From: Coriobacteriaceae bacterium
GTDB taxonomy: Bacteria; Actinomycetota; Coriobacteriia; Coriobacteriales; QAMH01
DNA length: 63,494 nt
Reading direction: 5' to 3'
Assembly: GCA_021203765.1 (NCBI GenBank)
Contig: JAJQAN010000022.1
Span: 1 to 63,494 of the forward strand
Below, piece by piece: positions 1-63,494 of the stretch; the first letter of the stretch is position 1; every line of letters starts with the position of its first letter. Both the position numbers and the translations under genes were made by a program. The notes beneath the pieces are model-generated. The model saw nothing but the letters and a program-made list of their open reading frames with translations. It was not told the origin of the DNA and searched no databases.

Positions 1-1
1 G

Positions 2-703
2 GAGCAAAGCGACAAACTGACGGTCACGGCGACCACCTCCGGCACGGTCACCAACCTGCAGGTCGAAAAAGGACTGAACGTGGCAACGGTCAATGCCCAG
101 GGAGCCGCCATGCAGATCGTCGACCTGGATTCGATCGTTGCGATATTCCAGGTCCCCGAGACGGAGATCTACGCCGTCCAGGAAGGCCAGATGGTCAACA
201 TCACGGCAGCCGCCGATGCGTCTTTGAAGGTGACCGGCAACGTTTCGGCCATCGCCGACACCCCGACCGATGTGAACACCCTGCCCGCCAATCTGCAGGA
301 TGCCCTGAACGTATCTGCCGCGCAGGACACGGACGCTGCAGCGGAGGAGGCGGCGGAGGACACCGCAGATGAGGAAGGCGCCGACGAGGACGAGTCCGCG
401 CCGGCTCCCACCTCGACGTTCTATGCGGTCACCGTCTCGCTCACTGTCGACGAGACCACCATGAAAAACGGCATGACGATCGAGGGGGAGATCGTCTTGG
501 AGGATTACGGCAACGTCTTCTTCGTGCCGATTTCCGCGGTCGGCCAAAATGGGCTCGGCTACTTCTACGTGCAGGTACCCGAAGATGACGACACCGTCCG
601 CGACTACGAGGTCATCGTCGTCGGCTCCACCGACGATGAATACATCCTGCGTTCGTCCACCCTCACGACGGGGACCCAAATACTGACAACCTATGGCAGC
701 TGA
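2..703 (+). CDS. Efflux-pump periplasmic adaptor (HlyD/MacA-type membrane fusion protein), C-terminal part; 5' end lies outside the window
   Basis: The frame is open from nt 2 (EQSDKLTVTATTSGTVTNLQVEKGLNV...). The beta-barrel adaptor-like sequence is IVDLDSIVAIFQVPETEIYAVQEGQMV. There is an acidic insert, AAEEAAEDTADEEGADEDE. Stop TGA is at 701-703. Confidence 0.55.
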   Translation, partial: EQSDKLTVTATTSGTVTNLQVEKGLNVATVNAQGAAMQIVDLDSIVAIFQVPETEIYAVQEGQMVNITAAADASLKVTGNVSAIADTPTDVNTLPANLQDALNVSAAQDTDAAAEEAAEDTADEEGADEDESAPAPTSTFYAVTVSLTVDETTMKNGMTIEGEIVLEDYGNVFFVPISAVGQNGLGYFYVQVPEDDDTVRDYEVIVVGSTDDEYILRSSTLTTGTQILTTYGS

Positions 704-3041
704 GCAGACCCCGCACGGTCCGATCCTCGCATTCGACACGGCAAGCGGGACGCTGGCCTGCGCCTGTGGGCTGCTCGATGAGGCTGGCCACCTCGACTCT
801 GTCACAGCCGCCGACACGGTCGCTCCCCGCAAGGCAAACGAGGTCCTCCTGACCCATGCGCTCGACCTGCTCGACGAGGCGAATCTCTCGCTGCACGCGC
901 TCGCGGCCATTCTGGTTGGGCGTGGTCCCGGATCTTTTACGGGGGTGCGTATCGGCGTGGCGACCGCCAAGGGGCTGGCCTGCGGTCTGAAGGTGCCGCT
1001 TTTCGGCGTTTCGACCCTCGATGCCATCGCCTGGCATGCCTGGCGCGAGGGCCTGCGCGGCCACATCGGGGTCGTGGCCGATGCCATGCATCAGGAGGTC
1101 TATCCGGTGCGCTATCGTTTAGACGATGCAAGCGTGCAGCGCCTGGACGCCGATCGGGTGGACAAGCCCGACGAGGTTGCCCGTCGTTGGACGGTGGAAG
1201 AAGAGAACCTGACGCTCCTCGGTGATGGGCTTTCCAAGCATGCGAAAAGTTTCGCTGGCGGGACCTTTTCGCTTGCGGACGAGGATTTGTGGCATCCGAC
1301 GGGAGCGGGCCTGCTCGATGCCTTTGCTGCCGCGGTGCGGGAGGGGGACTACGGCAGTGGGGATCCCGCGACGTTGCTGCCGGTCTACACGCGCCTGTCC
1401 GATGCCGAGGAAAACGAGCGGGCACATCTGGCCGCCGGGACGCCGCTTCCCGCCGACGGGGTCATCGGGCCTGCCAGCGTCGAGGGGCTTTCCTGCCGTC
1501 CGCTTTCCATCAACGACATAGTCGACGTCGTTGCTTTGCAGGAGGCGGCCATGGGTCGTGATGCGTGGAACGCCGGCAAGCTGCAAGATGAGTTGGGGCG
1601 TACGGACCGCAGTTGGTGGGTCGCCCGCAAGAACGGAGACCTGGTCGGCTGTTGCGGCGGACAGGTCGTCGACGGCGAGCTATGCATCTTTACCGTCTGC
1701 GTCGACGAGGCACACCGGCGTGACGGTATCGCCACCGATCTGATGGAACGGGTCGCCCGCGACGGGCAGGCGCTCGGGGCCGAGACCGTCACCTTGGAGG
1801 TGCGTGTCGGCAATGCGGCAGCCATCGGGCTCTATCGCACGCTCGGTCTTGACGAGGTCGGCCCGCGGCCGGGGTACTACTCCGACGGCGAAGACGCGCT
1901 CATCATGCGCGGGCCGCTCCCGCTGCAGTCCTATTCCGCATCCCAGCGGCACCAGGCGCCGGCAGCGGAACAGGACAGTCAGGAAACCGCAGCACATGCC
2001 CAGGATGCCCCATCCGGAAACGAGCCGTACATCCTTGCCATCGAAAGCTCATGTGACGAGACGGCCGCCGCCGTCATCGACGGAAACCGCCAGGTCGTCT
2101 CCTCGGTCGTCGCGTCCCAGGTCGATTTCCATGCCCGCTTCGGGGGCGTCGTACCCGAAATCGCCTCACGCAAGCATATCGAGGCGATCTATCCGACGGT
2201 CCTCGAGGCGATGCAGCGGGCGCGGCTCGACTTCCCGCAGCTTTCCGGCGTCGCCGTCACGCAGGGCCCCGGGCTGGTCGGTGCGCTTGTGGTCGGTATC
2301 GCCTTCGCCAAGGGGCTTTCCGCCGCGACGGATCTGCCCCTCCTGTGCGTCAACCACCTGGAAGGACATCTCTACGCCAACCGTTTTGCGGACCCTGAGC
2401 TGACCCCGCCGTTTGTCGCCTTGTTGGTGAGCGGTGGCAATACGCTGCTCGTCCAGGTGAAGGATTGGGGAGACTACCACATCCTCGGTGCGACGCTCGA
2501 CGATGCGGTCGGCGAGGCCTTCGACAAGGTCGCCAAGGCCCTGGGGCTGGGCTATCCGGGCGGTCCGGTCATCAGCCGCTATGCGGCACGCGGCAATCCC
2601 CGTGCCATCGACTTCCCGCGTGCGATGCTGCACAGCGGAGACCTCGACTGTTCGCTTTCGGGTCTGAAGACGGCGGTCGTCACCTACATCAAACAGATGA
2701 ACGAGGCGGGACGTACGGTCGACATCGCCGACGTTTCCGCGAGTTTCCAGGCGGCCGTCATCGACGTGCAGGTTCAAAAGGCGCTTGCGGCCTGCCGCGA
2801 GGCGGAGGTCTCCACCTTCTGCATCGGAGGAGGGGTCGCCTCCAATCCCGCCCTACGTACCGCCCTGACCGAGGAGCTCGGCGGCCACGGCATCGAGGTG
2901 GTCGCCCCCGACCTGTCCGTCTGCACCGACAATGCCGCCATGATCGCCTCGGTCGGACTCGACTTGTTCCGGGAAGGTAAGACCAGCGATCTTTCCGCCG
3001 ACGCGCTCGCGCGCATGCCGCTCGGACCCTCGAGCAGATAG
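693..3041 (+). CDS. tsaD: Fusion protein TsaB - RimI (GNAT acetyltransferase) - TsaD (t6A37 threonylcarbamoyltransferase)
   Basis: One uninterrupted 782-codon ORF. The N-terminal TsaB-like part reads ILAFDTASGTLACA...GRGPGSFTGVRIG. The central GNAT part reads CIFTVCVDEAHRRDGIATDLMERV...GNAAAIGLYRTLG. The C-terminal Kae1/TsaD part reads ILAIESSCDETAAAVIDG...VNHLEGHL...SGGVASN. The ATG overlaps the upstream stop by 11 nt. Confidence 0.85.
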   Translation: MAAEQTPHGPILAFDTASGTLACACGLLDEAGHLDSVTAADTVAPRKANEVLLTHALDLLDEANLSLHALAAILVGRGPGSFTGVRIGVATAKGLACGLKVPLFGVSTLDAIAWHAWREGLRGHIGVVADAMHQEVYPVRYRLDDASVQRLDADRVDKPDEVARRWTVEEENLTLLGDGLSKHAKSFAGGTFSLADEDLWHPTGAGLLDAFAAAVREGDYGSGDPATLLPVYTRLSDAEENERAHLAAGTPLPADGVIGPASVEGLSCRPLSINDIVDVVALQEAAMGRDAWNAGKLQDELGRTDRSWWVARKNGDLVGCCGGQVVDGELCIFTVCVDEAHRRDGIATDLMERVARDGQALGAETVTLEVRVGNAAAIGLYRTLGLDEVGPRPGYYSDGEDALIMRGPLPLQSYSASQRHQAPAAEQDSQETAAHAQDAPSGNEPYILAIESSCDETAAAVIDGNRQVVSSVVASQVDFHARFGGVVPEIASRKHIEAIYPTVLEAMQRARLDFPQLSGVAVTQGPGLVGALVVGIAFAKGLSAATDLPLLCVNHLEGHLYANRFADPELTPPFVALLVSGGNTLLVQVKDWGDYHILGATLDDAVGEAFDKVAKALGLGYPGGPVISRYAARGNPRAIDFPRAMLHSGDLDCSLSGLKTAVVTYIKQMNEAGRTVDIADVSASFQAAVIDVQVQKALAACREAEVSTFCIGGGVASNPALRTALTEELGGHGIEVVAPDLSVCTDNAAMIASVGLDLFREGKTSDLSADALARMPLGPSSR

Positions 3042-3144
3042 CCGTCGTTGCTGCCTACCGCCTGTCGGAACAGACGGCATATGCCCTTATAAACCCCGCA
3101 GCCTTACAGATGGGTGCGCTATGTTTACGATATGCTTACGAACA

Positions 3145-3174
3145 TTGCCCGCGCGACTGGCGGGCGGCTAGTAT
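3145..3174 (+). promoter_or_regulatory. Candidate sigma-70-type promoter of groES-groEL (TTGCCC-N18-TAGTAT)
   Basis: TTGCCC lies at 3145-3150 and TAGTAT at 3169-3174, about 70 nt upstream of the groES ATG. It is followed by a short inverted repeat, ACCTTA-N7-TAAGGT, at 3192-3210. Confidence 0.3.
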
Positions 3175-3243
3175 TTCTGTCTGTCAAATTTACCTTATAC
3201 GCGGTAAGGTCCTCTTGCCGTCACAAAGGAGAGGAGCTGTAGC

Positions 3244-3534
3244 ATGAATCTGAAGCCACTCGGCGAACGGGTCATCATCAAACAGGATGAGGCAGAAGAG
3301 ACGACCGCCTCGGGCATCATCCTGACCAGCAGCGAACAGGAAAAACCGCAGCGTGGTGTGGTCGTCGCAGCCGGCGAAGGCAAACGCACCAACGACGGCG
3401 ACCTGATTCCCATGCCCGTCAAGGAAGGTGACACCGTCATCTTCGGAAAGTACGGCGGACAGGACATCACGGTCGACGGCGAGGACTACATCATCCTGCG
3501 TGTCGACGACATCTACGCGATCGTCACCAAATAA
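3244..3534 (+). CDS. groES: Co-chaperonin GroES
   Basis: 96 aa. MNLKPLGERVIIK...GIILTSS...KEGDTVIFGKYGG is canonical Cpn10. The RBS GGAGAGGAG lies upstream. Confidence 0.97.
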   Translation: MNLKPLGERVIIKQDEAEETTASGIILTSSEQEKPQRGVVVAAGEGKRTNDGDLIPMPVKEGDTVIFGKYGGQDITVDGEDYIILRVDDIYAIVTK

Positions 3535-3554
3535 AAGGAAAGAGTTGATAGAAC

Positions 3555-5195
3555 ATGCCAAACGCTAAAGATATACTGTTCGATTCCGAGGCCCGCAGCT
3601 CGCTTGCCGCCGGCGCCTCCAAGCTTGCAGACGCCGTCAAGGTCACCTTGGGGCCCAAGGGTCGCTACGTCGCCTGCGAGCGCCAGTATGGCGCCCCGCT
3701 CATCACCAACGACGGTGTGACAGTCGCCAAAGAGGTCGAGCTGGAAGAACCGGTCGAGAACATGGGCGCCCAGCTCATCCGTGAAGCCGCCGTCAAGACG
3801 AACGAAAACGCCGGTGACGGAACGACTACGGCCACCCTGCTCGCCGATGTCATGATCAACGATGGTCTGCGCAACGTCACCGCCGGAGCCAGCCCGCTCG
3901 GCCTCCGTCGTGGCATGGACAAGGCCGTCGACGCCCTCATCGAGGCGATCAAGAAGGACTCCACCAAGGTCAACGACACCGAGCAGATTGCTAACGTCGG
4001 CACCATCTCCGCCGGCGATGCCGAAATCGGCGAGAAGATCGCCGACGCCATGGACAAGGTCGGCAAAGACGGCGTCATCACCGTCGAGGAGTCCAACACC
4101 TTCGGCGTGGACATCGACGTCGTCGAGGGCATGGAGTTCGACAAGGGCTATCTGTCGCCCTACATGGCCACCAACACGGATTCCATGGTCGCCGAACTCT
4201 CCAACCCCTACGTCCTCATCACGGACCAGAAGATCAGCTCCGTGCAGGACATCCTGCCCCTGCTCGAAGAGATCATGCAGTCCAAAAAGCCGCTCCTCAT
4301 CATCGCCGAAGACGTCGACGGCGAAGGCCTGGCCACTCTGCTTCTCAACAACATCCGCGGCATCCTCAACGTCGTCGCCGTCAAGGCCCCGGGCTTCGGC
4401 GACCGTCGCAAGCGCATGCTGGAGGACATCGCAATCCTCACCGGCGGCCAAGCCGCCATGGAAGAACTCGGCATCGGCCTGGGCGACATCACGATGGATA
4501 TGCTCGGTTCCGCCAAGTCCATCAAGGTCTCCAAGGACAGCACGACCATCGTCAACGGCGCCGGCAAGAAGGCCGACATCGACGAGCGCATCGCGCAGAT
4601 CCGCCACGAGATCGACCAGACGACCTCCGATTTCGACATCGAGAAGCTGCAGGAACGTCTCGCCAAGCTCTCTGGCGGCGTCGCCGTCATCAAAGTCGGC
4701 GCGGCCACCGAGGCCGAACTCAAAGAGAAGAAGTCGCGTGTCGACGACGCACTGCAGGCAACCCGTGCGGCGGTCTCCGAAGGCATCGTCGCCGGCGGCG
4801 GCGTGGCGTTGATCGACGCCATGAAGTCGCTCGACAAGGTCAAGGCTGACGATGACGACGAACAGGTCGGTATCAACATCGTTCGCAAGGCCTGCGAGGC
4901 TCCGATGCGTGCCATCGCCGAAAACTCCGGCTTCGAAGGCTCTGTCGTCGTGGACAAGATCAAGGGGTCCAAGACAGGCGAGGGCCTGAACGCGGCCACC
5001 GGCGAATACGGCAACATGATCGAGATGGGTGTCATCGACCCGGTCAAGGTCACGCGCTGCGCCTTGCAGAACGCCGCCTCGGTCGCGGCCATGTTGCTCA
5101 TCACCGACGCGACCATCTCAACCATCCCCTCCGACGGAATCGATCCCGAAGAACTGGCCGCCATGATGCAAGGCGGCGGCGGAGGGATGATGTAA
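3555..5195 (+). CDS. groEL: Chaperonin GroEL
   Basis: 546 aa with [25 protein letters not shown] and the C-terminal GGGGGMM tail. Confidence 0.98.
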
Positions 5196-5283
5196 AACTT
5201 CCCGAAAGGCCTGTACCTCCTTTCTTGAGTCTTGGGCCGCCCCTTTTCCCTCGGGTGAAGGAGCGGACCACGACATCGCTCGG

Positions 5284-5311
5284 GGCCCGGATATCCTAGG
5301 ATGTCCGGGCC
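5284..5311 (+). terminator. Stem-loop downstream of groEL (GGCCCGGA...TCCGGGCC) followed by a T-rich tract
   Basis: An 8-bp GC stem around a palindromic loop, followed by GTTTCCTTTCC, about 90 nt after the groEL stop. Confidence 0.45.
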
Positions 5312-5449
5312 GTTTCCTTTCCGGAAGGGGCCTTTGTTTATTCTTTGTGCCTGTATGCACGAATACGGCATCATGTATACTAAGGACACGTGGAAACGTA
5401 TATGCGATGGGCGGAGGCGCCCCTCGCCTCTCGGATAGGATGAGTCGAC

Positions 5450-5623
5450 GTGGCACAGAAGAAGACAAGCAAGCAGCGTCAGGAAGATGCCGACCTCGAG
5501 GCGTATCTCGAGGCGCAGCGGGTCCGGCGTACCAGCATCCTCAAACGCGTCGGCATCATCATCCTATGTCTTGCCCTCGTCGTCGCGTTCTGCATCCCGG
5601 CCATCTCCTGGTTGATCAGCTGA
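5450..5623 (+). CDS. Small (57 aa) single-pass membrane protein, hypothetical; below the ORF-track length cutoff
   Basis: GTG start. The translation is MAQKKTSKQRQEDADLEAYLEAQRVRRTSILKRVGIIILCLALVVAFCIPAISWLIS. Third codon positions are strongly G/C-biased, like the surrounding genes. A basic N-terminus is followed by one hydrophobic helix. Confidence 0.45.
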   Translation: MAQKKTSKQRQEDADLEAYLEAQRVRRTSILKRVGIIILCLALVVAFCIPAISWLIS

Positions 5624-5644
5624 CGCACATCCCGTATTCATAGC

Positions 5645-6172
5645 GTGCTTTCCGTACAGCACATCACGGTCCGCAACGGGGGGCTCGACCTTTTGGTCGA
5701 AGTTCCGCTTTCCTCCCTGTACGTGGATGAGGCGGTCGCCGGGCGCGTCACGGGGTTGCTGCCCAACATCACCAAACACATCTGCGTGAACGATAACGGT
5801 GAGCGCTTTGGTGACGAGCTCGTCGGCACGGAACTGCCGCACCTGCTCGAACACGTCATCATCGAAATCCAGGGTCAGGCCTATGCAGCTGCAGACGACG
5901 GATCCGATGGTGCGCAGGCCCCCGCGTTCAGCGGGCACACCTCGTGGGCGGCGGAACTCGCCGACACACGTGCACAGGGCATCGCCCAGATGCGCACGAC
6001 GGTCACCTTCCACAACGACCTGGTCGCTTTGGCGGCGGTACAGGAAGCCGTCGGGCTGATCGACTGGGCCTGTTCTGAGAATACGGATGGAGCGGCAGGT
6101 GCTGCGACCGAACCGGCCTCGCCTACACCGGATATACAGGCGACCGTCCAGCGACTTCGCGCTATCATGTAA
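5645..6172 (+). CDS. Hypothetical protein resembling the N-terminal domain of cyanophycin synthetase
   Basis: 175 aa. LLPNITKHICVNDNGERFGDELVGTELPHLLEHVIIEIQ aligns by eye with the CphA N-domain pattern LLPxxxxHxCxxxxxxxFxxxxxGTxxxHxxEHVxxELQ. GTG start with no clear RBS. Confidence 0.55.
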   Translation: MLSVQHITVRNGGLDLLVEVPLSSLYVDEAVAGRVTGLLPNITKHICVNDNGERFGDELVGTELPHLLEHVIIEIQGQAYAAADDGSDGAQAPAFSGHTSWAAELADTRAQGIAQMRTTVTFHNDLVALAAVQEAVGLIDWACSENTDGAAGAATEPASPTPDIQATVQRLRAIM

Positions 6173-6177
6173 CGATC

Positions 6178-7425
6178 ATGGGAGATTCGAGAATCACATT
6201 CGACCGCTGGTCGGGCACGTATGCGGAGCGTGTCGACTCGATGCGTTCGTCCGCGGTGCGCGACCTGTTCGCCGCCGCCAGCCGGAGCGACATCATCTCA
6301 CTTTCCGGCGGCATGCCCGACATCTCGAGCCTCCCGCTCGATGCGGTTGCCGAGGCGGCCGCCGACACCGTCCGGCAAGAGGGCACCCAGGCACTCCAGT
6401 ACGGAGGCACGACCGGCCGTGTCCAGACACGCGAGGTCTGCGCACGTCTGCTGCTCGACTACGACATCCACGTCACGCCCGAAGACATCATCATAACGAC
6501 CGGTGCGCAGCAGGCCCTTGATCTGTTGGGCAAGACCTTCTGCAACCCCGGCGACGTCATCATCACCGAAGGGCCGACCTACCTCGGCGCCCTGCAGGCG
6601 TTTTCCGCCTACGAGCCGGACATCCACTGCATCCCCATGGACGACGGCGGCATGCGCATGGACCTGCTGGAAGAGGAGTTGCAGCAGCTGGGTCACGGCG
6701 GTGCCAAGTTCATCTACACCATCCCCAACTTCCAGAATCCCTCGGGGGTGACGATGACGCTCGAGCGCCGTCGGCGCCTGCTCGAGCTGGCCGACGAATA
6801 CAACATCCCGGTGGTGGAGGACAACCCCTATGGTCGTCTGCGCTTTGCGGGCGAGGATGTGCCGCCGCTGCGGGCGCTTTCCGACGAGGTCATCTACCTC
6901 GGCACGGTCAGCAAGATCTTCGCACCTGGCCTGCGCTGCGGCTGCCTGATCGCACCCGAACACGTCCTCACCAAGATCAACCTGGTCAAGCAGGGGAGCG
7001 ACCTGTGCGGCTCGGCGATGAACCAGGTCATGGTGGAGCACTACTTCAACGACACGCCGTGGCGTGAGACGCTCGAACACAGCAAGCAGCTGTATGCCGA
7101 ACGCTGTCAGGCCATGCTCGATGCCCTCGAGGAGTTCTTCCCGCCCGAGGTTATCTGGACGCACCCGCAGGGCGGCCTGTTCATCTGGATCACCGTCCCC
7201 GAACACATCGACACCGACGAGCTGCTCAACGTCGCGCTCGAGCAGGGCGTGACCTTCGCCCCGGGCAGCGGATTTTATCCCGACGGACGCGGGCACGACT
7301 CCATGCGGGTCGCCTTCTGTTTCGAGGAGCCCGAGCGTCTGCGGGAGGCGGTCAAGCGCTTGGCGCCGGTCATCGAGGAGCGCCTCGAACTGTACCGGGC
7401 CTTTGTCGATGCCGGGGTCATGTAG
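6178..7425 (+). CDS. PLP-dependent aminotransferase, class I/II (2-aminoadipate/aromatic transaminase-like)
   Basis: 415 aa with SLSGGMPD, ITTGAQQALDL, YTIPNFQNPSG and the SKIFAPGLRCG lysine motif. Confidence 0.85.
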   Translation: MGDSRITFDRWSGTYAERVDSMRSSAVRDLFAAASRSDIISLSGGMPDISSLPLDAVAEAAADTVRQEGTQALQYGGTTGRVQTREVCARLLLDYDIHVTPEDIIITTGAQQALDLLGKTFCNPGDVIITEGPTYLGALQAFSAYEPDIHCIPMDDGGMRMDLLEEELQQLGHGGAKFIYTIPNFQNPSGVTMTLERRRRLLELADEYNIPVVEDNPYGRLRFAGEDVPPLRALSDEVIYLGTVSKIFAPGLRCGCLIAPEHVLTKINLVKQGSDLCGSAMNQVMVEHYFNDTPWRETLEHSKQLYAERCQAMLDALEEFFPPEVIWTHPQGGLFIWITVPEHIDTDELLNVALEQGVTFAPGSGFYPDGRGHDSMRVAFCFEEPERLREAVKRLAPVIEERLELYRAFVDAGVM

Positions 7426-7461
7426 GCACGGCCGTACAGGTATAAGCCGGAGGAGAAGACG

Positions 7462-8454
7462 ATGGGATACACGGTTGCGGTTTTGATGGGCGGTACCTCG
7501 CACGAACGCGAGTTCTCGCTGGAGTCGGGACGGCGCGTCTGCACGACGCTCACCGAGGCCGGGCATACGGTCCTGCCGCTCGATACGACTCCCGATCTGG
7601 TCGACGCTCTGCGCAAGGAACGGCCCGATGTGGCTTACAGCGCTCTGCACGGCAAGGTCGGCGAAGACGGCACCATCCAAGCGTTGATGGACCTGCTCGA
7701 CATCCCGCTCGTCGGCTGCCCGGTGAGCGTCTGTCGTCGGGCGTGGAACAAGTCGACGATACACGAGACGCTGCGCCGTTGGCGTGGCGGGCAGCCGGGC
7801 GATGCCGACTGGCCGACGGGCCTGTGTCTGTCGGAGGCGGCGTTCAAGGACATGGGAGCGGCAAACGCGCTCGACCTGGTGACCGAGCGCATCCCCGCTG
7901 GGTATCCGTTGGCGGTCAAGCCGGCATGCGGCGGCTCGGCCATGGGCGTCTCCAAGGTCGACTGCGTCGAAGACCTGCCCAAGGCGCTGCTCAAGGCGTT
8001 CAGCTTCGATTCCGAGGCGGTCATCGAGGAATGGGTCGACGGCGTCGAGTTGGCGGTCGGTGTGTTGGGGGAGGGAGAAAGCGCCTACGCACTGCCCCCG
8101 GTCGAGATCGTGCCGACCGAAGGCCTCTACGACACGGAAGCGCGTATGGAGGACGAGCGTGTCGATTACTTCGCGCCGGTCCGTCCCGAGTCGCTTTCTG
8201 CCGATGAGACGAGCGCCCAGGCAATCCGCAGCGAAATTGAACGCGCCGCGCTCGAGGTCTACCAGGCTTACGGCTGCCGTGACCTGGCACGAGTCGACAT
8301 CATCTGGGACGGCGGCACCGCCCGCGTCCTCGAAATCGACACCTCGCCGGGCATGACGCCGCTGTCACTGTTCCCCATGGCCTGTCAGGCGGCAGGTTTG
8401 GATCTGAAGGATGTCCTCGACGAACTGCTCGAGCAGGCGATCACCCGTCGTTGA
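7462..8454 (+). CDS. ddl: D-alanine--D-alanine ligase
   Basis: 330 aa. VAVLMGGTSHEREFSLESG, ALHGKVGEDGTIQALMDLLDIP and an ATP-grasp core. Confidence 0.9.
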   Translation: MGYTVAVLMGGTSHEREFSLESGRRVCTTLTEAGHTVLPLDTTPDLVDALRKERPDVAYSALHGKVGEDGTIQALMDLLDIPLVGCPVSVCRRAWNKSTIHETLRRWRGGQPGDADWPTGLCLSEAAFKDMGAANALDLVTERIPAGYPLAVKPACGGSAMGVSKVDCVEDLPKALLKAFSFDSEAVIEEWVDGVELAVGVLGEGESAYALPPVEIVPTEGLYDTEARMEDERVDYFAPVRPESLSADETSAQAIRSEIERAALEVYQAYGCRDLARVDIIWDGGTARVLEIDTSPGMTPLSLFPMACQAAGLDLKDVLDELLEQAITRR

Positions 8455-8499
8455 TGCTGCATGCCGTTCAGCACGCAGGATCCGTACGAAAACCGGGAT

Positions 8500-8916
8500 C
8501 TATTCTTCTTCAGGGGATTCGGCGCGTTGCCGTTTTAACTCTTCCTTGAGCCAGGTGCGCCATTTTTTTGCGGTCTCGTCGCTGATGATGTGCTCGATCA
8601 GGCAGCCTTCCTCGGCGGCGACATCTTCGTCCACGCCGAGCACATCGCGCAAAAACGAGCCGAGCATGCGATGATTTGAAAGCAGGATCTTGCCGTAGGC
8701 CTTGCCCTTGTCCGTCAGGGTGATTTCGCCGTAGCGTTCCTGGTTGATATAGCCGTTTTCGCGGAGGTTTTTGACGGCACGTGCGACCGAAGCCTTGGTG
8801 ACTCCCCGGTCGTTCGCTATATCGACCGAGTGCACCCCCGAGCCCGTTCGTTCGGCGATTTCGTAGATGGTCTCGAGGTAGTCTTCGTAGGATTTGGTCA
8901 GATGCTCGTCAAGCAT
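8500..8916 (-). CDS. DtxR/MntR-family metal-dependent transcriptional regulator
   Basis: MLDEHLTKSYEDYLETIYEI...ANDRGVTKASVARAVKNLRENGYI. I chose the ATG at 8916 (RBS AGGGAG 4 nt upstream) over the GTG at 8931. Confidence 0.85.
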   Translation of the reverse strand: MLDEHLTKSYEDYLETIYEIAERTGSGVHSVDIANDRGVTKASVARAVKNLRENGYINQERYGEITLTDKGKAYGKILLSNHRMLGSFLRDVLGVDEDVAAEEGCLIEHIISDETAKKWRTWLKEELKRQRAESPEEE

Positions 8917-9055
8917 GCCGCTCCCTATCACGAGAGAATAGCTTCGACGCTTATTTTAACGCTTGTGTATGAGCGGAAAGAAAACGATATTTAAACGCTT
9001 GAAGGCGCTCGGCCCGAGGATGCGGGCCGCAGATATCCGAATGTCACCACGGCGT

Positions 9056-9274
9056 TTACCGGCAGCCGCTGCAGCCGTTGCAACCGCTGCAGCCATAGGT
9101 TTGGGCGTGGGGACAGGAGGCGGGATCCACCTCGTCATCGGACTGGGCATCCTGCTGTTCGGGGCAAGCTCCGCAGTCGCAGCTGCTGTGCCCCTTTCTG
9201 ATGAACGTGACATAGACGGCAAAGGCCATCCAGGCAGCGATGACGAGCAGCACGATGATGGTTGCGATGTTCAT
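9056..9274 (-). CDS. Small Cys-rich membrane protein (FeoB-associated Cys-rich family-like)
   Basis: MNIATIIVLLVIAAWMAFAVYVTFIRKGHSSCDCGACPEQ...GCSGCNGCSGCR. One TM helix is followed by a cysteine-rich tail. RBS GGGGGTG precedes the ATG at 9274. Confidence 0.65.
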   Translation of the reverse strand: MNIATIIVLLVIAAWMAFAVYVTFIRKGHSSCDCGACPEQQDAQSDDEVDPASCPHAQTYGCSGCNGCSGCR

Positions 9275-9318
9275 GCTGTCACCCCCTGGATTGTTGGCCG
9301 TATGCCTTGCGAACAGAA

Positions 9319-9347
9319 ATGTTAGCACTCGCTAACTTATTTTGCAA
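9319..9347 (-). promoter_or_regulatory. Candidate promoter TTGCAA-N17-TAACAT with an embedded palindrome GTTAGC-ACTC-GCTAAC (9321-9336), a putative DtxR-family operator
   Basis: Read on the minus strand: TTGCAAAATAAGTTAGCGAGTGCTAACAT. The 6+4+6 palindrome spans the spacer and the -10 hexamer, about 45 nt upstream of the Cys-rich protein gene. Confidence 0.45.
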
Positions 9348-9374
9348 GGCAAGGCGAAGCTGTCACGGAGCCGT

Positions 9375-10670
9375 TTACTGCTCTGCGACGTTGACGGTGG
9401 CGTGATCGAGCACCCATCTGTTGGCGCAGGCGCGCTGGGCTCCTTCGCGCAGGACGAAGTTGCGGCCGTTTTCCTCCAGCTGCTTGCGTGTCTGGGTCGG
9501 GTCCGTGCCCGGATTCATGGAGGAGCAGGCGGTCAGGATGTCCTCGTCGCTGACCGTCAGGTTCTCGTGACGGAAGACCGCGTCGAGCGCATACCCTTGG
9601 ACGAGGCCCTGGCGGATCTGCATCATGAGCATCATGCCGAACTGCTCTTCACCGCCCTGCTGCTCGATGAACTCGTTGTAGTCGATGCCCTGTACCTGCA
9701 TCTGCTGTTGCATGTCGGCCAGGTAGTTCTTGCGCATCTCCTCGTAGACGACATCGTCGATGTGGCCCTCGAAGCGGTCGACCAGCGCCCCAGCGGCTGC
9801 GGCGAGCTTGTAGTCCTCGTATTCCTGCCTGCCCTTTTCCTCCATTTGGTCGGCGATGGTTTTGCGCATGGATGCGGCGTCGCCGTAAAACGGCATGTTT
9901 TCGGCGATCCATTCGTCGTCGATCGTGGGCAGGACCTTTTCCTGCAGTTCGAGGATGGTGACGGTGCAGTCCACGTCCTGTTCGACTTCCTCGCCGCTGT
10001 CGTCGTAGCTCGGAGCCTGGAAGGTGAAGGTCTTCGTGTCACCGGGCTCGGCGCCGATGATGCCCTTATCGAAGCTTTCGGGCATGTAGCCCTCGCCGAC
10101 GACGTAGACACGGCTCTTCGCACAGAGTGAATCGATGCGTTCGCCGTTCGTGCTGCACTCCATCTCGATCTTGCAGGTGTCCCCGTCTGCGATGGGGTGG
10201 GAGTCTGCGGGAACGTAGCGGGCGTAGTTTTCCGCGATCTGCTCGATCTGCTGGTCGATGGCCGCCTCATCGATTTCGAACGGGGGAATCGTGATGGTCA
10301 CTGGATCGTACGAGCTGAGCTCATATTCAGGCTTCGGGGTGACGTTGACCTCGAAGATGAATTCCTTGCCCTGCTCGAACGGTGTTTTGACGTGCGGCGT
10401 GGGAGCGAATGCCGGGGTGATGTCCTGGTCGTCGAGGGCGAACGGAACGAGCCAGTCGATGGCCTGCTGGTTCGCACGGGATTCGAAATCATCGACTCCG
10501 AACCGTTCGTTGGCCAGTTCCGGGATCGTTTTGCCCTCTTCGGGTTGCAGACCCGTCTGCCTGGCGAAATCCTCATAGCAGTGCTGCAAGGCCCGATCGA
10601 CTTCTTCGGGCGAAGCAACCGCCTTGAGCTTGACCGTCTTGTCGTTGATAGGTGTCTGGGTTACGTCCAT
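9375..10670 (-). CDS. tig: Trigger factor homolog, copy 1
   Basis: 431 aa with N-domain, FKBP-like middle (GEGYMPESFDKGIIGAEPGDTKTFTF) and C-terminal arm architecture. RBS AAAGGAG. Confidence 0.8.
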   Translation of the reverse strand: MDVTQTPINDKTVKLKAVASPEEVDRALQHCYEDFARQTGLQPEEGKTIPELANERFGVDDFESRANQQAIDWLVPFALDDQDITPAFAPTPHVKTPFEQGKEFIFEVNVTPKPEYELSSYDPVTITIPPFEIDEAAIDQQIEQIAENYARYVPADSHPIADGDTCKIEMECSTNGERIDSLCAKSRVYVVGEGYMPESFDKGIIGAEPGDTKTFTFQAPSYDDSGEEVEQDVDCTVTILELQEKVLPTIDDEWIAENMPFYGDAASMRKTIADQMEEKGRQEYEDYKLAAAAGALVDRFEGHIDDVVYEEMRKNYLADMQQQMQVQGIDYNEFIEQQGGEEQFGMMLMMQIRQGLVQGYALDAVFRHENLTVSDEDILTACSSMNPGTDPTQTRKQLEENGRNFVLREGAQRACANRWVLDHATVNVAEQ

Positions 10671-10881
10671 GGATGTGCTCCTTTATCCATCTCTTGACAG
10701 TGCTGCCTGAACCTTCGACCCGTTTAGCACGAGTTTTGTGCTTTGACAGTATAGCCCTTGCCGTAGTGAGGAGACTGCCGCGATTTTGGATTGCATGAGG
10801 TCGTCAGTGAGGTGTTGCCTGCAGGTAAACCGCCATCATGGGCATGTCAGCGGGTCTGGCTTATGCGAGTTCGGGGGGGGG

Positions 10882-12174
10882 TTACTCTGCGATGTTTACG
10901 ATGGCGTGCTCGAGCACCCATTTGTTGGCGCAAGCACGTTCAGCGGCTTCGTGCAGGGCGAAGCCGCAGCCGTTCTCTTCCATCTGTTGACGAGTCTGCT
11001 CTGGATTCATACGCGGATTCATGGAATAGCATGCTTCGAGGATGTCTTCGTCTGAAGCCTCTAAGCCTTCGTGACGATAGACCGCATCCAAGGAGTAACC
11101 TTGGACAAGCATCTCACGAATCTGCATCATGACCATCATGCCGAACTGCTCTTCGCCACCCTGCTGCTGGACAAACTCCTTGAAATCCGTTCCCTCAGCC
11201 TGCAGCTGTTGCTGTAGATCTTTGATATAGCCTTTGCGCATTTCCTCATAGATCACATCGTCGATCCGTCCGTCGAAGCGGGTCGCAAGTGCCTTGGCCG
11301 CCAAAGAAAGCTTGTGGCTTTCATATTCCTGCTTGGATTCCGCCCCTGCCTGTTCCGCGAGGCTTTTACGCAGGGATTCATAGTCGCAGTAGTAGGGCAT
11401 GTTTTGAGCGACCCACGCATCGTCGATGGTAGGCACCGTCTTCTCCTGCAGCTCGTGGATGGTGACCGTGCAGTCGATATCGCGTTCGATTTCGTTGCCG
11501 GCGATATCGACACCGGGTGCCTGAAATGTAAAGGTCCTCGTGTCACCCGGCTCGGCTCCGAGAATGCCCGCATCGAAACTTTCGGGCATGTGGCCCTTAC
11601 CAACGGCATAGGTGCGGCTTTTCGTGCAGAGCGAATTCACCCGCTCGCCGTCTTCGCTGCATTCCATCTCCAGCTCACACGTATCGCCCTTGGCGATGGG
11701 ATGAGGGTCGACGGCGGCGTAGCTGGCATAGTTTTCTGCAATCTGCTCGATTTGCTCGTCAACGACTTCTTCATCGACGGTGAATGGTTGGACGGTGATT
11801 GTAACCGGATCGTAGGAGGTCAATTCGCATTCGGGCTTGAGCACCACGTTCAGCTCGAAGATGAATTCTGAGCCCTGTTCAAACGGGCTTTTGATCTGTG
11901 GCTTGGGCGCAAAGGCCGGAACGATACCCTGATCATCGATGGCGAAGGGCACCAGCCATTCGATGGCCTGTTGGGTTGCGAGTGCATCGAAGTCGCTGAT
12001 TCCAAGCTTTTCTTCTGCGAGCTGTGCAAGCGTTTTTCCAGCCTCGGGACGTAGTCCGGTCTGCTGTGAGAATTCCGCATACGTCTGCTGAAGAGCTTGG
12101 TTGACTTCAGTGGGTGTCGCTACCGCCTGCAATTTGACCGTGGTCTCGTTGACACGCTTCTGGGTGACTTTCAT
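10882..12174 (-). CDS. Trigger factor homolog, copy 2 (tandem paralog)
   Basis: 430 aa from the ATG at 12174 (MKVTQKRVNETTVKLQAV...). It is colinear with copy 1 along its whole length. I hand-counted 35/60 identities over the first 60 residues. Confidence 0.78.
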   Translation of the reverse strand: MKVTQKRVNETTVKLQAVATPTEVNQALQQTYAEFSQQTGLRPEAGKTLAQLAEEKLGISDFDALATQQAIEWLVPFAIDDQGIVPAFAPKPQIKSPFEQGSEFIFELNVVLKPECELTSYDPVTITVQPFTVDEEVVDEQIEQIAENYASYAAVDPHPIAKGDTCELEMECSEDGERVNSLCTKSRTYAVGKGHMPESFDAGILGAEPGDTRTFTFQAPGVDIAGNEIERDIDCTVTIHELQEKTVPTIDDAWVAQNMPYYCDYESLRKSLAEQAGAESKQEYESHKLSLAAKALATRFDGRIDDVIYEEMRKGYIKDLQQQLQAEGTDFKEFVQQQGGEEQFGMMVMMQIREMLVQGYSLDAVYRHEGLEASDEDILEACYSMNPRMNPEQTRQQMEENGCGFALHEAAERACANKWVLEHAIVNIAE

Positions 12175-12212
12175 GCGATAACACACCCTTTCAAATCGGT
12201 GCGGATTGGAAG

Positions 12213-12251
12213 CCGTACGTCACGTGGAACTAAAAATCACGTGACGTACGG
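12213..12251 (-). terminator. Perfect 14-bp inverted repeat (CCGTACGTCACGTG-N11-CACGTGACGTACGG) immediately after the lipoprotein gene stop
   Basis: Seen directly. It sits between the lipoprotein gene end (12269) and the tig copy-2 start (12174). There is no strong U-tract. Confidence 0.5.
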
Positions 12252-12268
12252 ATTTCCGCTGCTGGTTC

Positions 12269-12871
12269 CTAGAACTGAGAGGCGAAAGTCTCCCATTCCT
12301 CGTCGGTGTAACTTTTGATGACGTCATAGTTTTCGGTTATTTCGGACTGCGCGACATCAACATTGGGATTAGTGCCCACGGAATTCGTTTCGGCGGCACC
12401 CTCGTAGTTGAAGGCATCCTTTACCAGCGTCTGGGCATCATAGGCCAAGTCGCAGATGTGTACTCCGACGCTATCGTTTTGGTCGACAGAACCGATCGCA
12501 TCGAGCGTCAGTGCGTTTTTGTAGATGGTACGTGCCGCTTCGTTGGCACTGTCATCCATGCCGTCGTTCACGCCCGTTTCGAGTGCGGGGACGTTCTTTT
12601 CGATTTCATCGATCAAGTCGGTGACGGTCTGACGGACATCTGAACTGGAGACCGCATCAGCGGCCGACTGTGCCTCGCCCTCCAGATCGGCGAAGCTTGC
12701 TTCCACATCAGACCAGCCGGTGGCATGTGCAAGACCAGGAACGTTTGCCTCGCTTGTGATCTCATCGGCCTTCAATGTCCCTGTTGCAGAATCACTGCCG
12801 CATCCTGTCAGTCCTGCCATAAGGGCACCTGACATAACAATCGCCGTACCAACAACTGCCAGTTTCTTCAT
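12269..12871 (-). CDS. Putative lipoprotein, acidic, unknown function
   Basis: MKKLAVVGTAIVMSGALMAGLTGCGSDS carries a signal peptide with the lipobox LTGC. RBS AAGGAGGGG precedes the ATG at 12871. Confidence 0.75.
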   Translation of the reverse strand: MKKLAVVGTAIVMSGALMAGLTGCGSDSATGTLKADEITSEANVPGLAHATGWSDVEASFADLEGEAQSAADAVSSSDVRQTVTDLIDEIEKNVPALETGVNDGMDDSANEAARTIYKNALTLDAIGSVDQNDSVGVHICDLAYDAQTLVKDAFNYEGAAETNSVGTNPNVDVAQSEITENYDVIKSYTDEEWETFASQF

Positions 12872-12969
12872 TCCTGTCTTCCCCTCCTTGTTTGTAACGG
12901 ACTGCTTCATTGCCTCATTCCTTTCTCTCGCGCTTTTCTCTGCTCTTCATTTGCATGAGGTGGAATCAT

Positions 12970-14154
12970 CTAATGGTCATAAACCTCCTCTACACCGGTA
13001 AGTGAGCGCACCCGCTCATGAATGGACTTGAGTTGACCAGGCTGGTAGGTCAGTTGGCTCATCTCGTAACGGTCGAAGCCGCCGAGGACGATATCTGCGG
13101 CGCTGACCTCCTTCGAGACGGTCAAAGCGCCTTCATTGCAGATCTCCGTGCAGCAGCGACACTGCACACAGTCTTGCGGGTGATGTTCGATGCCGCACGT
13201 TCCGTCTTCCTCGTCGAATTTGGTGATTGCTCCTGTCGGACAGAACGTGGCGCACATCCGGCATGAGTTGCAGGCATCTGTGTCGATAACGACATGTCCC
13301 CAAAGACGGGTTTCGAGAAACTCTTCGGAAGGGGTTCCGAGCGATTGCAGCGCTTCGATGATGTGCCGGCGACGGGAGGGGATGAAATGCGGCATCGTTC
13401 CATCCTCCATGACCGGGACGTAATGTACCTGTTCGGGTTGTGGTAAGTCGAGCGTTTTTTCCAATGTGTATCCGACGGTCGTGTTGGTGGCATCCTTGAC
13501 GTTCTTGCCGACGTCGAGGAAGAAGTTTCTCTTGCCGACATCATGGTCCTGTCCGCCGGGCAGTTTGCAGAGGGTGGGGAATTTGGGCGTGATGCTTATA
13601 CGGGCGTCATTGTTCCATGCGCGCAGCAGGGTTGTTGCGGTGTCGCAGACCGACTGCGCGACCTTCCTACCATTGTTGAACTGGCAGCCTTCACACGCAT
13701 CGCTGACAAGCACGATACGTTTCGCTCCTAAGCTTGCGAGCATGATCAGCAAGCTCTCCTCGACGCGGCCGAGACAGCGGACGGAAACGATCTTATCGAC
13801 GTCCGCCCGTCCTTCTACCCGGTCGAGTGCATGTTTGCAGGCTATGGTCACCGTGCCTTCTGTAGCCCGCATGACTTCGACGCTGCGCGTGAATAGAGCG
13901 GCGTCGGAGGGATTGTGTGTTTCGAGCGCGCAGGTTGGGCAGACGGTTGCGCATGTTCCGCATCCGATGCAGCGCTCAGGAGATATAACCAGTTCGTTGT
14001 CCTGCATGGAAATACAGCCGGAGGTACAGGCCTCCGCGCATCGGGTACATCCTGCATTCCGATTGCGGACGTTTGCACAGCGATGCTGATAAACGGAAAC
14101 ATATCTGCTTTGCAGCCTGTCGAGTAGCCCGCCGATATTGTCTATGCTAAACAT
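12970..14154 (-). CDS. Cytoplasmic poly-ferredoxin protein: N- and C-terminal 2x[4Fe-4S] domains flanking a Cys-containing middle domain
   Basis: Start at MFSIDNIGG (ATG 14154, RBS GAAGGAG, 4 nt after the upstream stop). Cluster motifs are CTRCAEAC, CIGCGTCATVCP, CNSCRMCATFCP and CVQCRCCTEIC. The middle segment VRCLGRVEESLLIMLASLGAKRIVLVSDACEGCQ resembles MvhD/FlpD-type domains by eye. Confidence 0.8.
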   Translation of the reverse strand: MFSIDNIGGLLDRLQSRYVSVYQHRCANVRNRNAGCTRCAEACTSGCISMQDNELVISPERCIGCGTCATVCPTCALETHNPSDAALFTRSVEVMRATEGTVTIACKHALDRVEGRADVDKIVSVRCLGRVEESLLIMLASLGAKRIVLVSDACEGCQFNNGRKVAQSVCDTATTLLRAWNNDARISITPKFPTLCKLPGGQDHDVGKRNFFLDVGKNVKDATNTTVGYTLEKTLDLPQPEQVHYVPVMEDGTMPHFIPSRRRHIIEALQSLGTPSEEFLETRLWGHVVIDTDACNSCRMCATFCPTGAITKFDEEDGTCGIEHHPQDCVQCRCCTEICNEGALTVSKEVSAADIVLGGFDRYEMSQLTYQPGQLKSIHERVRSLTGVEEVYDH

Positions 14155-14158
14155 ATGC

Positions 14159-15460
14159 TCAACACGCTCCTTCGGCCACCAGGTCTGCTTCAGCTTCGAA
14201 CTCGTTTTCTGTCTGCTCTTCACTCGACGCCTCTGCGGCGGCTTCTTCGACCTCGGCGTCTCCTGTCTGTTCCTCTTCGCCATTCGGGACCGATTCGGGT
14301 TTGTCACAGAACTCCCGTGTGCCCATATCGATATAACGAACGCTTCCATCGTTGAAGATGACGCCCCATACCTCGGCATTTTCAGGCTCGGTCTCTTCGT
14401 TTTCCACATCGTCCTGCGTTTGCTCAGCCTGCTCGAACTCAAACGTCAGCGATTGGGCGGCATCGTTGCTCTCGTCAGCGAGATGCAACGCCTCGACACC
14501 CTGCGTCCGGGACGGCGGCTCCTTTTCGTCTTCTTTATCGGCTTCATCAAGGTCTTCGGAATCGCCGATGTCGCTGCTTTCCGCATTGTCTGCGCTATCG
14601 TCGGTATCGACGGAATCCTCCTCGCTTTCTCCGGTCTCGGTCGGCGCCTCTGCGGCCTCCTTCAACGCCTCGAGTTCTTCGGTCAGCACATCGAAATCGA
14701 TAAAGGGCGCATCGACGCGGGCAACATCGTCGATGTCGAGGAGATCGCTGTTCAACAACTCATAGAAGGTATCGAGAGCTTCTTCCACATCGCCGAATCT
14801 GTTCGTGTCGGTGTTGGCAACGGTCAAAACACAGGTGTCGAAACGCAACTCCAAGCGCTCGAACTGCAAGGCCTGCTTTACCTCGGAGGAGAGGTTGTTC
14901 GGTGCCTCCAGTCTCAGCAGATCGTTCTGAAGATCTTGGACCCGCGTCTTTGTCTGAGGGCGGATTACCTTCTTCCAATTCTGGCGGGCGACCGGATCGT
15001 CCTGTTCCCAGATCGGTCGGCGCAGGATGCTTACGCGCAGTGCCAGGGTCGGCAGAGCCTGAGGCAGTGACCGTATCGCCTCATACATGCTTGCCTCACG
15101 CGTTTTGGGGATGGTGGTGTTGGCCGCTTCCTTGGGACGTTCGAACAGAGGCTCACTCAAAATGCGAGGCAGTTTTCCATGTTCGGTGTCGATGTTTGTG
15201 CGTTCGGTGTTCGGAATGCCGAAGGTCTTGCGCATGGCGAAGGTCTCATCGTGCGTTCGTATCGCTTGTGCGGTGATGAGTTTGCCGAGAGCATTGGTCG
15301 GTTCTTCCGGTTCGACGCTCTCACTCGGCAGTCCATAGTTTTTGATGATGGCATGGCGCGTCGGCGCGCACTTGAACACTCGTGACAAAACCTGCGGCGT
15401 GATCAGATCATCATCAAGTTCTCCGGTTTCAACGATGATGCGAAAGGTCGTGCGTATCAT
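14159..15460 (-). CDS. Hypothetical protein with a strongly acidic C-terminal half
   Basis: The ORF is open to 15514. I prefer the ATG at 15460 (MIRTTFRIIVETG..., RBS GGGAGGA). No motif I recognise. The D/E-rich stretch includes ESEEDSVDTDDSADNAESSDIGDSEDLDEADKEDEKE. It is translationally coupled to the ferredoxin gene. Confidence 0.65.
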   Translation of the reverse strand: MIRTTFRIIVETGELDDDLITPQVLSRVFKCAPTRHAIIKNYGLPSESVEPEEPTNALGKLITAQAIRTHDETFAMRKTFGIPNTERTNIDTEHGKLPRILSEPLFERPKEAANTTIPKTREASMYEAIRSLPQALPTLALRVSILRRPIWEQDDPVARQNWKKVIRPQTKTRVQDLQNDLLRLEAPNNLSSEVKQALQFERLELRFDTCVLTVANTDTNRFGDVEEALDTFYELLNSDLLDIDDVARVDAPFIDFDVLTEELEALKEAAEAPTETGESEEDSVDTDDSADNAESSDIGDSEDLDEADKEDEKEPPSRTQGVEALHLADESNDAAQSLTFEFEQAEQTQDDVENEETEPENAEVWGVIFNDGSVRYIDMGTREFCDKPESVPNGEEEQTGDAEVEEAAAEASSEEQTENEFEAEADLVAEGAC

Positions 15461-15617
15461 CTCATCCTCCCTTTCCCGCATGGTTGTGTAAAAGTCGCTG
15501 CGGTCTGCTTGCATGTCCGAACCGTAACGTTGTCTCGATTCTAGAAAAGGGATTCGGCCGAGGACTAGGTTCGGCTCGCGTGATTTTTTGGAAATACCCC
15601 CTCTTTCGTCCTGCGTA

Positions 15618-15636
15618 ATAGTTCGCCACGAACTAT
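15618..15636. promoter_or_regulatory. Perfect palindrome ATAGTTCG-CCA-CGAACTAT in the divergent intergenic region
   Basis: Seen directly. It lies between the divergently transcribed hypothetical genes (starts at 15460 and 15763). Confidence 0.35.
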
Positions 15637-15762
15637 GTCAGCCCGATAAGAGTCCGTCTGTTTTGCTGAAAATGGCTGATGCGGAACGATTACAGCCAAA
15701 AACGCACTCCCTATCATTCCTCTTGTCCCCAACGTGAAGCGCAGCATTTGGAAAGGGGTTTG

Positions 15763-16746
15763 ATGATCGTGGACTACGAGAAGCAACAATCTCCGAATGG
15801 AATGGCGGGCAGTGGTGCACAGCCGGGCGCCGGTGCTTCGAAGCTACCGTTTTTGTCTCCGGAAGAAGGAGAACGTCAGTTACAGGCGCAGCGCGATGCC
15901 GAGCGTATGACCGACGAAGAATTCGATGCGCTTTGGAAGGAGCTGCGGCAGGATGCGCTCGAAGCCGAAGGACGAGATGATGTCTTGGCGACTTCGGCGG
16001 ATGATCGCTCTGCACTGGCAGAAGACGCACAAGACGACACCGTCGAAGACGCGCAGGAGGACGCTGAGGTCATAGAGGAAGAGGAGCCGGATGAGGAGCT
16101 GACCTTCGACGAGTCCGTCGATCGCCTGATGGACACCGTCAACAACACCCCGCGCTTCCGTGAGATCCTCCGTAAAACACTCGTGTTCTGCCAGACGCGC
16201 CGTATGTTGCGGGAAGTCGAAGACGAAATCCAAACCTATCCGGAATACGAGCAAGCAGCTGAAAATCCTTATCGCCTTATCCGTTACCTCATCGATGGCG
16301 ATGGCTTGTATCGCATCGAGTTGGACGAGGAAGGCGAAGAGGTGACCGCCGATCGTAAGGAAGGGTTGACCGAAGACGAGATAGACGACCTGATCTTTGA
16401 CTTCGCGCTCGAGACAACCCCGGTCGGAGCCGAGGTAGCCAATCGCCTCGCTCCCCATACACGTATCAGAGATCTTCTGAATCTGATGCCTGTCCGTTTT
16501 GACAGCTATGTCAATGTGCTCGAGTTCTGTCAAGAGCCGCGCACCATGAAAGAGATCGACGCGCTGTTTGAAGGCGTCGATATGAAAGCTCTCGGCATCG
16601 TCGGAGCGGACGACTCCATCGCCATACAGCCAAGTGTCTTCGTGGACAAGCTTGAGCGGGCCGGCGCCCTGGTCTGGAAAGGAAACTGGAACCTGACTGC
16701 TGAGGGCAAGGCTTTTTTGGAAACCGTTCAAAAGGCGCGTGCGTAG
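15763..16746 (+). CDS. Hypothetical protein: acidic N-terminal half and two repeated helix-rich modules
   Basis: ATG at 15763 (MIVDYEKQQ..., RBS GAAAGGGG). The internal repeat is VFCQTRRMLREVEDEI versus EFCQEPRTMKEIDALF. Each copy is followed by a winged-helix-like segment (...GDGLYRIELDEEG / ...RAGALVWKGNWNLTAEG). Confidence 0.65.
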   Translation: MIVDYEKQQSPNGMAGSGAQPGAGASKLPFLSPEEGERQLQAQRDAERMTDEEFDALWKELRQDALEAEGRDDVLATSADDRSALAEDAQDDTVEDAQEDAEVIEEEEPDEELTFDESVDRLMDTVNNTPRFREILRKTLVFCQTRRMLREVEDEIQTYPEYEQAAENPYRLIRYLIDGDGLYRIELDEEGEEVTADRKEGLTEDEIDDLIFDFALETTPVGAEVANRLAPHTRIRDLLNLMPVRFDSYVNVLEFCQEPRTMKEIDALFEGVDMKALGIVGADDSIAIQPSVFVDKLERAGALVWKGNWNLTAEGKAFLETVQKARA

Positions 16747-16873
16747 GTTTTATCTGCGGGGCGAACCCTGCATATAAGCGATAAGCGAGCGAGATCGTGT
16801 ACGAGAGATTTGGAGGAAGGGAGTTAACGGCAGCAATGAGTTCGATACAAGGACATGAGGAGGCAAGAACAGT

Positions 16874-19768
16874 ATGGAAAAGCAGACGCTAACACGACGT
16901 ACCTTTGTTGAGCTGGCTACGCTGACAAGCGCTGTGGCGGCTTTTGGCGTTTCATTCGGCTCCAAACTGGAAGAGCGTGAGCAGGCTTATGCGGCATCGG
17001 CACCGGAGCGTCAGGTCTATACCACGGTCTGCCACGGCTGCATCCAGGTGTGCCCGTGCAAGGTCTATGTGGAAGATGGGGTCGTCGTCAAGCTCGAAGG
17101 CCATCCCGATGCTCCCATCAACAAAGGCGGCATGTGCCTGAAGGGACTTGGGCAACTACAGACGATGTACAGTCCACGACGTGTCATTCATCCGCTCAAG
17201 CGTGCGGGCGAGCGCGGCACCAACGAATGGGAAGTTATCTCTTGGGACGAAGCCATCCAGCTCGGCGGCGAGCAGTTTGCAACGGCCATCGAAAAGTACG
17301 GCCCCTATTCTCTCTGGGGCGCTTCCGGTGGTGGCGGCCTTTATGCGTCCGAAATCGCAACGGGCATGCAGTACACCTTCGGCTGCGCCGTCGAGGCCTG
17401 CACCGGCGCACTGCAGTGTTATTGCCCGCGTTCCTCCATCGCCGCTCTGATGTGGTCTGGCTGGAATCAATCGATGGCCGATTCCGCCTGCCTGGAACCG
17501 CTGAACGAGTACAACCCGACCATGGAGGTTCTCGTCGAGTGGGGCGCACAGCCGGCGGTTTCTCAGACTGCACAAAGTGGCCGTGGTGTTGCAGATGCGC
17601 GCAGCGACCGTGGTTTGAAAACCATCGTCATCGATCCGAACATGTCACCCGATGCCGTCAAGGCGGATGTGTGGCTGCCGGTGCGTCCTGGCTCCGATAC
17701 CGCTATGGAGCTGGGTTGGCTGCGCTACATCATGGACAAGAAGCTCTACGATGAGGATTTCTGCAAGTATTGGACCAATCTGCCTTTCCTGATCAACACC
17801 GAGACGAAACTCCCCATCGAGGCCGAAGAGATCTGGCCGGATTACGTCAATCCGTGCATTGACCCGAACGAGGTCTATGACACACCGGCTTACGTGTGCT
17901 GGGATAACTTGACCGGCACCTATCAGCCGTTCCCCTTCTCGGCTCCCGAGGATGCGCAGGTCGATCCTGAACTCTTCAAAGAGGTCAAGATTCCCGAGCT
18001 GGGTGTCAAGGCGAAGACGGCTGGGCAGATCTACTGGGAAGAGGCGGAGCCGTGGACGCTCGAGCATACCGCCGAAATCACGAACGTCCCCGCTGACTTG
18101 ATCGAGGAGGCCCTGGAGCTTTATACCGGTGCCGAGCACGCCGGCATCGCCCATGGCGTCTTCTCGGACATGATGCAGATCAACGGTGAGGTGCCTCTCG
18201 GCTGTCTGGCCATCGATTTCATGATGGGTCATGCAAACCAGCCAGGTGCCACGCTGACGAACCGTGGTGAGGAGTCCCTCTCCACGTCGCGTCCGACCGG
18301 GCCGTACAAGCTGCTTGTCATCTCATACCAGCTGGAGCGCTGGTGGTTCGGTATCAGCTGGACCATCGGATGGACCAAAAAGCAGAATGACAAGAACATC
18401 AAGGAGCAGCTCAAGGAGCTCGGCAAACACAACGACCATCCGGAGCAACGACGCGACCAGATGGCGCAGGCCATCAAAGACCGCCTCGGTGTCGTGCACC
18501 ACAAAGCTGCCCAGTATTGGGAGCAGACAGGTCCCGGCATGATTCGCGAAGCGGTCGAGACCGGCGAGCCCTATCGTCCCAGGCTGCTGTACGAAGTGTC
18601 GGGCAACAAGATGGCGATGATCGCCAACGCCACACAATGGGGCAAGGCCATGAGGGAGAACCTGGATTTCGCGATCCAGCAGTATCCGATGATCACGTCC
18701 GAGACGATCGAATATATCGATCTCTTCTATCCGACGGTCGAATGGCTCGAATACAACAACGGCATCAACCTGACCGTTCAGTGCAACACACAGTGGCTGC
18801 GCCGCTCCGTTGTGCACATCGGCGAAACCGTGCACCCAGAACAGGCTTATACGCTGACCGTCAACAAGTGCTGTGACATCTTGGGCGGATACGACAAGAT
18901 TTTGAGCCATGACTTCGTATACGTGCTCGGCATGTTCGATAACTATGATGAGAAAAAAGCCGAATGGGCGGCCGTGTACGGTGCGCCTTCATGGGACGAA
19001 CTCATCAACAACCAGGACAAGTACTCACCGCTTGTTACGCCCCCGGAGGAGTTCTGGTATTACTACCAGCATGAAAACATCGTAGATGACGGCTTACCGG
19101 CGGGCTTCGGCACCGAGTCACGTAAGATCGAGGTCTACTGCTCGGCCAACATCAAGATGGCCCGCACGGGCTTCCCGTACGTCTATCCGTACGATCTCGA
19201 CCCCTGCGACGACTATCCGGCCATCTGCCAGTATCTCGAAAACGAAGAAAACGCCCTGACCGACACCGAGTACCCGCTCACGTTCACGTCTGGTCGCGTG
19301 CACTACTGGCATCACGGCACCATGCGGCACTGCGCCTTTAACCGCGAACTGCTTCCTGCGCCCGATTGCCGCATCAACCCGGAGACCGCCAAAAAATACG
19401 GTATCGAGCATGGCGACTGGGTGAAGATCACCTCCCGCCGCGGGTCGACGCATGGCCGTGCCTATGTGACCAAAGGCGTTGCACCCGACACGGTGTTCCA
19501 AGAGCGTTTCTGGAATCCGGAATGCTACGACGACACACAAAGGGATCCGTCGAACGGCTGGGAGGAATGTAACGTCAACGTCTTGACCCCCGATACGGCA
19601 CGCTCACGCATGTATGGAGGATCCACGTACCGTGGGTTCCAGGTCAAGATCGAAAAATCCGAGCGCCCGCCGCGCATCTGGGTGGAGCCGGAGGAATTCG
19701 AACCGTTTATGCCGACGCTGCAAAATGAGCCGCTGACGAATGAAGATGAGGTGTTGCCCAATGCGTAG
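16874..19768 (+). CDS. Molybdopterin (bis-MGD) oxidoreductase catalytic subunit, DMSO-reductase superfamily, Tat-exported, substrate unknown
   Basis: 964 aa. The twin-arginine signal is MEKQTLTRRTFVELATLTSAVAAFG. The N-terminal FS0 motif is CHGCIQVCPCK...GGMCLKG. Domain order is MopB-like. RBS GAGGAGG. Confidence 0.9.
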   Translation: MEKQTLTRRTFVELATLTSAVAAFGVSFGSKLEEREQAYAASAPERQVYTTVCHGCIQVCPCKVYVEDGVVVKLEGHPDAPINKGGMCLKGLGQLQTMYSPRRVIHPLKRAGERGTNEWEVISWDEAIQLGGEQFATAIEKYGPYSLWGASGGGGLYASEIATGMQYTFGCAVEACTGALQCYCPRSSIAALMWSGWNQSMADSACLEPLNEYNPTMEVLVEWGAQPAVSQTAQSGRGVADARSDRGLKTIVIDPNMSPDAVKADVWLPVRPGSDTAMELGWLRYIMDKKLYDEDFCKYWTNLPFLINTETKLPIEAEEIWPDYVNPCIDPNEVYDTPAYVCWDNLTGTYQPFPFSAPEDAQVDPELFKEVKIPELGVKAKTAGQIYWEEAEPWTLEHTAEITNVPADLIEEALELYTGAEHAGIAHGVFSDMMQINGEVPLGCLAIDFMMGHANQPGATLTNRGEESLSTSRPTGPYKLLVISYQLERWWFGISWTIGWTKKQNDKNIKEQLKELGKHNDHPEQRRDQMAQAIKDRLGVVHHKAAQYWEQTGPGMIREAVETGEPYRPRLLYEVSGNKMAMIANATQWGKAMRENLDFAIQQYPMITSETIEYIDLFYPTVEWLEYNNGINLTVQCNTQWLRRSVVHIGETVHPEQAYTLTVNKCCDILGGYDKILSHDFVYVLGMFDNYDEKKAEWAAVYGAPSWDELINNQDKYSPLVTPPEEFWYYYQHENIVDDGLPAGFGTESRKIEVYCSANIKMARTGFPYVYPYDLDPCDDYPAICQYLENEENALTDTEYPLTFTSGRVHYWHHGTMRHCAFNRELLPAPDCRINPETAKKYGIEHGDWVKITSRRGSTHGRAYVTKGVAPDTVFQERFWNPECYDDTQRDPSNGWEECNVNVLTPDTARSRMYGGSTYRGFQVKIEKSERPPRIWVEPEEFEPFMPTLQNEPLTNEDEVLPNA

Positions 19769-20351
19769 GACACTCGTTATCAACCTTGACCGCTGTTCTG
19801 GCTGTGACAGTTGCGTGACCGTCTGCAAGTATGAGAACGGTCTACAGCTGGGGGAATATTACAACCGTGTGGTGGCGGTCGGACCGTACGGTGACTTCCC
19901 TCGTGTATCCATGTACTGGCTGCCGATCCAATGCCAGCAATGTGAGAACCCGCAATGCGTGCATGTGTGCCCGACGGGCGCAAGTTATCGCGACGAAAAG
20001 ACAGGCGTCGTTCTGGTCAACGCGGATAAGTGCATCGGCTGCTCGTACTGCATCTACGCCTGCCCCTACGGCGTTCGTTCTTTGAACAAAGAGACGAACG
20101 TCGCACAGAAGTGCACCCTCTGCTCGCAGCTGACAGCAGATGGCAGCGATGTACCGGTTTGTGTGCACAACTGCCCGACCGGCGCTCGCTTCTTCGGAGA
20201 TTTGGATGATCCGGACAGCGAAGCCTCCCAAGAGCTTGCACGCTATGACGACGATTGCATCCACAGCTTGTCGGATCCGAAAAATGCCGGACCGACCTGC
20301 AAGTATATCCTGTCGCCTAAATACGCCGAGTGGAAGGAGATTCACCAATGA
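19761..20351 (+). CDS. 4Fe-4S ferredoxin-type electron-transfer subunit (DmsB/PsrB-like)
   Basis: MRRTLVINLDRCSGCDSCVTVCK, CQQCENPQCVHVCP, CIGCSYCIYACP and CTLC...CVHNCP. The ATG overlaps the catalytic-subunit stop by 8 nt. Confidence 0.9.
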   Translation: MRRTLVINLDRCSGCDSCVTVCKYENGLQLGEYYNRVVAVGPYGDFPRVSMYWLPIQCQQCENPQCVHVCPTGASYRDEKTGVVLVNADKCIGCSYCIYACPYGVRSLNKETNVAQKCTLCSQLTADGSDVPVCVHNCPTGARFFGDLDDPDSEASQELARYDDDCIHSLSDPKNAGPTCKYILSPKYAEWKEIHQ

Positions 20352-21211
20352 ACCTCGATATTCAATGGCCCCTGGTTCTCTTTTCTCTGATTGCCGGTGC
20401 AGGTGGCGCGCTTGCATGCTTCGTAGGCATCTCCGAGCTGATCGGTAAGGCCCGCCAAGCACGGTTCATCGGCATCATCGTGGCGATCATCCTGACGGCG
20501 GTCGGCGGCGCTTTCTCCCTGCTGCACCTGCAGGTACCGCAAAACGTGATGGCGGCTATCACCAATCTCGGGTCCTTTTCGGGCATCTCCCTTGAATTGA
20601 TGATGGTTGGTCTCACGATAGTCATTGGCATCATCTACGCGATTTTGATCAAACGTGATGTCGCCGCGGTCGCTCTGAAGGTGTTTGCCGTGCTGTCCAT
20701 CCTCAGTGGTCTGGTGCTGACCTTTATCTGCGGGCACGGCTACGTCATCGAGTCGCGAGCATTCTGGGATACCGAATTGCTGCCGCTTGCCTATATGGGC
20801 TCGTCGCTGCCCATCGGCGCCTTCCTCTTCTTGGCGATTGCCAAGGGCATGAAGGCCTCTACCGAAGATTTGCGTGGATTTCGAATCTATACCATTGCGG
20901 CGGTCGTTATTTCCGTTGCCTTCCTGGCGGCGTATTTGATCTTCGTCGGAGCCGATGTGGCCGGGCGTAACATCCTGGTCTCCTGGATCGGCGTCCTGGT
21001 CTGCGGCATCGTCGCGGTCATCGTCTTTTTGATCGTGTATTTGCTCAATACCAACACGAAGTCGTTCATGCCGATTGTCTGCATTGCGCTTGCGTTTGCA
21101 ATCATTGGCGCAGGCAGCGTCAGAGTCATGATGTGGGTTGCGAGCGACCCGTATTTCAACGCCTGGTACATCGAGGCGAATGACATCAACATCCTGACGG
21201 ACGATTACTAG
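20348..21211 (+). CDS. Polytopic membrane anchor subunit (DmsC/NrfD-like)
   Basis: 287 aa with about 8 hydrophobic helices. ATGA overlap with the stop of the ferredoxin subunit. Confidence 0.75.
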   Translation: MNLDIQWPLVLFSLIAGAGGALACFVGISELIGKARQARFIGIIVAIILTAVGGAFSLLHLQVPQNVMAAITNLGSFSGISLELMMVGLTIVIGIIYAILIKRDVAAVALKVFAVLSILSGLVLTFICGHGYVIESRAFWDTELLPLAYMGSSLPIGAFLFLAIAKGMKASTEDLRGFRIYTIAAVVISVAFLAAYLIFVGADVAGRNILVSWIGVLVCGIVAVIVFLIVYLLNTNTKSFMPIVCIALAFAIIGAGSVRVMMWVASDPYFNAWYIEANDINILTDDY

Positions 21212-21221
21212 AGCTTGCATG

Positions 21222-21253
21222 TGCAACCGCCCCGTCGATCAGGGGCGGTTGCA
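21222..21253 (+). terminator. Perfect 12-bp GC-rich stem-loop (TGCAACCGCCCC-N8-GGGGCGGTTGCA) between the anchor gene and the TorD-like gene
   Basis: Seen directly 11 nt after the anchor gene stop. There is no U-tract, so it may be an attenuator or RNA-stability element rather than a full terminator. Confidence 0.35.
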
Positions 21254-21334
21254 AGCCGGAGGCCCACAGTGAGTCGCTGCGGGTCTTCGGCTTGCTACAG
21301 AAAGTTCAACGGCAGAGAAGACGGGAGGACGACG

Positions 21335-22111
21335 ATGGCGACCAAGGAAGAAGCAATCGAAATCGTTGAAGCTCGCGCTAGCATGTATGAGACCTTGGCG
21401 AGCTTGTACTTCGACCCCGTAAGCGAAGAACGCATCGAGGCCATGGCGGCGCAGGATTATACGGATTTGCGCAATAATCCGAATGAACTCATTGCAAGCG
21501 GGTTTAACGATATCTACCGTTACCTGCGTAAACGCAATACCGGAACGCGTCAAGAGCTGTCGGTTGATTTTACGTCCTGCTTTCTTGGGATGCACTCGTA
21601 TAAGGGGCTCGTTGCGCAGCCCTATGAATCCCTCTTCTTGGATCCGAGTGGAGAACTGTATGCAGCTCCTCGGAAAGAGGTTCACAGCTTCTACAAGCGT
21701 GAATGCGTCGCGCTGCAGTCTGGCTACGACTATCCGGAAGACCACTTGGCGTTCGAATGCGAGTTCATGTCCATCCTCTGCCATCGGACGTCCGCTGCGC
21801 TCGAAGAAGACAATACGGACGAAGCGCTCCGGCTGCTCGACGTACAGAGCGAGTTCATGGAAGAGCATATCAACCGCTGGTTCCGCCGCCTTCATGACCT
21901 GGCGCTGAAATTTATCAAGACACGTTTTTATCGGGGCGTGCTTGATATCACCCAAGGATTCTTCGACAGCGAACCAGCGTCCATCAGCAACATCTCTGAA
22001 GAGATTACAAAAGGCTTCGAACCTGCTCCTGAAAAAGAGGATGCGGGAGAGGAATCGACGGTGGAGACCAGCAAGCCAGAAGAGGACGCGGCCGCCGAAG
22101 GCGCCGAATAG
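21335..22111 (+). CDS. TorD/DmsD-family redox-enzyme maturation chaperone with an acidic C-terminal tail
   Basis: Start at MATKEEAIEIVEARASMYETLASLYF (RBS GGGAGGA). PEDHLAFECEFMSIL is the typical TorD-family core. Confidence 0.75.
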   Translation: MATKEEAIEIVEARASMYETLASLYFDPVSEERIEAMAAQDYTDLRNNPNELIASGFNDIYRYLRKRNTGTRQELSVDFTSCFLGMHSYKGLVAQPYESLFLDPSGELYAAPRKEVHSFYKRECVALQSGYDYPEDHLAFECEFMSILCHRTSAALEEDNTDEALRLLDVQSEFMEEHINRWFRRLHDLALKFIKTRFYRGVLDITQGFFDSEPASISNISEEITKGFEPAPEKEDAGEESTVETSKPEEDAAAEGAE

Positions 22112-22146
22112 AACCGACACCAATCAAGAGAAAACGAGGTGGCATC

Positions 22147-22812
22147 ATGCCTTCAGCCGAAGATTCCGAAAACAAGGAAGCTGATGAAACGGCGACAGAG
22201 ACGCCGAAAACCTCCGGAATCACCCGCCGTTCGTTTGTCTACGGCGGGGGAGGTATCGTCGCGTTGTTGGCGCTCGGGGGTGTGTCGGTTGCCATCGGTG
22301 ACGACAAGAGCCTGATTAGGCCTCCAGGGGCAAACGAGTCCTCTTCGTTTCTCGCCCAGTGCATACGCTGTGACCGGTGTAGAAGCGCCTGTCCCCGTGA
22401 CGCGATCGGCGTCGCAAAGCTCGGCAGCGGTCTTATGGCGGTACGGACGCCGACGATGGAGTTTCGCAAGGGGTATTGCGACACCTGCGATGGAGATTAT
22501 CTCTGCATCGAAGTCTGCGACACCGGTGCCTTGGGCGCCTTCGATCCTACAACAGACAAGATCGGCATGGCCGTCATCGATGAGGAGAAATGTGAGACCT
22601 ACCTCATCTCCGCATCGTGTGGTCGGGTGTGTATGGATGCCTGTCCTGCAAACGCCTTGGTAGAAGATGAAGAAGGCCGGGTACATGTCGACGAAGATGC
22701 ATGTTGGGGCTGTGGGGCATGCGAGTACGTGTGTCCGGCGAATGCATACCGTGCCTATGACGGCAGCCCAATGCGGGGAGTCAATATCGAACCACTGGAG
22801 CGTGATCTGTAA
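22147..22812 (+). CDS. NapG/MauM-like Tat-signal poly-ferredoxin (four 4Fe-4S motifs)
   Basis: The Tat motif is ITRRSFVYGGGG. Cluster motifs are CIRCDRCRSACP, CDTCDGDYLCIEVC, C...CGRVCMDACP and CWGCGACEYVCP. Confidence 0.8.
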   Translation: MPSAEDSENKEADETATETPKTSGITRRSFVYGGGGIVALLALGGVSVAIGDDKSLIRPPGANESSSFLAQCIRCDRCRSACPRDAIGVAKLGSGLMAVRTPTMEFRKGYCDTCDGDYLCIEVCDTGALGAFDPTTDKIGMAVIDEEKCETYLISASCGRVCMDACPANALVEDEEGRVHVDEDACWGCGACEYVCPANAYRAYDGSPMRGVNIEPLERDL

Positions 22813-23756
22813 TGGCAGAGCAGACGAAAGAAAAACGCACCCGTCCCTATTTGCGCATTCGCACGGTCGTACGTCTTGTCATTCTGGTGCTGATCGCCGC
22901 CGGCCTCATCTTCAATCTCGGCTGGGGGAGCTATTCGAGCGAGGGAATCGGTTTTATCGCAGCCATCTGCCCGCTCGGTGCGCTTGAAAGCATTTTTGGA
23001 AGTTGGGCCTTTGTCCCGCGTCTGATCATAGCCCTCGTCGCTATCTGCATCATCATCTGGTTGGCTGGCAGATCCTTCTGCTCCTGGATGTGTCCCGTTC
23101 CTCCGCTCTCCCGGTTTTTCCGAACGCGTAAGCAGCGTGAGCGCGAAGCGAAGGAACAGTCCGAAGCAGGAATCGTTGCCTACGACCGTTATTGTGAGTC
23201 TTGCAAGGACGGAGACAAGGGATGCCAAGGCGGATGCTCCCACACCAAGACAAAATTCGACTCTCGCACAGCGGTCCTGTGCGGAACGCTCGGATCTGCC
23301 GCGATTTTCGGCTTTCCCGTGTTCTGCCTGATCTGCCCGGTCGGACTGACCTGTGCGACGCTGGTAGCTCTCATGCGCTTCATCGGCTTCAACGAACCCT
23401 CGTGGGGCCTGCTGGTCTTTCCCGTCGTCGTTATCTTGGAGATGACCGTTCTGCGCAAGTGGTGCTCGAAGATCTGCCCGATTTCCGCGCTTATGTCGCT
23501 CATCGGACGTCTCAATCGCACTTTCCGTCCGAAGGTCGACACGGAAAAATGTATCCGGTCAGCCAACGGCGACGCATGCCATGCATGCGCGAGCGCCTGT
23601 CCGGTACATATCGATCCGCACAGCAATCTCGGTTTGGTTTCGACAACCGAGTGTACGCGCTGCGGACACTGCGCCGAGGCGTGTCCGACCGGAGCTATTA
23701 CCTTTCCTTTTATAGCGAGACGAGGACAAAATAAGAGCAAGAAAACTGCTGCTTAG
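22812..23756 (+). CDS. NapH/MauN-like integral membrane iron-sulfur protein (putative quinol dehydrogenase partner)
   Basis: TM helices carry CPLGALE, CSWMCPV, CLICPVG and CSKICPISAL. The C-terminal motifs are CHACASACP and CTRCGHCAEACP. The start shares one nt with the upstream stop (TAATG). Confidence 0.8.
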   Translation: MAEQTKEKRTRPYLRIRTVVRLVILVLIAAGLIFNLGWGSYSSEGIGFIAAICPLGALESIFGSWAFVPRLIIALVAICIIIWLAGRSFCSWMCPVPPLSRFFRTRKQREREAKEQSEAGIVAYDRYCESCKDGDKGCQGGCSHTKTKFDSRTAVLCGTLGSAAIFGFPVFCLICPVGLTCATLVALMRFIGFNEPSWGLLVFPVVVILEMTVLRKWCSKICPISALMSLIGRLNRTFRPKVDTEKCIRSANGDACHACASACPVHIDPHSNLGLVSTTECTRCGHCAEACPTGAITFPFIARRGQNKSKKTAA

Positions 23757-23773
23757 CATTGGAAATGACCAAG

Positions 23774-23856
23774 CTGCGCGTGCTAAGATTGATGGGCGAT
23801 ACCTCGGAGGGACCTGAAGTCAGGATGTAGGTGTTGTTCAGGCAGCGCGTGCTGAG
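23774..23856 (+). repeat. Direct repeat CnGCGCGTGCTrAG (23774-23787 and 23843-23856), 69 bp apart, upstream of the LuxR-type gene
   Basis: CTGCGCGTGCTAAG versus CAGCGCGTGCTGAG, 12/14 identical, read directly. Confidence 0.3.
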
Positions 23857-23900
23857 TGTTGTGCCGCGTGACCGTAGATTTCTATGGTGGGAGGCACGGT

Positions 23901-25586
23901 ATGTCACGCGAGCGGGACTCTTCAGATGTACTGACATTCGGCGGCTTAAGGTTGTCCGCAACCGACTTCATGTTGATTCTCGCCTTTGGGTCGGTCTTCT
24001 CCTTTCTGTGGCTGACCATCAATTACGGGCTCTGCAATCCAACCGAAAATTTCATGACCTTTGATATCGGGGTCATCGCGGCTTTGTGTCTGATGGGTCT
24101 GCTCGCAATCGTCATGTATCGTCGTTTTGAAGCGGTTGCTGCTTTCATTTCCAGACCTTTGTTTTTGCTTGCCTGTAGTCTGGTCTGCGCTGCCTGCTCT
24201 TTTATCCTCGTCTCCCACCTGCTTGCGTCGTCTACCATCGGAACCCTGATTGTCCTCATCGTTTGTATCTGCACGTTTTGTATCCTTTTGTTCCACGTCC
24301 TGCGTGAACTGATCTGTCATATTCGGGAATCGTCGTTTCTTGCGGTCTTGCATGCTTCCCTTGTTCTTTCGTTCATCCTTTATGCTGCCGTTCTTCTGCT
24401 GAACGGGCTCGCAACGAATATTCTATTCGCTGCGCTACCTCTTATTGCCGCTCTTGCCATCGTCGCTTTTTATCGTATGGACGCCTCTTCTGAAAGCCTG
24501 CCAGCGTCCCCGTTTTGGATCTCGCCGCATTCCGTCGTCGCGTCCTCGATCGAAGAGGAAGGAGTAGAGGAACCGCGTGTCGTGGAGGCTGATGAACATC
24601 AAGCGACGTCGCCGCAAACGAGCACCCGTGCGAGAAGAGCCCTCTATAGGATGGCCGTTCTTTTCGGACTTTTCGGCTTCTATGTCGCTTTTGAGCGTCT
24701 GTGGATGATCGAGACAACAAGCTGGAACTCAGAGCAGTTCCTCACCGGAGCGTCATCAGCGCTGGCCATCTTGGCAATCCTTGGACTTGTAATCTTGGTT
24801 GCTATCGCCTGTAACACGACTCTGCGCTTTGTGCATGCCTATTACATTATCGGGGGTTTCGGTCTCTGTTTTGCGCCGATGATTATCGTTTTGACGGGCG
24901 TCAATTTTGAACCGGTCCGTATCATCGAAGACGGTTCTTATGCACTGCTGATGCTGTCGGCCACCTATGCGATGTTTTCCTGTGTGCATCGCCACCGATT
25001 GCAGCCGGACAAGGTCATTGCCATTTCGACCGGCATCGCCTGTCTTGGTGTCGCCGCGGGATGGGGCGCGCAACTCATCATCCTCGCTGTGCGGAACGGC
25101 GTCGAACTTGACACGGTGTATATCCTCGCTCTGACCTTCATCGTATTGGCCTATTTCCTCTTCGGCTTTTCTCCCGATGCTTACAACCAACTGATAGTGG
25201 GGGCTCTTCCCTCGGAGAATGTGACCAATGCAGGCACTTGCAACAGCACTGACCGTGCGCCGCGTTCTGCTCCTGCTGATGATGCGAATCAGGCATCTGG
25301 AGAGGGGCAGTACGGCCATGTCACTTTCAAGGAGGCCGCTGAGAGTTTGGCGCAAAAGAGCGACCTTTCAAAGCGGGAGACCGAGATACTGTTCCACATG
25401 ATCAAAGGTCACAGCGATCAGCGCATTGCCGACGAGCTGACGGTCAGCTACCACACCGTGCGCTCCCATGTCCGTCATATCTATACCAAAATGGATGTGC
25501 ACGATCGCGAGAGTCTGCTCGATGCCATTGCAGAAGAACAGGACAACTCCCAACCAGACGCCCCCGCCACTTCCTCCAGGGCATAA
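23901..25586 (+). CDS. Membrane-embedded LuxR-family one-component transcriptional regulator
   Basis: About a dozen hydrophobic segments are followed by the C-terminal HTH SKRETEILFHMIKGHSDQRIADELTVSYHTVRSHVRHIYTKMDV. ATG at 23901 with RBS GGGAGG. Confidence 0.85.
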   Translation: MSRERDSSDVLTFGGLRLSATDFMLILAFGSVFSFLWLTINYGLCNPTENFMTFDIGVIAALCLMGLLAIVMYRRFEAVAAFISRPLFLLACSLVCAACSFILVSHLLASSTIGTLIVLIVCICTFCILLFHVLRELICHIRESSFLAVLHASLVLSFILYAAVLLLNGLATNILFAALPLIAALAIVAFYRMDASSESLPASPFWISPHSVVASSIEEEGVEEPRVVEADEHQATSPQTSTRARRALYRMAVLFGLFGFYVAFERLWMIETTSWNSEQFLTGASSALAILAILGLVILVAIACNTTLRFVHAYYIIGGFGLCFAPMIIVLTGVNFEPVRIIEDGSYALLMLSATYAMFSCVHRHRLQPDKVIAISTGIACLGVAAGWGAQLIILAVRNGVELDTVYILALTFIVLAYFLFGFSPDAYNQLIVGALPSENVTNAGTCNSTDRAPRSAPADDANQASGEGQYGHVTFKEAAESLAQKSDLSKRETEILFHMIKGHSDQRIADELTVSYHTVRSHVRHIYTKMDVHDRESLLDAIAEEQDNSQPDAPATSSRA

Positions 25587-25667
25587 AAGACGTATACCGC
25601 TGCGCTGGGACCTGTCCTCGAATAGGGGATCGGTCGTAAGTCGGGCGTACGTGAACGGCGAGAGATC

Positions 25668-26330
25668 TTACTGTGCCTTGGCCTCTTCGATCTGGTCGGC
25701 CAACCACTCGACCCAGGCGTCGACCCCGTCTCCGGTGGTGGAGGAGAGCGGGAAGTACGGCGCGGTCGGGTTGAGCTGCTTGATGCTGTCAGTGAAGGCA
25801 TCCGTGGAGAAGTCGAAGGCCGGCAGGGTGTCGGTCTTGTTCAAGATGATGGCCTGCGAGACCTGGAAGATGCCCGGGTACTTAAGCGGCTTGTCGTCTC
25901 CTTCCGGGACGGACAGGATCATGATCTTTTTGTCTTCGCCGAGGTAGAAGTCGGTTGGGCAGATCAGGTTGCCGACGTTTTCGATGAAGATGAGGTCGAT
26001 CTCGTCGAGGTCGAGCACATCGAGCGCGCGCTTGACCATGTCGGCCTCCAGATGGCAGGCGCCGCCGGTGTTGATCTGCACCGCCGGGATGCCCTCCTCC
26101 TTGATGGCGACCGCGTCCACGTCGCTTGCGATGTCACCTTCGATGACCGCGATCTTGTAGCGGTCGCCCAAGGCGTGGATGGTCGCCAGGATCACCGAGG
26201 TCTTGCCGGCTCCCGGCGAGGCGAGCAGGTCGACGGTATAGACCTGTTTTTCCTTGAGCAGCTCATGGTTTTCCTGGGCGAGGCGATCGTTTTTGTCGAG
26301 AATCTTCTGCTCCAGATCGATCTGCGCCAT
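25668..26330 (-). CDS. hypB: Hydrogenase/urease nickel-incorporation GTPase HypB
   Basis: LLASPGAGKTSVI P-loop, GGACHLEA and ENVGNLICP. TGATG coupling with hypA. Confidence 0.92.
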   Translation of the reverse strand: MAQIDLEQKILDKNDRLAQENHELLKEKQVYTVDLLASPGAGKTSVILATIHALGDRYKIAVIEGDIASDVDAVAIKEEGIPAVQINTGGACHLEADMVKRALDVLDLDEIDLIFIENVGNLICPTDFYLGEDKKIMILSVPEGDDKPLKYPGIFQVSQAIILNKTDTLPAFDFSTDAFTDSIKQLNPTAPYFPLSSTTGDGVDAWVEWLADQIEEAKAQ

Positions 26331-26698
26331 CACGAGCCTCCCTCTTCGTCCGGTGTGTCAATCTCAATCGACGCGATGTGCAGGTCGCGCCCTTCGATGA
26401 GCCTGCAACCGACAGCTCCGCAGTTCGGGCAGGTCATGTGGAAGCGGTCGTGCTCGAACTCGAGGCCGCACTCCTTGCAGACCGAGCGCGGTTTGATGAA
26501 GTTCATGTTCAGCTTCGCTCCCTCGAAGAGCGGATCGTCTTCGCAGAGCACTCCGAACGCGAATTCCATGACATCCTCGATAACCTCGGTCATCTCACCG
26601 ATGTCGAGGTTGACGGCGACGACCTTCGTCGCATGGTTCTCTTCGGCGACCGGCCTGACGGAGTCCATGACGCTCTGCATCAGGCTGAGCTCATGCAC
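26330..26698 (-). CDS. hypA: Hydrogenase nickel insertion protein HypA
   Basis: MHELSLMQ N-terminus and the zinc site CKECG...CPNCG. The GTG start overlaps the tatC 3' end by 8 nt. Confidence 0.9.
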   Translation of the reverse strand: MHELSLMQSVMDSVRPVAEENHATKVVAVNLDIGEMTEVIEDVMEFAFGVLCEDDPLFEGAKLNMNFIKPRSVCKECGLEFEHDRFHMTCPNCGAVGCRLIEGRDLHIASIEIDTPDEEGGS

Positions 26699-27497
26699 TG
26701 GCTGCGACCTGCTGTTGTGGCTGCTGTTGCTCCAGTGCGCTCCCTGCCTCTTCCTGCTTCTGCCGCGCGATCTTTTTGTTGAGCGCGATGCGTGCGGCGG
26801 CCAAGGCGACCTCGTAAAGGGCGACGAGTGCGGCGAACATGATGATCATCGTGACGGGAGAGGCATCGGGTGTGACGACGGCCGCGACGACCATGAGCAC
26901 GATGTAGACGATGCGCCAGCTGTGCCGCAACTTCTTGTACGGCACGATGTCGAACAGGATGAGGTAGAAGATGACGAGCGGCAGCTGGAAGGCGATGCCG
27001 AATGCCAACAGGAAGAGCTCGACATAATGCAGGTAGTCGCTCGCCTGCGGCATGACGTCGCCGACCGAATAGCCCTCGCCGGTAAGCCACTGGAACGCCG
27101 GGCCGAGGCAGAACATGTAGCAGAAGACCATGCCCAACGCGAAGAGGAAGACCGCGATGGCGAACGTCGGCAGGACGTAGTGGCGTTCCTTGGGCTTGAG
27201 CGCCGGAAGGAAGAAGGCGAGCAGCTGCCAGAAGATGACCGGACTCGCGGCCACGACCCCGGCAAAGAGTGCGACGCGCAACTTGACGGAGAAGCCTTCG
27301 AAGGCGCCGATGACGATAAGGGTGCCGTCATCCGGCAGATATTGCGATATCGGCTGTTCCAAGAATTCCACGAGTTGCGGGGCAAGCATGTAGAAGACGA
27401 CGGTTGCAACCAGGACGCAGACGACGATGACGACCAGACGGCGGCGGAGTTCGCCGATATGATCGAGCAGGGGCATACGCGCAGGACCGATGGGCAT
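26691..27497 (-). CDS. tatC: Twin-arginine translocase subunit TatC
   Basis: 268 aa. MPLLDHIGELRRRL and six hydrophobic helices. Confidence 0.92.
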   Translation of the reverse strand: MPIGPARMPLLDHIGELRRRLVVIVVCVLVATVVFYMLAPQLVEFLEQPISQYLPDDGTLIVIGAFEGFSVKLRVALFAGVVAASPVIFWQLLAFFLPALKPKERHYVLPTFAIAVFLFALGMVFCYMFCLGPAFQWLTGEGYSVGDVMPQASDYLHYVELFLLAFGIAFQLPLVIFYLILFDIVPYKKLRHSWRIVYIVLMVVAAVVTPDASPVTMIIMFAALVALYEVALAAARIALNKKIARQKQEEAGSALEQQQPQQQVAASA

Positions 27498-27499
27498 GC

Positions 27500-28330
27500 T
27501 TACTCACCGCCCTTCGCGCTCTGCCGTGCAGGGGGTTTCGCCGCCGATGTCTTGGGTGCTGCCGTCTTTGTGCTGCTCTTCTTCGGAGCAGCGGAGCCGG
27601 CGGCCGCCTTCTTGGGAGCAGTCTGCTTGGAAGCGCCCTGTTTTGCGGCACCGGATGCGGATGCGCTCTTCTTCGAAGCGGTCTGCTTGGATGCCGCCTT
27701 CTTTGCAGCGGTCTGAGCAGTCGAAGATGGAGCCGTCTCCTTCTTCGGGGCGCTCTTGGCGGCGGAGGGCTTCGATGCCGACGCCTTCGGAGAACTTGGC
27801 TTTGCGGCAGCGTCGCTCTTGGTAGAAGCTGGTTTTTCTGTCGCGGAGGCCTTGTTGCCTGCGTCCTTGTTCTTGGAATCGAGCCCGTAGAGGGAGGCTG
27901 CGAGGTTTTCGCTGGACTGCTTTTCCTTCTCCTCCATCTTGACCTTTTTGAGTGTCCGTTCGGCCGATTCCGGCTCGCGTTTGCCGGTAAACGTCTCCTT
28001 CATCCCGCTCATGTTGAACGGGTCCTTGAACATGTCCTTGGTCTCGTTCAGTGTGGAGTTGATGGAGGCGATGTCTTCGCTCAGAGGCGCAGCTTGCTCT
28101 TCGATGGAGTCCTTGACCGGCTCCATGGTCGTCATGAAGGGATCGTAGACTTCTTCCTTGATTTTCTTGTTGGCCTCTTCTGAAGCTGTTCTGAATTGAC
28201 GAATCGCGCGACCGACGGTGCGGCCCACCTGAGGCAACTTCTCCGGGCCAAAGATCAGGAAACCGAAGAAGAGTATGAGGATCAACTCAGTGCTACCAAT
28301 ACCAAACACGGTACTACCCTTCGCACACAT
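27500..28330 (-). CDS. tatA: TatA/TatB-family translocase subunit with a long K/A/S/P-rich C-terminal extension
   Basis: The N-terminus FGIGSTELILILFFGFLIFGPEKLPQVGRTVGRAIRQF is canonical. An alternative GTG start lies at 28309. The tail reads AAKPSSPKASASKPSAAKSAPKKETAP...AAKKAASKQTASKKSA... Confidence 0.85.
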   Translation of the reverse strand: MCAKGSTVFGIGSTELILILFFGFLIFGPEKLPQVGRTVGRAIRQFRTASEEANKKIKEEVYDPFMTTMEPVKDSIEEQAAPLSEDIASINSTLNETKDMFKDPFNMSGMKETFTGKREPESAERTLKKVKMEEKEKQSSENLAASLYGLDSKNKDAGNKASATEKPASTKSDAAAKPSSPKASASKPSAAKSAPKKETAPSSTAQTAAKKAASKQTASKKSASASGAAKQGASKQTAPKKAAAGSAAPKKSSTKTAAPKTSAAKPPARQSAKGGE

Positions 28331-28356
28331 ATTCGATTCCCTGCAGGTTTGCTACT

Positions 28357-29130
28357 TTACCACACGCGGGCAAACGCCGCGACCTTCACCTCGAATACTC
28401 CCGAACTTAGCAACCGATTTGTTGCCGTAGCCAGTGTCGCGCCGGTCGTCATCACATCGTCGATCAGCAGAACACGGGCTCCGACCAGTCCATCGGCGGC
28501 CTTTGTCGAGGTCAGGGAGTCGGCGAGGTTGCGTTGCCGCTCTTCGGCGGAGAGCAGACGCTGATCGAGGGCCTTGTGCGAGGCGAGGGCGGCCACGAGC
28601 GGCAGGTCGCAGGCTTGGGAGATGAGACGTGCCAGGCGGTCCATGTGGTCGTATCCGCGTTTACGGAGCGCCTCGGGGGTGGTCGGGATGGCGACCAGCG
28701 CATCCGCCCAAGCCGCCCAGTCCCCGATGGTGGCGACGAACAGGTCGGCGATGATGGTGTCGAGACGGACCTCGTCGGCGTCCTTGTAGGTGGTGATAAG
28801 GTCGCGTGCGACACCCTCGTACGAGGCACAGCAGCGTGCCTGTGTAAACGGGAACGGATGCGGGGTGAAGAGGCCCTGATCGAACAGGCGGCGCTGGGAT
28901 TCGCTCATCGTGCGTTCGGGGTGGGGATCACAGCAGGCGCTGCAGACCAACTGTCCATACGGTGCCCCGCAGGTAGGACAGGCGGTATCGGGATCGATCA
29001 GGGGAAGTGCCGCCCGGCAGTCGTCGCAGAGCAGCGGTCCGATGGCGTTGCAGGAGCAGCAGCGCGTCGGCCAGATGAGTTCCGCAACTGTGTCGCCGAG
29101 CGTGCGGGTGAGGCGTTCGAACACGGGCAT
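28357..29130 (-). CDS. comF: ComF-family phosphoribosyltransferase-domain protein
   Basis: The N-terminal zinc-finger cysteines are CCSCNAIGPLLCDDC...CPTCG. The PRTase motif is VLLIDDVMTTGATL. ATG at 29130 with RBS GGAAAGG. Confidence 0.8.
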   Translation of the reverse strand: MPVFERLTRTLGDTVAELIWPTRCCSCNAIGPLLCDDCRAALPLIDPDTACPTCGAPYGQLVCSACCDPHPERTMSESQRRLFDQGLFTPHPFPFTQARCCASYEGVARDLITTYKDADEVRLDTIIADLFVATIGDWAAWADALVAIPTTPEALRKRGYDHMDRLARLISQACDLPLVAALASHKALDQRLLSAEERQRNLADSLTSTKAADGLVGARVLLIDDVMTTGATLATATNRLLSSGVFEVKVAAFARVW

Positions 29131-29383
29131 GAAGACCTTTCCGCCCTGTTCTCTCAATCAACCTCCATTATAGCCACACCGTGCGCCGGAGCCGACAGCC
29201 GTCGCCGGATGTGCGTTTCGCAGAAAATCTCCGTCAAGGGCGGGAATCCTTTCGAAAAATTTCTGGTACCTTGTATCAACGCTTAAAAGCGGTGTACGAT
29301 ACGCGGCACGTTTTTGAGCGCCGTTATCTGCATGCGCGCCGAACGTCTGCGAAGCCCGAAACGGAGGATTGAAAAACCCCGCC

Positions 29384-31888
29384 ATGGAACTGATCATCAC
29401 CGAAAAGAACATCGCAGCCTCCAAGATCGCCACGCTGTTGGCGGACGGAAAGCCGAGTTCCGACAAGGTGTATTCGACGCCGGTCTACCGCTTCAAGCAG
29501 AACGGGGAAGACTGTGTGATCATCGGCCTGAAGGGGCACATCCTCGAGGCGGATTTTCCGGCCGAGCTGGTCTACGGCAAGCAGGGTTGGGTCGCCCTCG
29601 ATGCCGACGGAGCCGTCATCCCGGCCCCGGACATACCCTCCTCGCTGCCGACTCCGCCGTGGGAATCCAAGCGCAGCCCGTATACCGCCGAAGGCATCAA
29701 GCTCAATGCCTGGAAGATGCCGGCGCTGCCGTATCTGACCTACGCGCCGCTTCTCAAGCTGCCCTCGGAAAAGGACATCATCCGCTCGCTCAAAAACCTG
29801 GCGAAGAAGGCCGACAACGTCATCATCGCGACGGACTTCGACCGCGAAGGGGAGCTCATCGGGATGGACGCCCTGTCCATGGTACGGGAGGTCAACCACG
29901 ATGTGCCGATCGCGCGGGCACGCTATTCGGCCCTCATCAAGAAGGAGATCGACCACGCCTTCAACCCCGCCAACCTCGTCGAGGTCGACTTCGACCTGGC
30001 CCATGCCGGCGAGACGCGCCAGTACATCGACCTCATCTGGGGCGCTGTGCTCACGCGCTATTTGACCATCGTCAAGTACAGCGGCTTCGGCAACACCCGC
30101 TCCGCCGGCCGCGTCCAGACGCCGACGCTGGCCTTGGTGGTCGACCGCGAGCGCGAGCGTGAGGCGTTCGTTCCCGAAGATTACTGGGTCATCACCGCAG
30201 CGCTCGCCCAGCAAGGTGCCGCCGCCGACGACGAGTTTTCCGCCACCCATGCGACCGCACGCTTCAAGGTGGAGGCCGAGGCCCAAAAGGTCATGGACAC
30301 GATCCAGGGTGCCTCCGAGGCGACCGTGCGCAGCATCGAGAAGAAGCAGCGCCGCTCCATGCCGCCGGCGCCGTTCAACACGACCTCGCTCATGGCCGCG
30401 GCATCCGCCGAGGGCATCAAGCCGGCGCGCTGCATGCGCATCGCCGAATCGCTCTACATGAACGGACTCATCTCGTATCCTCGTGTCGACAACACGGTCT
30501 ATCCGGCCGGCCTCGACTTCGCGGGCACCCTCAACACGTTGAAGGAGAATCCCGCCTACCGGCCGTATGCCGAAAAGCTGCTGGCCAAAGGATCGTTTTC
30601 TCCGACACGTGGCAAGCAGGAGGAGACCGATCATCCGCCCATCCATCCGACCGGTGCAGGCGACCCCGACCGCCTTAAGCCCGAGGAGTGGAAGCTCTAC
30701 AACCTGGTGGCCCGCCGCTTCATGGCGACGCTTTCGGAGCCGGCCGTCATCGAAGGCACCAAGGTGGGTATCGACCTGGCGGGCGAGACCTTCAATGCCA
30801 AAGGCGATGTACTGGTCGTGCCCGGGTATCGCGAAATCTACCCGTACGGGCTGAAGAAGGACGAGCAGCTGCCGCCCCTGCAGGAGGGGGAGACCCTCGA
30901 GGTGCATGGCACCGACTGCGCGCACAAGCAGACCGAGCCGCCTGCTCGCTACTCCAGCGGCAAGCTCATCCAGGAGATGGAGAAGCGCGGTCTGGGCACC
31001 AAGGCGACCCGTCACGACATGATCGATCGCCTCTACAGCCGCCGCTACATCGTCAACGACCCGATCGAGCCGACCCAGCTCGGCGTCGCGGTCATCAACG
31101 CCCTCTCGCAGTTCGCGCCGCACATCACGACACCGGACATGACGGCGGAGCTCGAAGACGAGATGAACCAGATCGCCGAGGGCGACCGTGGGCGTGACGA
31201 GGTCGTCTTGCACTCGCGTGCGCTGCTCGGCGAGATCATGGACGATCTGATTCCCCGCAAGGACGAGGTCGCCGATGCGATCTCGGATGCGGTCGTCGCG
31301 GACAGCCGCGTCGGTACCTGTCCGAAATGCGGTGGCGACCTCTGCGTCAAACAGAGTTCCAAGACCCGCTCGAGTTTCGTGGGCTGCAATTCCTGGCCCG
31401 ACTGCGATGTGACCTACCCGCTGCCGCAGGGCAAATACGACGCGGTCGACGAACCCTGCCCGGTCTGCGGCGGTGTGCAGATCAAGGTGACGCCGTTTCG
31501 GGCGAAGGCCTACACGCACTGCCTCGATCCGGACTGCCCCTCGAACAAGATGCCTGAGATCGACTGCGGACCGTGCCCGGTCTGTGCCGAGGCGGGCCGT
31601 GAGGGTCGCCTGATCGCGCAGAAGAACCCCCGAACGCTCAAGCGGTTCATCCGCTGCACGAACCACGACGAATGCGGCGTGAGCTATCCTTTGCCGCAGC
31701 GTGGGGAGCTGCAGGCGACCGGCGAGGTCTGCGAGGTCTGCGGAGCCCCGGAGGTCATCGTCACGACCAGCCGTGGCCCTTGGCGTATCTGTGTCAACAT
31801 GGATTGCCCGTCCAAGGCCGACGACGCCAAGAAGCAGAAGGGCAAGCGCACATCATCGGGCGGCAAAAAGAAGGCCGCGACAAAATAA
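29384..31888 (+). CDS. Type IA DNA topoisomerase (topoisomerase III-like Toprim layout) with four C-terminal zinc ribbons and a lysine-rich tail
   Basis: LIITEKNIAASKIA, IIATDFDREGE and SAGRVQTPTL. Four CxxC...C ribbons (CPKCGG, CPVCGG, CPVCAE, CEVCGA). The tail is KKQKGKRTSSGGKKKAATK. The start is uncertain (TTG at 29369 or ATG at 29384). Confidence 0.85.
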   Translation: MELIITEKNIAASKIATLLADGKPSSDKVYSTPVYRFKQNGEDCVIIGLKGHILEADFPAELVYGKQGWVALDADGAVIPAPDIPSSLPTPPWESKRSPYTAEGIKLNAWKMPALPYLTYAPLLKLPSEKDIIRSLKNLAKKADNVIIATDFDREGELIGMDALSMVREVNHDVPIARARYSALIKKEIDHAFNPANLVEVDFDLAHAGETRQYIDLIWGAVLTRYLTIVKYSGFGNTRSAGRVQTPTLALVVDREREREAFVPEDYWVITAALAQQGAAADDEFSATHATARFKVEAEAQKVMDTIQGASEATVRSIEKKQRRSMPPAPFNTTSLMAAASAEGIKPARCMRIAESLYMNGLISYPRVDNTVYPAGLDFAGTLNTLKENPAYRPYAEKLLAKGSFSPTRGKQEETDHPPIHPTGAGDPDRLKPEEWKLYNLVARRFMATLSEPAVIEGTKVGIDLAGETFNAKGDVLVVPGYREIYPYGLKKDEQLPPLQEGETLEVHGTDCAHKQTEPPARYSSGKLIQEMEKRGLGTKATRHDMIDRLYSRRYIVNDPIEPTQLGVAVINALSQFAPHITTPDMTAELEDEMNQIAEGDRGRDEVVLHSRALLGEIMDDLIPRKDEVADAISDAVVADSRVGTCPKCGGDLCVKQSSKTRSSFVGCNSWPDCDVTYPLPQGKYDAVDEPCPVCGGVQIKVTPFRAKAYTHCLDPDCPSNKMPEIDCGPCPVCAEAGREGRLIAQKNPRTLKRFIRCTNHDECGVSYPLPQRGELQATGEVCEVCGAPEVIVTTSRGPWRICVNMDCPSKADDAKKQKGKRTSSGGKKKAATK

Positions 31889-31904
31889 GCTTTTTACAAC
31901 CGCA

Positions 31905-33479
31905 TCAGTTTTCGATGTCTATATCGCGATAGGTGTCGAACTCCTCGACGATCTCCTTGCTGGGCGCAGCGGTCAGAAGCGACACGACGACGATGACGAT
32001 GAGCGACAGAATGAAGCAGGGCAAAAGCTCGTAGATGCCGAAGACCCCACCCAATGGCGAGATCCAGTTGTGCCAGACGACGACGCCGACCGCGCCGACG
32101 ACCATGCCGGCGATCGCCCCCGGCAGGTTCGTGCGCTTCCAGTACAGGCTCAGCAGCATGAGCGGGCCGAACGAGGCGCCGAAGCCGGCCCAGGCGTATG
32201 AGACGATGTTGAAGATGGAGGAGTCCTCGTCAAGCGATATGAGAATGCCGAATATGAAGACGGCGCAGAGCGCAATACGTGCCACGATCATGACCTGGCG
32301 GTCGGTCGCGTCACGCTTGAATACACCCTTGAAGATGTCGGTTGCCACCGACGAACCGACGATGAGCAGGTAGGACGAGGCAGAGGACATGGAAGCAGCC
32401 AAGATGCCGCAGACCACGATCCCGCAGATGAAGCCCGGTAGGATCATCTGCGTCAGGACGACGAATATGTTTTCGGCTGCTGACTGGGATGCAAACGCGT
32501 CCGGTATCGCGGCACGGCCGACGAGGCCGATACAGATGGCACAGGCGAGCGAGACGAGGACCCAGACGGTCGCGATGATACGGGACTTCTTGATTTCGGC
32601 CGGCTTGCGGATGCCCATGAAGCGGACGAGCACGTGCGGCATGCCGAAGTAGCCGAGGCCCCAGGCCAGGCAGCTGATGATGGTCAGGACGCCGTATTCC
32701 TCCGCGTCGCCGAAGAGCGGCATGCCATCGGCGACGACCTGCATCCCCTCGGCGTCGAGTACCGGTGTCGTCAGGGCGGTCGGGTTGAGGAAGCCGTCGA
32801 TGTTACCGAGGAAGGCGACCACGTTGTCCACACCGCCTGCCATGGCGACGCTTCCGATGAAGATCGCGATGAGGGCGAAGAACATGAGCGTGCCCTGGAT
32901 GAAGTCGGTCGTGACGACCGAGAGATAGCCGCCGAGGAAGGTGTAGAGGAAGACGATCGCCGCGCCGATGATCATCATGATCGCGTAGTCGAAACCGAAG
33001 AGCGTCGAGAAGAGCTTGCCGCAGGTGACGAAGCAGCTGCCGACGTAGATGCTGAAGAAGATGAGCGTGATGAGTGCCGCGAGGGTGGACAGGATGTGTT
33101 TTTGGTCGTGGAAGCGGTTGCTGAAGAACTCGGGCACGGTGATGGCGTTGCCCGCCTTCTCCGAATACTTGCGCAGACGCGTGGCGACGAACTTCCAGTT
33201 GAGGTAGGTGCCGGCTGCCAGGCCGATGCCGGTCCACATCGCCTCGGAGGCGCCCATGAAGTAGGCCACGCCGGGAAGCCCCATGAGTAGCCAGCCGCTC
33301 ATGTCGGAGGCCTCGGCGGAAAGCGCCGTCAGCCACGGACCGACGCCACGCCCGCCCAGAAAGTAGTTCTCGCTCGATTTGTTGGAACGACGTGCATAGA
33401 TGAAGCCGACCGTCAGGATGACGGCGAAGTAGATAATCATCGCGATCAAGACCACGATGTCGTGCGATGTGAAGCCCAT
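31905..33479 (-). CDS. putP: Sodium:solute symporter family, proline permease-like
   Basis: 524 aa. YFLGGRGVGPWLTALSAEASDMSGWLLMGLPG is the PutP signature region. Confidence 0.85.
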   Translation of the reverse strand: MGFTSHDIVVLIAMIIYFAVILTVGFIYARRSNKSSENYFLGGRGVGPWLTALSAEASDMSGWLLMGLPGVAYFMGASEAMWTGIGLAAGTYLNWKFVATRLRKYSEKAGNAITVPEFFSNRFHDQKHILSTLAALITLIFFSIYVGSCFVTCGKLFSTLFGFDYAIMMIIGAAIVFLYTFLGGYLSVVTTDFIQGTLMFFALIAIFIGSVAMAGGVDNVVAFLGNIDGFLNPTALTTPVLDAEGMQVVADGMPLFGDAEEYGVLTIISCLAWGLGYFGMPHVLVRFMGIRKPAEIKKSRIIATVWVLVSLACAICIGLVGRAAIPDAFASQSAAENIFVVLTQMILPGFICGIVVCGILAASMSSASSYLLIVGSSVATDIFKGVFKRDATDRQVMIVARIALCAVFIFGILISLDEDSSIFNIVSYAWAGFGASFGPLMLLSLYWKRTNLPGAIAGMVVGAVGVVVWHNWISPLGGVFGIYELLPCFILSLIVIVVVSLLTAAPSKEIVEEFDTYRDIDIEN

Positions 33480-33609
33480 GAAGATCCTCGCCCTTGTACA
33501 TGCACCGTAGCGACGATGATGTGAGACGTCGCTTCCGCCACGCTATTCCGCTTTATAGCGCAATAGCAGACATTATAGGCGAATCGTATTGGGCGTGCGG
33601 AAGCGGTTC

Positions 33610-34542
33610 CTATTCGGCGTAGAGCGCCGTGGACAGGTAGCGTTCCCCGCCGTCCGGCAAGACGACGACGATGAGCTTGTCGGCGTTTTCCGGCCGCTTG
33701 GCAAGCTGCAGGGTCGCCCAGGCAGCCGCTCCCGAGGAAATCCCCACCAGGATGCCTTCGCTCCTGCCGACACGGCGGGCCGTGGCAAAGGCGTCCTCGT
33801 CGGTCACGGCGATGACCTCATCGTAGATGGCGGTATCGAGTACATCGGGCACGAATCCGGCGCCGATGCCCTGGATCTTGTGGGAGCCCTTGGTGCCCTG
33901 GCTTAAGACCGGGGAAGCGGCGGGTTCCACAGCGACGACCTGGATGTCGGCGTTGTGCTCCTTGAGATATGCGCCCACGCCGGTGATGGTGCCGCCGGTG
34001 CCCACGCCGGCGACGAAGATGTCGACGGCCCCGTCGGTATCCTCCCAGATCTCCGGGCCGGTGGTGGCCTTGTGGATGGCCGGGTTGGCGGGGTTGTCGA
34101 ACTGCCCGGGTATGAAGCTGTCGGGGATGTCGGCGGCCAACTCCTGCGCCTTGGCGATGGCGCCGCTCATGCCGGCTGCTCCGTCGCTTAAGACGACTTC
34201 GGCGCCGAAGGCGGCCATCAGCTGGCGACGCTCGACGCTCATGGTCTCCGGCATGACGACCATGCAGCGATACCCTCGTGCCGCCGCGACGGATGCCAGA
34301 CCGATGCCGGTGTTGCCGGAGGTCGGCTCGATGATGACGGAACCGGGTTTGAGGACGCCACGTTTTTCGGCGTCGTCGAGCATGGCTTGGGCGATGCGGT
34401 CTTTGACCGAGCCGGCCGGGTTGAAGCCCTCCAGTTTGCCGACGATGCGGGCCTGCAGGCCTTCGTCTTGCTCGATATGGCTGAGCTCCAAGAGCGGTGT
34501 ATGTCCGATCAGCTGGTCTGCGCTGCTGTAGATCGTCCCCAT
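33610..34542 (-). CDS. cysK: Cysteine synthase A (O-acetylserine sulfhydrylase)
   Basis: [14 protein letters not shown] lysine, [10 protein letters not shown] and GTGGTITG. Confidence 0.93.
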
Positions 34543-34581
34543 GGTGTTCCTCCAAGGTGCATCTCTGCGTGTCTGCTATAA

Positions 34582-34600
34582 ACCCACTAACTTAATGGGT
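34582..34600. promoter_or_regulatory. 19-bp palindrome ACCCACTAA-C-TTAATGGGT in the cysK / rrf2 divergent region (candidate Rrf2 operator, site A)
   Basis: The extended site ATAAACCCACTAACTTAATGGGTAAT matches ATAAACCTTCTAACTTAGTAGGTAAT at 36868-36893 at 22 of 25 hand-aligned positions. Confidence 0.55.
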
Positions 34601-34655
34601 AATAGGATTCTAGCGATGCTTATTCTAACAGTCAAGCGTTGGGAGGGGGAGTTTC

Positions 34656-34685
34656 ATAAACCTACTCATTAGCCATATAATTAAG
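34656..34685. promoter_or_regulatory. Half-site copy ATAAACCTACT overlapping a TATAAT box (34676-34681) upstream of the Rrf2 gene (site B)
   Basis: ATAAACCTACTCATTAGCCATATAATTAAG. The left half matches sites A and C. The -10-like TATAAT lies about 38 nt upstream of the GTG at 34719. Confidence 0.4.
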
Positions 34686-34718
34686 CAACCGGATCAGAAG
34701 ATTGGGAGGTGCTTGGCA

Positions 34719-35150
34719 GTGCTCGTTTCGACCAAAGGCCGCTACGCGCTCCGTGTCATGGTTGACTTGGCCCAGCATACAGATGAAGACCGCATCCCTC
34801 TCAAGGAAATTGCCGAACGGCAGGAGATCTCGGAAAAGTATCTCGAATCGATCATCCGTCTTCTGGTGCGCGACGGGTTTGTGGTGGGTGCCCGTGGTAA
34901 GGGCGGCGGCTACACCTTGACCCGTGCTCCGCAGGACTACGACGTCTACAGCATCCTGGTGGCCGCCGACGAATCCTTGGCACCGGTCTCCTGCCTCGAA
35001 GACGAACCGGTCATCTGTCCGCGGGCGGCGGACTGTCCGACGCTGCCGTTGTGGAGAAACCTCGACCAGCTCATCGAGGACTATTTGCAGGGCGTCAGCC
35101 TTGCCGACCTGGTGGATAACACCGCAGGCGGAGATGACTACGTGATATAG
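34719..35150 (+). CDS. Rrf2-family transcriptional regulator (CymR/IscR-like) with three C-terminal cysteines
   Basis: MLVSTKGRYALRVMVDLA...GARGKGGGYTL. The cysteines are in VSCLEDEPVICPRAADCP. I prefer the GTG at 34719 (RBS GGGAGG 9 nt upstream) to the TTG at 34713. Confidence 0.88.
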   Translation: MLVSTKGRYALRVMVDLAQHTDEDRIPLKEIAERQEISEKYLESIIRLLVRDGFVVGARGKGGGYTLTRAPQDYDVYSILVAADESLAPVSCLEDEPVICPRAADCPTLPLWRNLDQLIEDYLQGVSLADLVDNTAGGDDYVI

Positions 35151-35186
35151 GCGGCATCGGCTGCCTGCAGGCGGCCGTCCGAACGC

Positions 35187-35624
35187 CTAGTATTCCTCTT
35201 CCTCCTCGCCTTCGTGGATGTCCGACTTGGGCTTTTCCAGCCCCTCGATGGTGATGTCGTTTTCGGTTGCGTAGTCCCACAAAGCAGCGTGGATGGCTTC
35301 CTCGGCTAAAAGTGAGCAGTGGACCTTGATCGGAGGCAGACCGTCGAGTGCCTCCATCACCGCTTTGTTGGTGACCTCCAAGGCCTCTTGGATGTTCTTG
35401 CCTTTGACGAGCTCGGTCGCCATGCTGCTCGTCGCAACCGCCGCGCCGCATCCGAAGGTTTTGAATTTGACGTCGCGGATGATTTGGTCGTCGTCGATGT
35501 CGAGATAGATGCGCATGATGTCGCCGCATTGGGCGTTGCCGACGGTGCCGACACCGCTTGCGTTTTCTATCTCCCCGACGTTGCGGGGATTGGTGAAGTG
35601 GTCCATCACCTTGTCCGAATACAT
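35187..35624 (-). CDS. nifU: Fe-S cluster assembly scaffold NifU/IscU-like
   Basis: GNAQCGDIMRIYL, KTFGCGAAVATSS and IKVHCSLLAEEA. Confidence 0.92.
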   Translation of the reverse strand: MYSDKVMDHFTNPRNVGEIENASGVGTVGNAQCGDIMRIYLDIDDDQIIRDVKFKTFGCGAAVATSSMATELVKGKNIQEALEVTNKAVMEALDGLPPIKVHCSLLAEEAIHAALWDYATENDITIEGLEKPKSDIHEGEEEEEY

Positions 35625-35626
35625 GC

Positions 35627-36829
35627 TTATACCTCCTGTTTCGCTTCTTGTTTGAGGAAGTCCTCGTAGAGCGGGGACATCGAGCGCAGGTACGGGATGA
35701 TTTCCTTGAGCGAATCCACGACGTAGTCGGCGTCTTCCATCGTCGTCTCCTCGCTCAGCGTGAGCCGCAATGAGCCGTGGGCGATCTCGTGGGGAAGTCC
35801 GATGGCGAGCAGGACATGCGAGGGATCCAGCGATCCGGATGTGCAGGCCGAGCCGCTCGACGCGCAGATGCCTTTGCCGTCGAGCATGATGAGCATCGAT
35901 TCGCCTTCTATAAACTGGAAACTGATATTGACGTTGTTGGGAAGCCGGTCGCTGCGGTGTCCGTTGAGGCGGCAGTGGTCGATTTCGTTGAGGATCCGAT
36001 CGATGAGGTGGTCACGCAGTGCGCGCTCATGTGCGGCCGCCTCCTCCATCGTATCCAGGGCCCGCTGCGTCGCAACGCCCATCCCGATGATGCCGGGAAC
36101 GTTCTCCGTTCCGGCGCGGCGTTTGCGTTCCTGGGCGCCGCCGTGTATGAACGCCTTGGTCTTCAGTCCCTTGCGGATGTACAGAAATCCGATGCCCTTC
36201 GGCCCGTTGAACTTGTGGCCGCTGGCGCTCAACATATCGATGTGGCAGGCATCGACGTCGATGGGCACCTTGCCGAAGGCCTGCACCGCATCGGTGTGGA
36301 AGAGGATGCCGTGTTCATGGGCGATGGCGCCGATCTCCTCGACCGGCTCGATGGTGCCGATCTCGTTGTTGGCATACATGATCGAGATGAGGATGGTGTC
36401 GGGGCGGATTGCCGCTTCGAGTTCGGCGGGGTCGATTTTGCCGTCCGCGTCGACGTCGAGATAGGTGACCTCGAAGCCCTGTTTTTCGAGGTATTGGGCG
36501 GTGTGCAGGACGGCGTGATGCTCGATCTTGCTGGTGATGATGTGCTTGCCCTTGTCGCGATATGCCTCGGCAGTCGCCTTGAGTGCCCAGTTGTCCGACT
36601 CGGTGCCGCCGGCGGTGAAGTAGATTTCGGTGGGCTTCGCACCGAGTGCGGCAGCGATCCTCTCACGCTGTTCGTCGATGGCGATTTTGTTTTTGCCGGC
36701 GAAATCGTAGATGCTGGACGGGTTGCCGTAGTTTTCACTGAAATACGGCAGCATCGCTTCGACGACCTCTGGTGCCGTCCTGGTCGTGGCCGCATTGTCC
36801 AGATAGATCAGTTCATGCGCCTCTCCCAT
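35627..36829 (-). CDS. nifS: Cysteine desulfurase NifS
   Basis: IYLDNAATT, SASGHKFNGPKGIG and SSGSACTSG. Confidence 0.93.
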   Translation of the reverse strand: MGEAHELIYLDNAATTRTAPEVVEAMLPYFSENYGNPSSIYDFAGKNKIAIDEQRERIAAALGAKPTEIYFTAGGTESDNWALKATAEAYRDKGKHIITSKIEHHAVLHTAQYLEKQGFEVTYLDVDADGKIDPAELEAAIRPDTILISIMYANNEIGTIEPVEEIGAIAHEHGILFHTDAVQAFGKVPIDVDACHIDMLSASGHKFNGPKGIGFLYIRKGLKTKAFIHGGAQERKRRAGTENVPGIIGMGVATQRALDTMEEAAAHERALRDHLIDRILNEIDHCRLNGHRSDRLPNNVNISFQFIEGESMLIMLDGKGICASSGSACTSGSLDPSHVLLAIGLPHEIAHGSLRLTLSEETTMEDADYVVDSLKEIIPYLRSMSPLYEDFLKQEAKQEV

Positions 36830-36872
36830 AATCCTACCTCCTTAGTAGTTTATGGAGTATACTAGCACATAA

Positions 36873-36891
36873 ACCTTCTAACTTAGTAGGT
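36873..36891. promoter_or_regulatory. 19-bp palindrome ACCTTCTAA-C-TTAGTAGGT in the nifS / MOSC divergent region (candidate Rrf2 operator, site C)
   Basis: Near-identical to site A. An additional inverted half-site (minus strand ATAAACTACTAAGG, 36843-36856) abuts the nifS RBS AAGGAGG. Confidence 0.55.
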
Positions 36892-36953
36892 AATTATTTA
36901 CGGAAGGATGACAACCTGTCGGGAAAGCGTAGAGAGCGTGTTGGGAGGACGAG

Positions 36954-37400
36954 ATGGGAACGGTCGTCGGAATCTGTATCAGCGAGGAAAAGGGCACGGC
37001 GAAGCGCGAGGTGCAGGAAGCGGAAATTCTCGAGGACTGGGGCATCAAAGGCGACGCGCATGCAGGTAAGTGGCATCGCCAGGTAAGCCTGCTGCCCCAC
37101 GAGAGCGTCGAGGCGTTCAAGGCACGGGGTGCCGATGTTTCCTTAGGCTCGTTCGGGGAGAATCTGGTCGTGTCCGGCTACGACTTGAAAACCCTGCCGC
37201 TTGGAACACGCTTTTTGATCGACGACGTCGTCTTGGAGCTGACCCAGGTCGGCAAACAATGCCACAGCCACTGCGCGATCTATGAGCAGATGGGGGATTG
37301 CATCATGCCGCGGGAAGGGGTCTTCACCCGGGTCATCCGTGGTGGGACGGTCGAGAAGGGTGCCACGGTTGAGACGGTGGCACCGCAGGAGGAATCATAA
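36954..37400 (+). CDS. MOSC domain-containing protein
   Basis: 148 aa with GIKGDAHAGKWHRQVSLL, GENLVVSG and CHSHCAIY. Confidence 0.8.
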   Translation: MGTVVGICISEEKGTAKREVQEAEILEDWGIKGDAHAGKWHRQVSLLPHESVEAFKARGADVSLGSFGENLVVSGYDLKTLPLGTRFLIDDVVLELTQVGKQCHSHCAIYEQMGDCIMPREGVFTRVIRGGTVEKGATVETVAPQEES

Positions 37401-37404
37401 GGCT

Positions 37405-37442
37405 ACAAAAAACGCCGCCGCCCCGATGATGGGACGACGGCG
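37405..37442 (-). terminator. GC-rich imperfect hairpin with a U-tract on the minus strand (terminator of the SDR gene; convergent gap)
   Basis: CGCCGCCGCCCC-gatgat-GGGACGACGGCG forms 10 of 12 pairs. It is preceded on the plus strand by ACAAAAAA, which is a U-run after the stem for minus-strand transcripts. Confidence 0.45.
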
Positions 37443-37478
37443 CCACGAAACGTCGTTCGGGCCAGGCAAGCAGCCGGG

Positions 37479-38279
37479 TTACGGACGCTGCCCCATGCCA
37501 CCTTCCAAGGTGAGTGTCTCGCCGGACATGTACTTGAAGTCCTCGGTCCCCAGCTGGACGCAGACGCGGCCGATTTCGAGCTCGGCGTCGCCGTAGTGTC
37601 CCATCGGAGGCATCGTGACGTTCGCCTCGTATGCTTCGGGATACTCTTCTTTGAACTTTTCGAGCGTCGCGGTCCAGGCGAGCGGGCAGACGATGTTGAC
37701 GTTGATGTCGTCGGGGCCCCATTCGGTGGCGGCGACACGCGTCAGGCCGCGGATGCCTTCCTTGGCAGCGGCATAGGCGCACTGGCCGGCGTTGCCGAAC
37801 AGCCCCGCGCCGGAGGCGAAGTTGATGACGGAGCCCTTGGTCTGTTTCAGGTACGGATAGCAGTCGCGCATATAGTAGTAGGCGGCGTACAGGCCGGAGT
37901 AGATGGCCAGATCGAAGCCCTTGCGATCCTGCTCGGCCAGCGAGATACCGGACGTCGAGGCCTGAGCGCAGTTGATGAGCACGTTGATGCCGCCAAAGGT
38001 ATCGGCAACCTCGTCGACGACCTCTTGGACCCGGGCCTCCGCCTCGGGTGAGGCATCGACATCGGCCTGCAGCGGCAGCACCTTGACGCCGTGCTCGCGT
38101 TCCAGCTCCTCCTTGGCGCCGTTGAGCTTTTCCATATTGCGCCCGGTGATGGCGATGTTGGCGCCTTCCTTGGCATAGGCGGTGGCGATGCCGTAGCCGA
38201 TGGAACCACAACGTCCATCGGAAAGCGTGCTCCGTCCACCTCCGGTCAAAAGCAAGGTCTTGCCGTCGAATACTCCCAT
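37479..38279 (-). CDS. Short-chain dehydrogenase/reductase (SDR) family oxidoreductase
   Basis: 266 aa. Catalytic YAAAK and the NFAS segment are present. The glycine motif carries an insertion (TGGGRSTLSDGRCGSIGYGIA). Confidence 0.85.
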   Translation of the reverse strand: MGVFDGKTLLLTGGGRSTLSDGRCGSIGYGIATAYAKEGANIAITGRNMEKLNGAKEELEREHGVKVLPLQADVDASPEAEARVQEVVDEVADTFGGINVLINCAQASTSGISLAEQDRKGFDLAIYSGLYAAYYYMRDCYPYLKQTKGSVINFASGAGLFGNAGQCAYAAAKEGIRGLTRVAATEWGPDDINVNIVCPLAWTATLEKFKEEYPEAYEANVTMPPMGHYGDAELEIGRVCVQLGTEDFKYMSGETLTLEGGMGQRP

Positions 38280-38480
38280 GGGGTGCCTCCCTTGTCCTCT
38301 ATCGCAAAAAAACAGTGAGCACGATTGTATCGTGTCTGTGCGCGATTCCGGCTGCCTTTGCGGAAATAACGCGACTTATGTCATCTCGTCATCGGAGAGC
38401 GGACGCACGACCTGCCCGATATGCCCCGTTCCTTTCACGGCAGGTCGGTTGTGCTAGACTGTTCACAGAGTGATTGCGAA

Positions 38481-38533
38481 AGCGTCATGAAGGGGTCCAC
38501 CACCTCGGGTGGAAGTTCTTCATGGCGCTTTTT
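38481..38533 (+). terminator. Terminator-like hairpin plus TTTT in the thiS 5' leader (candidate attenuator / riboswitch expression platform)
   Basis: AGCGTCATGAAG...CTTCATGGCGCT forms a 12-bp lower stem (one G-U pair). The CCACC/GGTGG upper stem follows, then TTTTGTG. It lies 33 nt upstream of the thiS ATG, and no plus-strand gene lies upstream. Confidence 0.45.
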
Positions 38534-38565
38534 GTGTATGGGCGCAGATGCGAGGAGCTGGGCGG

Positions 38566-38763
38566 ATGCCGAAGGTCAACGGAACGGAACGGCCAGATTA
38601 TGCCGGCCTGAGCATCGCGCAGATGCTCGAGGAGATGGAGCTTGCAGCCGACCGGGTCGCCGTCGAGCGTAACGGTCAGATCGTGCCCCACGACGACTTT
38701 ACGGTGACGACGGTGGATGCCACCGATTGCATCGAGGTCGTGCGCTTCGTCGGAGGCGGCTAG
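38566..38763 (+). CDS. thiS: Sulfur carrier protein ThiS
   Basis: 65 aa ending in VRFVGGG. RBS GAGGAG. Confidence 0.85.
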   Translation: MPKVNGTERPDYAGLSIAQMLEEMELAADRVAVERNGQIVPHDDFTVTTVDATDCIEVVRFVGGG

Positions 38764-38764
38764 G

Positions 38765-39424
38765 ATGGCGCCGCAGTCGAAGATACCCCGCGAGCAGCTC
38801 CGCGCCGCCCGCATAGAGCGACAGGGGAAAGAGGCGACCGAGCGTTTCGAGCAGGCCCGCGTGGGGATTGCGGGGCTCGGCGGTCTGGGCTCCAACATCG
38901 CCGTCCAGCTTTCGCACCTCGGCGTCGGACAGCTCGTTCTGGTCGATTTCGACCGGGTGGACGCAAGCAACCTGGCACGCCAGCACTACCGTCTCGACGA
39001 CGTCGGACGCCTTAAGACCGAGGCGCTGGTCGAGCAGCTTCGCGAGATTGATCCGTGGTTGGACTATACGACCTGCGATGAGCGCATCGATGCGGATAAC
39101 GTCGCGGAGATCTTCGGGGGCTGCGACATCATCTGCGAGGCCTTCGACGATGCCGGACAGAAGGTGATGCTGGTGGAGGCCGTCCGCTCGAGACTTCCCG
39201 ATGCGGTGCTCGTCGGCGGCGTCGGCGTGGCCGGAACCAACAGCGCCAACCGCATCCACAGCCGCAGGCGCTTGGAAAACTACTACCTCTGTGGCGACGA
39301 GCAAGCGGATGTCGCCGACGGAGAGGTGCTGATGGCACCGCGTGTGGCCGCTGTCGCAGCACACCAGGCGAACATGGTGATGAGGATCCTTTTGGGAGAG
39401 ACCGAGGAGGAGGACGAGGCATGA
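38765..39424 (+). CDS. thiF: ThiS adenylyltransferase ThiF
   Basis: The nucleotide loop is [31 protein letters not shown]. The start is 1 nt after the thiS stop. Confidence 0.88.
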
Positions 39425-40227
39425 GTGAGACCGATACAGCGAAGGACGATGTCCTGCGGCTCGGCGGCCATGAGTTCACATCGCGCTTCATCTTGGGCTC
39501 GGGCAAGTACTCCCTCGAGCTGATACAGGCGGCTGTCGAGGAAGGCGGCGCGCAGATCGTCACCGTGGCACTGCGCCGTGCCAACGAAGGGGGTCGTGCC
39601 AACATCCTCGACTACATCCCCGACGGCATCACCGTGTTGCCGAACACCTCGGGTGCCCGCAACGCCGAGGAGGCGGTCCGTATCGCCCGTCTGGCGCGGG
39701 AGGTCGGCTGCGGAGACTTCGTCAAGGTCGAGATCATGCGCGATTCCAAATATCTGCTCCCCGACAACGCCGAAACCGTCAAGGCGACCGCGACGCTCGC
39801 CGATGAAGGATTCGTCGTCATGCCCTACATGTACCCCGACCTAAACATCGCCCGCGACCTGGTCGATGCCGGGGCCGCTTGCGTCATGCCGCTCGCCGCG
39901 CCGATCGGCACCAACAAGGGGCTGGCGACACGCGAGTTCATACAGATACTGGTCGACGAGATCGACCTGCCCATCATCGTTGACGCCGGCATCGGACGGC
40001 CGAGCCAGGCGGCCGAGGCCATGGAGTTGGGCGTGGATGCCGTCATGGCGAACACCGCCATCGCCTCCGCGGCAGACGTCGCGCTCATGGCACGCGCCTT
40101 CGGCGAAGGCATCCGAGCAGGGCGCGCCGCCTATCTGGCAGGACCGGGGCAGGTGCGTGATACGGCGAGCGCCTCCTCGCCGCTCACCGGCTTTCTCCGC
40201 GACGAGGGCGAAGGGGACCAGTCGTGA
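39421..40227 (+). CDS. thiG: Thiazole synthase ThiG
   Basis: [18 protein letters not shown] and [17 protein letters not shown] overlap with thiF. Confidence 0.93.
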
Positions 40228-41384
40228 TAGACCGCAACACCGATCACATGGCCTATCAGCCCGGGATGGAGGAGGTCTCCTCCGATATCCTCGACGAGGT
40301 CTTGGAGCGGCGAGCCGCCTATCGTCCCGAGGACTACGATGCGCAAGATGTGGAGCGTGCCCTGGCCGCCGAGCGTCTGGATGTAGAGGACTTCGCCGCC
40401 CTGCTTTCGCCGTCCGCCGCGCCGTATCTCGAGCAGATGGCGCAGCGGGCACGTCAGATGACGCGGCGCTACTTCGGTAACAGTGTCCTGCTCTTCACGC
40501 CGCTCTACATCGCCAACCACTGCGAAAATCTCTGTGTCTACTGCGGCTACAATGCAAAAAACAAGATCAAGCGCGCCCGCCTGGACGGCCCCCAGATCGC
40601 CTCGGAGATGGAGGCGATCTCCGCCTCGGGTCTGCAGGAGATCTTGATTCTGACCGGTGAGAGCCGATCGATGTCGCCGGTCGACTACATCGCCGCTGCC
40701 TGCCGTGAGGCGCACGAACGCTTCCGCACGGTGGGCGTCGAGGTCTATCCGATGAACTCGGATGAATATGCCCAACTGCACGAAGCCGGCGCCGACTATG
40801 TGACAGTCTTCCAGGAGACCTACAACCCCGACACCTACGAGGTCCTGCATCTTGGTGGCCACAAGCGCATCTTCCCGTACCGCCTCGGTGCCCAGGAGCG
40901 GGCGCTCATGGGCGGCATGCGCGGCGTCGGCTTCGGCGCCCTGCTCGGGCTCGACGACTTCCGCAGCGATGCCTTTGCGACCGGCCTGCACGCGCGGCTG
41001 GTCCAACGGAAGTATCCGCAGGCCGAGATTGCGTTTTCCTGCCCGCGCCTGCGCCCGACCCCCGGGGATGTCGGCTTCACGTCACACCCCGTGAGCGAGG
41101 CGGAGCTGCTGCAGGTCATCTGCTCGTACCGCCTCTTCATGCCGTTCGCCTCCATCACCATCTCGACGCGCGAACGGGCGGGATTCCGCGACCATGCGAT
41201 CGGGATCGCGGCGACCAAGATATCGGCCGGCGTCTCGACCGCCATCGGCGAGCACGGCGAGCAGGAAAAGCAGGGCGACGAGCAGTTCGAGATCGCCGAC
41301 CCGCGCAGCGTCGACGAGGTCGTCGCGGCCATCGAAGGCCAGGGACTGCAGCCCGTCATGCACGACTACCTCTACGTGGGGTGA
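40224..41384 (+). CDS. thiH: 2-iminoacetate synthase ThiH (radical SAM tyrosine lyase)
   Basis: [10 protein letters not shown] radical-SAM motif. GTGA overlap with thiG. Confidence 0.9.
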
Positions 41385-41390
41385 GCTGCG

Positions 41391-42134
41391 ATGTGCCGGC
41401 ATGTCATCTGTGTGACCGACCGGGGCGTGGTGCCGACGACCGCTGGGGAGCCGACGACGGAGGCCCTGCTGCGGCAGATCGAGCGCGTCGCCGTCGGAGC
41501 TCCCCGCTGCATCGTCCTGCGCGAGAAGGACCTCGATGCCGAGGCGTACACGCAGCTGGCCACCTCGGCCGCAGAGATCTGCCGCACCCGCGACGTGGGA
41601 CTCGCCGTGCGCGGAGAAGCGTACACCGACCTCGCCGTTCGTCTCGGCTGCGCCCTGCACCTGTCCTTTGAGGAGGCCGTTCGTTGGTTCGGCTTCGAGG
41701 AGCAGGACGGGAAGTGTCCGTCTGCGATGAACGGTGTCGGCCTCCGTCCGCATCGCACGACGCCCGCCGTCAGCGTCTCGGTCCACAGCATCGAGGAAGC
41801 CCGGGCCCTCGAGCCCTACGACGTCGACTTCCTGCTGGCCGGGCACGTCTTCGAGACCGACTGCAAGCCGGGCGTTCCCGCGCGTGGCAGCGGATTCTTC
41901 GAAGACGTCGTCGGAAGCACGATGAAACCGGCCTTCGCCATCGGGGGCATCACGCCGCAGACCGCGAAGCACATCGCCGTCATCGCACGCGAGGACGAGC
42001 ATCGCGACGAGCGGGTCGTCGGCGTGGCCGCCAGGGGCAGCCTCATGCGCAGCGACGATCCCGCAGCCCTGATCCGCGACCTGGAAGCCTGCTTCGATGC
42101 CCTCAACTCGCATTCGGAAAGAAACACCGTATAA
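41391..42134 (+). CDS. thiE: Thiamine-phosphate synthase (ThiE/TenI family)
   Basis: VICVTDRG, IVLREKDL, VSVHSIEEA and AFAIGGITPQT. Confidence 0.8.
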   Translation: MCRHVICVTDRGVVPTTAGEPTTEALLRQIERVAVGAPRCIVLREKDLDAEAYTQLATSAAEICRTRDVGLAVRGEAYTDLAVRLGCALHLSFEEAVRWFGFEEQDGKCPSAMNGVGLRPHRTTPAVSVSVHSIEEARALEPYDVDFLLAGHVFETDCKPGVPARGSGFFEDVVGSTMKPAFAIGGITPQTAKHIAVIAREDEHRDERVVGVAARGSLMRSDDPAALIRDLEACFDALNSHSERNTV

Positions 42135-42208
42135 TAAGCCGAAGTTTTGCGGCCAGCCGCTGCAAGACGGATGAGTTCATCACAGCACGTGACAAGGGAG
42201 AACGAGCC

Positions 42209-43123
42209 ATGTTCAGCGATAATCTGGAACGCATCGTTTCCGGTATCTCCAAAAACTACGAGGCCGACGAGATCTTCTTCACCAAGCCCGACCGCAAGAT
42301 CCCGAGCCGTACGACCATCATCGAGATGCTCAAGCTGCTCCGGCGTCTCCTCTTTCCCGGTTACTTCGGTCCGGAGGTCCTCACCAGCGAGACCGGCCCC
42401 GACTACTTCATCGGCGACACCCTCATCGAGATCGAGCGCCTGCTGCGTGCACAGATCGTCCTGGCCCTGCATTTCCGCGACGGCGACGAGCTGACAGATG
42501 CGGAGATCGAGGAGCAGGCGGCACAGATCTGCACCTACTTCTTCGATGAGCTGCCCAAGGTGCAGGAGATGCTGCTCAAGGACGTCCAGGCCGCCTTTGA
42601 CGGCGACCCGGCCGCGCAGAGCAAAGAAGACGTCATCTTCTCCTATCCGGGCTTCTATACGATTTTCGTCTACCGCCTCGCACATCTGCTCTACGTGAAG
42701 GACGTCCCGCTCATCCCACGGATCATGACCGAATATGCCCATGGTGGCACCGGTATCGACATCAACGCCGGCGCGGAAATCGACGAGTATTTCTTCATGG
42801 ATCACGGAACCGGCATCGTCATCGGCGAGACGACGCAGATTGGCAAACACGTCAAGCTCTATCAGGGCGTCACGCTCGGTGCGCTGTCGACCCGCGGTGG
42901 CCAGGACCTGCGCGGGGTCAAGCGCCACCCGACCATCGAAGACGACGTCACCATCTATTCCAATGCGAGTGTCCTCGGCGGTGAGACGGTCATCGGCGCA
43001 GGATCGGTCATCGGCGGCAGCGTGTTCGTGATGGAGTCGGTCCCGAAGAACTCACGCGTCAGCCTGGCCGACCAGGAACTGACGATCCGCGTCAAGGACG
43101 AGAACAAGACCTGGGAGATCTAA
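42209..43123 (+). CDS. cysE: Serine O-acetyltransferase (long-form CysE/EpsC type)
   Basis: Start at MFSDNLERIV (RBS AAGGGAG). The hexapeptide repeats read GTGIVIGETTQIGKHVKLYQGVTLG...TIEDDVTIYSNASVLGG. Confidence 0.88.
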   Translation: MFSDNLERIVSGISKNYEADEIFFTKPDRKIPSRTTIIEMLKLLRRLLFPGYFGPEVLTSETGPDYFIGDTLIEIERLLRAQIVLALHFRDGDELTDAEIEEQAAQICTYFFDELPKVQEMLLKDVQAAFDGDPAAQSKEDVIFSYPGFYTIFVYRLAHLLYVKDVPLIPRIMTEYAHGGTGIDINAGAEIDEYFFMDHGTGIVIGETTQIGKHVKLYQGVTLGALSTRGGQDLRGVKRHPTIEDDVTIYSNASVLGGETVIGAGSVIGGSVFVMESVPKNSRVSLADQELTIRVKDENKTWEI

Positions 43124-43142
43124 ACCCCCATCGCCTCACGCG

Positions 43143-44846
43143 CTAATCCTTCAAGCGTTCCTCGATCGCGTCGTTGATGAGGCGCAGCGCTTTGACGCGT
43201 GCGTAGTACTTGTTGTCGCTTTCCAGGATGATCCACGGCGCGTACTCGGTCGAGGTGAGACGGAACATGTCCTCGATCGCGCTGCGATACTGCGGGAACT
43301 TGTCGCGGTTGCGCCAGTCGTCCGGCATGATCTTCCAGTTTTTTTCGGGGTTGTTTTCGCGCTCCTCGAAGCGGGCGAGCTGCTCTTCCGGGCTGACCTC
43401 CACCCAGAGCTTCAAAAGGATGGCGCCCCAGCGCTCCATATCGGCTTCGAACTCGTTGATCTCGTCGTAGGCACGTGACCACTGCTGTGGGCTCGCGAAG
43501 CCTTCGATGCGTTCGACGAGCACCCGTCCGTACCAGGTCCGATCGTAGATGCCGACATGCCCGGCCTTGGGCAGACGCGTCCAGTAACGCCACAGATGCG
43601 GATGGGCGAGTTCGGCCTTGCTCGGTGCCGGCGAGGGGAAGATCGTGTACGAGCGCGCATCGAGGGCCTTTGCTACCCGCTTGATGGCGCCGCCCTTGCC
43701 GGCGGCATCCCAGCCTTCGAAGCAGAGCATGATCGGGATGCGCTTGAGGAAGGCTTGGACCTGCAATTTTGCCAGGCGCTTCTGTTCCTGCTTGAGGCGC
43801 GTCTTGTATTCCTCACGCTCGAGGAAGAGGTGATGGTCGACCCCCTGCAGTGTCGGATAGTCCGGCACGATGTCAAAACGCGACTTCTCCGGTGCGTGGC
43901 TGTGCTGTTCCTCCGCTATCTGCGTGGCGGCACGGAGCAGCTCCTCGTTTTGCTCCGGCGTGCGTGTCCGCTCGTCCCCGATGTCTTCGGAGACGCCCTC
44001 CGTCGAATTCTTGAGCGCCGCCTGTTCCGCGGCCTCCTCCTCGGCGTTGCCCTGCGACGCGAGCGCTCCTTCGAGGGCCTCGACCAGGGTACGTGCGATG
44101 GTGAGGTTGCTGCGGCGTTTGTCCTCGCCGTTCAGGATGATCCACGGTGCGTCGGCGGAGTTGCTCTGGGAGAGGAAGTTGTCGTAGAGGTTGTAAATCA
44201 GATCGTAGTCGTCCAGATGTGCGAGCTCTTCCGGGCTGACCCGCCACGACGTCTTCTTGTTGCCGGCCAGGTTTTCGAGGCGTTCGCGCTGGGTCTCCTT
44301 GCGGATGTGGACGAAGAACTTGATGACGAGATAGCCGTCGGCGCTCAACTGCGATTCGAAGGATGTGATCGACTGCAGATGGGAATCGAAGTGGGTGGCG
44401 AGGTGCTCTTCGAGATGCTTGTGCTTGCCCTTGCCGCTTTCGGCATCCTGCAGGGCGAAGAGCAGGCGTTGCACGGACTTGGTGTACCAGCCGCGTTCGT
44501 AGAAGGAGAAGTCGCCCCGTTCCCCGAGTCCCTGCCAGAACTCCTGCATCATCGGGTAGAAATCGGTCGCGCCGAGATGTTCCTCGCGGAACATCCGGAC
44601 GTTGTCGGTTTCGTAGTTGCCGGTGACGTGCACATGGGTCGCACGGGCATCGAGCTCGTAGATCAGATCCGAGATGCGGCTCCCCTTGCCGGCTCCGTCC
44701 CAGCCTTCGAACAAGACGACGACGCCGATGCCGCGTTGCCGTGCATTCTGCTGCAGTACGACCAGACGGTCGATCAGTTCCTCATAGAGTTGCTTGTACT
44801 CTTGCTTGTCGAGGTCTGCCACCTCGAAATCGATCTTTTCCAGCAT
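43143..44846 (-). CDS. Two-domain polyphosphate kinase 2 (polyphosphate:AMP phosphotransferase-type)
   Basis: Two PPK2 P-loops, VVLFEGWDGAGKGSRI and LCFEGWDAAGKGGAI. ATG at 44846 with RBS GGAGGGGG. Confidence 0.88.
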   Translation of the reverse strand: MLEKIDFEVADLDKQEYKQLYEELIDRLVVLQQNARQRGIGVVVLFEGWDGAGKGSRISDLIYELDARATHVHVTGNYETDNVRMFREEHLGATDFYPMMQEFWQGLGERGDFSFYERGWYTKSVQRLLFALQDAESGKGKHKHLEEHLATHFDSHLQSITSFESQLSADGYLVIKFFVHIRKETQRERLENLAGNKKTSWRVSPEELAHLDDYDLIYNLYDNFLSQSNSADAPWIILNGEDKRRSNLTIARTLVEALEGALASQGNAEEEAAEQAALKNSTEGVSEDIGDERTRTPEQNEELLRAATQIAEEQHSHAPEKSRFDIVPDYPTLQGVDHHLFLEREEYKTRLKQEQKRLAKLQVQAFLKRIPIMLCFEGWDAAGKGGAIKRVAKALDARSYTIFPSPAPSKAELAHPHLWRYWTRLPKAGHVGIYDRTWYGRVLVERIEGFASPQQWSRAYDEINEFEADMERWGAILLKLWVEVSPEEQLARFEERENNPEKNWKIMPDDWRNRDKFPQYRSAIEDMFRLTSTEYAPWIILESDNKYYARVKALRLINDAIEERLKD

Positions 44847-44981
44847 CTGTATTCCCCCTCCAATGTTGCCGCATGGCCGCAGAGAACGCGACCTGCACAA
44901 ATGCCGTAGCTTCCATGATAGCGCTTGTAACGGCGCTCAAAGTAAAGTGCTGGTAAAAAGCACGGTCGCCTGTGGCATGCG

Positions 44982-45578
44982 TCAGAAGGAGAAGATGACG
45001 CCGACGGCGGCGCAGACGGCGATCCACACGATGGGATGTATGTTCTTGAGCCTTCCGATGTTGCTCAGCACGATGACGATGACGAGGAGCACGAGCGGCC
45101 CGAAATTGATCAGGTCGGTGATGACGAATCCCCCGCCGCTCCACAGCGCCGCCCAGCTCTCGTCGTCGACGAGGACGAGCCTGCAGACGGTGAGTCCTGC
45201 CGCGACCAGCAACGCGACGGCGGCGGGCCTCAGCCCGTACATCAGATCTTGGTAGCGCTTGCTGGTGCGGAAGCGGTCGAGGAGTTTGGCGATGAGGATG
45301 ATGATGATCGTGCAAGGGGTGATGAGGCCGATGACCGCGATGAGGGAGCCGAGCGGGCCTTCGAGCACGTAGCCGACGTAGGACGCGAGGTTCACGCCGA
45401 AGGCGCCGGGAAGCGATTGGGCGATCGCCATCATGTCCGCCAACTGACCGGTGTCGTACCACCCCATCGAAGATCCGAGGTCCTCGAAGAAGGGGACGGT
45501 CGCATAGCCTCCGCCGACGGAGAACAGGCCGATCTTGCAGTGTTGCAGGAAGATGAGCACGAGCGTGAGCAGCATCAT
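44982..45578 (-). CDS. Chromate transporter family protein (short ChrA, half 2)
   Basis: GLFSVGGGYATVPF and IAQSLPGAFGVNLA. Confidence 0.85.
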   Translation of the reverse strand: MMLLTLVLIFLQHCKIGLFSVGGGYATVPFFEDLGSSMGWYDTGQLADMMAIAQSLPGAFGVNLASYVGYVLEGPLGSLIAVIGLITPCTIIIILIAKLLDRFRTSKRYQDLMYGLRPAAVALLVAAGLTVCRLVLVDDESWAALWSGGGFVITDLINFGPLVLLVIVIVLSNIGRLKNIHPIVWIAVCAAVGVIFSF

Positions 45579-46183
45579 GCGTCACCTCCCTGCTGTCTGG
45601 CGGCGCCGTTTGCATGGGCGCGCCGTATCCCCTGGTAGAGCAGGCCGAAGATGGCGGCTGCGAGGATGATGAGGACCGGCTCGGCAGGAAGGAAGAGGGA
45701 GAGGAGCAGCGCGCAGGCGAAGACGATGATGCCGACGGCATCCTTGATGGCGACCGGCCACATGCCGATGACCGCTTTGACGATCAGTGCGATGACCGCC
45801 ACGCGGATGCCCGCAAACGCATGCTGGACGGCCTCGATGTCGATGATGAGACCGATCAGGGTCGCGATGATGCCGACGGTGATGACCGAGGGTAGGGCGA
45901 AGCCCAAGGTCGCGACGATGCCGCCGAGGGTCCCGCGGCAGGCATGTCCGACGAAGGTCGACATGTTGGTGGCGACGATGCCGGGGGTGCTCTGCCCGAT
46001 GGCGTAGTAGTCGAGCGCCTCCTCCTGGGTGACCCAGCCGCGTTTGTCGATGATCTCTCGCTGGATGATGGGCATGATGGCATAGCCGGTATAGGTCATG
46101 AGCGACACCTTGACGAAGGTGAAAAAGATCCTCGGCAGGGAGACCTTGCCGCCCTTGTCATATGTCTCGTCCCGATTGCGCAT
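45575..46183 (-). CDS. Chromate transporter family protein (short ChrA, half 1)
   Basis: FFTFVKVSLMTYTGYAIMPIIQREI and GQSTPGIVATNMSTFVG. ATG at 46183 (RBS GGAG). 4-nt overlap with half 2. Confidence 0.83.
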   Translation of the reverse strand: MRNRDETYDKGGKVSLPRIFFTFVKVSLMTYTGYAIMPIIQREIIDKRGWVTQEEALDYYAIGQSTPGIVATNMSTFVGHACRGTLGGIVATLGFALPSVITVGIIATLIGLIIDIEAVQHAFAGIRVAVIALIVKAVIGMWPVAIKDAVGIIVFACALLLSLFLPAEPVLIILAAAIFGLLYQGIRRAHANGAARQQGGDA

Positions 46184-46358
46184 CCGTGCTCCAGTTCGGG
46201 TAGCGTACAATAACGGGTGCTGCCGCCGGGCAGCTTGCATGCCCATCACATCCGCCCGGCCCTTTGACGGGCGCGGGTGTACCGACATGCGAATTACGCG
46301 ACGACAACCGTGTCAGTATACGGGAAACATCTGGGCAATTCGATCGAAGGGAAGGGAT

Positions 46359-47291
46359 ATGGCCTATCCGAAAGTTACCATCGTCGGTGCGGGAAACGTC
46401 GGTGCCACCGCCGCCGAACTCCTGGTCCTGAAGGGGATCGCCGACGTCGTCTTATGCGACGTCGTCGAGGGGCTGCCGCAGGGCAAGGCGCTCGACATGA
46501 TGCACATGCGCTCCATCGAGAAGTTCGGCCCCACCATCACGGGCACGAACGACTATGCCGATACGGCCGGAAGCGACGTCGTCGTCATCACGGCCGGCGT
46601 CGCGCGCAAGCCGGGCATGACGCGTGAGGACCTGATCGACGTCAACTCCAAGATCATGAAAGACGTCATCGGCCAGGCCAAGGATGCCAGCCCCGAGGCC
46701 GTCTTCATCTGCGTGACCAACCCGCTCGACGTGATGACCTATCTGGCCTTCAAGGAGGCGGGTCTTCCCAAGCAGCGCCTGATGGGGATGGGCGGCGTGC
46801 TCGATTCGGCGCGCTACGCCTATGCCATCGCCGAGGCCACCGGAGCGCCCATCGACTCCATCGATGCCTATGCCGTCGGCGCCCATGGTGCCGCCATGGT
46901 CACCCTGCCACGCTTTTCGACCGTCGACGGCAGGCCGCTGCCCGAGGTTCTGACATCCGAGCAGATCGAGGCCACGACGGAACGGACCGTCAACGGCGGC
47001 GCCGAGGTCGTCGCCCTGCTCAAGACCGGCTCGGCATTCTATGCGCCCGGATCCTCCATCGCGCGCATGGTCTCAGCAATCGTCGGCGACACCCACGAGG
47101 TCATGAGCGTCTGCGCCTACCTCGAAGGCGAATACGGCATCGAGGACGCCTACATGTGCGTCCCGGTCAAACTCGGAAGGGGCGGTGTCGAAGAGATCGT
47201 CGAGTTCGACCTCGACGATGCCGAGCGGGCCGCTTTGCAGGATTCCGCCGCCTCCATCATCAAACAGGTCGAGGGTCTGGGACTGCGTTGA
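46359..47291 (+). CDS. mdh: Malate dehydrogenase (LDH-like MDH)
   Basis: KVTIVGAGNVGATAA and GVARKPGMTREDL (Arg at the substrate-specificity position). RBS GAAGGGAAGGG. Confidence 0.9.
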   Translation: MAYPKVTIVGAGNVGATAAELLVLKGIADVVLCDVVEGLPQGKALDMMHMRSIEKFGPTITGTNDYADTAGSDVVVITAGVARKPGMTREDLIDVNSKIMKDVIGQAKDASPEAVFICVTNPLDVMTYLAFKEAGLPKQRLMGMGGVLDSARYAYAIAEATGAPIDSIDAYAVGAHGAAMVTLPRFSTVDGRPLPEVLTSEQIEATTERTVNGGAEVVALLKTGSAFYAPGSSIARMVSAIVGDTHEVMSVCAYLEGEYGIEDAYMCVPVKLGRGGVEEIVEFDLDDAERAALQDSAASIIKQVEGLGLR

Positions 47292-48166
47292 TGCAGGTCA
47301 CCTCACAACTCGTCGTCGCCGCCCTGGATGAGGCCATCCCCCATCTGGCCTGCGATCTGCGGCCCGATGTGCTCGAGGGCTTGCGCTGTGCGCGTCAAGG
47401 TGAACGTGACGAACGCGCCCGGCTCGTTCTCGACCAATTGCTGGAAAACGCCGAGGTCGCCTCGCGTGACCGGGTGCCGATTTGTCAGGACACCGGTACG
47501 GTCTGGGCCTGTCTGGAGCTCGGCTCCGAAGGCGCCGAGCTCGTCGGCGACCCGTTTTCCGAGGCCGATGAGGCGGTGGCGCGTGCCTATCGCGACAACG
47601 CCCTGCGCTTCAGCACCGTGCGTGACGCCCTGACCGACCGCAGCAACCCGGGCGACAACACCCCGGCCTTCACCGAGATCCGCTACGTCCCCGGCGGCGG
47701 GGCGATGCTGCACGTCATGCTCAAAGGCGGCGGCTCGGACAACGCCTCGTGCGTGGAGATGCTGCCCCCGGGCGCGGGTGCCGACGGCGTGCGGGACGTC
47801 GTCATCAGGCGGGTGGAGGAGAAGGCTTCGTCGGCCTGTCCGCCGTTGGTCGTGGGTGTCGGCATCGGCTCGACCTTCGACGCGGTTGCGGGCCTTGCCA
47901 AACACGCGCTTCTGCGTCCGGTGGATACGCCGGCAGCAGATCCGCAGGTGGCCGCCTTCGAGGCCGATCTGTTGGAAGACATCAACGCGCTCGGTATCGG
48001 ACCGGGCGCGCTCGGCGGGGACACGACGGCTCTGGCCTGTCACATCCAGACCGCCCCGTGCCACATCGCCGCCCTGCCGGTGGCGGTCAACTTGGGCTGC
48101 TGTGCCCTGCGTTCCATCTCCATCGACTTGGAGGACTTCGAGCGGACGGGGGAGCTGCCATGGTAG
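47291..48166 (+). CDS. Fe-S type class I fumarate/tartrate hydro-lyase, alpha subunit
   Basis: VPICQDTGTV and MLKGGGSDNAS. TGATG overlap with mdh. Confidence 0.88.
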   Translation: MQVTSQLVVAALDEAIPHLACDLRPDVLEGLRCARQGERDERARLVLDQLLENAEVASRDRVPICQDTGTVWACLELGSEGAELVGDPFSEADEAVARAYRDNALRFSTVRDALTDRSNPGDNTPAFTEIRYVPGGGAMLHVMLKGGGSDNASCVEMLPPGAGADGVRDVVIRRVEEKASSACPPLVVGVGIGSTFDAVAGLAKHALLRPVDTPAADPQVAAFEADLLEDINALGIGPGALGGDTTALACHIQTAPCHIAALPVAVNLGCCALRSISIDLEDFERTGELPW

Positions 48167-48693
48167 CGCCGCGCCGCATCGACCTGCCGCTGTCACATGC
48201 GGATGCTGCCGAGCTACGCGCCGGTGAGGCACTGCTTTTGTCCGGCCCGGTCTACACCATGCGCGATGCCGGCCATGCCCGGGCGCTCGAGTGCCTTGAG
48301 CATGACGGCTCCCTGCCCTTCGGCTTGGAGGGGCAGACCATCTTCTATGCCGGACCGACACCGCCGGCCGCAGGCCGTCCTATCGGCTCGGTCGGCCCGA
48401 CGACGGCCAGTCGCATGGACTTCGCCGCTCCGCGTCTGTACGAGGCCGGCATCGTGGCGACTATCGGCAAGGGGGCCCGCGGCGACGAGGTCGCCCGCGC
48501 CTGCCGTCAGACGGACAGCCTCTATCTGGCTGCGGTCGGCGGCTCCGCCGCGTTGCTCGCCAAAAGCGTCACCTCGGCCGAGACGGTCGCCTGGGATGAT
48601 CTGGGCACCGAAGCGCTCCGCCGTCTCGAGCTGGTCGACTTCCCCTGTTTCGTCGCGCTCGACACCCACGGAGGCGACATCTACCGCGGCTGA
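48160..48693 (+). CDS. Fe-S type class I fumarate/tartrate hydro-lyase, beta subunit
   Basis: LLLSGPVYTMRDAGHARA, GPTTASRMD and IGKGARG. Overlaps the alpha subunit by 7 nt. Confidence 0.88.
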   Translation: MVAPRRIDLPLSHADAAELRAGEALLLSGPVYTMRDAGHARALECLEHDGSLPFGLEGQTIFYAGPTPPAAGRPIGSVGPTTASRMDFAAPRLYEAGIVATIGKGARGDEVARACRQTDSLYLAAVGGSAALLAKSVTSAETVAWDDLGTEALRRLELVDFPCFVALDTHGGDIYRG

Positions 48694-48743
48694 AAGGCGT
48701 TCTCAGGACACGCCGCAGGGCATCTGTGCGCACACCCTCATCT

Positions 48744-49814
48744 TCAGTTTTTCGAGAAAAAGCCTCCGATCGGCGGAGGATACGAACCTGGGCCGCCGTG
48801 CGGTCCCCGCTCATCGTCTTCGTCGTCATCGTAGGGATAGTCGTCTTCGAGGTAGTCGTCGACGAAGTCTTGGAACGAACGGTACTCCGACTGCTCCTCG
48901 GCACGCTCCCAGTCCAGGCCGTATTCGGCGCAGACCGACTCCTCTTCGTAGAGCAGCGCGAGGGCCTGGACGTTGAGGTCCTCCCCACCGACGACGGAGA
49001 GCAGCTCGAAGAGCTGGTAGGCCGTCTCAACTACCGGAGCGGTCACGTCGAGGTGCTCGGCGGAATCGAGCGCAACGCCGAGGATGTCCAGAAACTCGCT
49101 GACCTTGATACGGCCGTTATATTCGCGGTTCAGGATGTGCGGCGCGTATTCGACCAGCGCCCGTGAGCCGCCCGAGGTCGAGGCGATCGCGTTGATCGCG
49201 CCCTGTTCGGAATAGTCGGAGATGTGCGCCAGCGAAAGTGCCTCGACCACGCCCATGAGCGAGCCGGCGAAGGCAATGCAGGCGACCATGGCGGCGGTCT
49301 GTCCTTCGCCCGGCGCGCTTTGCGGAAACACGTTCGCGGCGAGGTAGGGGAACAGGGGGGAGAGCGTCTGGATGGTCTCCTCCTCGCCGCCGATGAAGGC
49401 GACGGGACCCTCCTTGTCTCCCAGGTTGACGATCGGCGCGTCGATCGCGTCGCAGTCGTTGATGGCGGCCATGGCCTGGATTTCGCGTGCGAGTTGTGCG
49501 GGTATGAAGCTGAAGTCGATGAAGTAGGTGCCGGGCTGCACCGCTTCGAGCAGCCCGTCGTCGCCGAGCATCAGATCTTCGAGATCGGCCGCGGTCGCCT
49601 GGGCGGTGATGATGATGTCGCAGGTTTCCAAGGCCTCTTCAGGCGTGCGCGCCATCGGGATGTCGGCCGCATGCAGCACGACGGCTTCCTTGGGATTGTG
49701 CACTCCGGCCACGACGTGATAGCCGGCCTGTTTCAGCTGTACGATTGCCTCGAGGGCGGCGATCTGTGCGCCGCCTCCGAAGAACGCGATGCGCGTATCC
49801 TCTGGACTGATCAT
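48744..49814 (-). CDS. 3-hydroxyisobutyrate/6-phosphogluconate dehydrogenase-fold protein with an acidic, Pro/Gly-rich C-terminal tail
   Basis: Rossmann-like IAFFGGGAQIAAL, and a HIBADH-like core APIVNLGDKEGPVAFIGG...GEGQTAAMVACI. The tail is DDYLEDDYPYDDDEDDERGPHGGPGSYPPPIGGFFSKN. Confidence 0.7.
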   Translation of the reverse strand: MISPEDTRIAFFGGGAQIAALEAIVQLKQAGYHVVAGVHNPKEAVVLHAADIPMARTPEEALETCDIIITAQATAADLEDLMLGDDGLLEAVQPGTYFIDFSFIPAQLAREIQAMAAINDCDAIDAPIVNLGDKEGPVAFIGGEEETIQTLSPLFPYLAANVFPQSAPGEGQTAAMVACIAFAGSLMGVVEALSLAHISDYSEQGAINAIASTSGGSRALVEYAPHILNREYNGRIKVSEFLDILGVALDSAEHLDVTAPVVETAYQLFELLSVVGGEDLNVQALALLYEEESVCAEYGLDWERAEEQSEYRSFQDFVDDYLEDDYPYDDDEDDERGPHGGPGSYPPPIGGFFSKN

Positions 49815-49861
49815 CTATGACCTGTCTTTCGTGTTAGGCCGCCGTTTCGAGTCGGACGGCT

Positions 49862-50794
49862 TTACTTGAATCGTTGCGCGATCTTGTCGGTGATGGAAGC
49901 GCTCTCCCGTCGGTCGTCGCCCCAGTAGGAGATGGCGACCATGCCGGGACCGACATGCGATCCGATGACCGGGCCGATGTCGCAGCGCAGGGGAGGAATC
50001 GAGACCTCATCGTGGTCGAGATGCTTGGCGACCCAGTCGCCGGCGGAGGCGTCGTCGGCGGTGCCGATCAAGACGATCTCGTCTTCGCCCCAGCCTTTTG
50101 CGCGCTCTCCGTTATAGGTCGAGCAGATGCTCTTCAGGCCCTTCTTACGGCCGCGCGCGATGCCGCTGAGCGCCAGACTGCCGTCCAGATTGAAACCCAG
50201 CAGGGCTTTGACGTCGAGTTTTGTGCCGATGCTTGCAGCTGCCGAGGGAATGCGGCCGCCGCGGCGCAGCGGCTCGAGGTCGTCGACCATGAAGGTGCAG
50301 CGGACATACCAGCGTGCCTCTTCGGCCCATTCAGCCAGCTGCTTGGCGCCCAGCCCGTGCTTACGCTGACGTATCGCCTCGTATGCCAGCAGACCTTCTG
50401 CGATGGAGGCGAGCCTGGTGTCGACGATGTAGAGCTCGAAATCGGGATACTTCTTCCGAATGTCCGCCGCGACATGTTCGATCGTCTCGAAGGTGCCCGA
50501 AAGCCCCGAGGTGAACGCCAAAAGCACGGTCGGCGTTCCCTGTTGGGCGGCGGCCTCGAACGTTTCGGTGAGAACGGAGGTCGGAATCTGCGAGGTCGTC
50601 GAAATCTCACCGTTGCGCATGCGGTCATAGAATTCCTTGGGCTGCATGCTCTCCCCGAGGTCGTCGAGGTGCTCCCCGTCATCCATTACGTACGGGAAGC
50701 GGAAGAAGTCGACGCCGGCATCGTCGAGGATGTGGCGGGGTAGATCGCAACATGAATCGAGGATCAGGTTGCAGAGTTCTTTCTTCTTTGGCAT
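49862..50794 (-). CDS. DegV-family fatty-acid-binding protein
   Basis: LILDSCCDLP, TTSQIPTSV and FTSGLSGTFE. Confidence 0.85.
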   Translation of the reverse strand: MPKKKELCNLILDSCCDLPRHILDDAGVDFFRFPYVMDDGEHLDDLGESMQPKEFYDRMRNGEISTTSQIPTSVLTETFEAAAQQGTPTVLLAFTSGLSGTFETIEHVAADIRKKYPDFELYIVDTRLASIAEGLLAYEAIRQRKHGLGAKQLAEWAEEARWYVRCTFMVDDLEPLRRGGRIPSAAASIGTKLDVKALLGFNLDGSLALSGIARGRKKGLKSICSTYNGERAKGWGEDEIVLIGTADDASAGDWVAKHLDHDEVSIPPLRCDIGPVIGSHVGPGMVAISYWGDDRRESASITDKIAQRFK

Positions 50795-50870
50795 ATGCGT
50801 CCTTCCTTCGGACTGCGCGGGCCGTGGAGCGATTGTTCACCTGTGCCGGCTCGCCGCTTGCGCTTGGGTT

Positions 50871-52334
50871 TCAGTATAGCGAATCGGTGCCGCGGGCGCG
50901 CTCAACCATATCGTTACGCAATGCAAACAGGTTGCGCTCGATACCGGCGGGATACCAGTGCGGGTTCATGAAGCGCCTGATGGAAGCGTCGAGCTGGTTC
51001 AGCTGTTCGTCGCAACGCGTGCGTGCCGTCTGTACGCTCAGGTCGAAGTCCTGTAGAACCGCACCGGCACGTGCCAGTGGGACCAGGAGCGTTTCATGGC
51101 GGGCGTCTTCGAATTTTTTGCGGTGGGACTCGTCGAGCGGGTCGATCGCCATCGCCGGTTCTCCCACGTCCGTCTCCTCATCGTAGATGAGATCGCCGAT
51201 CATCTTGCCGTCCTCGTCGAAATAGCGGCGCGTGTTCAGGATGCCGGGGATGGTCAGCTTGCTCGACTGTTCGGAGACCTTTATGCGGGGCTGCCAGGGT
51301 GCGTCCTTATCTTCCCGGATGGCCGAGAGCTTGTAGACGCCGCCGAGGGCGGATTCTCCCTCCCCGCAGCTCAAACGTGTGCCCACGCCGAAGGAATCGA
51401 AGCAGGCTCCCTGTTCGATGAGGGAGGTGATGGTGTATTCGTCCAGATCGTTGCTGCCGACGATGCCCACGTCGCCCAAGCCGGCCTCGTCGAGCATCGC
51501 CCGCGCCCGCTTGGAGAGCCAGGCGAGGTCCCCCGAGTCGATGCGGATGCCGGCCAGATGTTCGCCACGGGCGGCCATCTCCTGACCGACCGTGATAGCG
51601 TTTGCCACCCCCTGCTCGACATCGTAGGTGTCGACCAGGAGCACGCAGTTGTGCGGCATGGAGGCGGCATAGGCGCGGAACGCCGTCAGTTCGTCGGGAA
51701 AGGACATGACCCAGGAATGCGCGTTCGTCCCGCTGACCGGGATGCCGAATTCCTTGCCGGCCAGCACGTTGGAGGTCGACGCACAACCGCCGATGTAGGC
51801 GGCGCGGCTTGCGGACATCCCGCCGTCGGGACCCTGTGCGCGGCGTAAACCGAATTCGGCGATCGGGCGCCCCTGTGCTGCGTAGCACACGCGTGTCGCT
51901 TTCGTCGCGATCAAGGTCTGGAAGTTCAAACCGTTGAGGATGGCCGTTTCGAGCAGTTGGCATTGAAGCAGGGATCCTGTGACACGGACCAGCGGCTCGC
52001 GTGGAAAGACCGGTGTGCCGTCCGGCACGATATCGACGTCGACCGAAAGCTCCAGATCGCCCAGCCAGTCCAAAAAAGCGGAATCGAACAGGGAGCCGCC
52101 GTCGGATGAGGGCAGGCCGCGCAGGTATTCGATGTCTTCGTCCGTAAAGCGGAACCCGTCGATGATGTGTGCGATCTGATCGGCCCCGCAGACGATCGCG
52201 TAGCCGCCTTTGTAGGGATTTTCACGATAGAACACATAGAAGCAGGCCTGCATCGTGGAGGCCTGCTTCTGCCAATAGCCCTGCGCCATCGCGAGCTGAT
52301 ACAAATCGCACAGAAGTGTCAGGTTGCGTGCCAT
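50871..52334 (-). CDS. pncB: Nicotinate phosphoribosyltransferase
   Basis: LLCDLYQLAMAQGYW, FGLRRAQGPDG and GTNAHSWVMSF. Confidence 0.9.
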   Translation of the reverse strand: MARNLTLLCDLYQLAMAQGYWQKQASTMQACFYVFYRENPYKGGYAIVCGADQIAHIIDGFRFTDEDIEYLRGLPSSDGGSLFDSAFLDWLGDLELSVDVDIVPDGTPVFPREPLVRVTGSLLQCQLLETAILNGLNFQTLIATKATRVCYAAQGRPIAEFGLRRAQGPDGGMSASRAAYIGGCASTSNVLAGKEFGIPVSGTNAHSWVMSFPDELTAFRAYAASMPHNCVLLVDTYDVEQGVANAITVGQEMAARGEHLAGIRIDSGDLAWLSKRARAMLDEAGLGDVGIVGSNDLDEYTITSLIEQGACFDSFGVGTRLSCGEGESALGGVYKLSAIREDKDAPWQPRIKVSEQSSKLTIPGILNTRRYFDEDGKMIGDLIYDEETDVGEPAMAIDPLDESHRKKFEDARHETLLVPLARAGAVLQDFDLSVQTARTRCDEQLNQLDASIRRFMNPHWYPAGIERNLFALRNDMVERARGTDSLY

Positions 52335-52339
52335 CGTAT

Positions 52340-53815
52340 CTAGGAATCCTTCGATTTGTTGTGCTGTCCGGACTTGTTCTGCCCCGATCCCTTGTTCTTG
52401 CCGCCCGAGGATGACGTGCGGGGCTGCTGGTTGGAATAGTCGGGGCTCAGGGTCGAGGAATGCTGTCCCGGGCGCGGCTTGGAGCCGGAGGCCGCCGCAC
52501 CGTTTTGCTTGCCGGCGTTTGCCTTGCCGTCGCTGGAGGTGCCGTTACCCGACGTGCTTCCCTGCGCGTTTCGCCTGCGTCGCCGCGGCTGTTGGCCCTG
52601 TCTGCCGCCTCCTTGCTGGGAGGACTTGCCCCGGTTGTTTTTGGAGCCGTTCTGATTTTTGGAAGCGCCCTGATCCTTGGATGTGTCCCCGCCTGAGACC
52701 GAGACGCTGCGCCGTTTGCGCGCCGAATCGCGCTTGGGGGGATTCTGCGCTGACTTGCTCTTCTGGCTCGAGCCATTCTTCTTGCCCTGCTTTTTCTGCG
52801 GTGAAGAGGCTTTCTGCGAAGACGATGAGTTGCTCCGCCGCCGTGGCTTGCGCTCGACCGCTCCGCCTTTGGCCGTCGTGTCCGCCAGTTCGGGATCGGT
52901 GCTGAATGACTTGTTTCCGAGGGCCATGAGCGTCTCGTCCTGATGCAGGTCCTCCATCAAGTCGTCGAGGGCCTCCTGCGTGACCCGGCAGGGACGGGGA
53001 TTGCCCTCTTCGCCCTTCGGCTTCGGGTCGGCCTCCATCGATCCCAGGGGCACGTCGAGGCTCTGGCCGTCCTCGAGACGCAGTTTGACGATTTCGCGGG
53101 GCGTGTCGAATTCGACGACCGTCGCCATGCCGAGCGGTGTTTCGATGGCGGCCTTCTTCTTGGGCGCACGCTTTTTGAAGTCACGATAGGTTTCGAACTC
53201 ATAGCGCAGACAGCACATCAGATGACCGCAGACCCCCGAGATCTTCGAGGGATTCAGAGGCAGGTCCTGCTCCTTCGCCATGCGGACGGAGACGGATTGG
53301 AACGTGCCCATGCGGGTGCAGCACAGTTCCTGCCCGCAGTGCGCGATGCCGCCCAATAGGACCGCTTCGTCACGGACCCCGACCTGGCGCATGTCGACGC
53401 GTATGTGGAGTTCCGAGGCGAGCTCGCGTACCAGCGCTCTGAAATCGACGCGCTCATCGGCCGCGAAGTAAAACGTCGCACGCTCCTCGGCCAGCTGGTA
53501 TTCGATGGCGATCGGCTTGATGTCCAGCTCATGCTTTTTGATGAGCTTGCGGAAGAGGGGCATGGCCTCGGCGCCTTTGTCCGCCAGCTCGTCGGCGCGG
53601 GCGAAATCGGATTCGTCGGCCAGACGGACGACCGGCTGCAAAGGCGAGGTCAGCTTCTTGTCCGGATTGAAAGGTTCTCCGAGCGCCAGACCGATCGTCG
53701 TCCCACGCTCGGTCTTGACGACCACATGTGTGCCTTCGGTTATGTCAAAATCCCCGGGATCGAACCAGAGTTCCTTTGGCATGTAGCGAAGACGTACCGC
53801 TACGACTCTGGGCAT
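52340..53815 (-). CDS. ricT: PSP1/RicT (YaaT)-family protein with a ~230-aa S/G/K/N/Q-rich C-terminal extension
   Basis: The PSP1 core is IAHCGQELCCTRM...GVCGHLMCCLRYE. The tail reads SSSSQKASSPQKKQGKKNGSSQKSKSAQNPPKR...GKNKGSGQNKSGQHNKSKDS. Confidence 0.85.
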   Translation of the reverse strand: MPRVVAVRLRYMPKELWFDPGDFDITEGTHVVVKTERGTTIGLALGEPFNPDKKLTSPLQPVVRLADESDFARADELADKGAEAMPLFRKLIKKHELDIKPIAIEYQLAEERATFYFAADERVDFRALVRELASELHIRVDMRQVGVRDEAVLLGGIAHCGQELCCTRMGTFQSVSVRMAKEQDLPLNPSKISGVCGHLMCCLRYEFETYRDFKKRAPKKKAAIETPLGMATVVEFDTPREIVKLRLEDGQSLDVPLGSMEADPKPKGEEGNPRPCRVTQEALDDLMEDLHQDETLMALGNKSFSTDPELADTTAKGGAVERKPRRRSNSSSSQKASSPQKKQGKKNGSSQKSKSAQNPPKRDSARKRRSVSVSGGDTSKDQGASKNQNGSKNNRGKSSQQGGGRQGQQPRRRRRNAQGSTSGNGTSSDGKANAGKQNGAAASGSKPRPGQHSSTLSPDYSNQQPRTSSSGGKNKGSGQNKSGQHNKSKDS

Positions 53816-54807
53816 AAAGCCTCCTTGGTTTCAAAAAACATCGCCTCGAGGGCGAGTTGTGGTGTGACGTTGGCCGAAATACGTTCGCACGCCGTATCCG
53901 CCACCTGGATCGCCTCCAGGATCGGACGGACCCCGAGGCGGCCGGCAAGTTTGCGTGAAACGGCGTAGTACTCTTCACAGGCGACGTTTTCAGCATACCC
54001 CTGTGCAAGCATAACGCAATCACGCAGCCACGATTTTACGCAATGAATCGAATCGAGGAGGGACTCGCGCTGTTTGAGACTGCGCTCGCGTTTTTGGCGT
54101 TCCTCGATGCTGCGTTGGGCGCCTTGGGAGAGATAATCGGCGTTTGCCTGGAGTTCCTCTTCCTGCTGTGCGCGGAGCTCGTCGAGGCCGGCGGAGCAGT
54201 GCTCGACACAGTCCTGAGCAGAGTGGAGGAGGTCTTCGGTCCGCTCTCCCTGCACCAGTTTGATCAGGCAGTCCAGCATGAAGTAGTCGTGCGGGACGGC
54301 CTCGGCTCTCTGTGAGCAGGTGAGGACCTGGCAGCGGGAGCGCAGGGTTTCGAGGAGCGCGTCTTCGCTGGCGGCAAGCAGGATGCAGATGACCCCTTCG
54401 GGTGGCTCTTCCAGTGTTTTCAAGAAGGCGTTTGCAGCGGCGCCCTGCAGGCGGTCAGCCTGTTGCAGGATGTAGACCTTGTGGCGGGAGCGCACGGGAG
54501 CGAGCCCGGCGTCGTGGACGAGCGCGCGCACCTGCTCGATCAGATAGCCGGTCGAACTTTCCGGCTCGACGACGGAGAGGTCGGGATGTGAACGGCGCAG
54601 GGCGGCGTCGAACTCGGATTCGTCGAGGTCTCCGTCGTCGCCGCAGGCGATGCAGGCCGCCGCAAAACGCTCGGCGATCGCCTCGAGCAGATCGGTCTGC
54701 GAGCCGACGAATAGGTAGGCATGCGACATGGAGGAGTGGTCGAGTGCCGCTTGGAGCAGGGCCGTGACCTGTTCCTGGCCCTCTATGTCGTCGAAGACCT
54801 CACGCAT
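53800..54807 (-). CDS. holB: DNA polymerase III subunit delta'
   Basis: HAYLFVG and AANAFLKTLEEPP. Confidence 0.88.
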   Translation of the reverse strand: MREVFDDIEGQEQVTALLQAALDHSSMSHAYLFVGSQTDLLEAIAERFAAACIACGDDGDLDESEFDAALRRSHPDLSVVEPESSTGYLIEQVRALVHDAGLAPVRSRHKVYILQQADRLQGAAANAFLKTLEEPPEGVICILLAASEDALLETLRSRCQVLTCSQRAEAVPHDYFMLDCLIKLVQGERTEDLLHSAQDCVEHCSAGLDELRAQQEEELQANADYLSQGAQRSIEERQKRERSLKQRESLLDSIHCVKSWLRDCVMLAQGYAENVACEEYYAVSRKLAGRLGVRPILEAIQVADTACERISANVTPQLALEAMFFETKEALCPES

Positions 54808-54809
54808 TC

Positions 54810-55451
54810 TTACAGCCCTTCGAACAGATCGGCGAGTTGGGCGCGGATGGCCTCCTGCGTTTTCTCCCGGCTGGAGGCGGTCTGTATGAGACGGATGCGT
54901 TGCGGATCCTGTGCGGCGAGCGTATCGAAACCGTCATGGACCCGTTCGTGGAAGTCCGCGCCGGCCGCCTCGATGCGGTCCGCATGTGCCGCTCCTGTCT
55001 GCTCGGTCGCCCGTTGCAGGCCGGCCTGTGCGTCGAGTTGTAGCAGGATTGTCCGGTCGGGGACGCAGTCGCCTATGGTCGCGGCGTTCAGCTGCTCGAT
55101 CAGCGCGATGTCCAGCCCGCGTCCGAAGCCCTGGTAGGCGACGGTCGAGTCGATGAAACGGTCGCAGAGGACGACCTGTCCGTCCTGCAGCGCCGGTGCG
55201 ATGACCTCCGTGACGATCTGGGCGCGTGCCGCCTCGTAAAGCAGCAGTTCGGTGAGCGGCTCCATGTCGGACAGGGAAGGGTCGAGGAGTATCTCACGGA
55301 TTCGCTCGCCGCTTGCGGTGCCGCCTGGCTCGCGCACCTGGCAGACCGTATATCCGAGTTCTTCGAGGCGTGAGGCGAGCAGCTTGATGTGCGTGCTTTT
55401 GCCGCAGCCCTCCCCGCCTTCGAAGGTTATGAATGTGCCTTTTGCAGACAT
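54810..55451 (-). CDS. tmk: Thymidylate kinase
   Basis: FITFEGGEGCGKSTH P-loop and DRFIDSTVAYQG. Confidence 0.93.
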   Translation of the reverse strand: MSAKGTFITFEGGEGCGKSTHIKLLASRLEELGYTVCQVREPGGTASGERIREILLDPSLSDMEPLTELLLYEAARAQIVTEVIAPALQDGQVVLCDRFIDSTVAYQGFGRGLDIALIEQLNAATIGDCVPDRTILLQLDAQAGLQRATEQTGAAHADRIEAAGADFHERVHDGFDTLAAQDPQRIRLIQTASSREKTQEAIRAQLADLFEGL

Positions 55452-55607
55452 CGGATCGCTCCCTGTTGCAGTCGTGCGCCGTCGGTGCGGCGTCGGCTGT
55501 GATCGTGCCGTGACGCGCCCGCAGACGTGTCCGGTGTCGTCACAGGATTATACCGACTGATTCCGGCGAGCACCATCTGGTACACACGGCCAGGTGCCGG
55601 TTTTAAG

Positions 55608-56039
55608 CTAGTTGTCCTCGGGCTTTTTACCGGAAATGAAGCGTGAGCCCTTGTCCTCGAAGAAGTACTTGCGGCTGAAGAAGTTGTAGAGGGAGGTCAG
55701 GGCGGCGGCCATGAGCTTGGCGAGCCACGAGGGTATGTGGATGAGGACGAAGAGCCATAAGAAGAGCTGGTTTACTCCCAGCCCGATGAGGCTCAAGATG
55801 ACGAAGAGCACGAACTGGAGCCGGCGCGTCTGTCCCTCGCGCCCTGCATAGACGAACCGCATGTTCAGCACGAAACTGACGATGGTACCGCAGGTATAGG
55901 ATATGGTCGAAGCCACGAGATAGTAGACTCCGAAGGTCTCGTTTAAGAGCAGGAAGATGGCGTAATCGAAGGCGAAGGCGAGGAGTCCGACGGCGGCAAA
56001 GCGCAGGAATTGGCTGAGAAGTTGCTTCATGACAGACAT
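55608..56039 (-). CDS. GtrA-family membrane protein
   Basis: 143 aa. FLRFAAVGLLAFAFDYAIF and four TM helices. Confidence 0.8.
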   Translation of the reverse strand: MSVMKQLLSQFLRFAAVGLLAFAFDYAIFLLLNETFGVYYLVASTISYTCGTIVSFVLNMRFVYAGREGQTRRLQFVLFVILSLIGLGVNQLFLWLFVLIHIPSWLAKLMAAALTSLYNFFSRKYFFEDKGSRFISGKKPEDN

Positions 56040-56104
56040 TCTAGCGCCGCCTCGGTATAATTTCTATCGTGTACGCTGCTCAACGACGCAAGGGAGACGA
56101 TGTC

Positions 56105-56878
56105 ATGAAGGTCGTTATCCTGGCCGGAGGTTTCGGGACGCGCATCTCCGAAGAGAGCCATCTGCGCCCCAAGCCGATGATCGAAATCGGCCGCAAGCCC
56201 ATCCTGTGGCACATCATGAAGATCTACTCCGCCTACGGCTTCAATGACTTCGTCATCTGCGGCGGCTACAAGCAGGAGGTCATCAAGGACTACTTCAACA
56301 ACTACGCCCTCTACAATAGCGACGTGACCTTCGACTTTACCCAGGGCGGCCAGATGACCGTCCACACCGAGGCCTGCGAGCCGTGGAAGGTCACCGTCAT
56401 CGACACGGGCTACACCACCATGACCGGTGGGCGCATCAAGCGCATCCAGCCCTATGTCGACGGCACCTTCATGCTCACCTACGGAGACGGGGTCGCCGAC
56501 GTTGACCTTTCCGCGCTGGCCGACTTCCACCAAGGCCACGGGAAGACGGCGACGCTCACCGCGGTCAACCCGGGCCAGCGCTTCGGTGTCTTGGACATCG
56601 AGGACGGACAGGTCCTGTCGTTTCGCGAGAAGCATGACGAGGACGGCGCCTCCATCAACGGCGGCTTCATGATGCTCGAGCCGGCCGTCTTCGACCTGCT
56701 CGACGGCGACGGCTGCGTCTTCGAAGAGGAGCCCCTCACGACGCTTGCCGAGACCGGCCAGCTTATGGCCTATCGGCACAACGGGTTTTGGCGCTGCATG
56801 GACACCCAGCGCGATCACCGCGAACTCGAAGAGCTCTGGGAGACGGGCAAGGCGCCCTGGAAAATCTGGGACGATTGA
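56105..56878 (+). CDS. rfbF: Glucose-1-phosphate cytidylyltransferase
   Basis: MKVVILAGGFGTRISEESHLRPKPMIEIGRKPILWHIMK. RBS AAGGGAG. Confidence 0.92.
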   Translation: MKVVILAGGFGTRISEESHLRPKPMIEIGRKPILWHIMKIYSAYGFNDFVICGGYKQEVIKDYFNNYALYNSDVTFDFTQGGQMTVHTEACEPWKVTVIDTGYTTMTGGRIKRIQPYVDGTFMLTYGDGVADVDLSALADFHQGHGKTATLTAVNPGQRFGVLDIEDGQVLSFREKHDEDGASINGGFMMLEPAVFDLLDGDGCVFEEEPLTTLAETGQLMAYRHNGFWRCMDTQRDHRELEELWETGKAPWKIWDD

Positions 56879-57969
56879 TGGATGCGCTGCTCGACTTCTT
56901 CGCCGGCAAGTGTGTTTTAGTCACCGGCCATACCGGCTTCAAGGGCTCGTGGCTTTCCTTCATGCTGGCGCAGGCAGGTGCCGACGTCGTCGGCTATTCA
57001 CTTGCCGCGCCGACGAGTCCCCATCTCTACGGTCTGGCGCACGTCGAAGACGGCATGACATCGTATCTGGGAGATGTCTGCCGTATCGAACAGCTCGAAG
57101 CCATGTTCGAGTTGGAGCCCGAGATCGTCTTTCATCTGGCAGCGCAGCCGATCGTGCGCGACTCCTACGACGACCCGCATGCCACCTTCGAGATCAACAC
57201 GCAGGGCACCCTCAACGTGCTCGAGTGCGCGCGGCAGGCGCCATCGGTGCGCTCGCTGGTAAACGTCACGACCGACAAGGTCTACTTCAACGAGGAGCTT
57301 CCGGACTACGCCTATGCCGAAGAGGACAAGCTCGAAGGCTACGACCCGTACAGCAATTCGAAGTCCTGCTCGGATCTGATGACCCGCTCGTATGCCCGCT
57401 GCTTTTTGGATGCGGCAGGCTGCGCGACGTCGACGGCACGGGCCGGCAATGTCATCGGCGGCGGGGACTTCGCCAACGACCGCGTCATCGCCGACTGTGT
57501 GAGGGCCGCCGCCGAAGGGCACGAGGTGCTGGTGCGCAATCCGGACTCCGTCCGTCCCTTCCAGCATGTCCTCGAACCGCTTTCCGCTTATCTGCTCATC
57601 GCCAAGAGCCAGTACGAGGACGCCTCGAAGGCGGGAAGCTACAACGTCGGCCCCGACGAATGCGACTGCGTGACGACGGGCGAACTCGTGGATTTGTGGT
57701 GTTCCCGCTGGGAGGGGGCCACCTCCCGCTGCGTCGATGAGAAAGCGTCCGGCGCTGCAGATTCCGCGGCGCAGACAGAACCCGATAAACACGAAGCCGG
57801 TTTCTTGAAGCTCGACAACTCCAAGATCAAGCGGGATCTGGGCTGGCGCCCGCGCTGGCACATCGACGAGGCCGTCGCCCGGACGGCCGAATGGACGCGC
57901 GCCTGGCTCGACGGAGACGACATCGCGGCGTGCATGCGCGCGCAGATCGACGACTATTTCGCAAGCTGA
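56878..57969 (+). CDS. rfbG: CDP-glucose 4,6-dehydratase
   Basis: VLVTGHTGFKGSWL and YSNSKSCSDL (YxxxK). TGATG overlap with rfbF. Confidence 0.9.
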   Translation: MDALLDFFAGKCVLVTGHTGFKGSWLSFMLAQAGADVVGYSLAAPTSPHLYGLAHVEDGMTSYLGDVCRIEQLEAMFELEPEIVFHLAAQPIVRDSYDDPHATFEINTQGTLNVLECARQAPSVRSLVNVTTDKVYFNEELPDYAYAEEDKLEGYDPYSNSKSCSDLMTRSYARCFLDAAGCATSTARAGNVIGGGDFANDRVIADCVRAAAEGHEVLVRNPDSVRPFQHVLEPLSAYLLIAKSQYEDASKAGSYNVGPDECDCVTTGELVDLWCSRWEGATSRCVDEKASGAADSAAQTEPDKHEAGFLKLDNSKIKRDLGWRPRWHIDEAVARTAEWTRAWLDGDDIAACMRAQIDDYFAS

Positions 57970-58023
57970 ACGTGGGCGTCGCCCCTGCGTTACAGCGGCC
58001 GGCAGGAAGAAAGGAGCCGAGGG

Positions 58024-59367
58024 ATGTTCGAGGGTATGAGCGAGGAGGAAGCCCGCCGGCAGATCCTTGATATGGTCGGCGCATACTGCGACACTTATCA
58101 CGGCTCCAAAGAACCGTGGCAGGAGGGCGACTACATCCCCTATGCGGCCCGCGTCTACGACCATGCCGAGATGGAAAGCCTCGTCGACGCCTCGCTCGAG
58201 TTCTGGCTGACCGCCGGACAGAGGACCGAGGATTTCGAGAAGAAGCTCGGAGACTATCTCGGCGTCCAGCATGTCAGCTTCGTCAACAGCGGATCGTCCG
58301 CCAATCTACTCGCCTTCATGGCGCTGACGAGCGATGAACTCGGTGAGCGTGCCATCAAACGCGGAGACGAGATCATCACGGTCGCGGCGGGCTTTCCGAC
58401 GACGATCGCGCCCTGCGTGCAGTTCGGCGTCGAGCCGGTCTTCGTCGACGTGACCATTCCGCAGTACAACGTCGACGTCACCCAACTCGAAGAGGCATAC
58501 GGTCCGCGTACCAAGGCGGTCATGCTCGCGCACACCCTCGGCAACCCCTTTGACGTCGCGACCGTCAAGGCCTTCTGCGATGCCCATGACCTGTGGCTCA
58601 TCGAGGACAACTGCGATGCGCTCGGATCGACCTACACCTTGGACGGCGTGACGGCCAAGACGGGGACCTTCGGCGACATCGGCACGAGCAGCTTCTATCC
58701 GCCCCATCACATGACGACCGGCGAGGGCGGCGCGGTCTACACGGGCGATGCCCAGCTGCATCGGATCATACGCTCGCTGCGTGACTGGGGGCGTGACTGC
58801 GCCTGCGAAAGCGGCCAGGACGATCGCTGCGGCCATCGCTGGGACGGTACCTACGGCGAGTTGCCCAAAGGCTACGACCACAAATACGTGTATTCACATT
58901 TCGGCTACAACCTCAAGGCGACCGATCTGCAGGCAGCCATCGGGCTCGCGCAGCTCGACAAGCTCGACGGTTTCGTCGCAGCCCGCAAGGAGCGCTTTGC
59001 GTGGATCGAGGCCGGCCTGACGGGCTGCGACGGCCTGATCCTGCCGCAGGCCTGTCCCCATGCCGACCCGAGCTGGTTCGGCTACTGCATCACCTGCGAG
59101 GACGGCATCGACGCGACCGTGCTCACGCAGGCGCTCGAGGCGCGGGGCATCCAGACGCGGCGCCTGTTCGCCGGAAACATCGTCAAGCATCCCTGTTTCG
59201 ACGAGATGCGCGCGTCGGGGGAGGGCTATCGCTTAATCGGCGACCTGCCGGCCACCGACCGCATCATGCGTGACACCTTCTGGATCGGCACCTACCCCGG
59301 CATGTCCGAGGAACAGTGCGCGTTCATGGCGCGTGCGCTGCGCGAGGAGACCGCGCGGCTGTCGTGA
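58024..59367 (+). CDS. rfbH: CDP-6-deoxy-L-threo-D-glycero-4-hexulose-3-dehydrase (E1, RfbH/DdhC-like; DegT family)
   Basis: SFYPPHHMTTGEGG has His where aminotransferases carry the PLP lysine. The Fe-S cysteine motif is RDWGRDCACESGQDDRCGHRW. Confidence 0.85.
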   Translation: MFEGMSEEEARRQILDMVGAYCDTYHGSKEPWQEGDYIPYAARVYDHAEMESLVDASLEFWLTAGQRTEDFEKKLGDYLGVQHVSFVNSGSSANLLAFMALTSDELGERAIKRGDEIITVAAGFPTTIAPCVQFGVEPVFVDVTIPQYNVDVTQLEEAYGPRTKAVMLAHTLGNPFDVATVKAFCDAHDLWLIEDNCDALGSTYTLDGVTAKTGTFGDIGTSSFYPPHHMTTGEGGAVYTGDAQLHRIIRSLRDWGRDCACESGQDDRCGHRWDGTYGELPKGYDHKYVYSHFGYNLKATDLQAAIGLAQLDKLDGFVAARKERFAWIEAGLTGCDGLILPQACPHADPSWFGYCITCEDGIDATVLTQALEARGIQTRRLFAGNIVKHPCFDEMRASGEGYRLIGDLPATDRIMRDTFWIGTYPGMSEEQCAFMARALREETARLS

Positions 59368-60344
59368 GGATTTCGAAGGACAAGACCACGCCTGCCCGAC
59401 CGCGCATCCGCGTGCTGATGACGACCTACAACGGGGAGAAGACCGTCGTCGACCAGGTCGAAAGCATCCTTGCCCAGCAAGACGTCGAGGTGGCGCTGCT
59501 GATCGCCGATGACTGCTCGAGCGACGCGACACGGAGCATCTTGGAAAGGCTGGCCGCCGAGCATGACAACATCGAGCTCATCTTCAACGAGTCCAACAAG
59601 GGCTGCTCGAAGAATTTCATGGACCTCATCTATGCCTGCGACGTGGATGACTGCGACTTTGTCGCGCTGGCCGACCAGGACGACGTGTGGCATCCCGACA
59701 AACTGGCTGCGGCCGTCTCGTGTCTGGATGCGAAAAGCGACCGCCCCGAGCTCTACTATGCCGGCATCGACAACGTCGGTGCGCAGGGGAATTCCTTGGG
59801 CAATGAATACGCCCCCTACCGTGTCTGCGCCGACAATTACGCGAGCCTGTTGCTCGTGCAGAACTGGTGTCTCGGTTGTACGACGCTCATGAACGGTGCG
59901 CTCGTCCGTCGCTTGCAGGAACATCCCGTCTACGATTTCGCCCGAATGTACGACGCTTGGATCCACATGGTCGCGCTCTACACGGGCGGCCGGGTGGTCT
60001 GCGATTTGGAGCATGCTCACGTCGACCGTCTCATCTCCGAAGACAATCTCGTCGGCGTCATGAACGAGAGGCGCTCGCCTGTCTATCTTGCGCGCAAAGC
60101 GACCAGCTGGGCGCTCGAAGGCGATCCCGAGACTTCACGCAAGCACACGGAAGCAGCACGCTGTCTCTTGCGCGAGTACGGCGATCAGATGGATGCGGAC
60201 ACGCGCGAACTCGTACAGGCGGTCGTCGAGCGGGAGACCTCGCAGGAGGCACGGGAGTTTCTGGCACAGCGCGACGATCTGGTGATGACGAGCGGGCCAC
60301 GTACCCGCTGGCTCAAATCGATGATCCGCCGCGGCCGCTTCTAG
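59364..60344 (+). CDS. Glycosyltransferase family 2
   Basis: RIRVLMTTYNGEKTVVDQVESIL...LIADDCSSD. The GTG at 59364 overlaps the rfbH stop (GTGA). Confidence 0.8.
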   Translation: MRISKDKTTPARPRIRVLMTTYNGEKTVVDQVESILAQQDVEVALLIADDCSSDATRSILERLAAEHDNIELIFNESNKGCSKNFMDLIYACDVDDCDFVALADQDDVWHPDKLAAAVSCLDAKSDRPELYYAGIDNVGAQGNSLGNEYAPYRVCADNYASLLLVQNWCLGCTTLMNGALVRRLQEHPVYDFARMYDAWIHMVALYTGGRVVCDLEHAHVDRLISEDNLVGVMNERRSPVYLARKATSWALEGDPETSRKHTEAARCLLREYGDQMDADTRELVQAVVERETSQEAREFLAQRDDLVMTSGPRTRWLKSMIRRGRF

Positions 60345-60356
60345 CGCCGCGCTCCT

Positions 60357-60385
60357 TTGTCCCTGACGTGGTGGGAGTGTAGAAT
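60357..60385 (+). promoter_or_regulatory. Candidate promoter TTGTCC-N17-TAGAAT, 6 nt upstream of the GT4 GTG start (possible leaderless mRNA)
   Basis: TTGTCC lies at 60357-60362, TAGAAT at 60380-60385 and the GTG at 60392. There is no RBS between them. Confidence 0.35.
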
Positions 60386-60391
60386 CTGCCC

Positions 60392-61627
60392 GTGCGCCAA
60401 AACGTTCACATACCCATACGCATGCGGGTACTCTTCGTCTTCTCGATCGCCAAGAGGACGGGTGGCGCCGCGCATATGTGGCTGCATCTGCTCGATGGGC
60501 TCATGCAGCGCGGGGTCGAGCCGTTCGTTCTGCTGCCCGACGGTGGCGACGGCAGCATGGAAAAAGCCCTGCAGCTACGTGGCATCACCTATGAGACCTC
60601 GTTTTACTCCTGGTGGGTCACCTCTGACGCCAACCCTCATTCCCTGATCCATCGTATCCGACGGCGCTTCGCCCATCGGCTGAACAGCAGGACCGAGCAG
60701 CGGATAGAGGAGATCATCCTCGGTCGCGGCATCGACCTCGTCTACATCTGCGACGGGACGATCACCGCAGGCATCGCCGCCGCCGAGGCACAGAAGATCC
60801 CGGTCGTCTGGCATTTCCACCAGTACATCGACGGCGGCCGTGGCGGCATCTCCTTCATCGACAGCGACGAACAGGTCGAATCAATGCTCCATCGCGTCCA
60901 GCACATCATCGCCGTCACCAAGGGCATCCGTACCGACCTGCGCACACGGTTTCCCGGTGCCGCACCCATGCGTGCCATCTACAACGGCGTGCCGGAACAT
61001 GCCTGGGTCGACGACCACCTGGCCTTCGAGAACGCCTCTGAGGATGTCGCGAACTCCCCGCTCACGTTCACCTTGGCCGGGCGTTTCGATGCCAACAAGA
61101 ACCAGATCGATGCCATCGAAGCCTTCGCCCGGATCGCCCCGTCGTACCCACGTGCACGGCTGCTCCTGGTGGGCAGCGGTACGAAGGATTGGGAGAACCG
61201 CGTCAAGCAGGCCGCGGACAAAAGCGGCGTGGGAGGGCGCATCCTGTTTTTAGGGGATATCAACGATATGACGAGCGTGTGGAAGCAGACCGATGTCGCC
61301 CTCAACTGCTCGTTCACCGAAGGCTGCAGCCTCGTTATCGCGGAGTCCATGGGAAGCGGCTGCCTCGTCTTGGGCTCGGATGCCCCCGGCAACGCCGAGC
61401 TTCTAGGCTTTCAGGTTCCGGAGGGTGAGGAAGCACCCGAGCAGCGTGCGCTGCTCTACCCCCGCGGCGATGCGGAGTGCCTGGCCGAGCAGATGGGATG
61501 GGCCGCCGAGCACGTCGAGGAGGCGCGCGTGATCGCAGAGCGCGGCAAGGCATTCGCGCGTGAGACCTTCGATCTGCCCGCACAGGTCGCCGAGATACAT
61601 GAGACCTTCGCCGAGGTCATGGCATGA
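60392..61627 (+). CDS. Glycosyltransferase family 4 (GT-B, EX7E type)
   Basis: MRVLFVFS...RTGGAAH. The C-terminal region reads DVALNCSFTEGCSLVIAESMGSGCLVLGSD. An alternative ATG start lies at 60422. Confidence 0.8.
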   Translation: MRQNVHIPIRMRVLFVFSIAKRTGGAAHMWLHLLDGLMQRGVEPFVLLPDGGDGSMEKALQLRGITYETSFYSWWVTSDANPHSLIHRIRRRFAHRLNSRTEQRIEEIILGRGIDLVYICDGTITAGIAAAEAQKIPVVWHFHQYIDGGRGGISFIDSDEQVESMLHRVQHIIAVTKGIRTDLRTRFPGAAPMRAIYNGVPEHAWVDDHLAFENASEDVANSPLTFTLAGRFDANKNQIDAIEAFARIAPSYPRARLLLVGSGTKDWENRVKQAADKSGVGGRILFLGDINDMTSVWKQTDVALNCSFTEGCSLVIAESMGSGCLVLGSDAPGNAELLGFQVPEGEEAPEQRALLYPRGDAECLAEQMGWAAEHVEEARVIAERGKAFARETFDLPAQVAEIHETFAEVMA

Positions 61628-62595
61628 GCGTCGTGCAAGGTCCCCTCGTCAGCATCATCACACCCGCCTACAACGCCGAGCGCGACCTCGAATGCTGCCT
61701 GATTGGCATACTCGGCCAGACCTACGAGAACTTCGAGGCCGTCATCGTCGATGATGGCTCGACCGACGGCACCGCGGATCTGGCGGATGCCATCGCGCAA
61801 AGCGACGAGCGCGTCCGGGTCCTCCACATCGAAAACGGCGGCCCGGCCGTCGCCCGCAACGCCGGCCTCGATGAAGCGCGCGGCAGCTGGATTACCTTCG
61901 TCGATGCCGACGACCTCATAAACCCGACCTATCTCGAGCGGCTGGCCCGTGTTCAAAGCGAGACGAAGGCTGACATCGTGATCAGCGACTGCATGATGGT
62001 CGAGCATGGCAACGAGCGCCGATTCGGCATGGCCGTCCCGGATAGGATCTATCGCTTCCGCGACGACCTGTGGCGTGCATTTTTGGACGACAAGATCCCC
62101 TGGTCGCTTTGGGGCAAACTCTACCGTGCTTCGCTCTTCGAGGGCATCCGCGCCGATCCCGACGACTACATCGCCGAGGACCTGGACATGAACGCCCGCA
62201 TCTTCGCACGCGACGAACTCTGCGTCGCGACTACCGACGAGGCAGGCTATTTCTATACGATGCGCGCCGGAAGCGTCGACCAAAGCTTCACCGAGCGGCA
62301 CCTCTGCCAGTTCGACGTCTTCGAGCGTGTCTTCGAGCAGGCGGTCGAGCTTGACGAAACCCTCGCAGGCCGTGCCGCGGTCTTTTACGAGGAGCGGGTC
62401 TTGAGCTGCCTGCGCAAGGCGATCGATGCCAAGGCACTTGATCCGCAGACGACCTCCGCCTTCCGCGAGGCGCTGGCCGCGCACCGTTCGGACGTGCTGT
62501 CGGATAAAGATGCCCCCGGCGCGCTCAAACGGCGCCTGGTCGCCAGCATGCTCGGGCCGCACGCCTACAGCGTTCTGCGGCACGTGTTCGGATAG
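61624..62595 (+). CDS. Glycosyltransferase family 2
   Basis: VSIITPAYNAERDLECCL, VIVDDGSTDGT and FVDADD. ATGA overlap with the GT4 gene. Confidence 0.85.
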   Translation: MSVVQGPLVSIITPAYNAERDLECCLIGILGQTYENFEAVIVDDGSTDGTADLADAIAQSDERVRVLHIENGGPAVARNAGLDEARGSWITFVDADDLINPTYLERLARVQSETKADIVISDCMMVEHGNERRFGMAVPDRIYRFRDDLWRAFLDDKIPWSLWGKLYRASLFEGIRADPDDYIAEDLDMNARIFARDELCVATTDEAGYFYTMRAGSVDQSFTERHLCQFDVFERVFEQAVELDETLAGRAAVFYEERVLSCLRKAIDAKALDPQTTSAFREALAAHRSDVLSDKDAPGALKRRLVASMLGPHAYSVLRHVFG

Positions 62596-62682
62596 GATGC
62601 TTTTCCCTGCATAAAGAAAACGTCCCGGCCGCCGATCGGGCAGCCAGGGCGTCTGCTTCAGGAGCGGAAACGAGATCCGAGT

Positions 62683-63063
62683 CTATGCTTCGTCCGCCGC
62701 CTCTTTCGCCTCTTTCAGTTCCTTGTCCGAAGCGTCGTGCAGCTCCTTGCGCGCTGCGGCCTTCTCCTCGTCCGTCTTGTGCGGGATGAGGCCGGCGATG
62801 ACAGCCAGCACGATGCCGGCGAGCCCGTAGATGAGCAGCGGGAGGCTGGCGCGGTTCCACGCACCGTCTCCGAGATAGATGACGGAGCGGATGCCTTCAC
62901 TGATGTAATGCTGCGGTGCCCACGGATAGATCCAGTCCTGCCAGAAGGTCGGGAGCATCTCGTAGGGCAGGTTGCCTGTCATCATGCCGAATGCCATGAA
63001 CACAATCATGATGACGGCGCCCAGGGCCATCGATATGTTGATCGCACCGATGTAGAGCAGCAT
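62683..63063 (-). pseudogene. Isolated C-terminal membrane segment resembling YhgE/Pip / ABC-2-type permease proteins (possible gene remnant or small independent ORF)
   Basis: 126 aa. MLPTFWQDWIYPWAPQHYISEGIRSVIY resembles the C-terminal region of much larger YhgE/Pip-type proteins. Only about 160 nt of AT-rich DNA separate it from the divergent TetR gene, so there is no room for the usual N-terminal part. Confidence 0.35.
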
Positions 63064-63226
63064 GATACAGAAGCTGTTTTCCTTTCGTGTTCGGATAAAA
63101 AGGAGAAGGCTTTGACCTGCGCCTTCCTATCGGCTATGCTTGCCGTCGGGTATTTTATTGGACTTGTTGTCTAATAAAAATATAAAAAATAGGCGCCATG
63201 CCTAATTAATTGAAAGAGGCGCTGTC

Positions 63227-63494
63227 ATGGCGAGACCGAGGAAAGAACAGGACGGCCCGTCCGCACTCGAGCGCATGGAAGAAGCGTTTTGGGAAGAGCT
63301 CGAAGAAAAGCCTTACGCGAAGATAACCGTTACCGACATCGTTAAAAAAGCGCAGGTCAACCGCAATGCCTTCTACTATCATCACGACGATCTCGACGAT
63401 CTTGCCCACAAGGCTGTCTCGAACCTCCTGCTTGCCGGTGGCGCGAATGTCATCGTCGAACTTGTCGGCATGGAAGACAGGTCCACCGAAGAGG
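63227..63494 (+). CDS. TetR-family transcriptional regulator, N-terminal part; 3' end lies outside the window
   Basis: MARPRKEQDGPSALERMEEAFWEELEEKPYAKITVTDIVKKAQVNRNAFYYHH is the TetR HTH signature. RBS GAAAGAGG. The ORF is open to the window edge and is not in the ORF track. Confidence 0.75.
   Translation, partial: MARPRKEQDGPSALERMEEAFWEELEEKPYAKITVTDIVKKAQVNRNAFYYHHDDLDDLAHKAVSNLLLAGGANVIVELVGMEDRSTEE

Follow-up and report, generated by a model that had tools for sequence, protein, structure and literature searches.

An uncharacterised molybdenum reductase gene cluster in a gut-type Coriobacteriia bacterium

The window analysed here, that is the whole stretch of 63,494 nucleotides, contains an uncharacterised molybdenum reductase gene cluster of a gut-type Coriobacteriia bacterium. 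The six open reading frames of the preliminary description are all present on the forward strand, with the coordinates, motifs and overlaps given there, and its subunit assignments agree with the domain matches and motifs. They encode a Tat-exported Mo/W-bisMGD catalytic subunit of 964 aa (A, 16874..19768; Molybdop_Fe4S4, Molybdopterin and Molydop_binding domains), a four-cluster ferredoxin electron-transfer subunit (B, 19761..20351), a DmsC/NrfD-like integral membrane subunit (C, 20348..21211), a TorD/NarJ-family maturation chaperone of the DadhF type (21335..22111), a NapG-like poly-ferredoxin with a Tat signal, of the DadhG type (22147..22812), and a NapH-like membrane Fe-S protein of the DadhH type (22812..23756). 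The extent of 16874-23756 first given to the locus holds for these six genes but is too narrow: the functional unit covers approximately 15618-25586, with the gene up355 upstream and a multi-TM LuxR regulator downstream. Direct reading of the sequence gives an overlap of 8 nt, ATGCGTAG, between A and B, and one of 4 nt, ATGA, between B and C; the genes of the cassette overlap or are closely spaced, with ribosome binding sites (GGGAGGA ahead of the TorD-like ATG at 21335), and no terminator-like sites above chance were found within the operon. An origin in Coriobacteriia, as originally proposed, is confirmed by GroEL, which is ~80% identical to Coriobacteriia MAG proteins, and by the homologs of A, all from Eggerthellaceae or Coriobacteriales. 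The locus was found in no public sequencing run or contig.

The catalytic subunit carries the twin-arginine motif TRRTFV and an FS0 [4Fe-4S] site (C53-x2-C56-x3-C60...C88). Alignment, which had been suggested as the way to find the Mo ligand, points to Cys182 as the probable one: this residue lies opposite the Cys that serves as ligand in PsrA, NapA and acetylene hydratase, and opposite the Cys in the QICKGPR motif of Dadh, and its motif is C-x-x-P-R, as in Psr. In phmmer searches the best-scoring characterised relatives of A are Dadh (199 bits), Cadh (192 bits) and Hcdh (164 bits), at 25-31% identity over partial alignments; Psr, Dms, AHY and Nap reach at most 107 bits, about half of the Dadh-type scores. 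None of the curated NCBIfam equivalog cut-offs is reached, the scores being 3- to 20-fold below (the top match, PhsA, has 187 bits against a cut-off of 694), and with such scores and such distant characterised relatives the description of A as an orphan enzyme stands. The A clade is large, uncharacterised and separate from Dadh/Cadh/Hcdh (bootstrap 200/200), and the sister grouping that would define its deep position is recovered in just 23% of bootstraps; its signature motifs are absent in the eLife 2020 alignments. Since A falls outside the Dadh/Cadh/Hcdh clade, its chemistry need not be catechol dehydroxylation.

One could instead see in A a classical reductase (for polysulfide, thiosulfate, tetrathionate, DMSO, sulfoxide, arsenate or selenate) that was recruited into the accessory framework of Coriobacteriia. 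The best NCBIfam match to PhsA, the top PDB match (T. thermophilus PsrA), the Psr-like Cys ligand motif, and the tungstate-sensitive sulfoxide respiration of E. lenta, whose enzymes are unassigned (bioRxiv 10.1101/2022.12.26.521950), all fit such an origin. We regard it as distinctly unlikely, with every equivalog score far under its cut-off, Dadh-type scores double those of Psr or Dms, and the A clade joined to Psr in 0/200 bootstraps. Radiation into multiple paralogs that have private TM-LuxR sensors is, moreover, typical of organic-substrate-specific enzymes: genomes carry many paralogous cassettes, each of them with a LuxR of its own (at one related locus, L050, three cassettes lie within 23 kb), and these numerous paralogs with private regulators point to diversified organic substrates.

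Subunit B matches Fer4_11 (90 bits), has four Cys motifs and shares 33.5% identity with E. coli DmsB; no signal peptide was found in it, and it would be co-exported with A. The match of C to Pfam DmsC (27.1 bits) exceeds the cut-off of 22.3, and the eight hydrophobic segments of the hydropathy scan correspond to eight predicted TM segments. C and E. coli DmsC are equal in length (287 aa), while similarity between the two was undetected by BLASTP. The TorD-like protein matches Nitrate_red_del (91 bits) and stays below the NCBIfam TorD cut-off (75.8 against 132). The NapG-like protein has a Tat motif, TRRSFV, a single hydrophobic segment near the N terminus and four cluster motifs; over 183 aa it shares 35.5% identity with E. 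coli NapG (E = 2e-21), and it scores 76.9 against the NCBIfam NapG cut-off of 269. In the NapH-like protein two CX3CP and two C-terminal 4Fe-4S motifs align with those of E. coli NapH (25% identity over 310 aa; NCBIfam NapH score 78.8 against a cut-off of 234). It has three extra cysteines, C53, C172 and C175, which are conserved in 37/37 sequences and invariant in A3; the corresponding residues of E. coli NapH are D, E and N.

Ahead of A lies up355 (15763..16746, forward strand), annotated as hypothetical, which we assign to the conserved cytoplasmic accessory proteins of the DadhE type; its start is placed at 15763/15769, not 15679. The N-terminal part of the protein is acidic, its C-terminal core comprises ~215 aa, and neither Pfam nor NCBIfam gives a match. 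Its homologs all come from Coriobacteriia and are unnamed or 'hypothetical', and it was found in 77/85 related cassettes; the family HMM also identifies (E = 2e-14) an ORF directly 5' of TorD-NapG-NapH at a locus with an adjacent cadh-like gene (L164). The AF2 model has a pLDDT of 84.7, and the best Foldseek match in the PDB is winged-helix-like and not significant (E = 0.08). The regulator at the other end of the unit (23901..25586, forward strand) is a multi-TM LuxR-type transcriptional activator of the DadR/HcdR/CadR type, with 11 hydrophobic segments in the hydropathy scan and a C-terminal GerE HTH (51.5 bits); a LuxR-type gene is near 71/85 related cassettes. A perfect 8-3-8 palindrome, ATAGTTCGccaCGAACTAT (15618..15636, unstranded), ~41 nt 5' of the conserved box AAAATGGCTGATnnGGAACGAT (15669-15690), is a candidate operator of this adjacent TM-LuxR. 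Three related loci (L001, L002, L085) have a different 8-3-8 palindrome, ATCACTCGctaCGAGTGAT, at equal spacing to the shared box, and upstream of genes of the up355 family there is a mild enrichment in palindromes (p = 5e-4).

On the other side of this region a divergent operon encodes, on the reverse strand, a 394-aa cytoplasmic polyferredoxin with an FlpD/MvhD-like domain (12970..14154; Pfam Fer4, FlpD). Two further ORFs belong to this operon, one acidic (451 aa, 14159-15514) and one lipoprotein-like (213 aa, 12269-12910). Homologs of the polyferredoxin adjoin or sit within cassettes at three loci (L002, L006, L035) and directly follow NapH in five hcdh-like ones (L146, L158, L161, L162, L163), so that a putative role as a cassette accessory protein is possible.

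Right behind the stop codon of C two GC-rich hairpins (21222..21298, forward strand) can be recognized from their repeat arms and folding energy: the first has a 12-bp perfect stem (21222-21253), the second a stem with 25-nt arms (21248-21298), and no U-tract is present at either. The C-TorD spacer folds with -67.3 kcal/mol (z = -5.5); family-wide, the median for this spacer is -29.7 vs -18.8 kcal/mol within the coding sequence of A (p = 6e-17), and hairpins unrelated in sequence occupy the same position at L001, L002, L003, L083 and L085. They mark the boundary of structural and accessory genes, and may serve as terminator, attenuator or stabiliser. With a strong hairpin conserved at this point, expression of TorD-NapG-NapH may differ or be separate from that of up355-A-B-C.

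Taken further, TorD-NapG-NapH could be a separately transcribed, possibly constitutive unit shared by several Mo enzymes, including those of A-B-only cassettes. The hairpin exactly at the C|TorD boundary agrees with this idea, as do 18 related cassettes without C and NapGH of their own, which presumably are still functional, and the cadh region of E. lenta, where a single constitutive accessory set serves five dehydroxylases (PMC11887054). RNA-seq of hcdh can be read in both directions: its accessory genes are less induced than A/B/C (log2FC 6.3-8.3 vs 10.3-11.2), yet they are still strongly co-induced. No promoter-like site was found in the C-TorD spacer, A is the sole Mo enzyme in the annotated part of the 63-kb window (larger ORFs against Pfam), and the Cadh accessory genes are unable to support Dadh (PMC11887054), which implies that accessory sets are cluster-specific. 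On balance, a shared unit appears rather doubtful to us.

The cassette was recovered in 80 genome loci, and most related loci repeat the pairing of C with NapGH. In related cassettes both modules are present in 24 cases, neither in 18, and only one in 5 discordant cases (Fisher p = 7e-8). By parsimony C changes 8 times, NapGH 9 times and the two taken together as one state 12 times, so that at least 5 events were joint. A NapH-centred metagenome survey, in which loci were found by a NapH search and those with enough context were counted, showed that C, NapG and a subunit of the A type all occur within 9 kb at 20/20 loci. The true hcdh loci in this survey (hcdh score ~2440 bits) have the order hcdh-B-C-NapG-NapH, and their NapH-like proteins are ~40% identical to the one described here. 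Joint gain and loss of the DmsC-like and NapGH-like components is more in keeping with a single composite membrane module than with two alternative inputs.

The preliminary description had taken this pairing as unusual and as a sign of branched electron input, in which C, as a quinol oxidase of the NrfD/DmsC type, and NapGH would be independent parallel routes into B, an arrangement that would offer redundancy or let different quinones or donors be used. DmsABC-type systems and NapGH are each known alone as electron-input modules in proteobacteria, and the five discordant cassettes have just one module, both of which speak for two routes. The pairing is not unusual, however, since besides recurring in most related loci it is published for dadh, hcdh and cadh of E. 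lenta (PMC11887054). Genetic data on Dadh bear directly on branching: deletion of dadhC has no effect on activity, which fits redundancy, but redundancy also predicts that loss of dadhG or dadhH is tolerated, and either deletion abolishes activity (PMC11887054). As the AlphaFold3 model sets G/H against both B and C (PMC11887054), and C and NapGH are co-inherited, we consider branched input unlikely.

We think it probable that the cassette encodes a respiratory-type reductase inducible by its substrate, and that it is of the same kind as the catechol dehydroxylase clusters of E. lenta. The multi-TM LuxR would sense an external small molecule and activate a promoter 5' of up355. From what is known of the family, A would be matured in the cytoplasm, with insertion of Mo-bisMGD and FS0 aided by the TorD-like chaperone and probably also by up355, and then exported by Tat, with B as passenger, to the external face of the membrane. 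There A-B would dock on a single composite module of C, the NapH-like and the Tat-exported NapG-like protein, and electrons could pass from the menaquinol pool through NapH/NapG (with C), the four clusters of B and FS0 to the Cys182-ligated Mo, where an organic substrate would be reduced or dehydroxylated outside the cell. The mechanism of the NapH-to-NapG step is less evident, as in the accepted topology the Fe-S clusters of E. coli NapH face the cytoplasm. Homologous systems show substrate-specific induction by TM-LuxRs (PMC9734109), and have essential TorD-like, DadhE and NapGH-like proteins and a dispensable anchor (PMC11887054).

Among known systems, acetylene hydratase (P. acetylenicus, PDB 2e7z) shares with A the position of the Cys ligand, and among characterised enzymes that are not themselves catechol dehydroxylases it is reported to be the nearest to that group; it scores 89.5 bits, below Psr or Dms, and differs in being monomeric, cytoplasmic and non-redox. 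DmsABC and PsrABC are similar in their translationally coupled A-B-C operon and PsrA-type Cys ligand motif, but are without the additional NapGH-like module that is co-inherited with C here. E. coli NapGH has in common the Tat signal and four cluster motifs of NapG and the CX3CP and 4Fe-4S motifs of NapH, though its NapH is without the three invariant cysteines. In E. coli and W. succinogenes NapGH is the quinol dehydrogenase of the periplasmic nitrate reductase; unlike NapGH systems, the present cassette has no NapA, NapB, NapC or cytochromes, and the partners are DmsB-like and DmsC-like. The closest parallel is with Dadh, Hcdh and Cadh of E. lenta, which likewise have a Tat-exported bis-MGD subunit, a four-cluster ferredoxin, a DmsC-like anchor, a TorD-like chaperone, a NapG-/NapH-like pair, a conserved hypothetical protein and a neighbouring 10-12-TM LuxR (Maini Rekdal 2020, PMC7028382; PMC11887054); LuxRs of this type switch on dadh, hcdh and cadh upon their substrates (PMC9734109). 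The dadh cluster consists of ABC, helicase-domain D, hypothetical E, TorD-like F and NapG/NapH-like G/H (Dong et al., JACS 2025, PMC11887054), of which B and D-H are indispensable, while C and I are dispensable, and hcdh and cadh have the same accessory genes (PMC11887054). The present cassette differs in gene order, with up355 ahead of A, in its FS0 motif (CxxCxxxC, instead of CxxCxxxxC in Dadh), and in that its flanks yielded no gene with a helicase domain of the DadhD type. New in detail are the hairpin behind the anchor gene, the palindromic candidate operator and the three extra invariant cysteines of the NapH-like protein. A characterised group with the same gene set does exist, but A is orthologous to no characterised enzyme: the layout is already published, and the novelty of the cluster is in its substrate alone.

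Six closely packed open reading frames on the + strand (16874-23756) encode a catalytic subunit (A, 16874-19768), a ferredoxin (B, 19761-20351), a DmsC-like anchor (C, 20348-21211), a TorD-like protein (21335-22111), and a NapG-like and a NapH-like protein (22147-22812 and 22812-23756; together NapGH). A and B overlap by 8 nt (ATGCGTAG), B and C by 4 nt (ATGA), and the NapG-like and NapH-like genes by 1 nt; ATG 21335, preceded by a GGGAGGA ribosome-binding site, is the most likely start of the TorD-like gene. When ORFs, Pfam domains, motifs and overlaps were checked, the six frames, their motifs, their overlaps and the subunit types of the preliminary description were all borne out. Its boundaries proved too narrow, as a conserved hypothetical accessory gene upstream of A (up355) and a multi-TM LuxR regulator downstream (TM-LuxR) also belong to the locus. 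Overall, the earlier observation is confirmed, while its interpretation is partly supported.

The catalytic subunit (964 aa) exceeds the Pfam gathering cut-offs of three domains, Molybdop_Fe4S4 (40.8 against 22.7 bits), Molybdopterin (49.8 against 24 bits) and Molydop_binding (71.9 against 26.8 bits). Judged from its sequence, A is a catalytic subunit of the DMSO reductase (Mo/W-bisMGD) superfamily, with both of the features that define membership of that family. Its Tat motif is TRRTFV, with a plausible cleavage site at AYA, and its FS0 motif (C53-x2-C56-x3-C60...C88) is invariant across 12 homologs. In alignment, Cys182 falls on the Cys that ligates Mo in PsrA, NapA and acetylene hydratase, and on that of Dadh QICKGPR (Dadh, Hcdh and Cadh being the catechol dehydroxylases of E. 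lenta); this alignment points to Cys182 as the putative Mo ligand, a residue that the preliminary description had left unnamed. All 22 matches of A to NCBIfam equivalogs are below the curated cut-off (the top one is PhsA, 187 versus 694), and the whole-protein cut-offs of the PhsA, PsrA, TtrA, DmsA, ArrA, NapA and Fdh equivalogs are missed, in agreement with the earlier view that A shows no feature by which its substrate could be named.

We compared A by phmmer, at equal database size, to Dadh, Cadh, Hcdh, acetylene hydratase and PsrA taken from the eLife 2020 alignment, with the addition of E. coli DmsA and NapA. The scores were 199, 192 and 164 bits for Dadh, Cadh and Hcdh, and no higher than 107 bits for Psr, Dms, acetylene hydratase and Nap; thus, the Eggerthella dehydroxylases are the best-scoring characterised relatives of A. 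Among solved structures the top match is T. thermophilus PsrA (103.5 bits). BLASTP identity to Dadh, Cadh and Hcdh is 25-31% over partial alignments. In neighbour-joining trees the homologs of A form a large clade (200/200 bootstraps), apart from the Dadh/Cadh/Hcdh clade (also 200/200); the two are sisters in 46/200 bootstraps, and A groups with Psr in 0/200. This analysis therefore places A outside the clade of characterised dehydroxylases, and does not support any particular placement of its own clade with respect to Dadh, acetylene hydratase, Psr and Dms. The prospect that A might fall in a characterised orthologous group with the same gene set was realized for the gene set and not for orthology. 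Since A lies outside the characterised clade, at 25-31% identity, we do not file the locus as a catechol dehydroxylase; A is a genuine orphan enzyme.

Many paralogs of the A clade are present in Slackia, Adlercreutzia, Eggerthella, Gordonibacter and termite-gut Coriobacteriales. None of five signature peptides of the clade occurs in the eLife 2020 supplementary alignments, none of its signature motifs in the JACS 2025 files, and our literature search returned no paper characterising one of its members. The urolithin-forming Eadh enzymes were considered as members and rejected, being of the Gordonibacter type and two-subunit. A plasmid tblastn search for annotated outgroups returned only generic 'molybdopterin-dependent oxidoreductase' names.

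Turning to the electron-transfer subunits, B is a four-cluster Fer4_11 ferredoxin without signal peptide, 33.5% identical to E. coli DmsB. C scores 27.1 bits with Pfam DmsC (PF04976; gathering score 22.3) and has eight hydrophobic segments in 287 aa, the length of E. coli DmsC; with a score above the gathering threshold and eight predicted TM segments, it is by these sequence measures a member of the DmsC anchor family. The NapG-like protein carries the Tat motif TRRSFV and four cluster motifs (35.5% identity to E. coli NapG), and the NapH-like protein aligns over its full length with E. coli NapH at 25% identity, keeping both CX3CP and both C-terminal 4Fe-4S motifs. Three extra cysteines of the NapH-like family (C53, C172 and C175, in CPLG and CLxCPxG motifs) are invariant in 37/37 Coriobacteriia proteins, whereas the corresponding residues of E. 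coli NapH are D, E and N; the three cysteines may provide an additional metal or redox site within the membrane or close to it. A four-Cys insertion in a predicted cytoplasmic loop of the same protein (CESCKDGDKGCQGGC, residues 128-142, 23193-23237) was also considered as functional, and rejected because it is not conserved, its cysteines (C128-C142) being kept in 0-8 of the 37 homologs.

The pairing of a DmsC-like anchor with NapGH, which the preliminary description regarded as unusual, has in fact been published for the dadh cluster of E. lenta (Dong et al., JACS 2025, PMC11887054), which comprises DadhABC, a helicase-domain protein (D), a hypothetical protein (E), a TorD-like protein (F), two membrane ferredoxins resembling NapG and NapH by Foldseek (G and H), and DadhI; similar accessory genes are found in the hcdh and cadh clusters (PMC11887054). 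The pairing is also recurrent in related loci. An alignment of A homologs was used to fetch 80 genome loci, and in these the gene order up355-A-B-(C)-TorD-(NapG-NapH)-LuxR was met repeatedly, in Slackia, Adlercreutzia, Eggerthella, Gordonibacter, Denitrobacterium, Parvibacter, Raoultibacter and termite-gut Coriobacteriales; of 85 cassettes, 77 contain up355, 74 TorD and 71 a LuxR gene. A metagenome scan seeded with NapH recovered true E. lenta hcdh loci (hcdh ~2440 bits) in the order hcdh-B-C-NapG-NapH, with G/H homologs present in L126, L140 and L159, and a cadh-like region with an up355-family ORF, TorD, NapG and NapH at one end. Of the NapH-seeded loci, 20 have 7 kb or more of context on both sides, and every one of them contains an A-type subunit, C and NapG within 9 kb, which indicates that the NapGH-like pair is a dedicated accessory of these Coriobacteriia molybdoenzymes. 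Three contigs with typical Coriobacteriia cassettes (L001, L002 and L045; 74% identity to A) are binned as Methanomethylophilaceae archaeon, Eubacterium sp. CAG:786 and Alistipes onderdonkii; these names are probably binning errors.

The preliminary description also took C and NapGH for two different modules of a branched electron input. The cassettes with complete context include 2 with only C and 3 with only NapGH, of which two seem to rely on the pair belonging to an adjacent cassette; C and NapGH are both present in 24 cassettes and both absent from 18 (Fisher p = 7e-8). As the loci are related to each other, changes were also counted on the A tree: there are 8 for C, 9 for NapGH, and 12 for the combined state, so that at least 5 events altered C and NapGH together, which speaks against parallel inputs. 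In some loci NapGH is located upstream of up355 rather than downstream, yet it is retained. The published results on Dadh likewise favour a single module: in a Gordonibacter host, deletion of dadhB or of any of dadhD-H abolished activity, deletion of the anchor gene dadhC or of dadhI was without effect, and AlphaFold3 placed DadhG/H in contact with B and C (PMC11887054). Co-inheritance, retention of NapGH and these deletion and AlphaFold3 results together favour C, G and H as one composite membrane module, and make two alternative inputs less likely, although a parallel-input model keeps some probability. Many cassettes of the type up355-A-B-TorD-LuxR, without a DmsC-like or NapGH-like gene, were seen, among them L004, L009, L017-L019, L021-L024, L029, L039-L049, L053 and L058; for anchoring and electron supply, their exported enzymes may depend on common modules from other parts of the genome.

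The hypothetical gene up355 is directly upstream of A. Its real start is at ~15763/15769 and not at ATG 15679, as shown by a box (AAAATGGCTGATnnGGAACGAT, 15669-15690) that is conserved in L001, L002 and L085, three of the related loci. The protein has no match in Pfam or NCBIfam, and a confident model of its fold has no significant match in the PDB (best E = 0.08, to MarR/PadR-like winged helices). In the metagenome locus L164, its HMM matches an ORF (E = 2e-14) that directly precedes TorD-NapG-NapH, next to a cadh-like gene. We infer that up355 is a DadhE-type accessory protein, its putative identity with DadhE itself being suggested by gene position. A 766-aa ORF next to the accessory block of L164 was considered as DadhD-like and rejected, since by eye it resembles a Tat-signal flavin reductase rather than a helicase; it has no homolog in the window.

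Downstream of the NapH-like gene, TM-LuxR (23901-25586, + strand) has 11 hydrophobic segments ahead of a GerE domain. At the other end of the unit, the conserved box is preceded, at a distance of ~41 nt, by a perfect 8-3-8 palindrome (15618-15636). A different 8-3-8 palindrome occurs at the same spacing to the box in L001 (1288-1306), L002 (8600-8618) and L085 (1555-1573), the pattern expected of operators that co-vary with private LuxR regulators; the palindrome at 15618-15636 is thus a candidate operator for TM-LuxR.

Two GC-rich hairpins without U-tract, one with a 12-bp perfect stem and a second, long one, follow the stop codon of C (21222-21298), in a C-TorD spacer of 123 nt whose folding energy is -67.3 kcal/mol (z = -5.5). 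Hairpins of unrelated sequence are found at the equivalent place in L001, L002, L003, L083 and L085, and the position is kept also in 61 cassettes family-wide, with a median of -29.7 kcal/mol for the best hairpin in the 110 nt that follow the C stop, versus -18.8 kcal/mol inside A (p = 6e-17) and -22.4 kcal/mol after TorD (p = 2e-8). This element could be an actinobacterial-type terminator, an attenuator, or a 3' stabiliser, and it probably divides the structural from the accessory genes. It fits the weaker induction of the accessory genes in the RNA-seq of E. lenta hcdh, in which the log2 induction is 10.3-11.2 for A/B/C and 6.3-8.3 for TorD and the ferredoxins. A scan for terminators and promoters gave nothing above chance; the hairpin is missed because the scan requires a T-run. 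Rfam gave no match between 15400 and 25800 at E-values up to 1, and hence no Moco riboswitch or other known RNA. A search for public sequencing runs carrying the region, and for contigs encoding the exact A protein, found none.

The window is chromosomal (GroEL, topoisomerase I, two trigger factors and a TsaD fusion are present, with TatC and TatA nearby), and is assigned to an uncultured Coriobacteriia lineage; its GroEL is 97% identical to one protein and at most 84% to all others, the named matches at ~80% being Coriobacteriia MAG proteins. Divergent from the cassette is a three-gene operon on the - strand (12269-15514), with an acidic 451-aa ORF without known domain, a cytoplasmic polyferredoxin of 394 aa with a FlpD/MvhD-like domain (12970-14154), and a lipoprotein-like 213-aa ORF. 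The FlpD-domain polyferredoxin recurs beside or inside related cassettes, and directly after NapH in hcdh-like loci. Immediately downstream of the cassette, also on the - strand (25668-28330), are a HypB-like GTPase, TatC, and a long TatA/B protein whose tail is rich in Lys, Ala and Ser, so that export machinery and a hydrogenase maturation gene adjoin a Tat-dependent reductase. Farther away are two tandem trigger-factor paralogs on the - strand (9375-10670 and 10882-12186), each with Trigger_N and Trigger_C, and a 782-aa fusion of GNAT acetyltransferase and TsaD domains (693-3041), whose GNAT domain we take to be RimI-like. In the region of the cassette and the genes beside it (8000-26000) the GC content is 0.54-0.60, versus 0.60-0.67 in the flanks, and the AT skew is negative at 8-16 kb and 20-26 kb and positive across the A gene (16-20 kb); this pattern could reflect an acquired island or a mere compositional bias of the genes.

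Eggerthellaceae possess tens of orphan molybdenum reductases, which influence what becomes of polyphenols from the diet, of neurotransmitters and of drugs in the gut, and the present locus is part of a large clade for which we found no characterised member in the literature. In the mechanism that we propose, TM-LuxR would sense the substrate and activate a promoter upstream of up355; A would mature with the aid of the TorD-like protein and up355, and would then be exported by Tat, carrying B along. A-B would dock, on the outside of the membrane, onto the module formed by C, NapH and NapG, electrons would pass from menaquinol through NapH/NapG (with C) to B, to FS0, and to the Mo centre ligated by Cys182, and an organic substrate would be reduced outside the cell. 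A specific organic substrate is preferred over a simple inorganic acceptor because each genome carries numerous paralogous cassettes that have sensors of their own. The composite module may consist of the DmsC-like and NapG/NapH-like proteins (with the three extra membrane cysteines) and possibly of the neighbouring FlpD-domain polyferredoxin; if so, electrons could be drawn across the membrane from cytoplasmic donors, beyond menaquinol alone. If the A clade catalyses a reaction other than catechol dehydroxylation, this would define a new class of gut respiratory electron acceptors. The joint reading, an A clade that does not dehydroxylate catechols combined with a membrane partner that is a new composite electron-transfer module, we consider rather unlikely. 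With its own TM-LuxR sensor and candidate operator, the locus lends itself to discovery of the substrate by a reporter screen, and the enzyme could be expressed in the published Gordonibacter host. The co-inheritance of C and NapGH and the hairpin after C bear directly on a question from the 2025 study, the electron route to these extracellular enzymes.

These results can be set against the known systems. With the NapGH quinol dehydrogenase the locus shares the Tat signal and four [4Fe-4S] motifs of NapG and the TM helices, CX3CP and [4Fe-4S] pairs of NapH, whereas the scores are below the NCBIfam equivalog cut-offs (76.9 versus 269 for NapG, 78.8 versus 234 for NapH); a Pfam scan of the larger ORFs of the window detected no nap genes, and hence no association with NapA/NapB. 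Of the Dadh/Hcdh/Cadh system, the Tat-exported A, the four-cluster B and the membrane anchor C are all present here, as is the TorD-like, NapG-like and NapH-like set (DadhF, G and H). The dadh, hcdh and cadh genes are activated substrate-specifically by neighbouring 10-12-TM LuxRs (PMC9734109), and the gene at 23901-25586, with 11 segments, is such a neighbour. A difference is that the spacing of the FS0 motif is not the same in Dadh and A. In the search for a DadhD-type protein, no helicase domain was detected in the flanking ORFs scanned with Pfam. The architecture, then, is not new.
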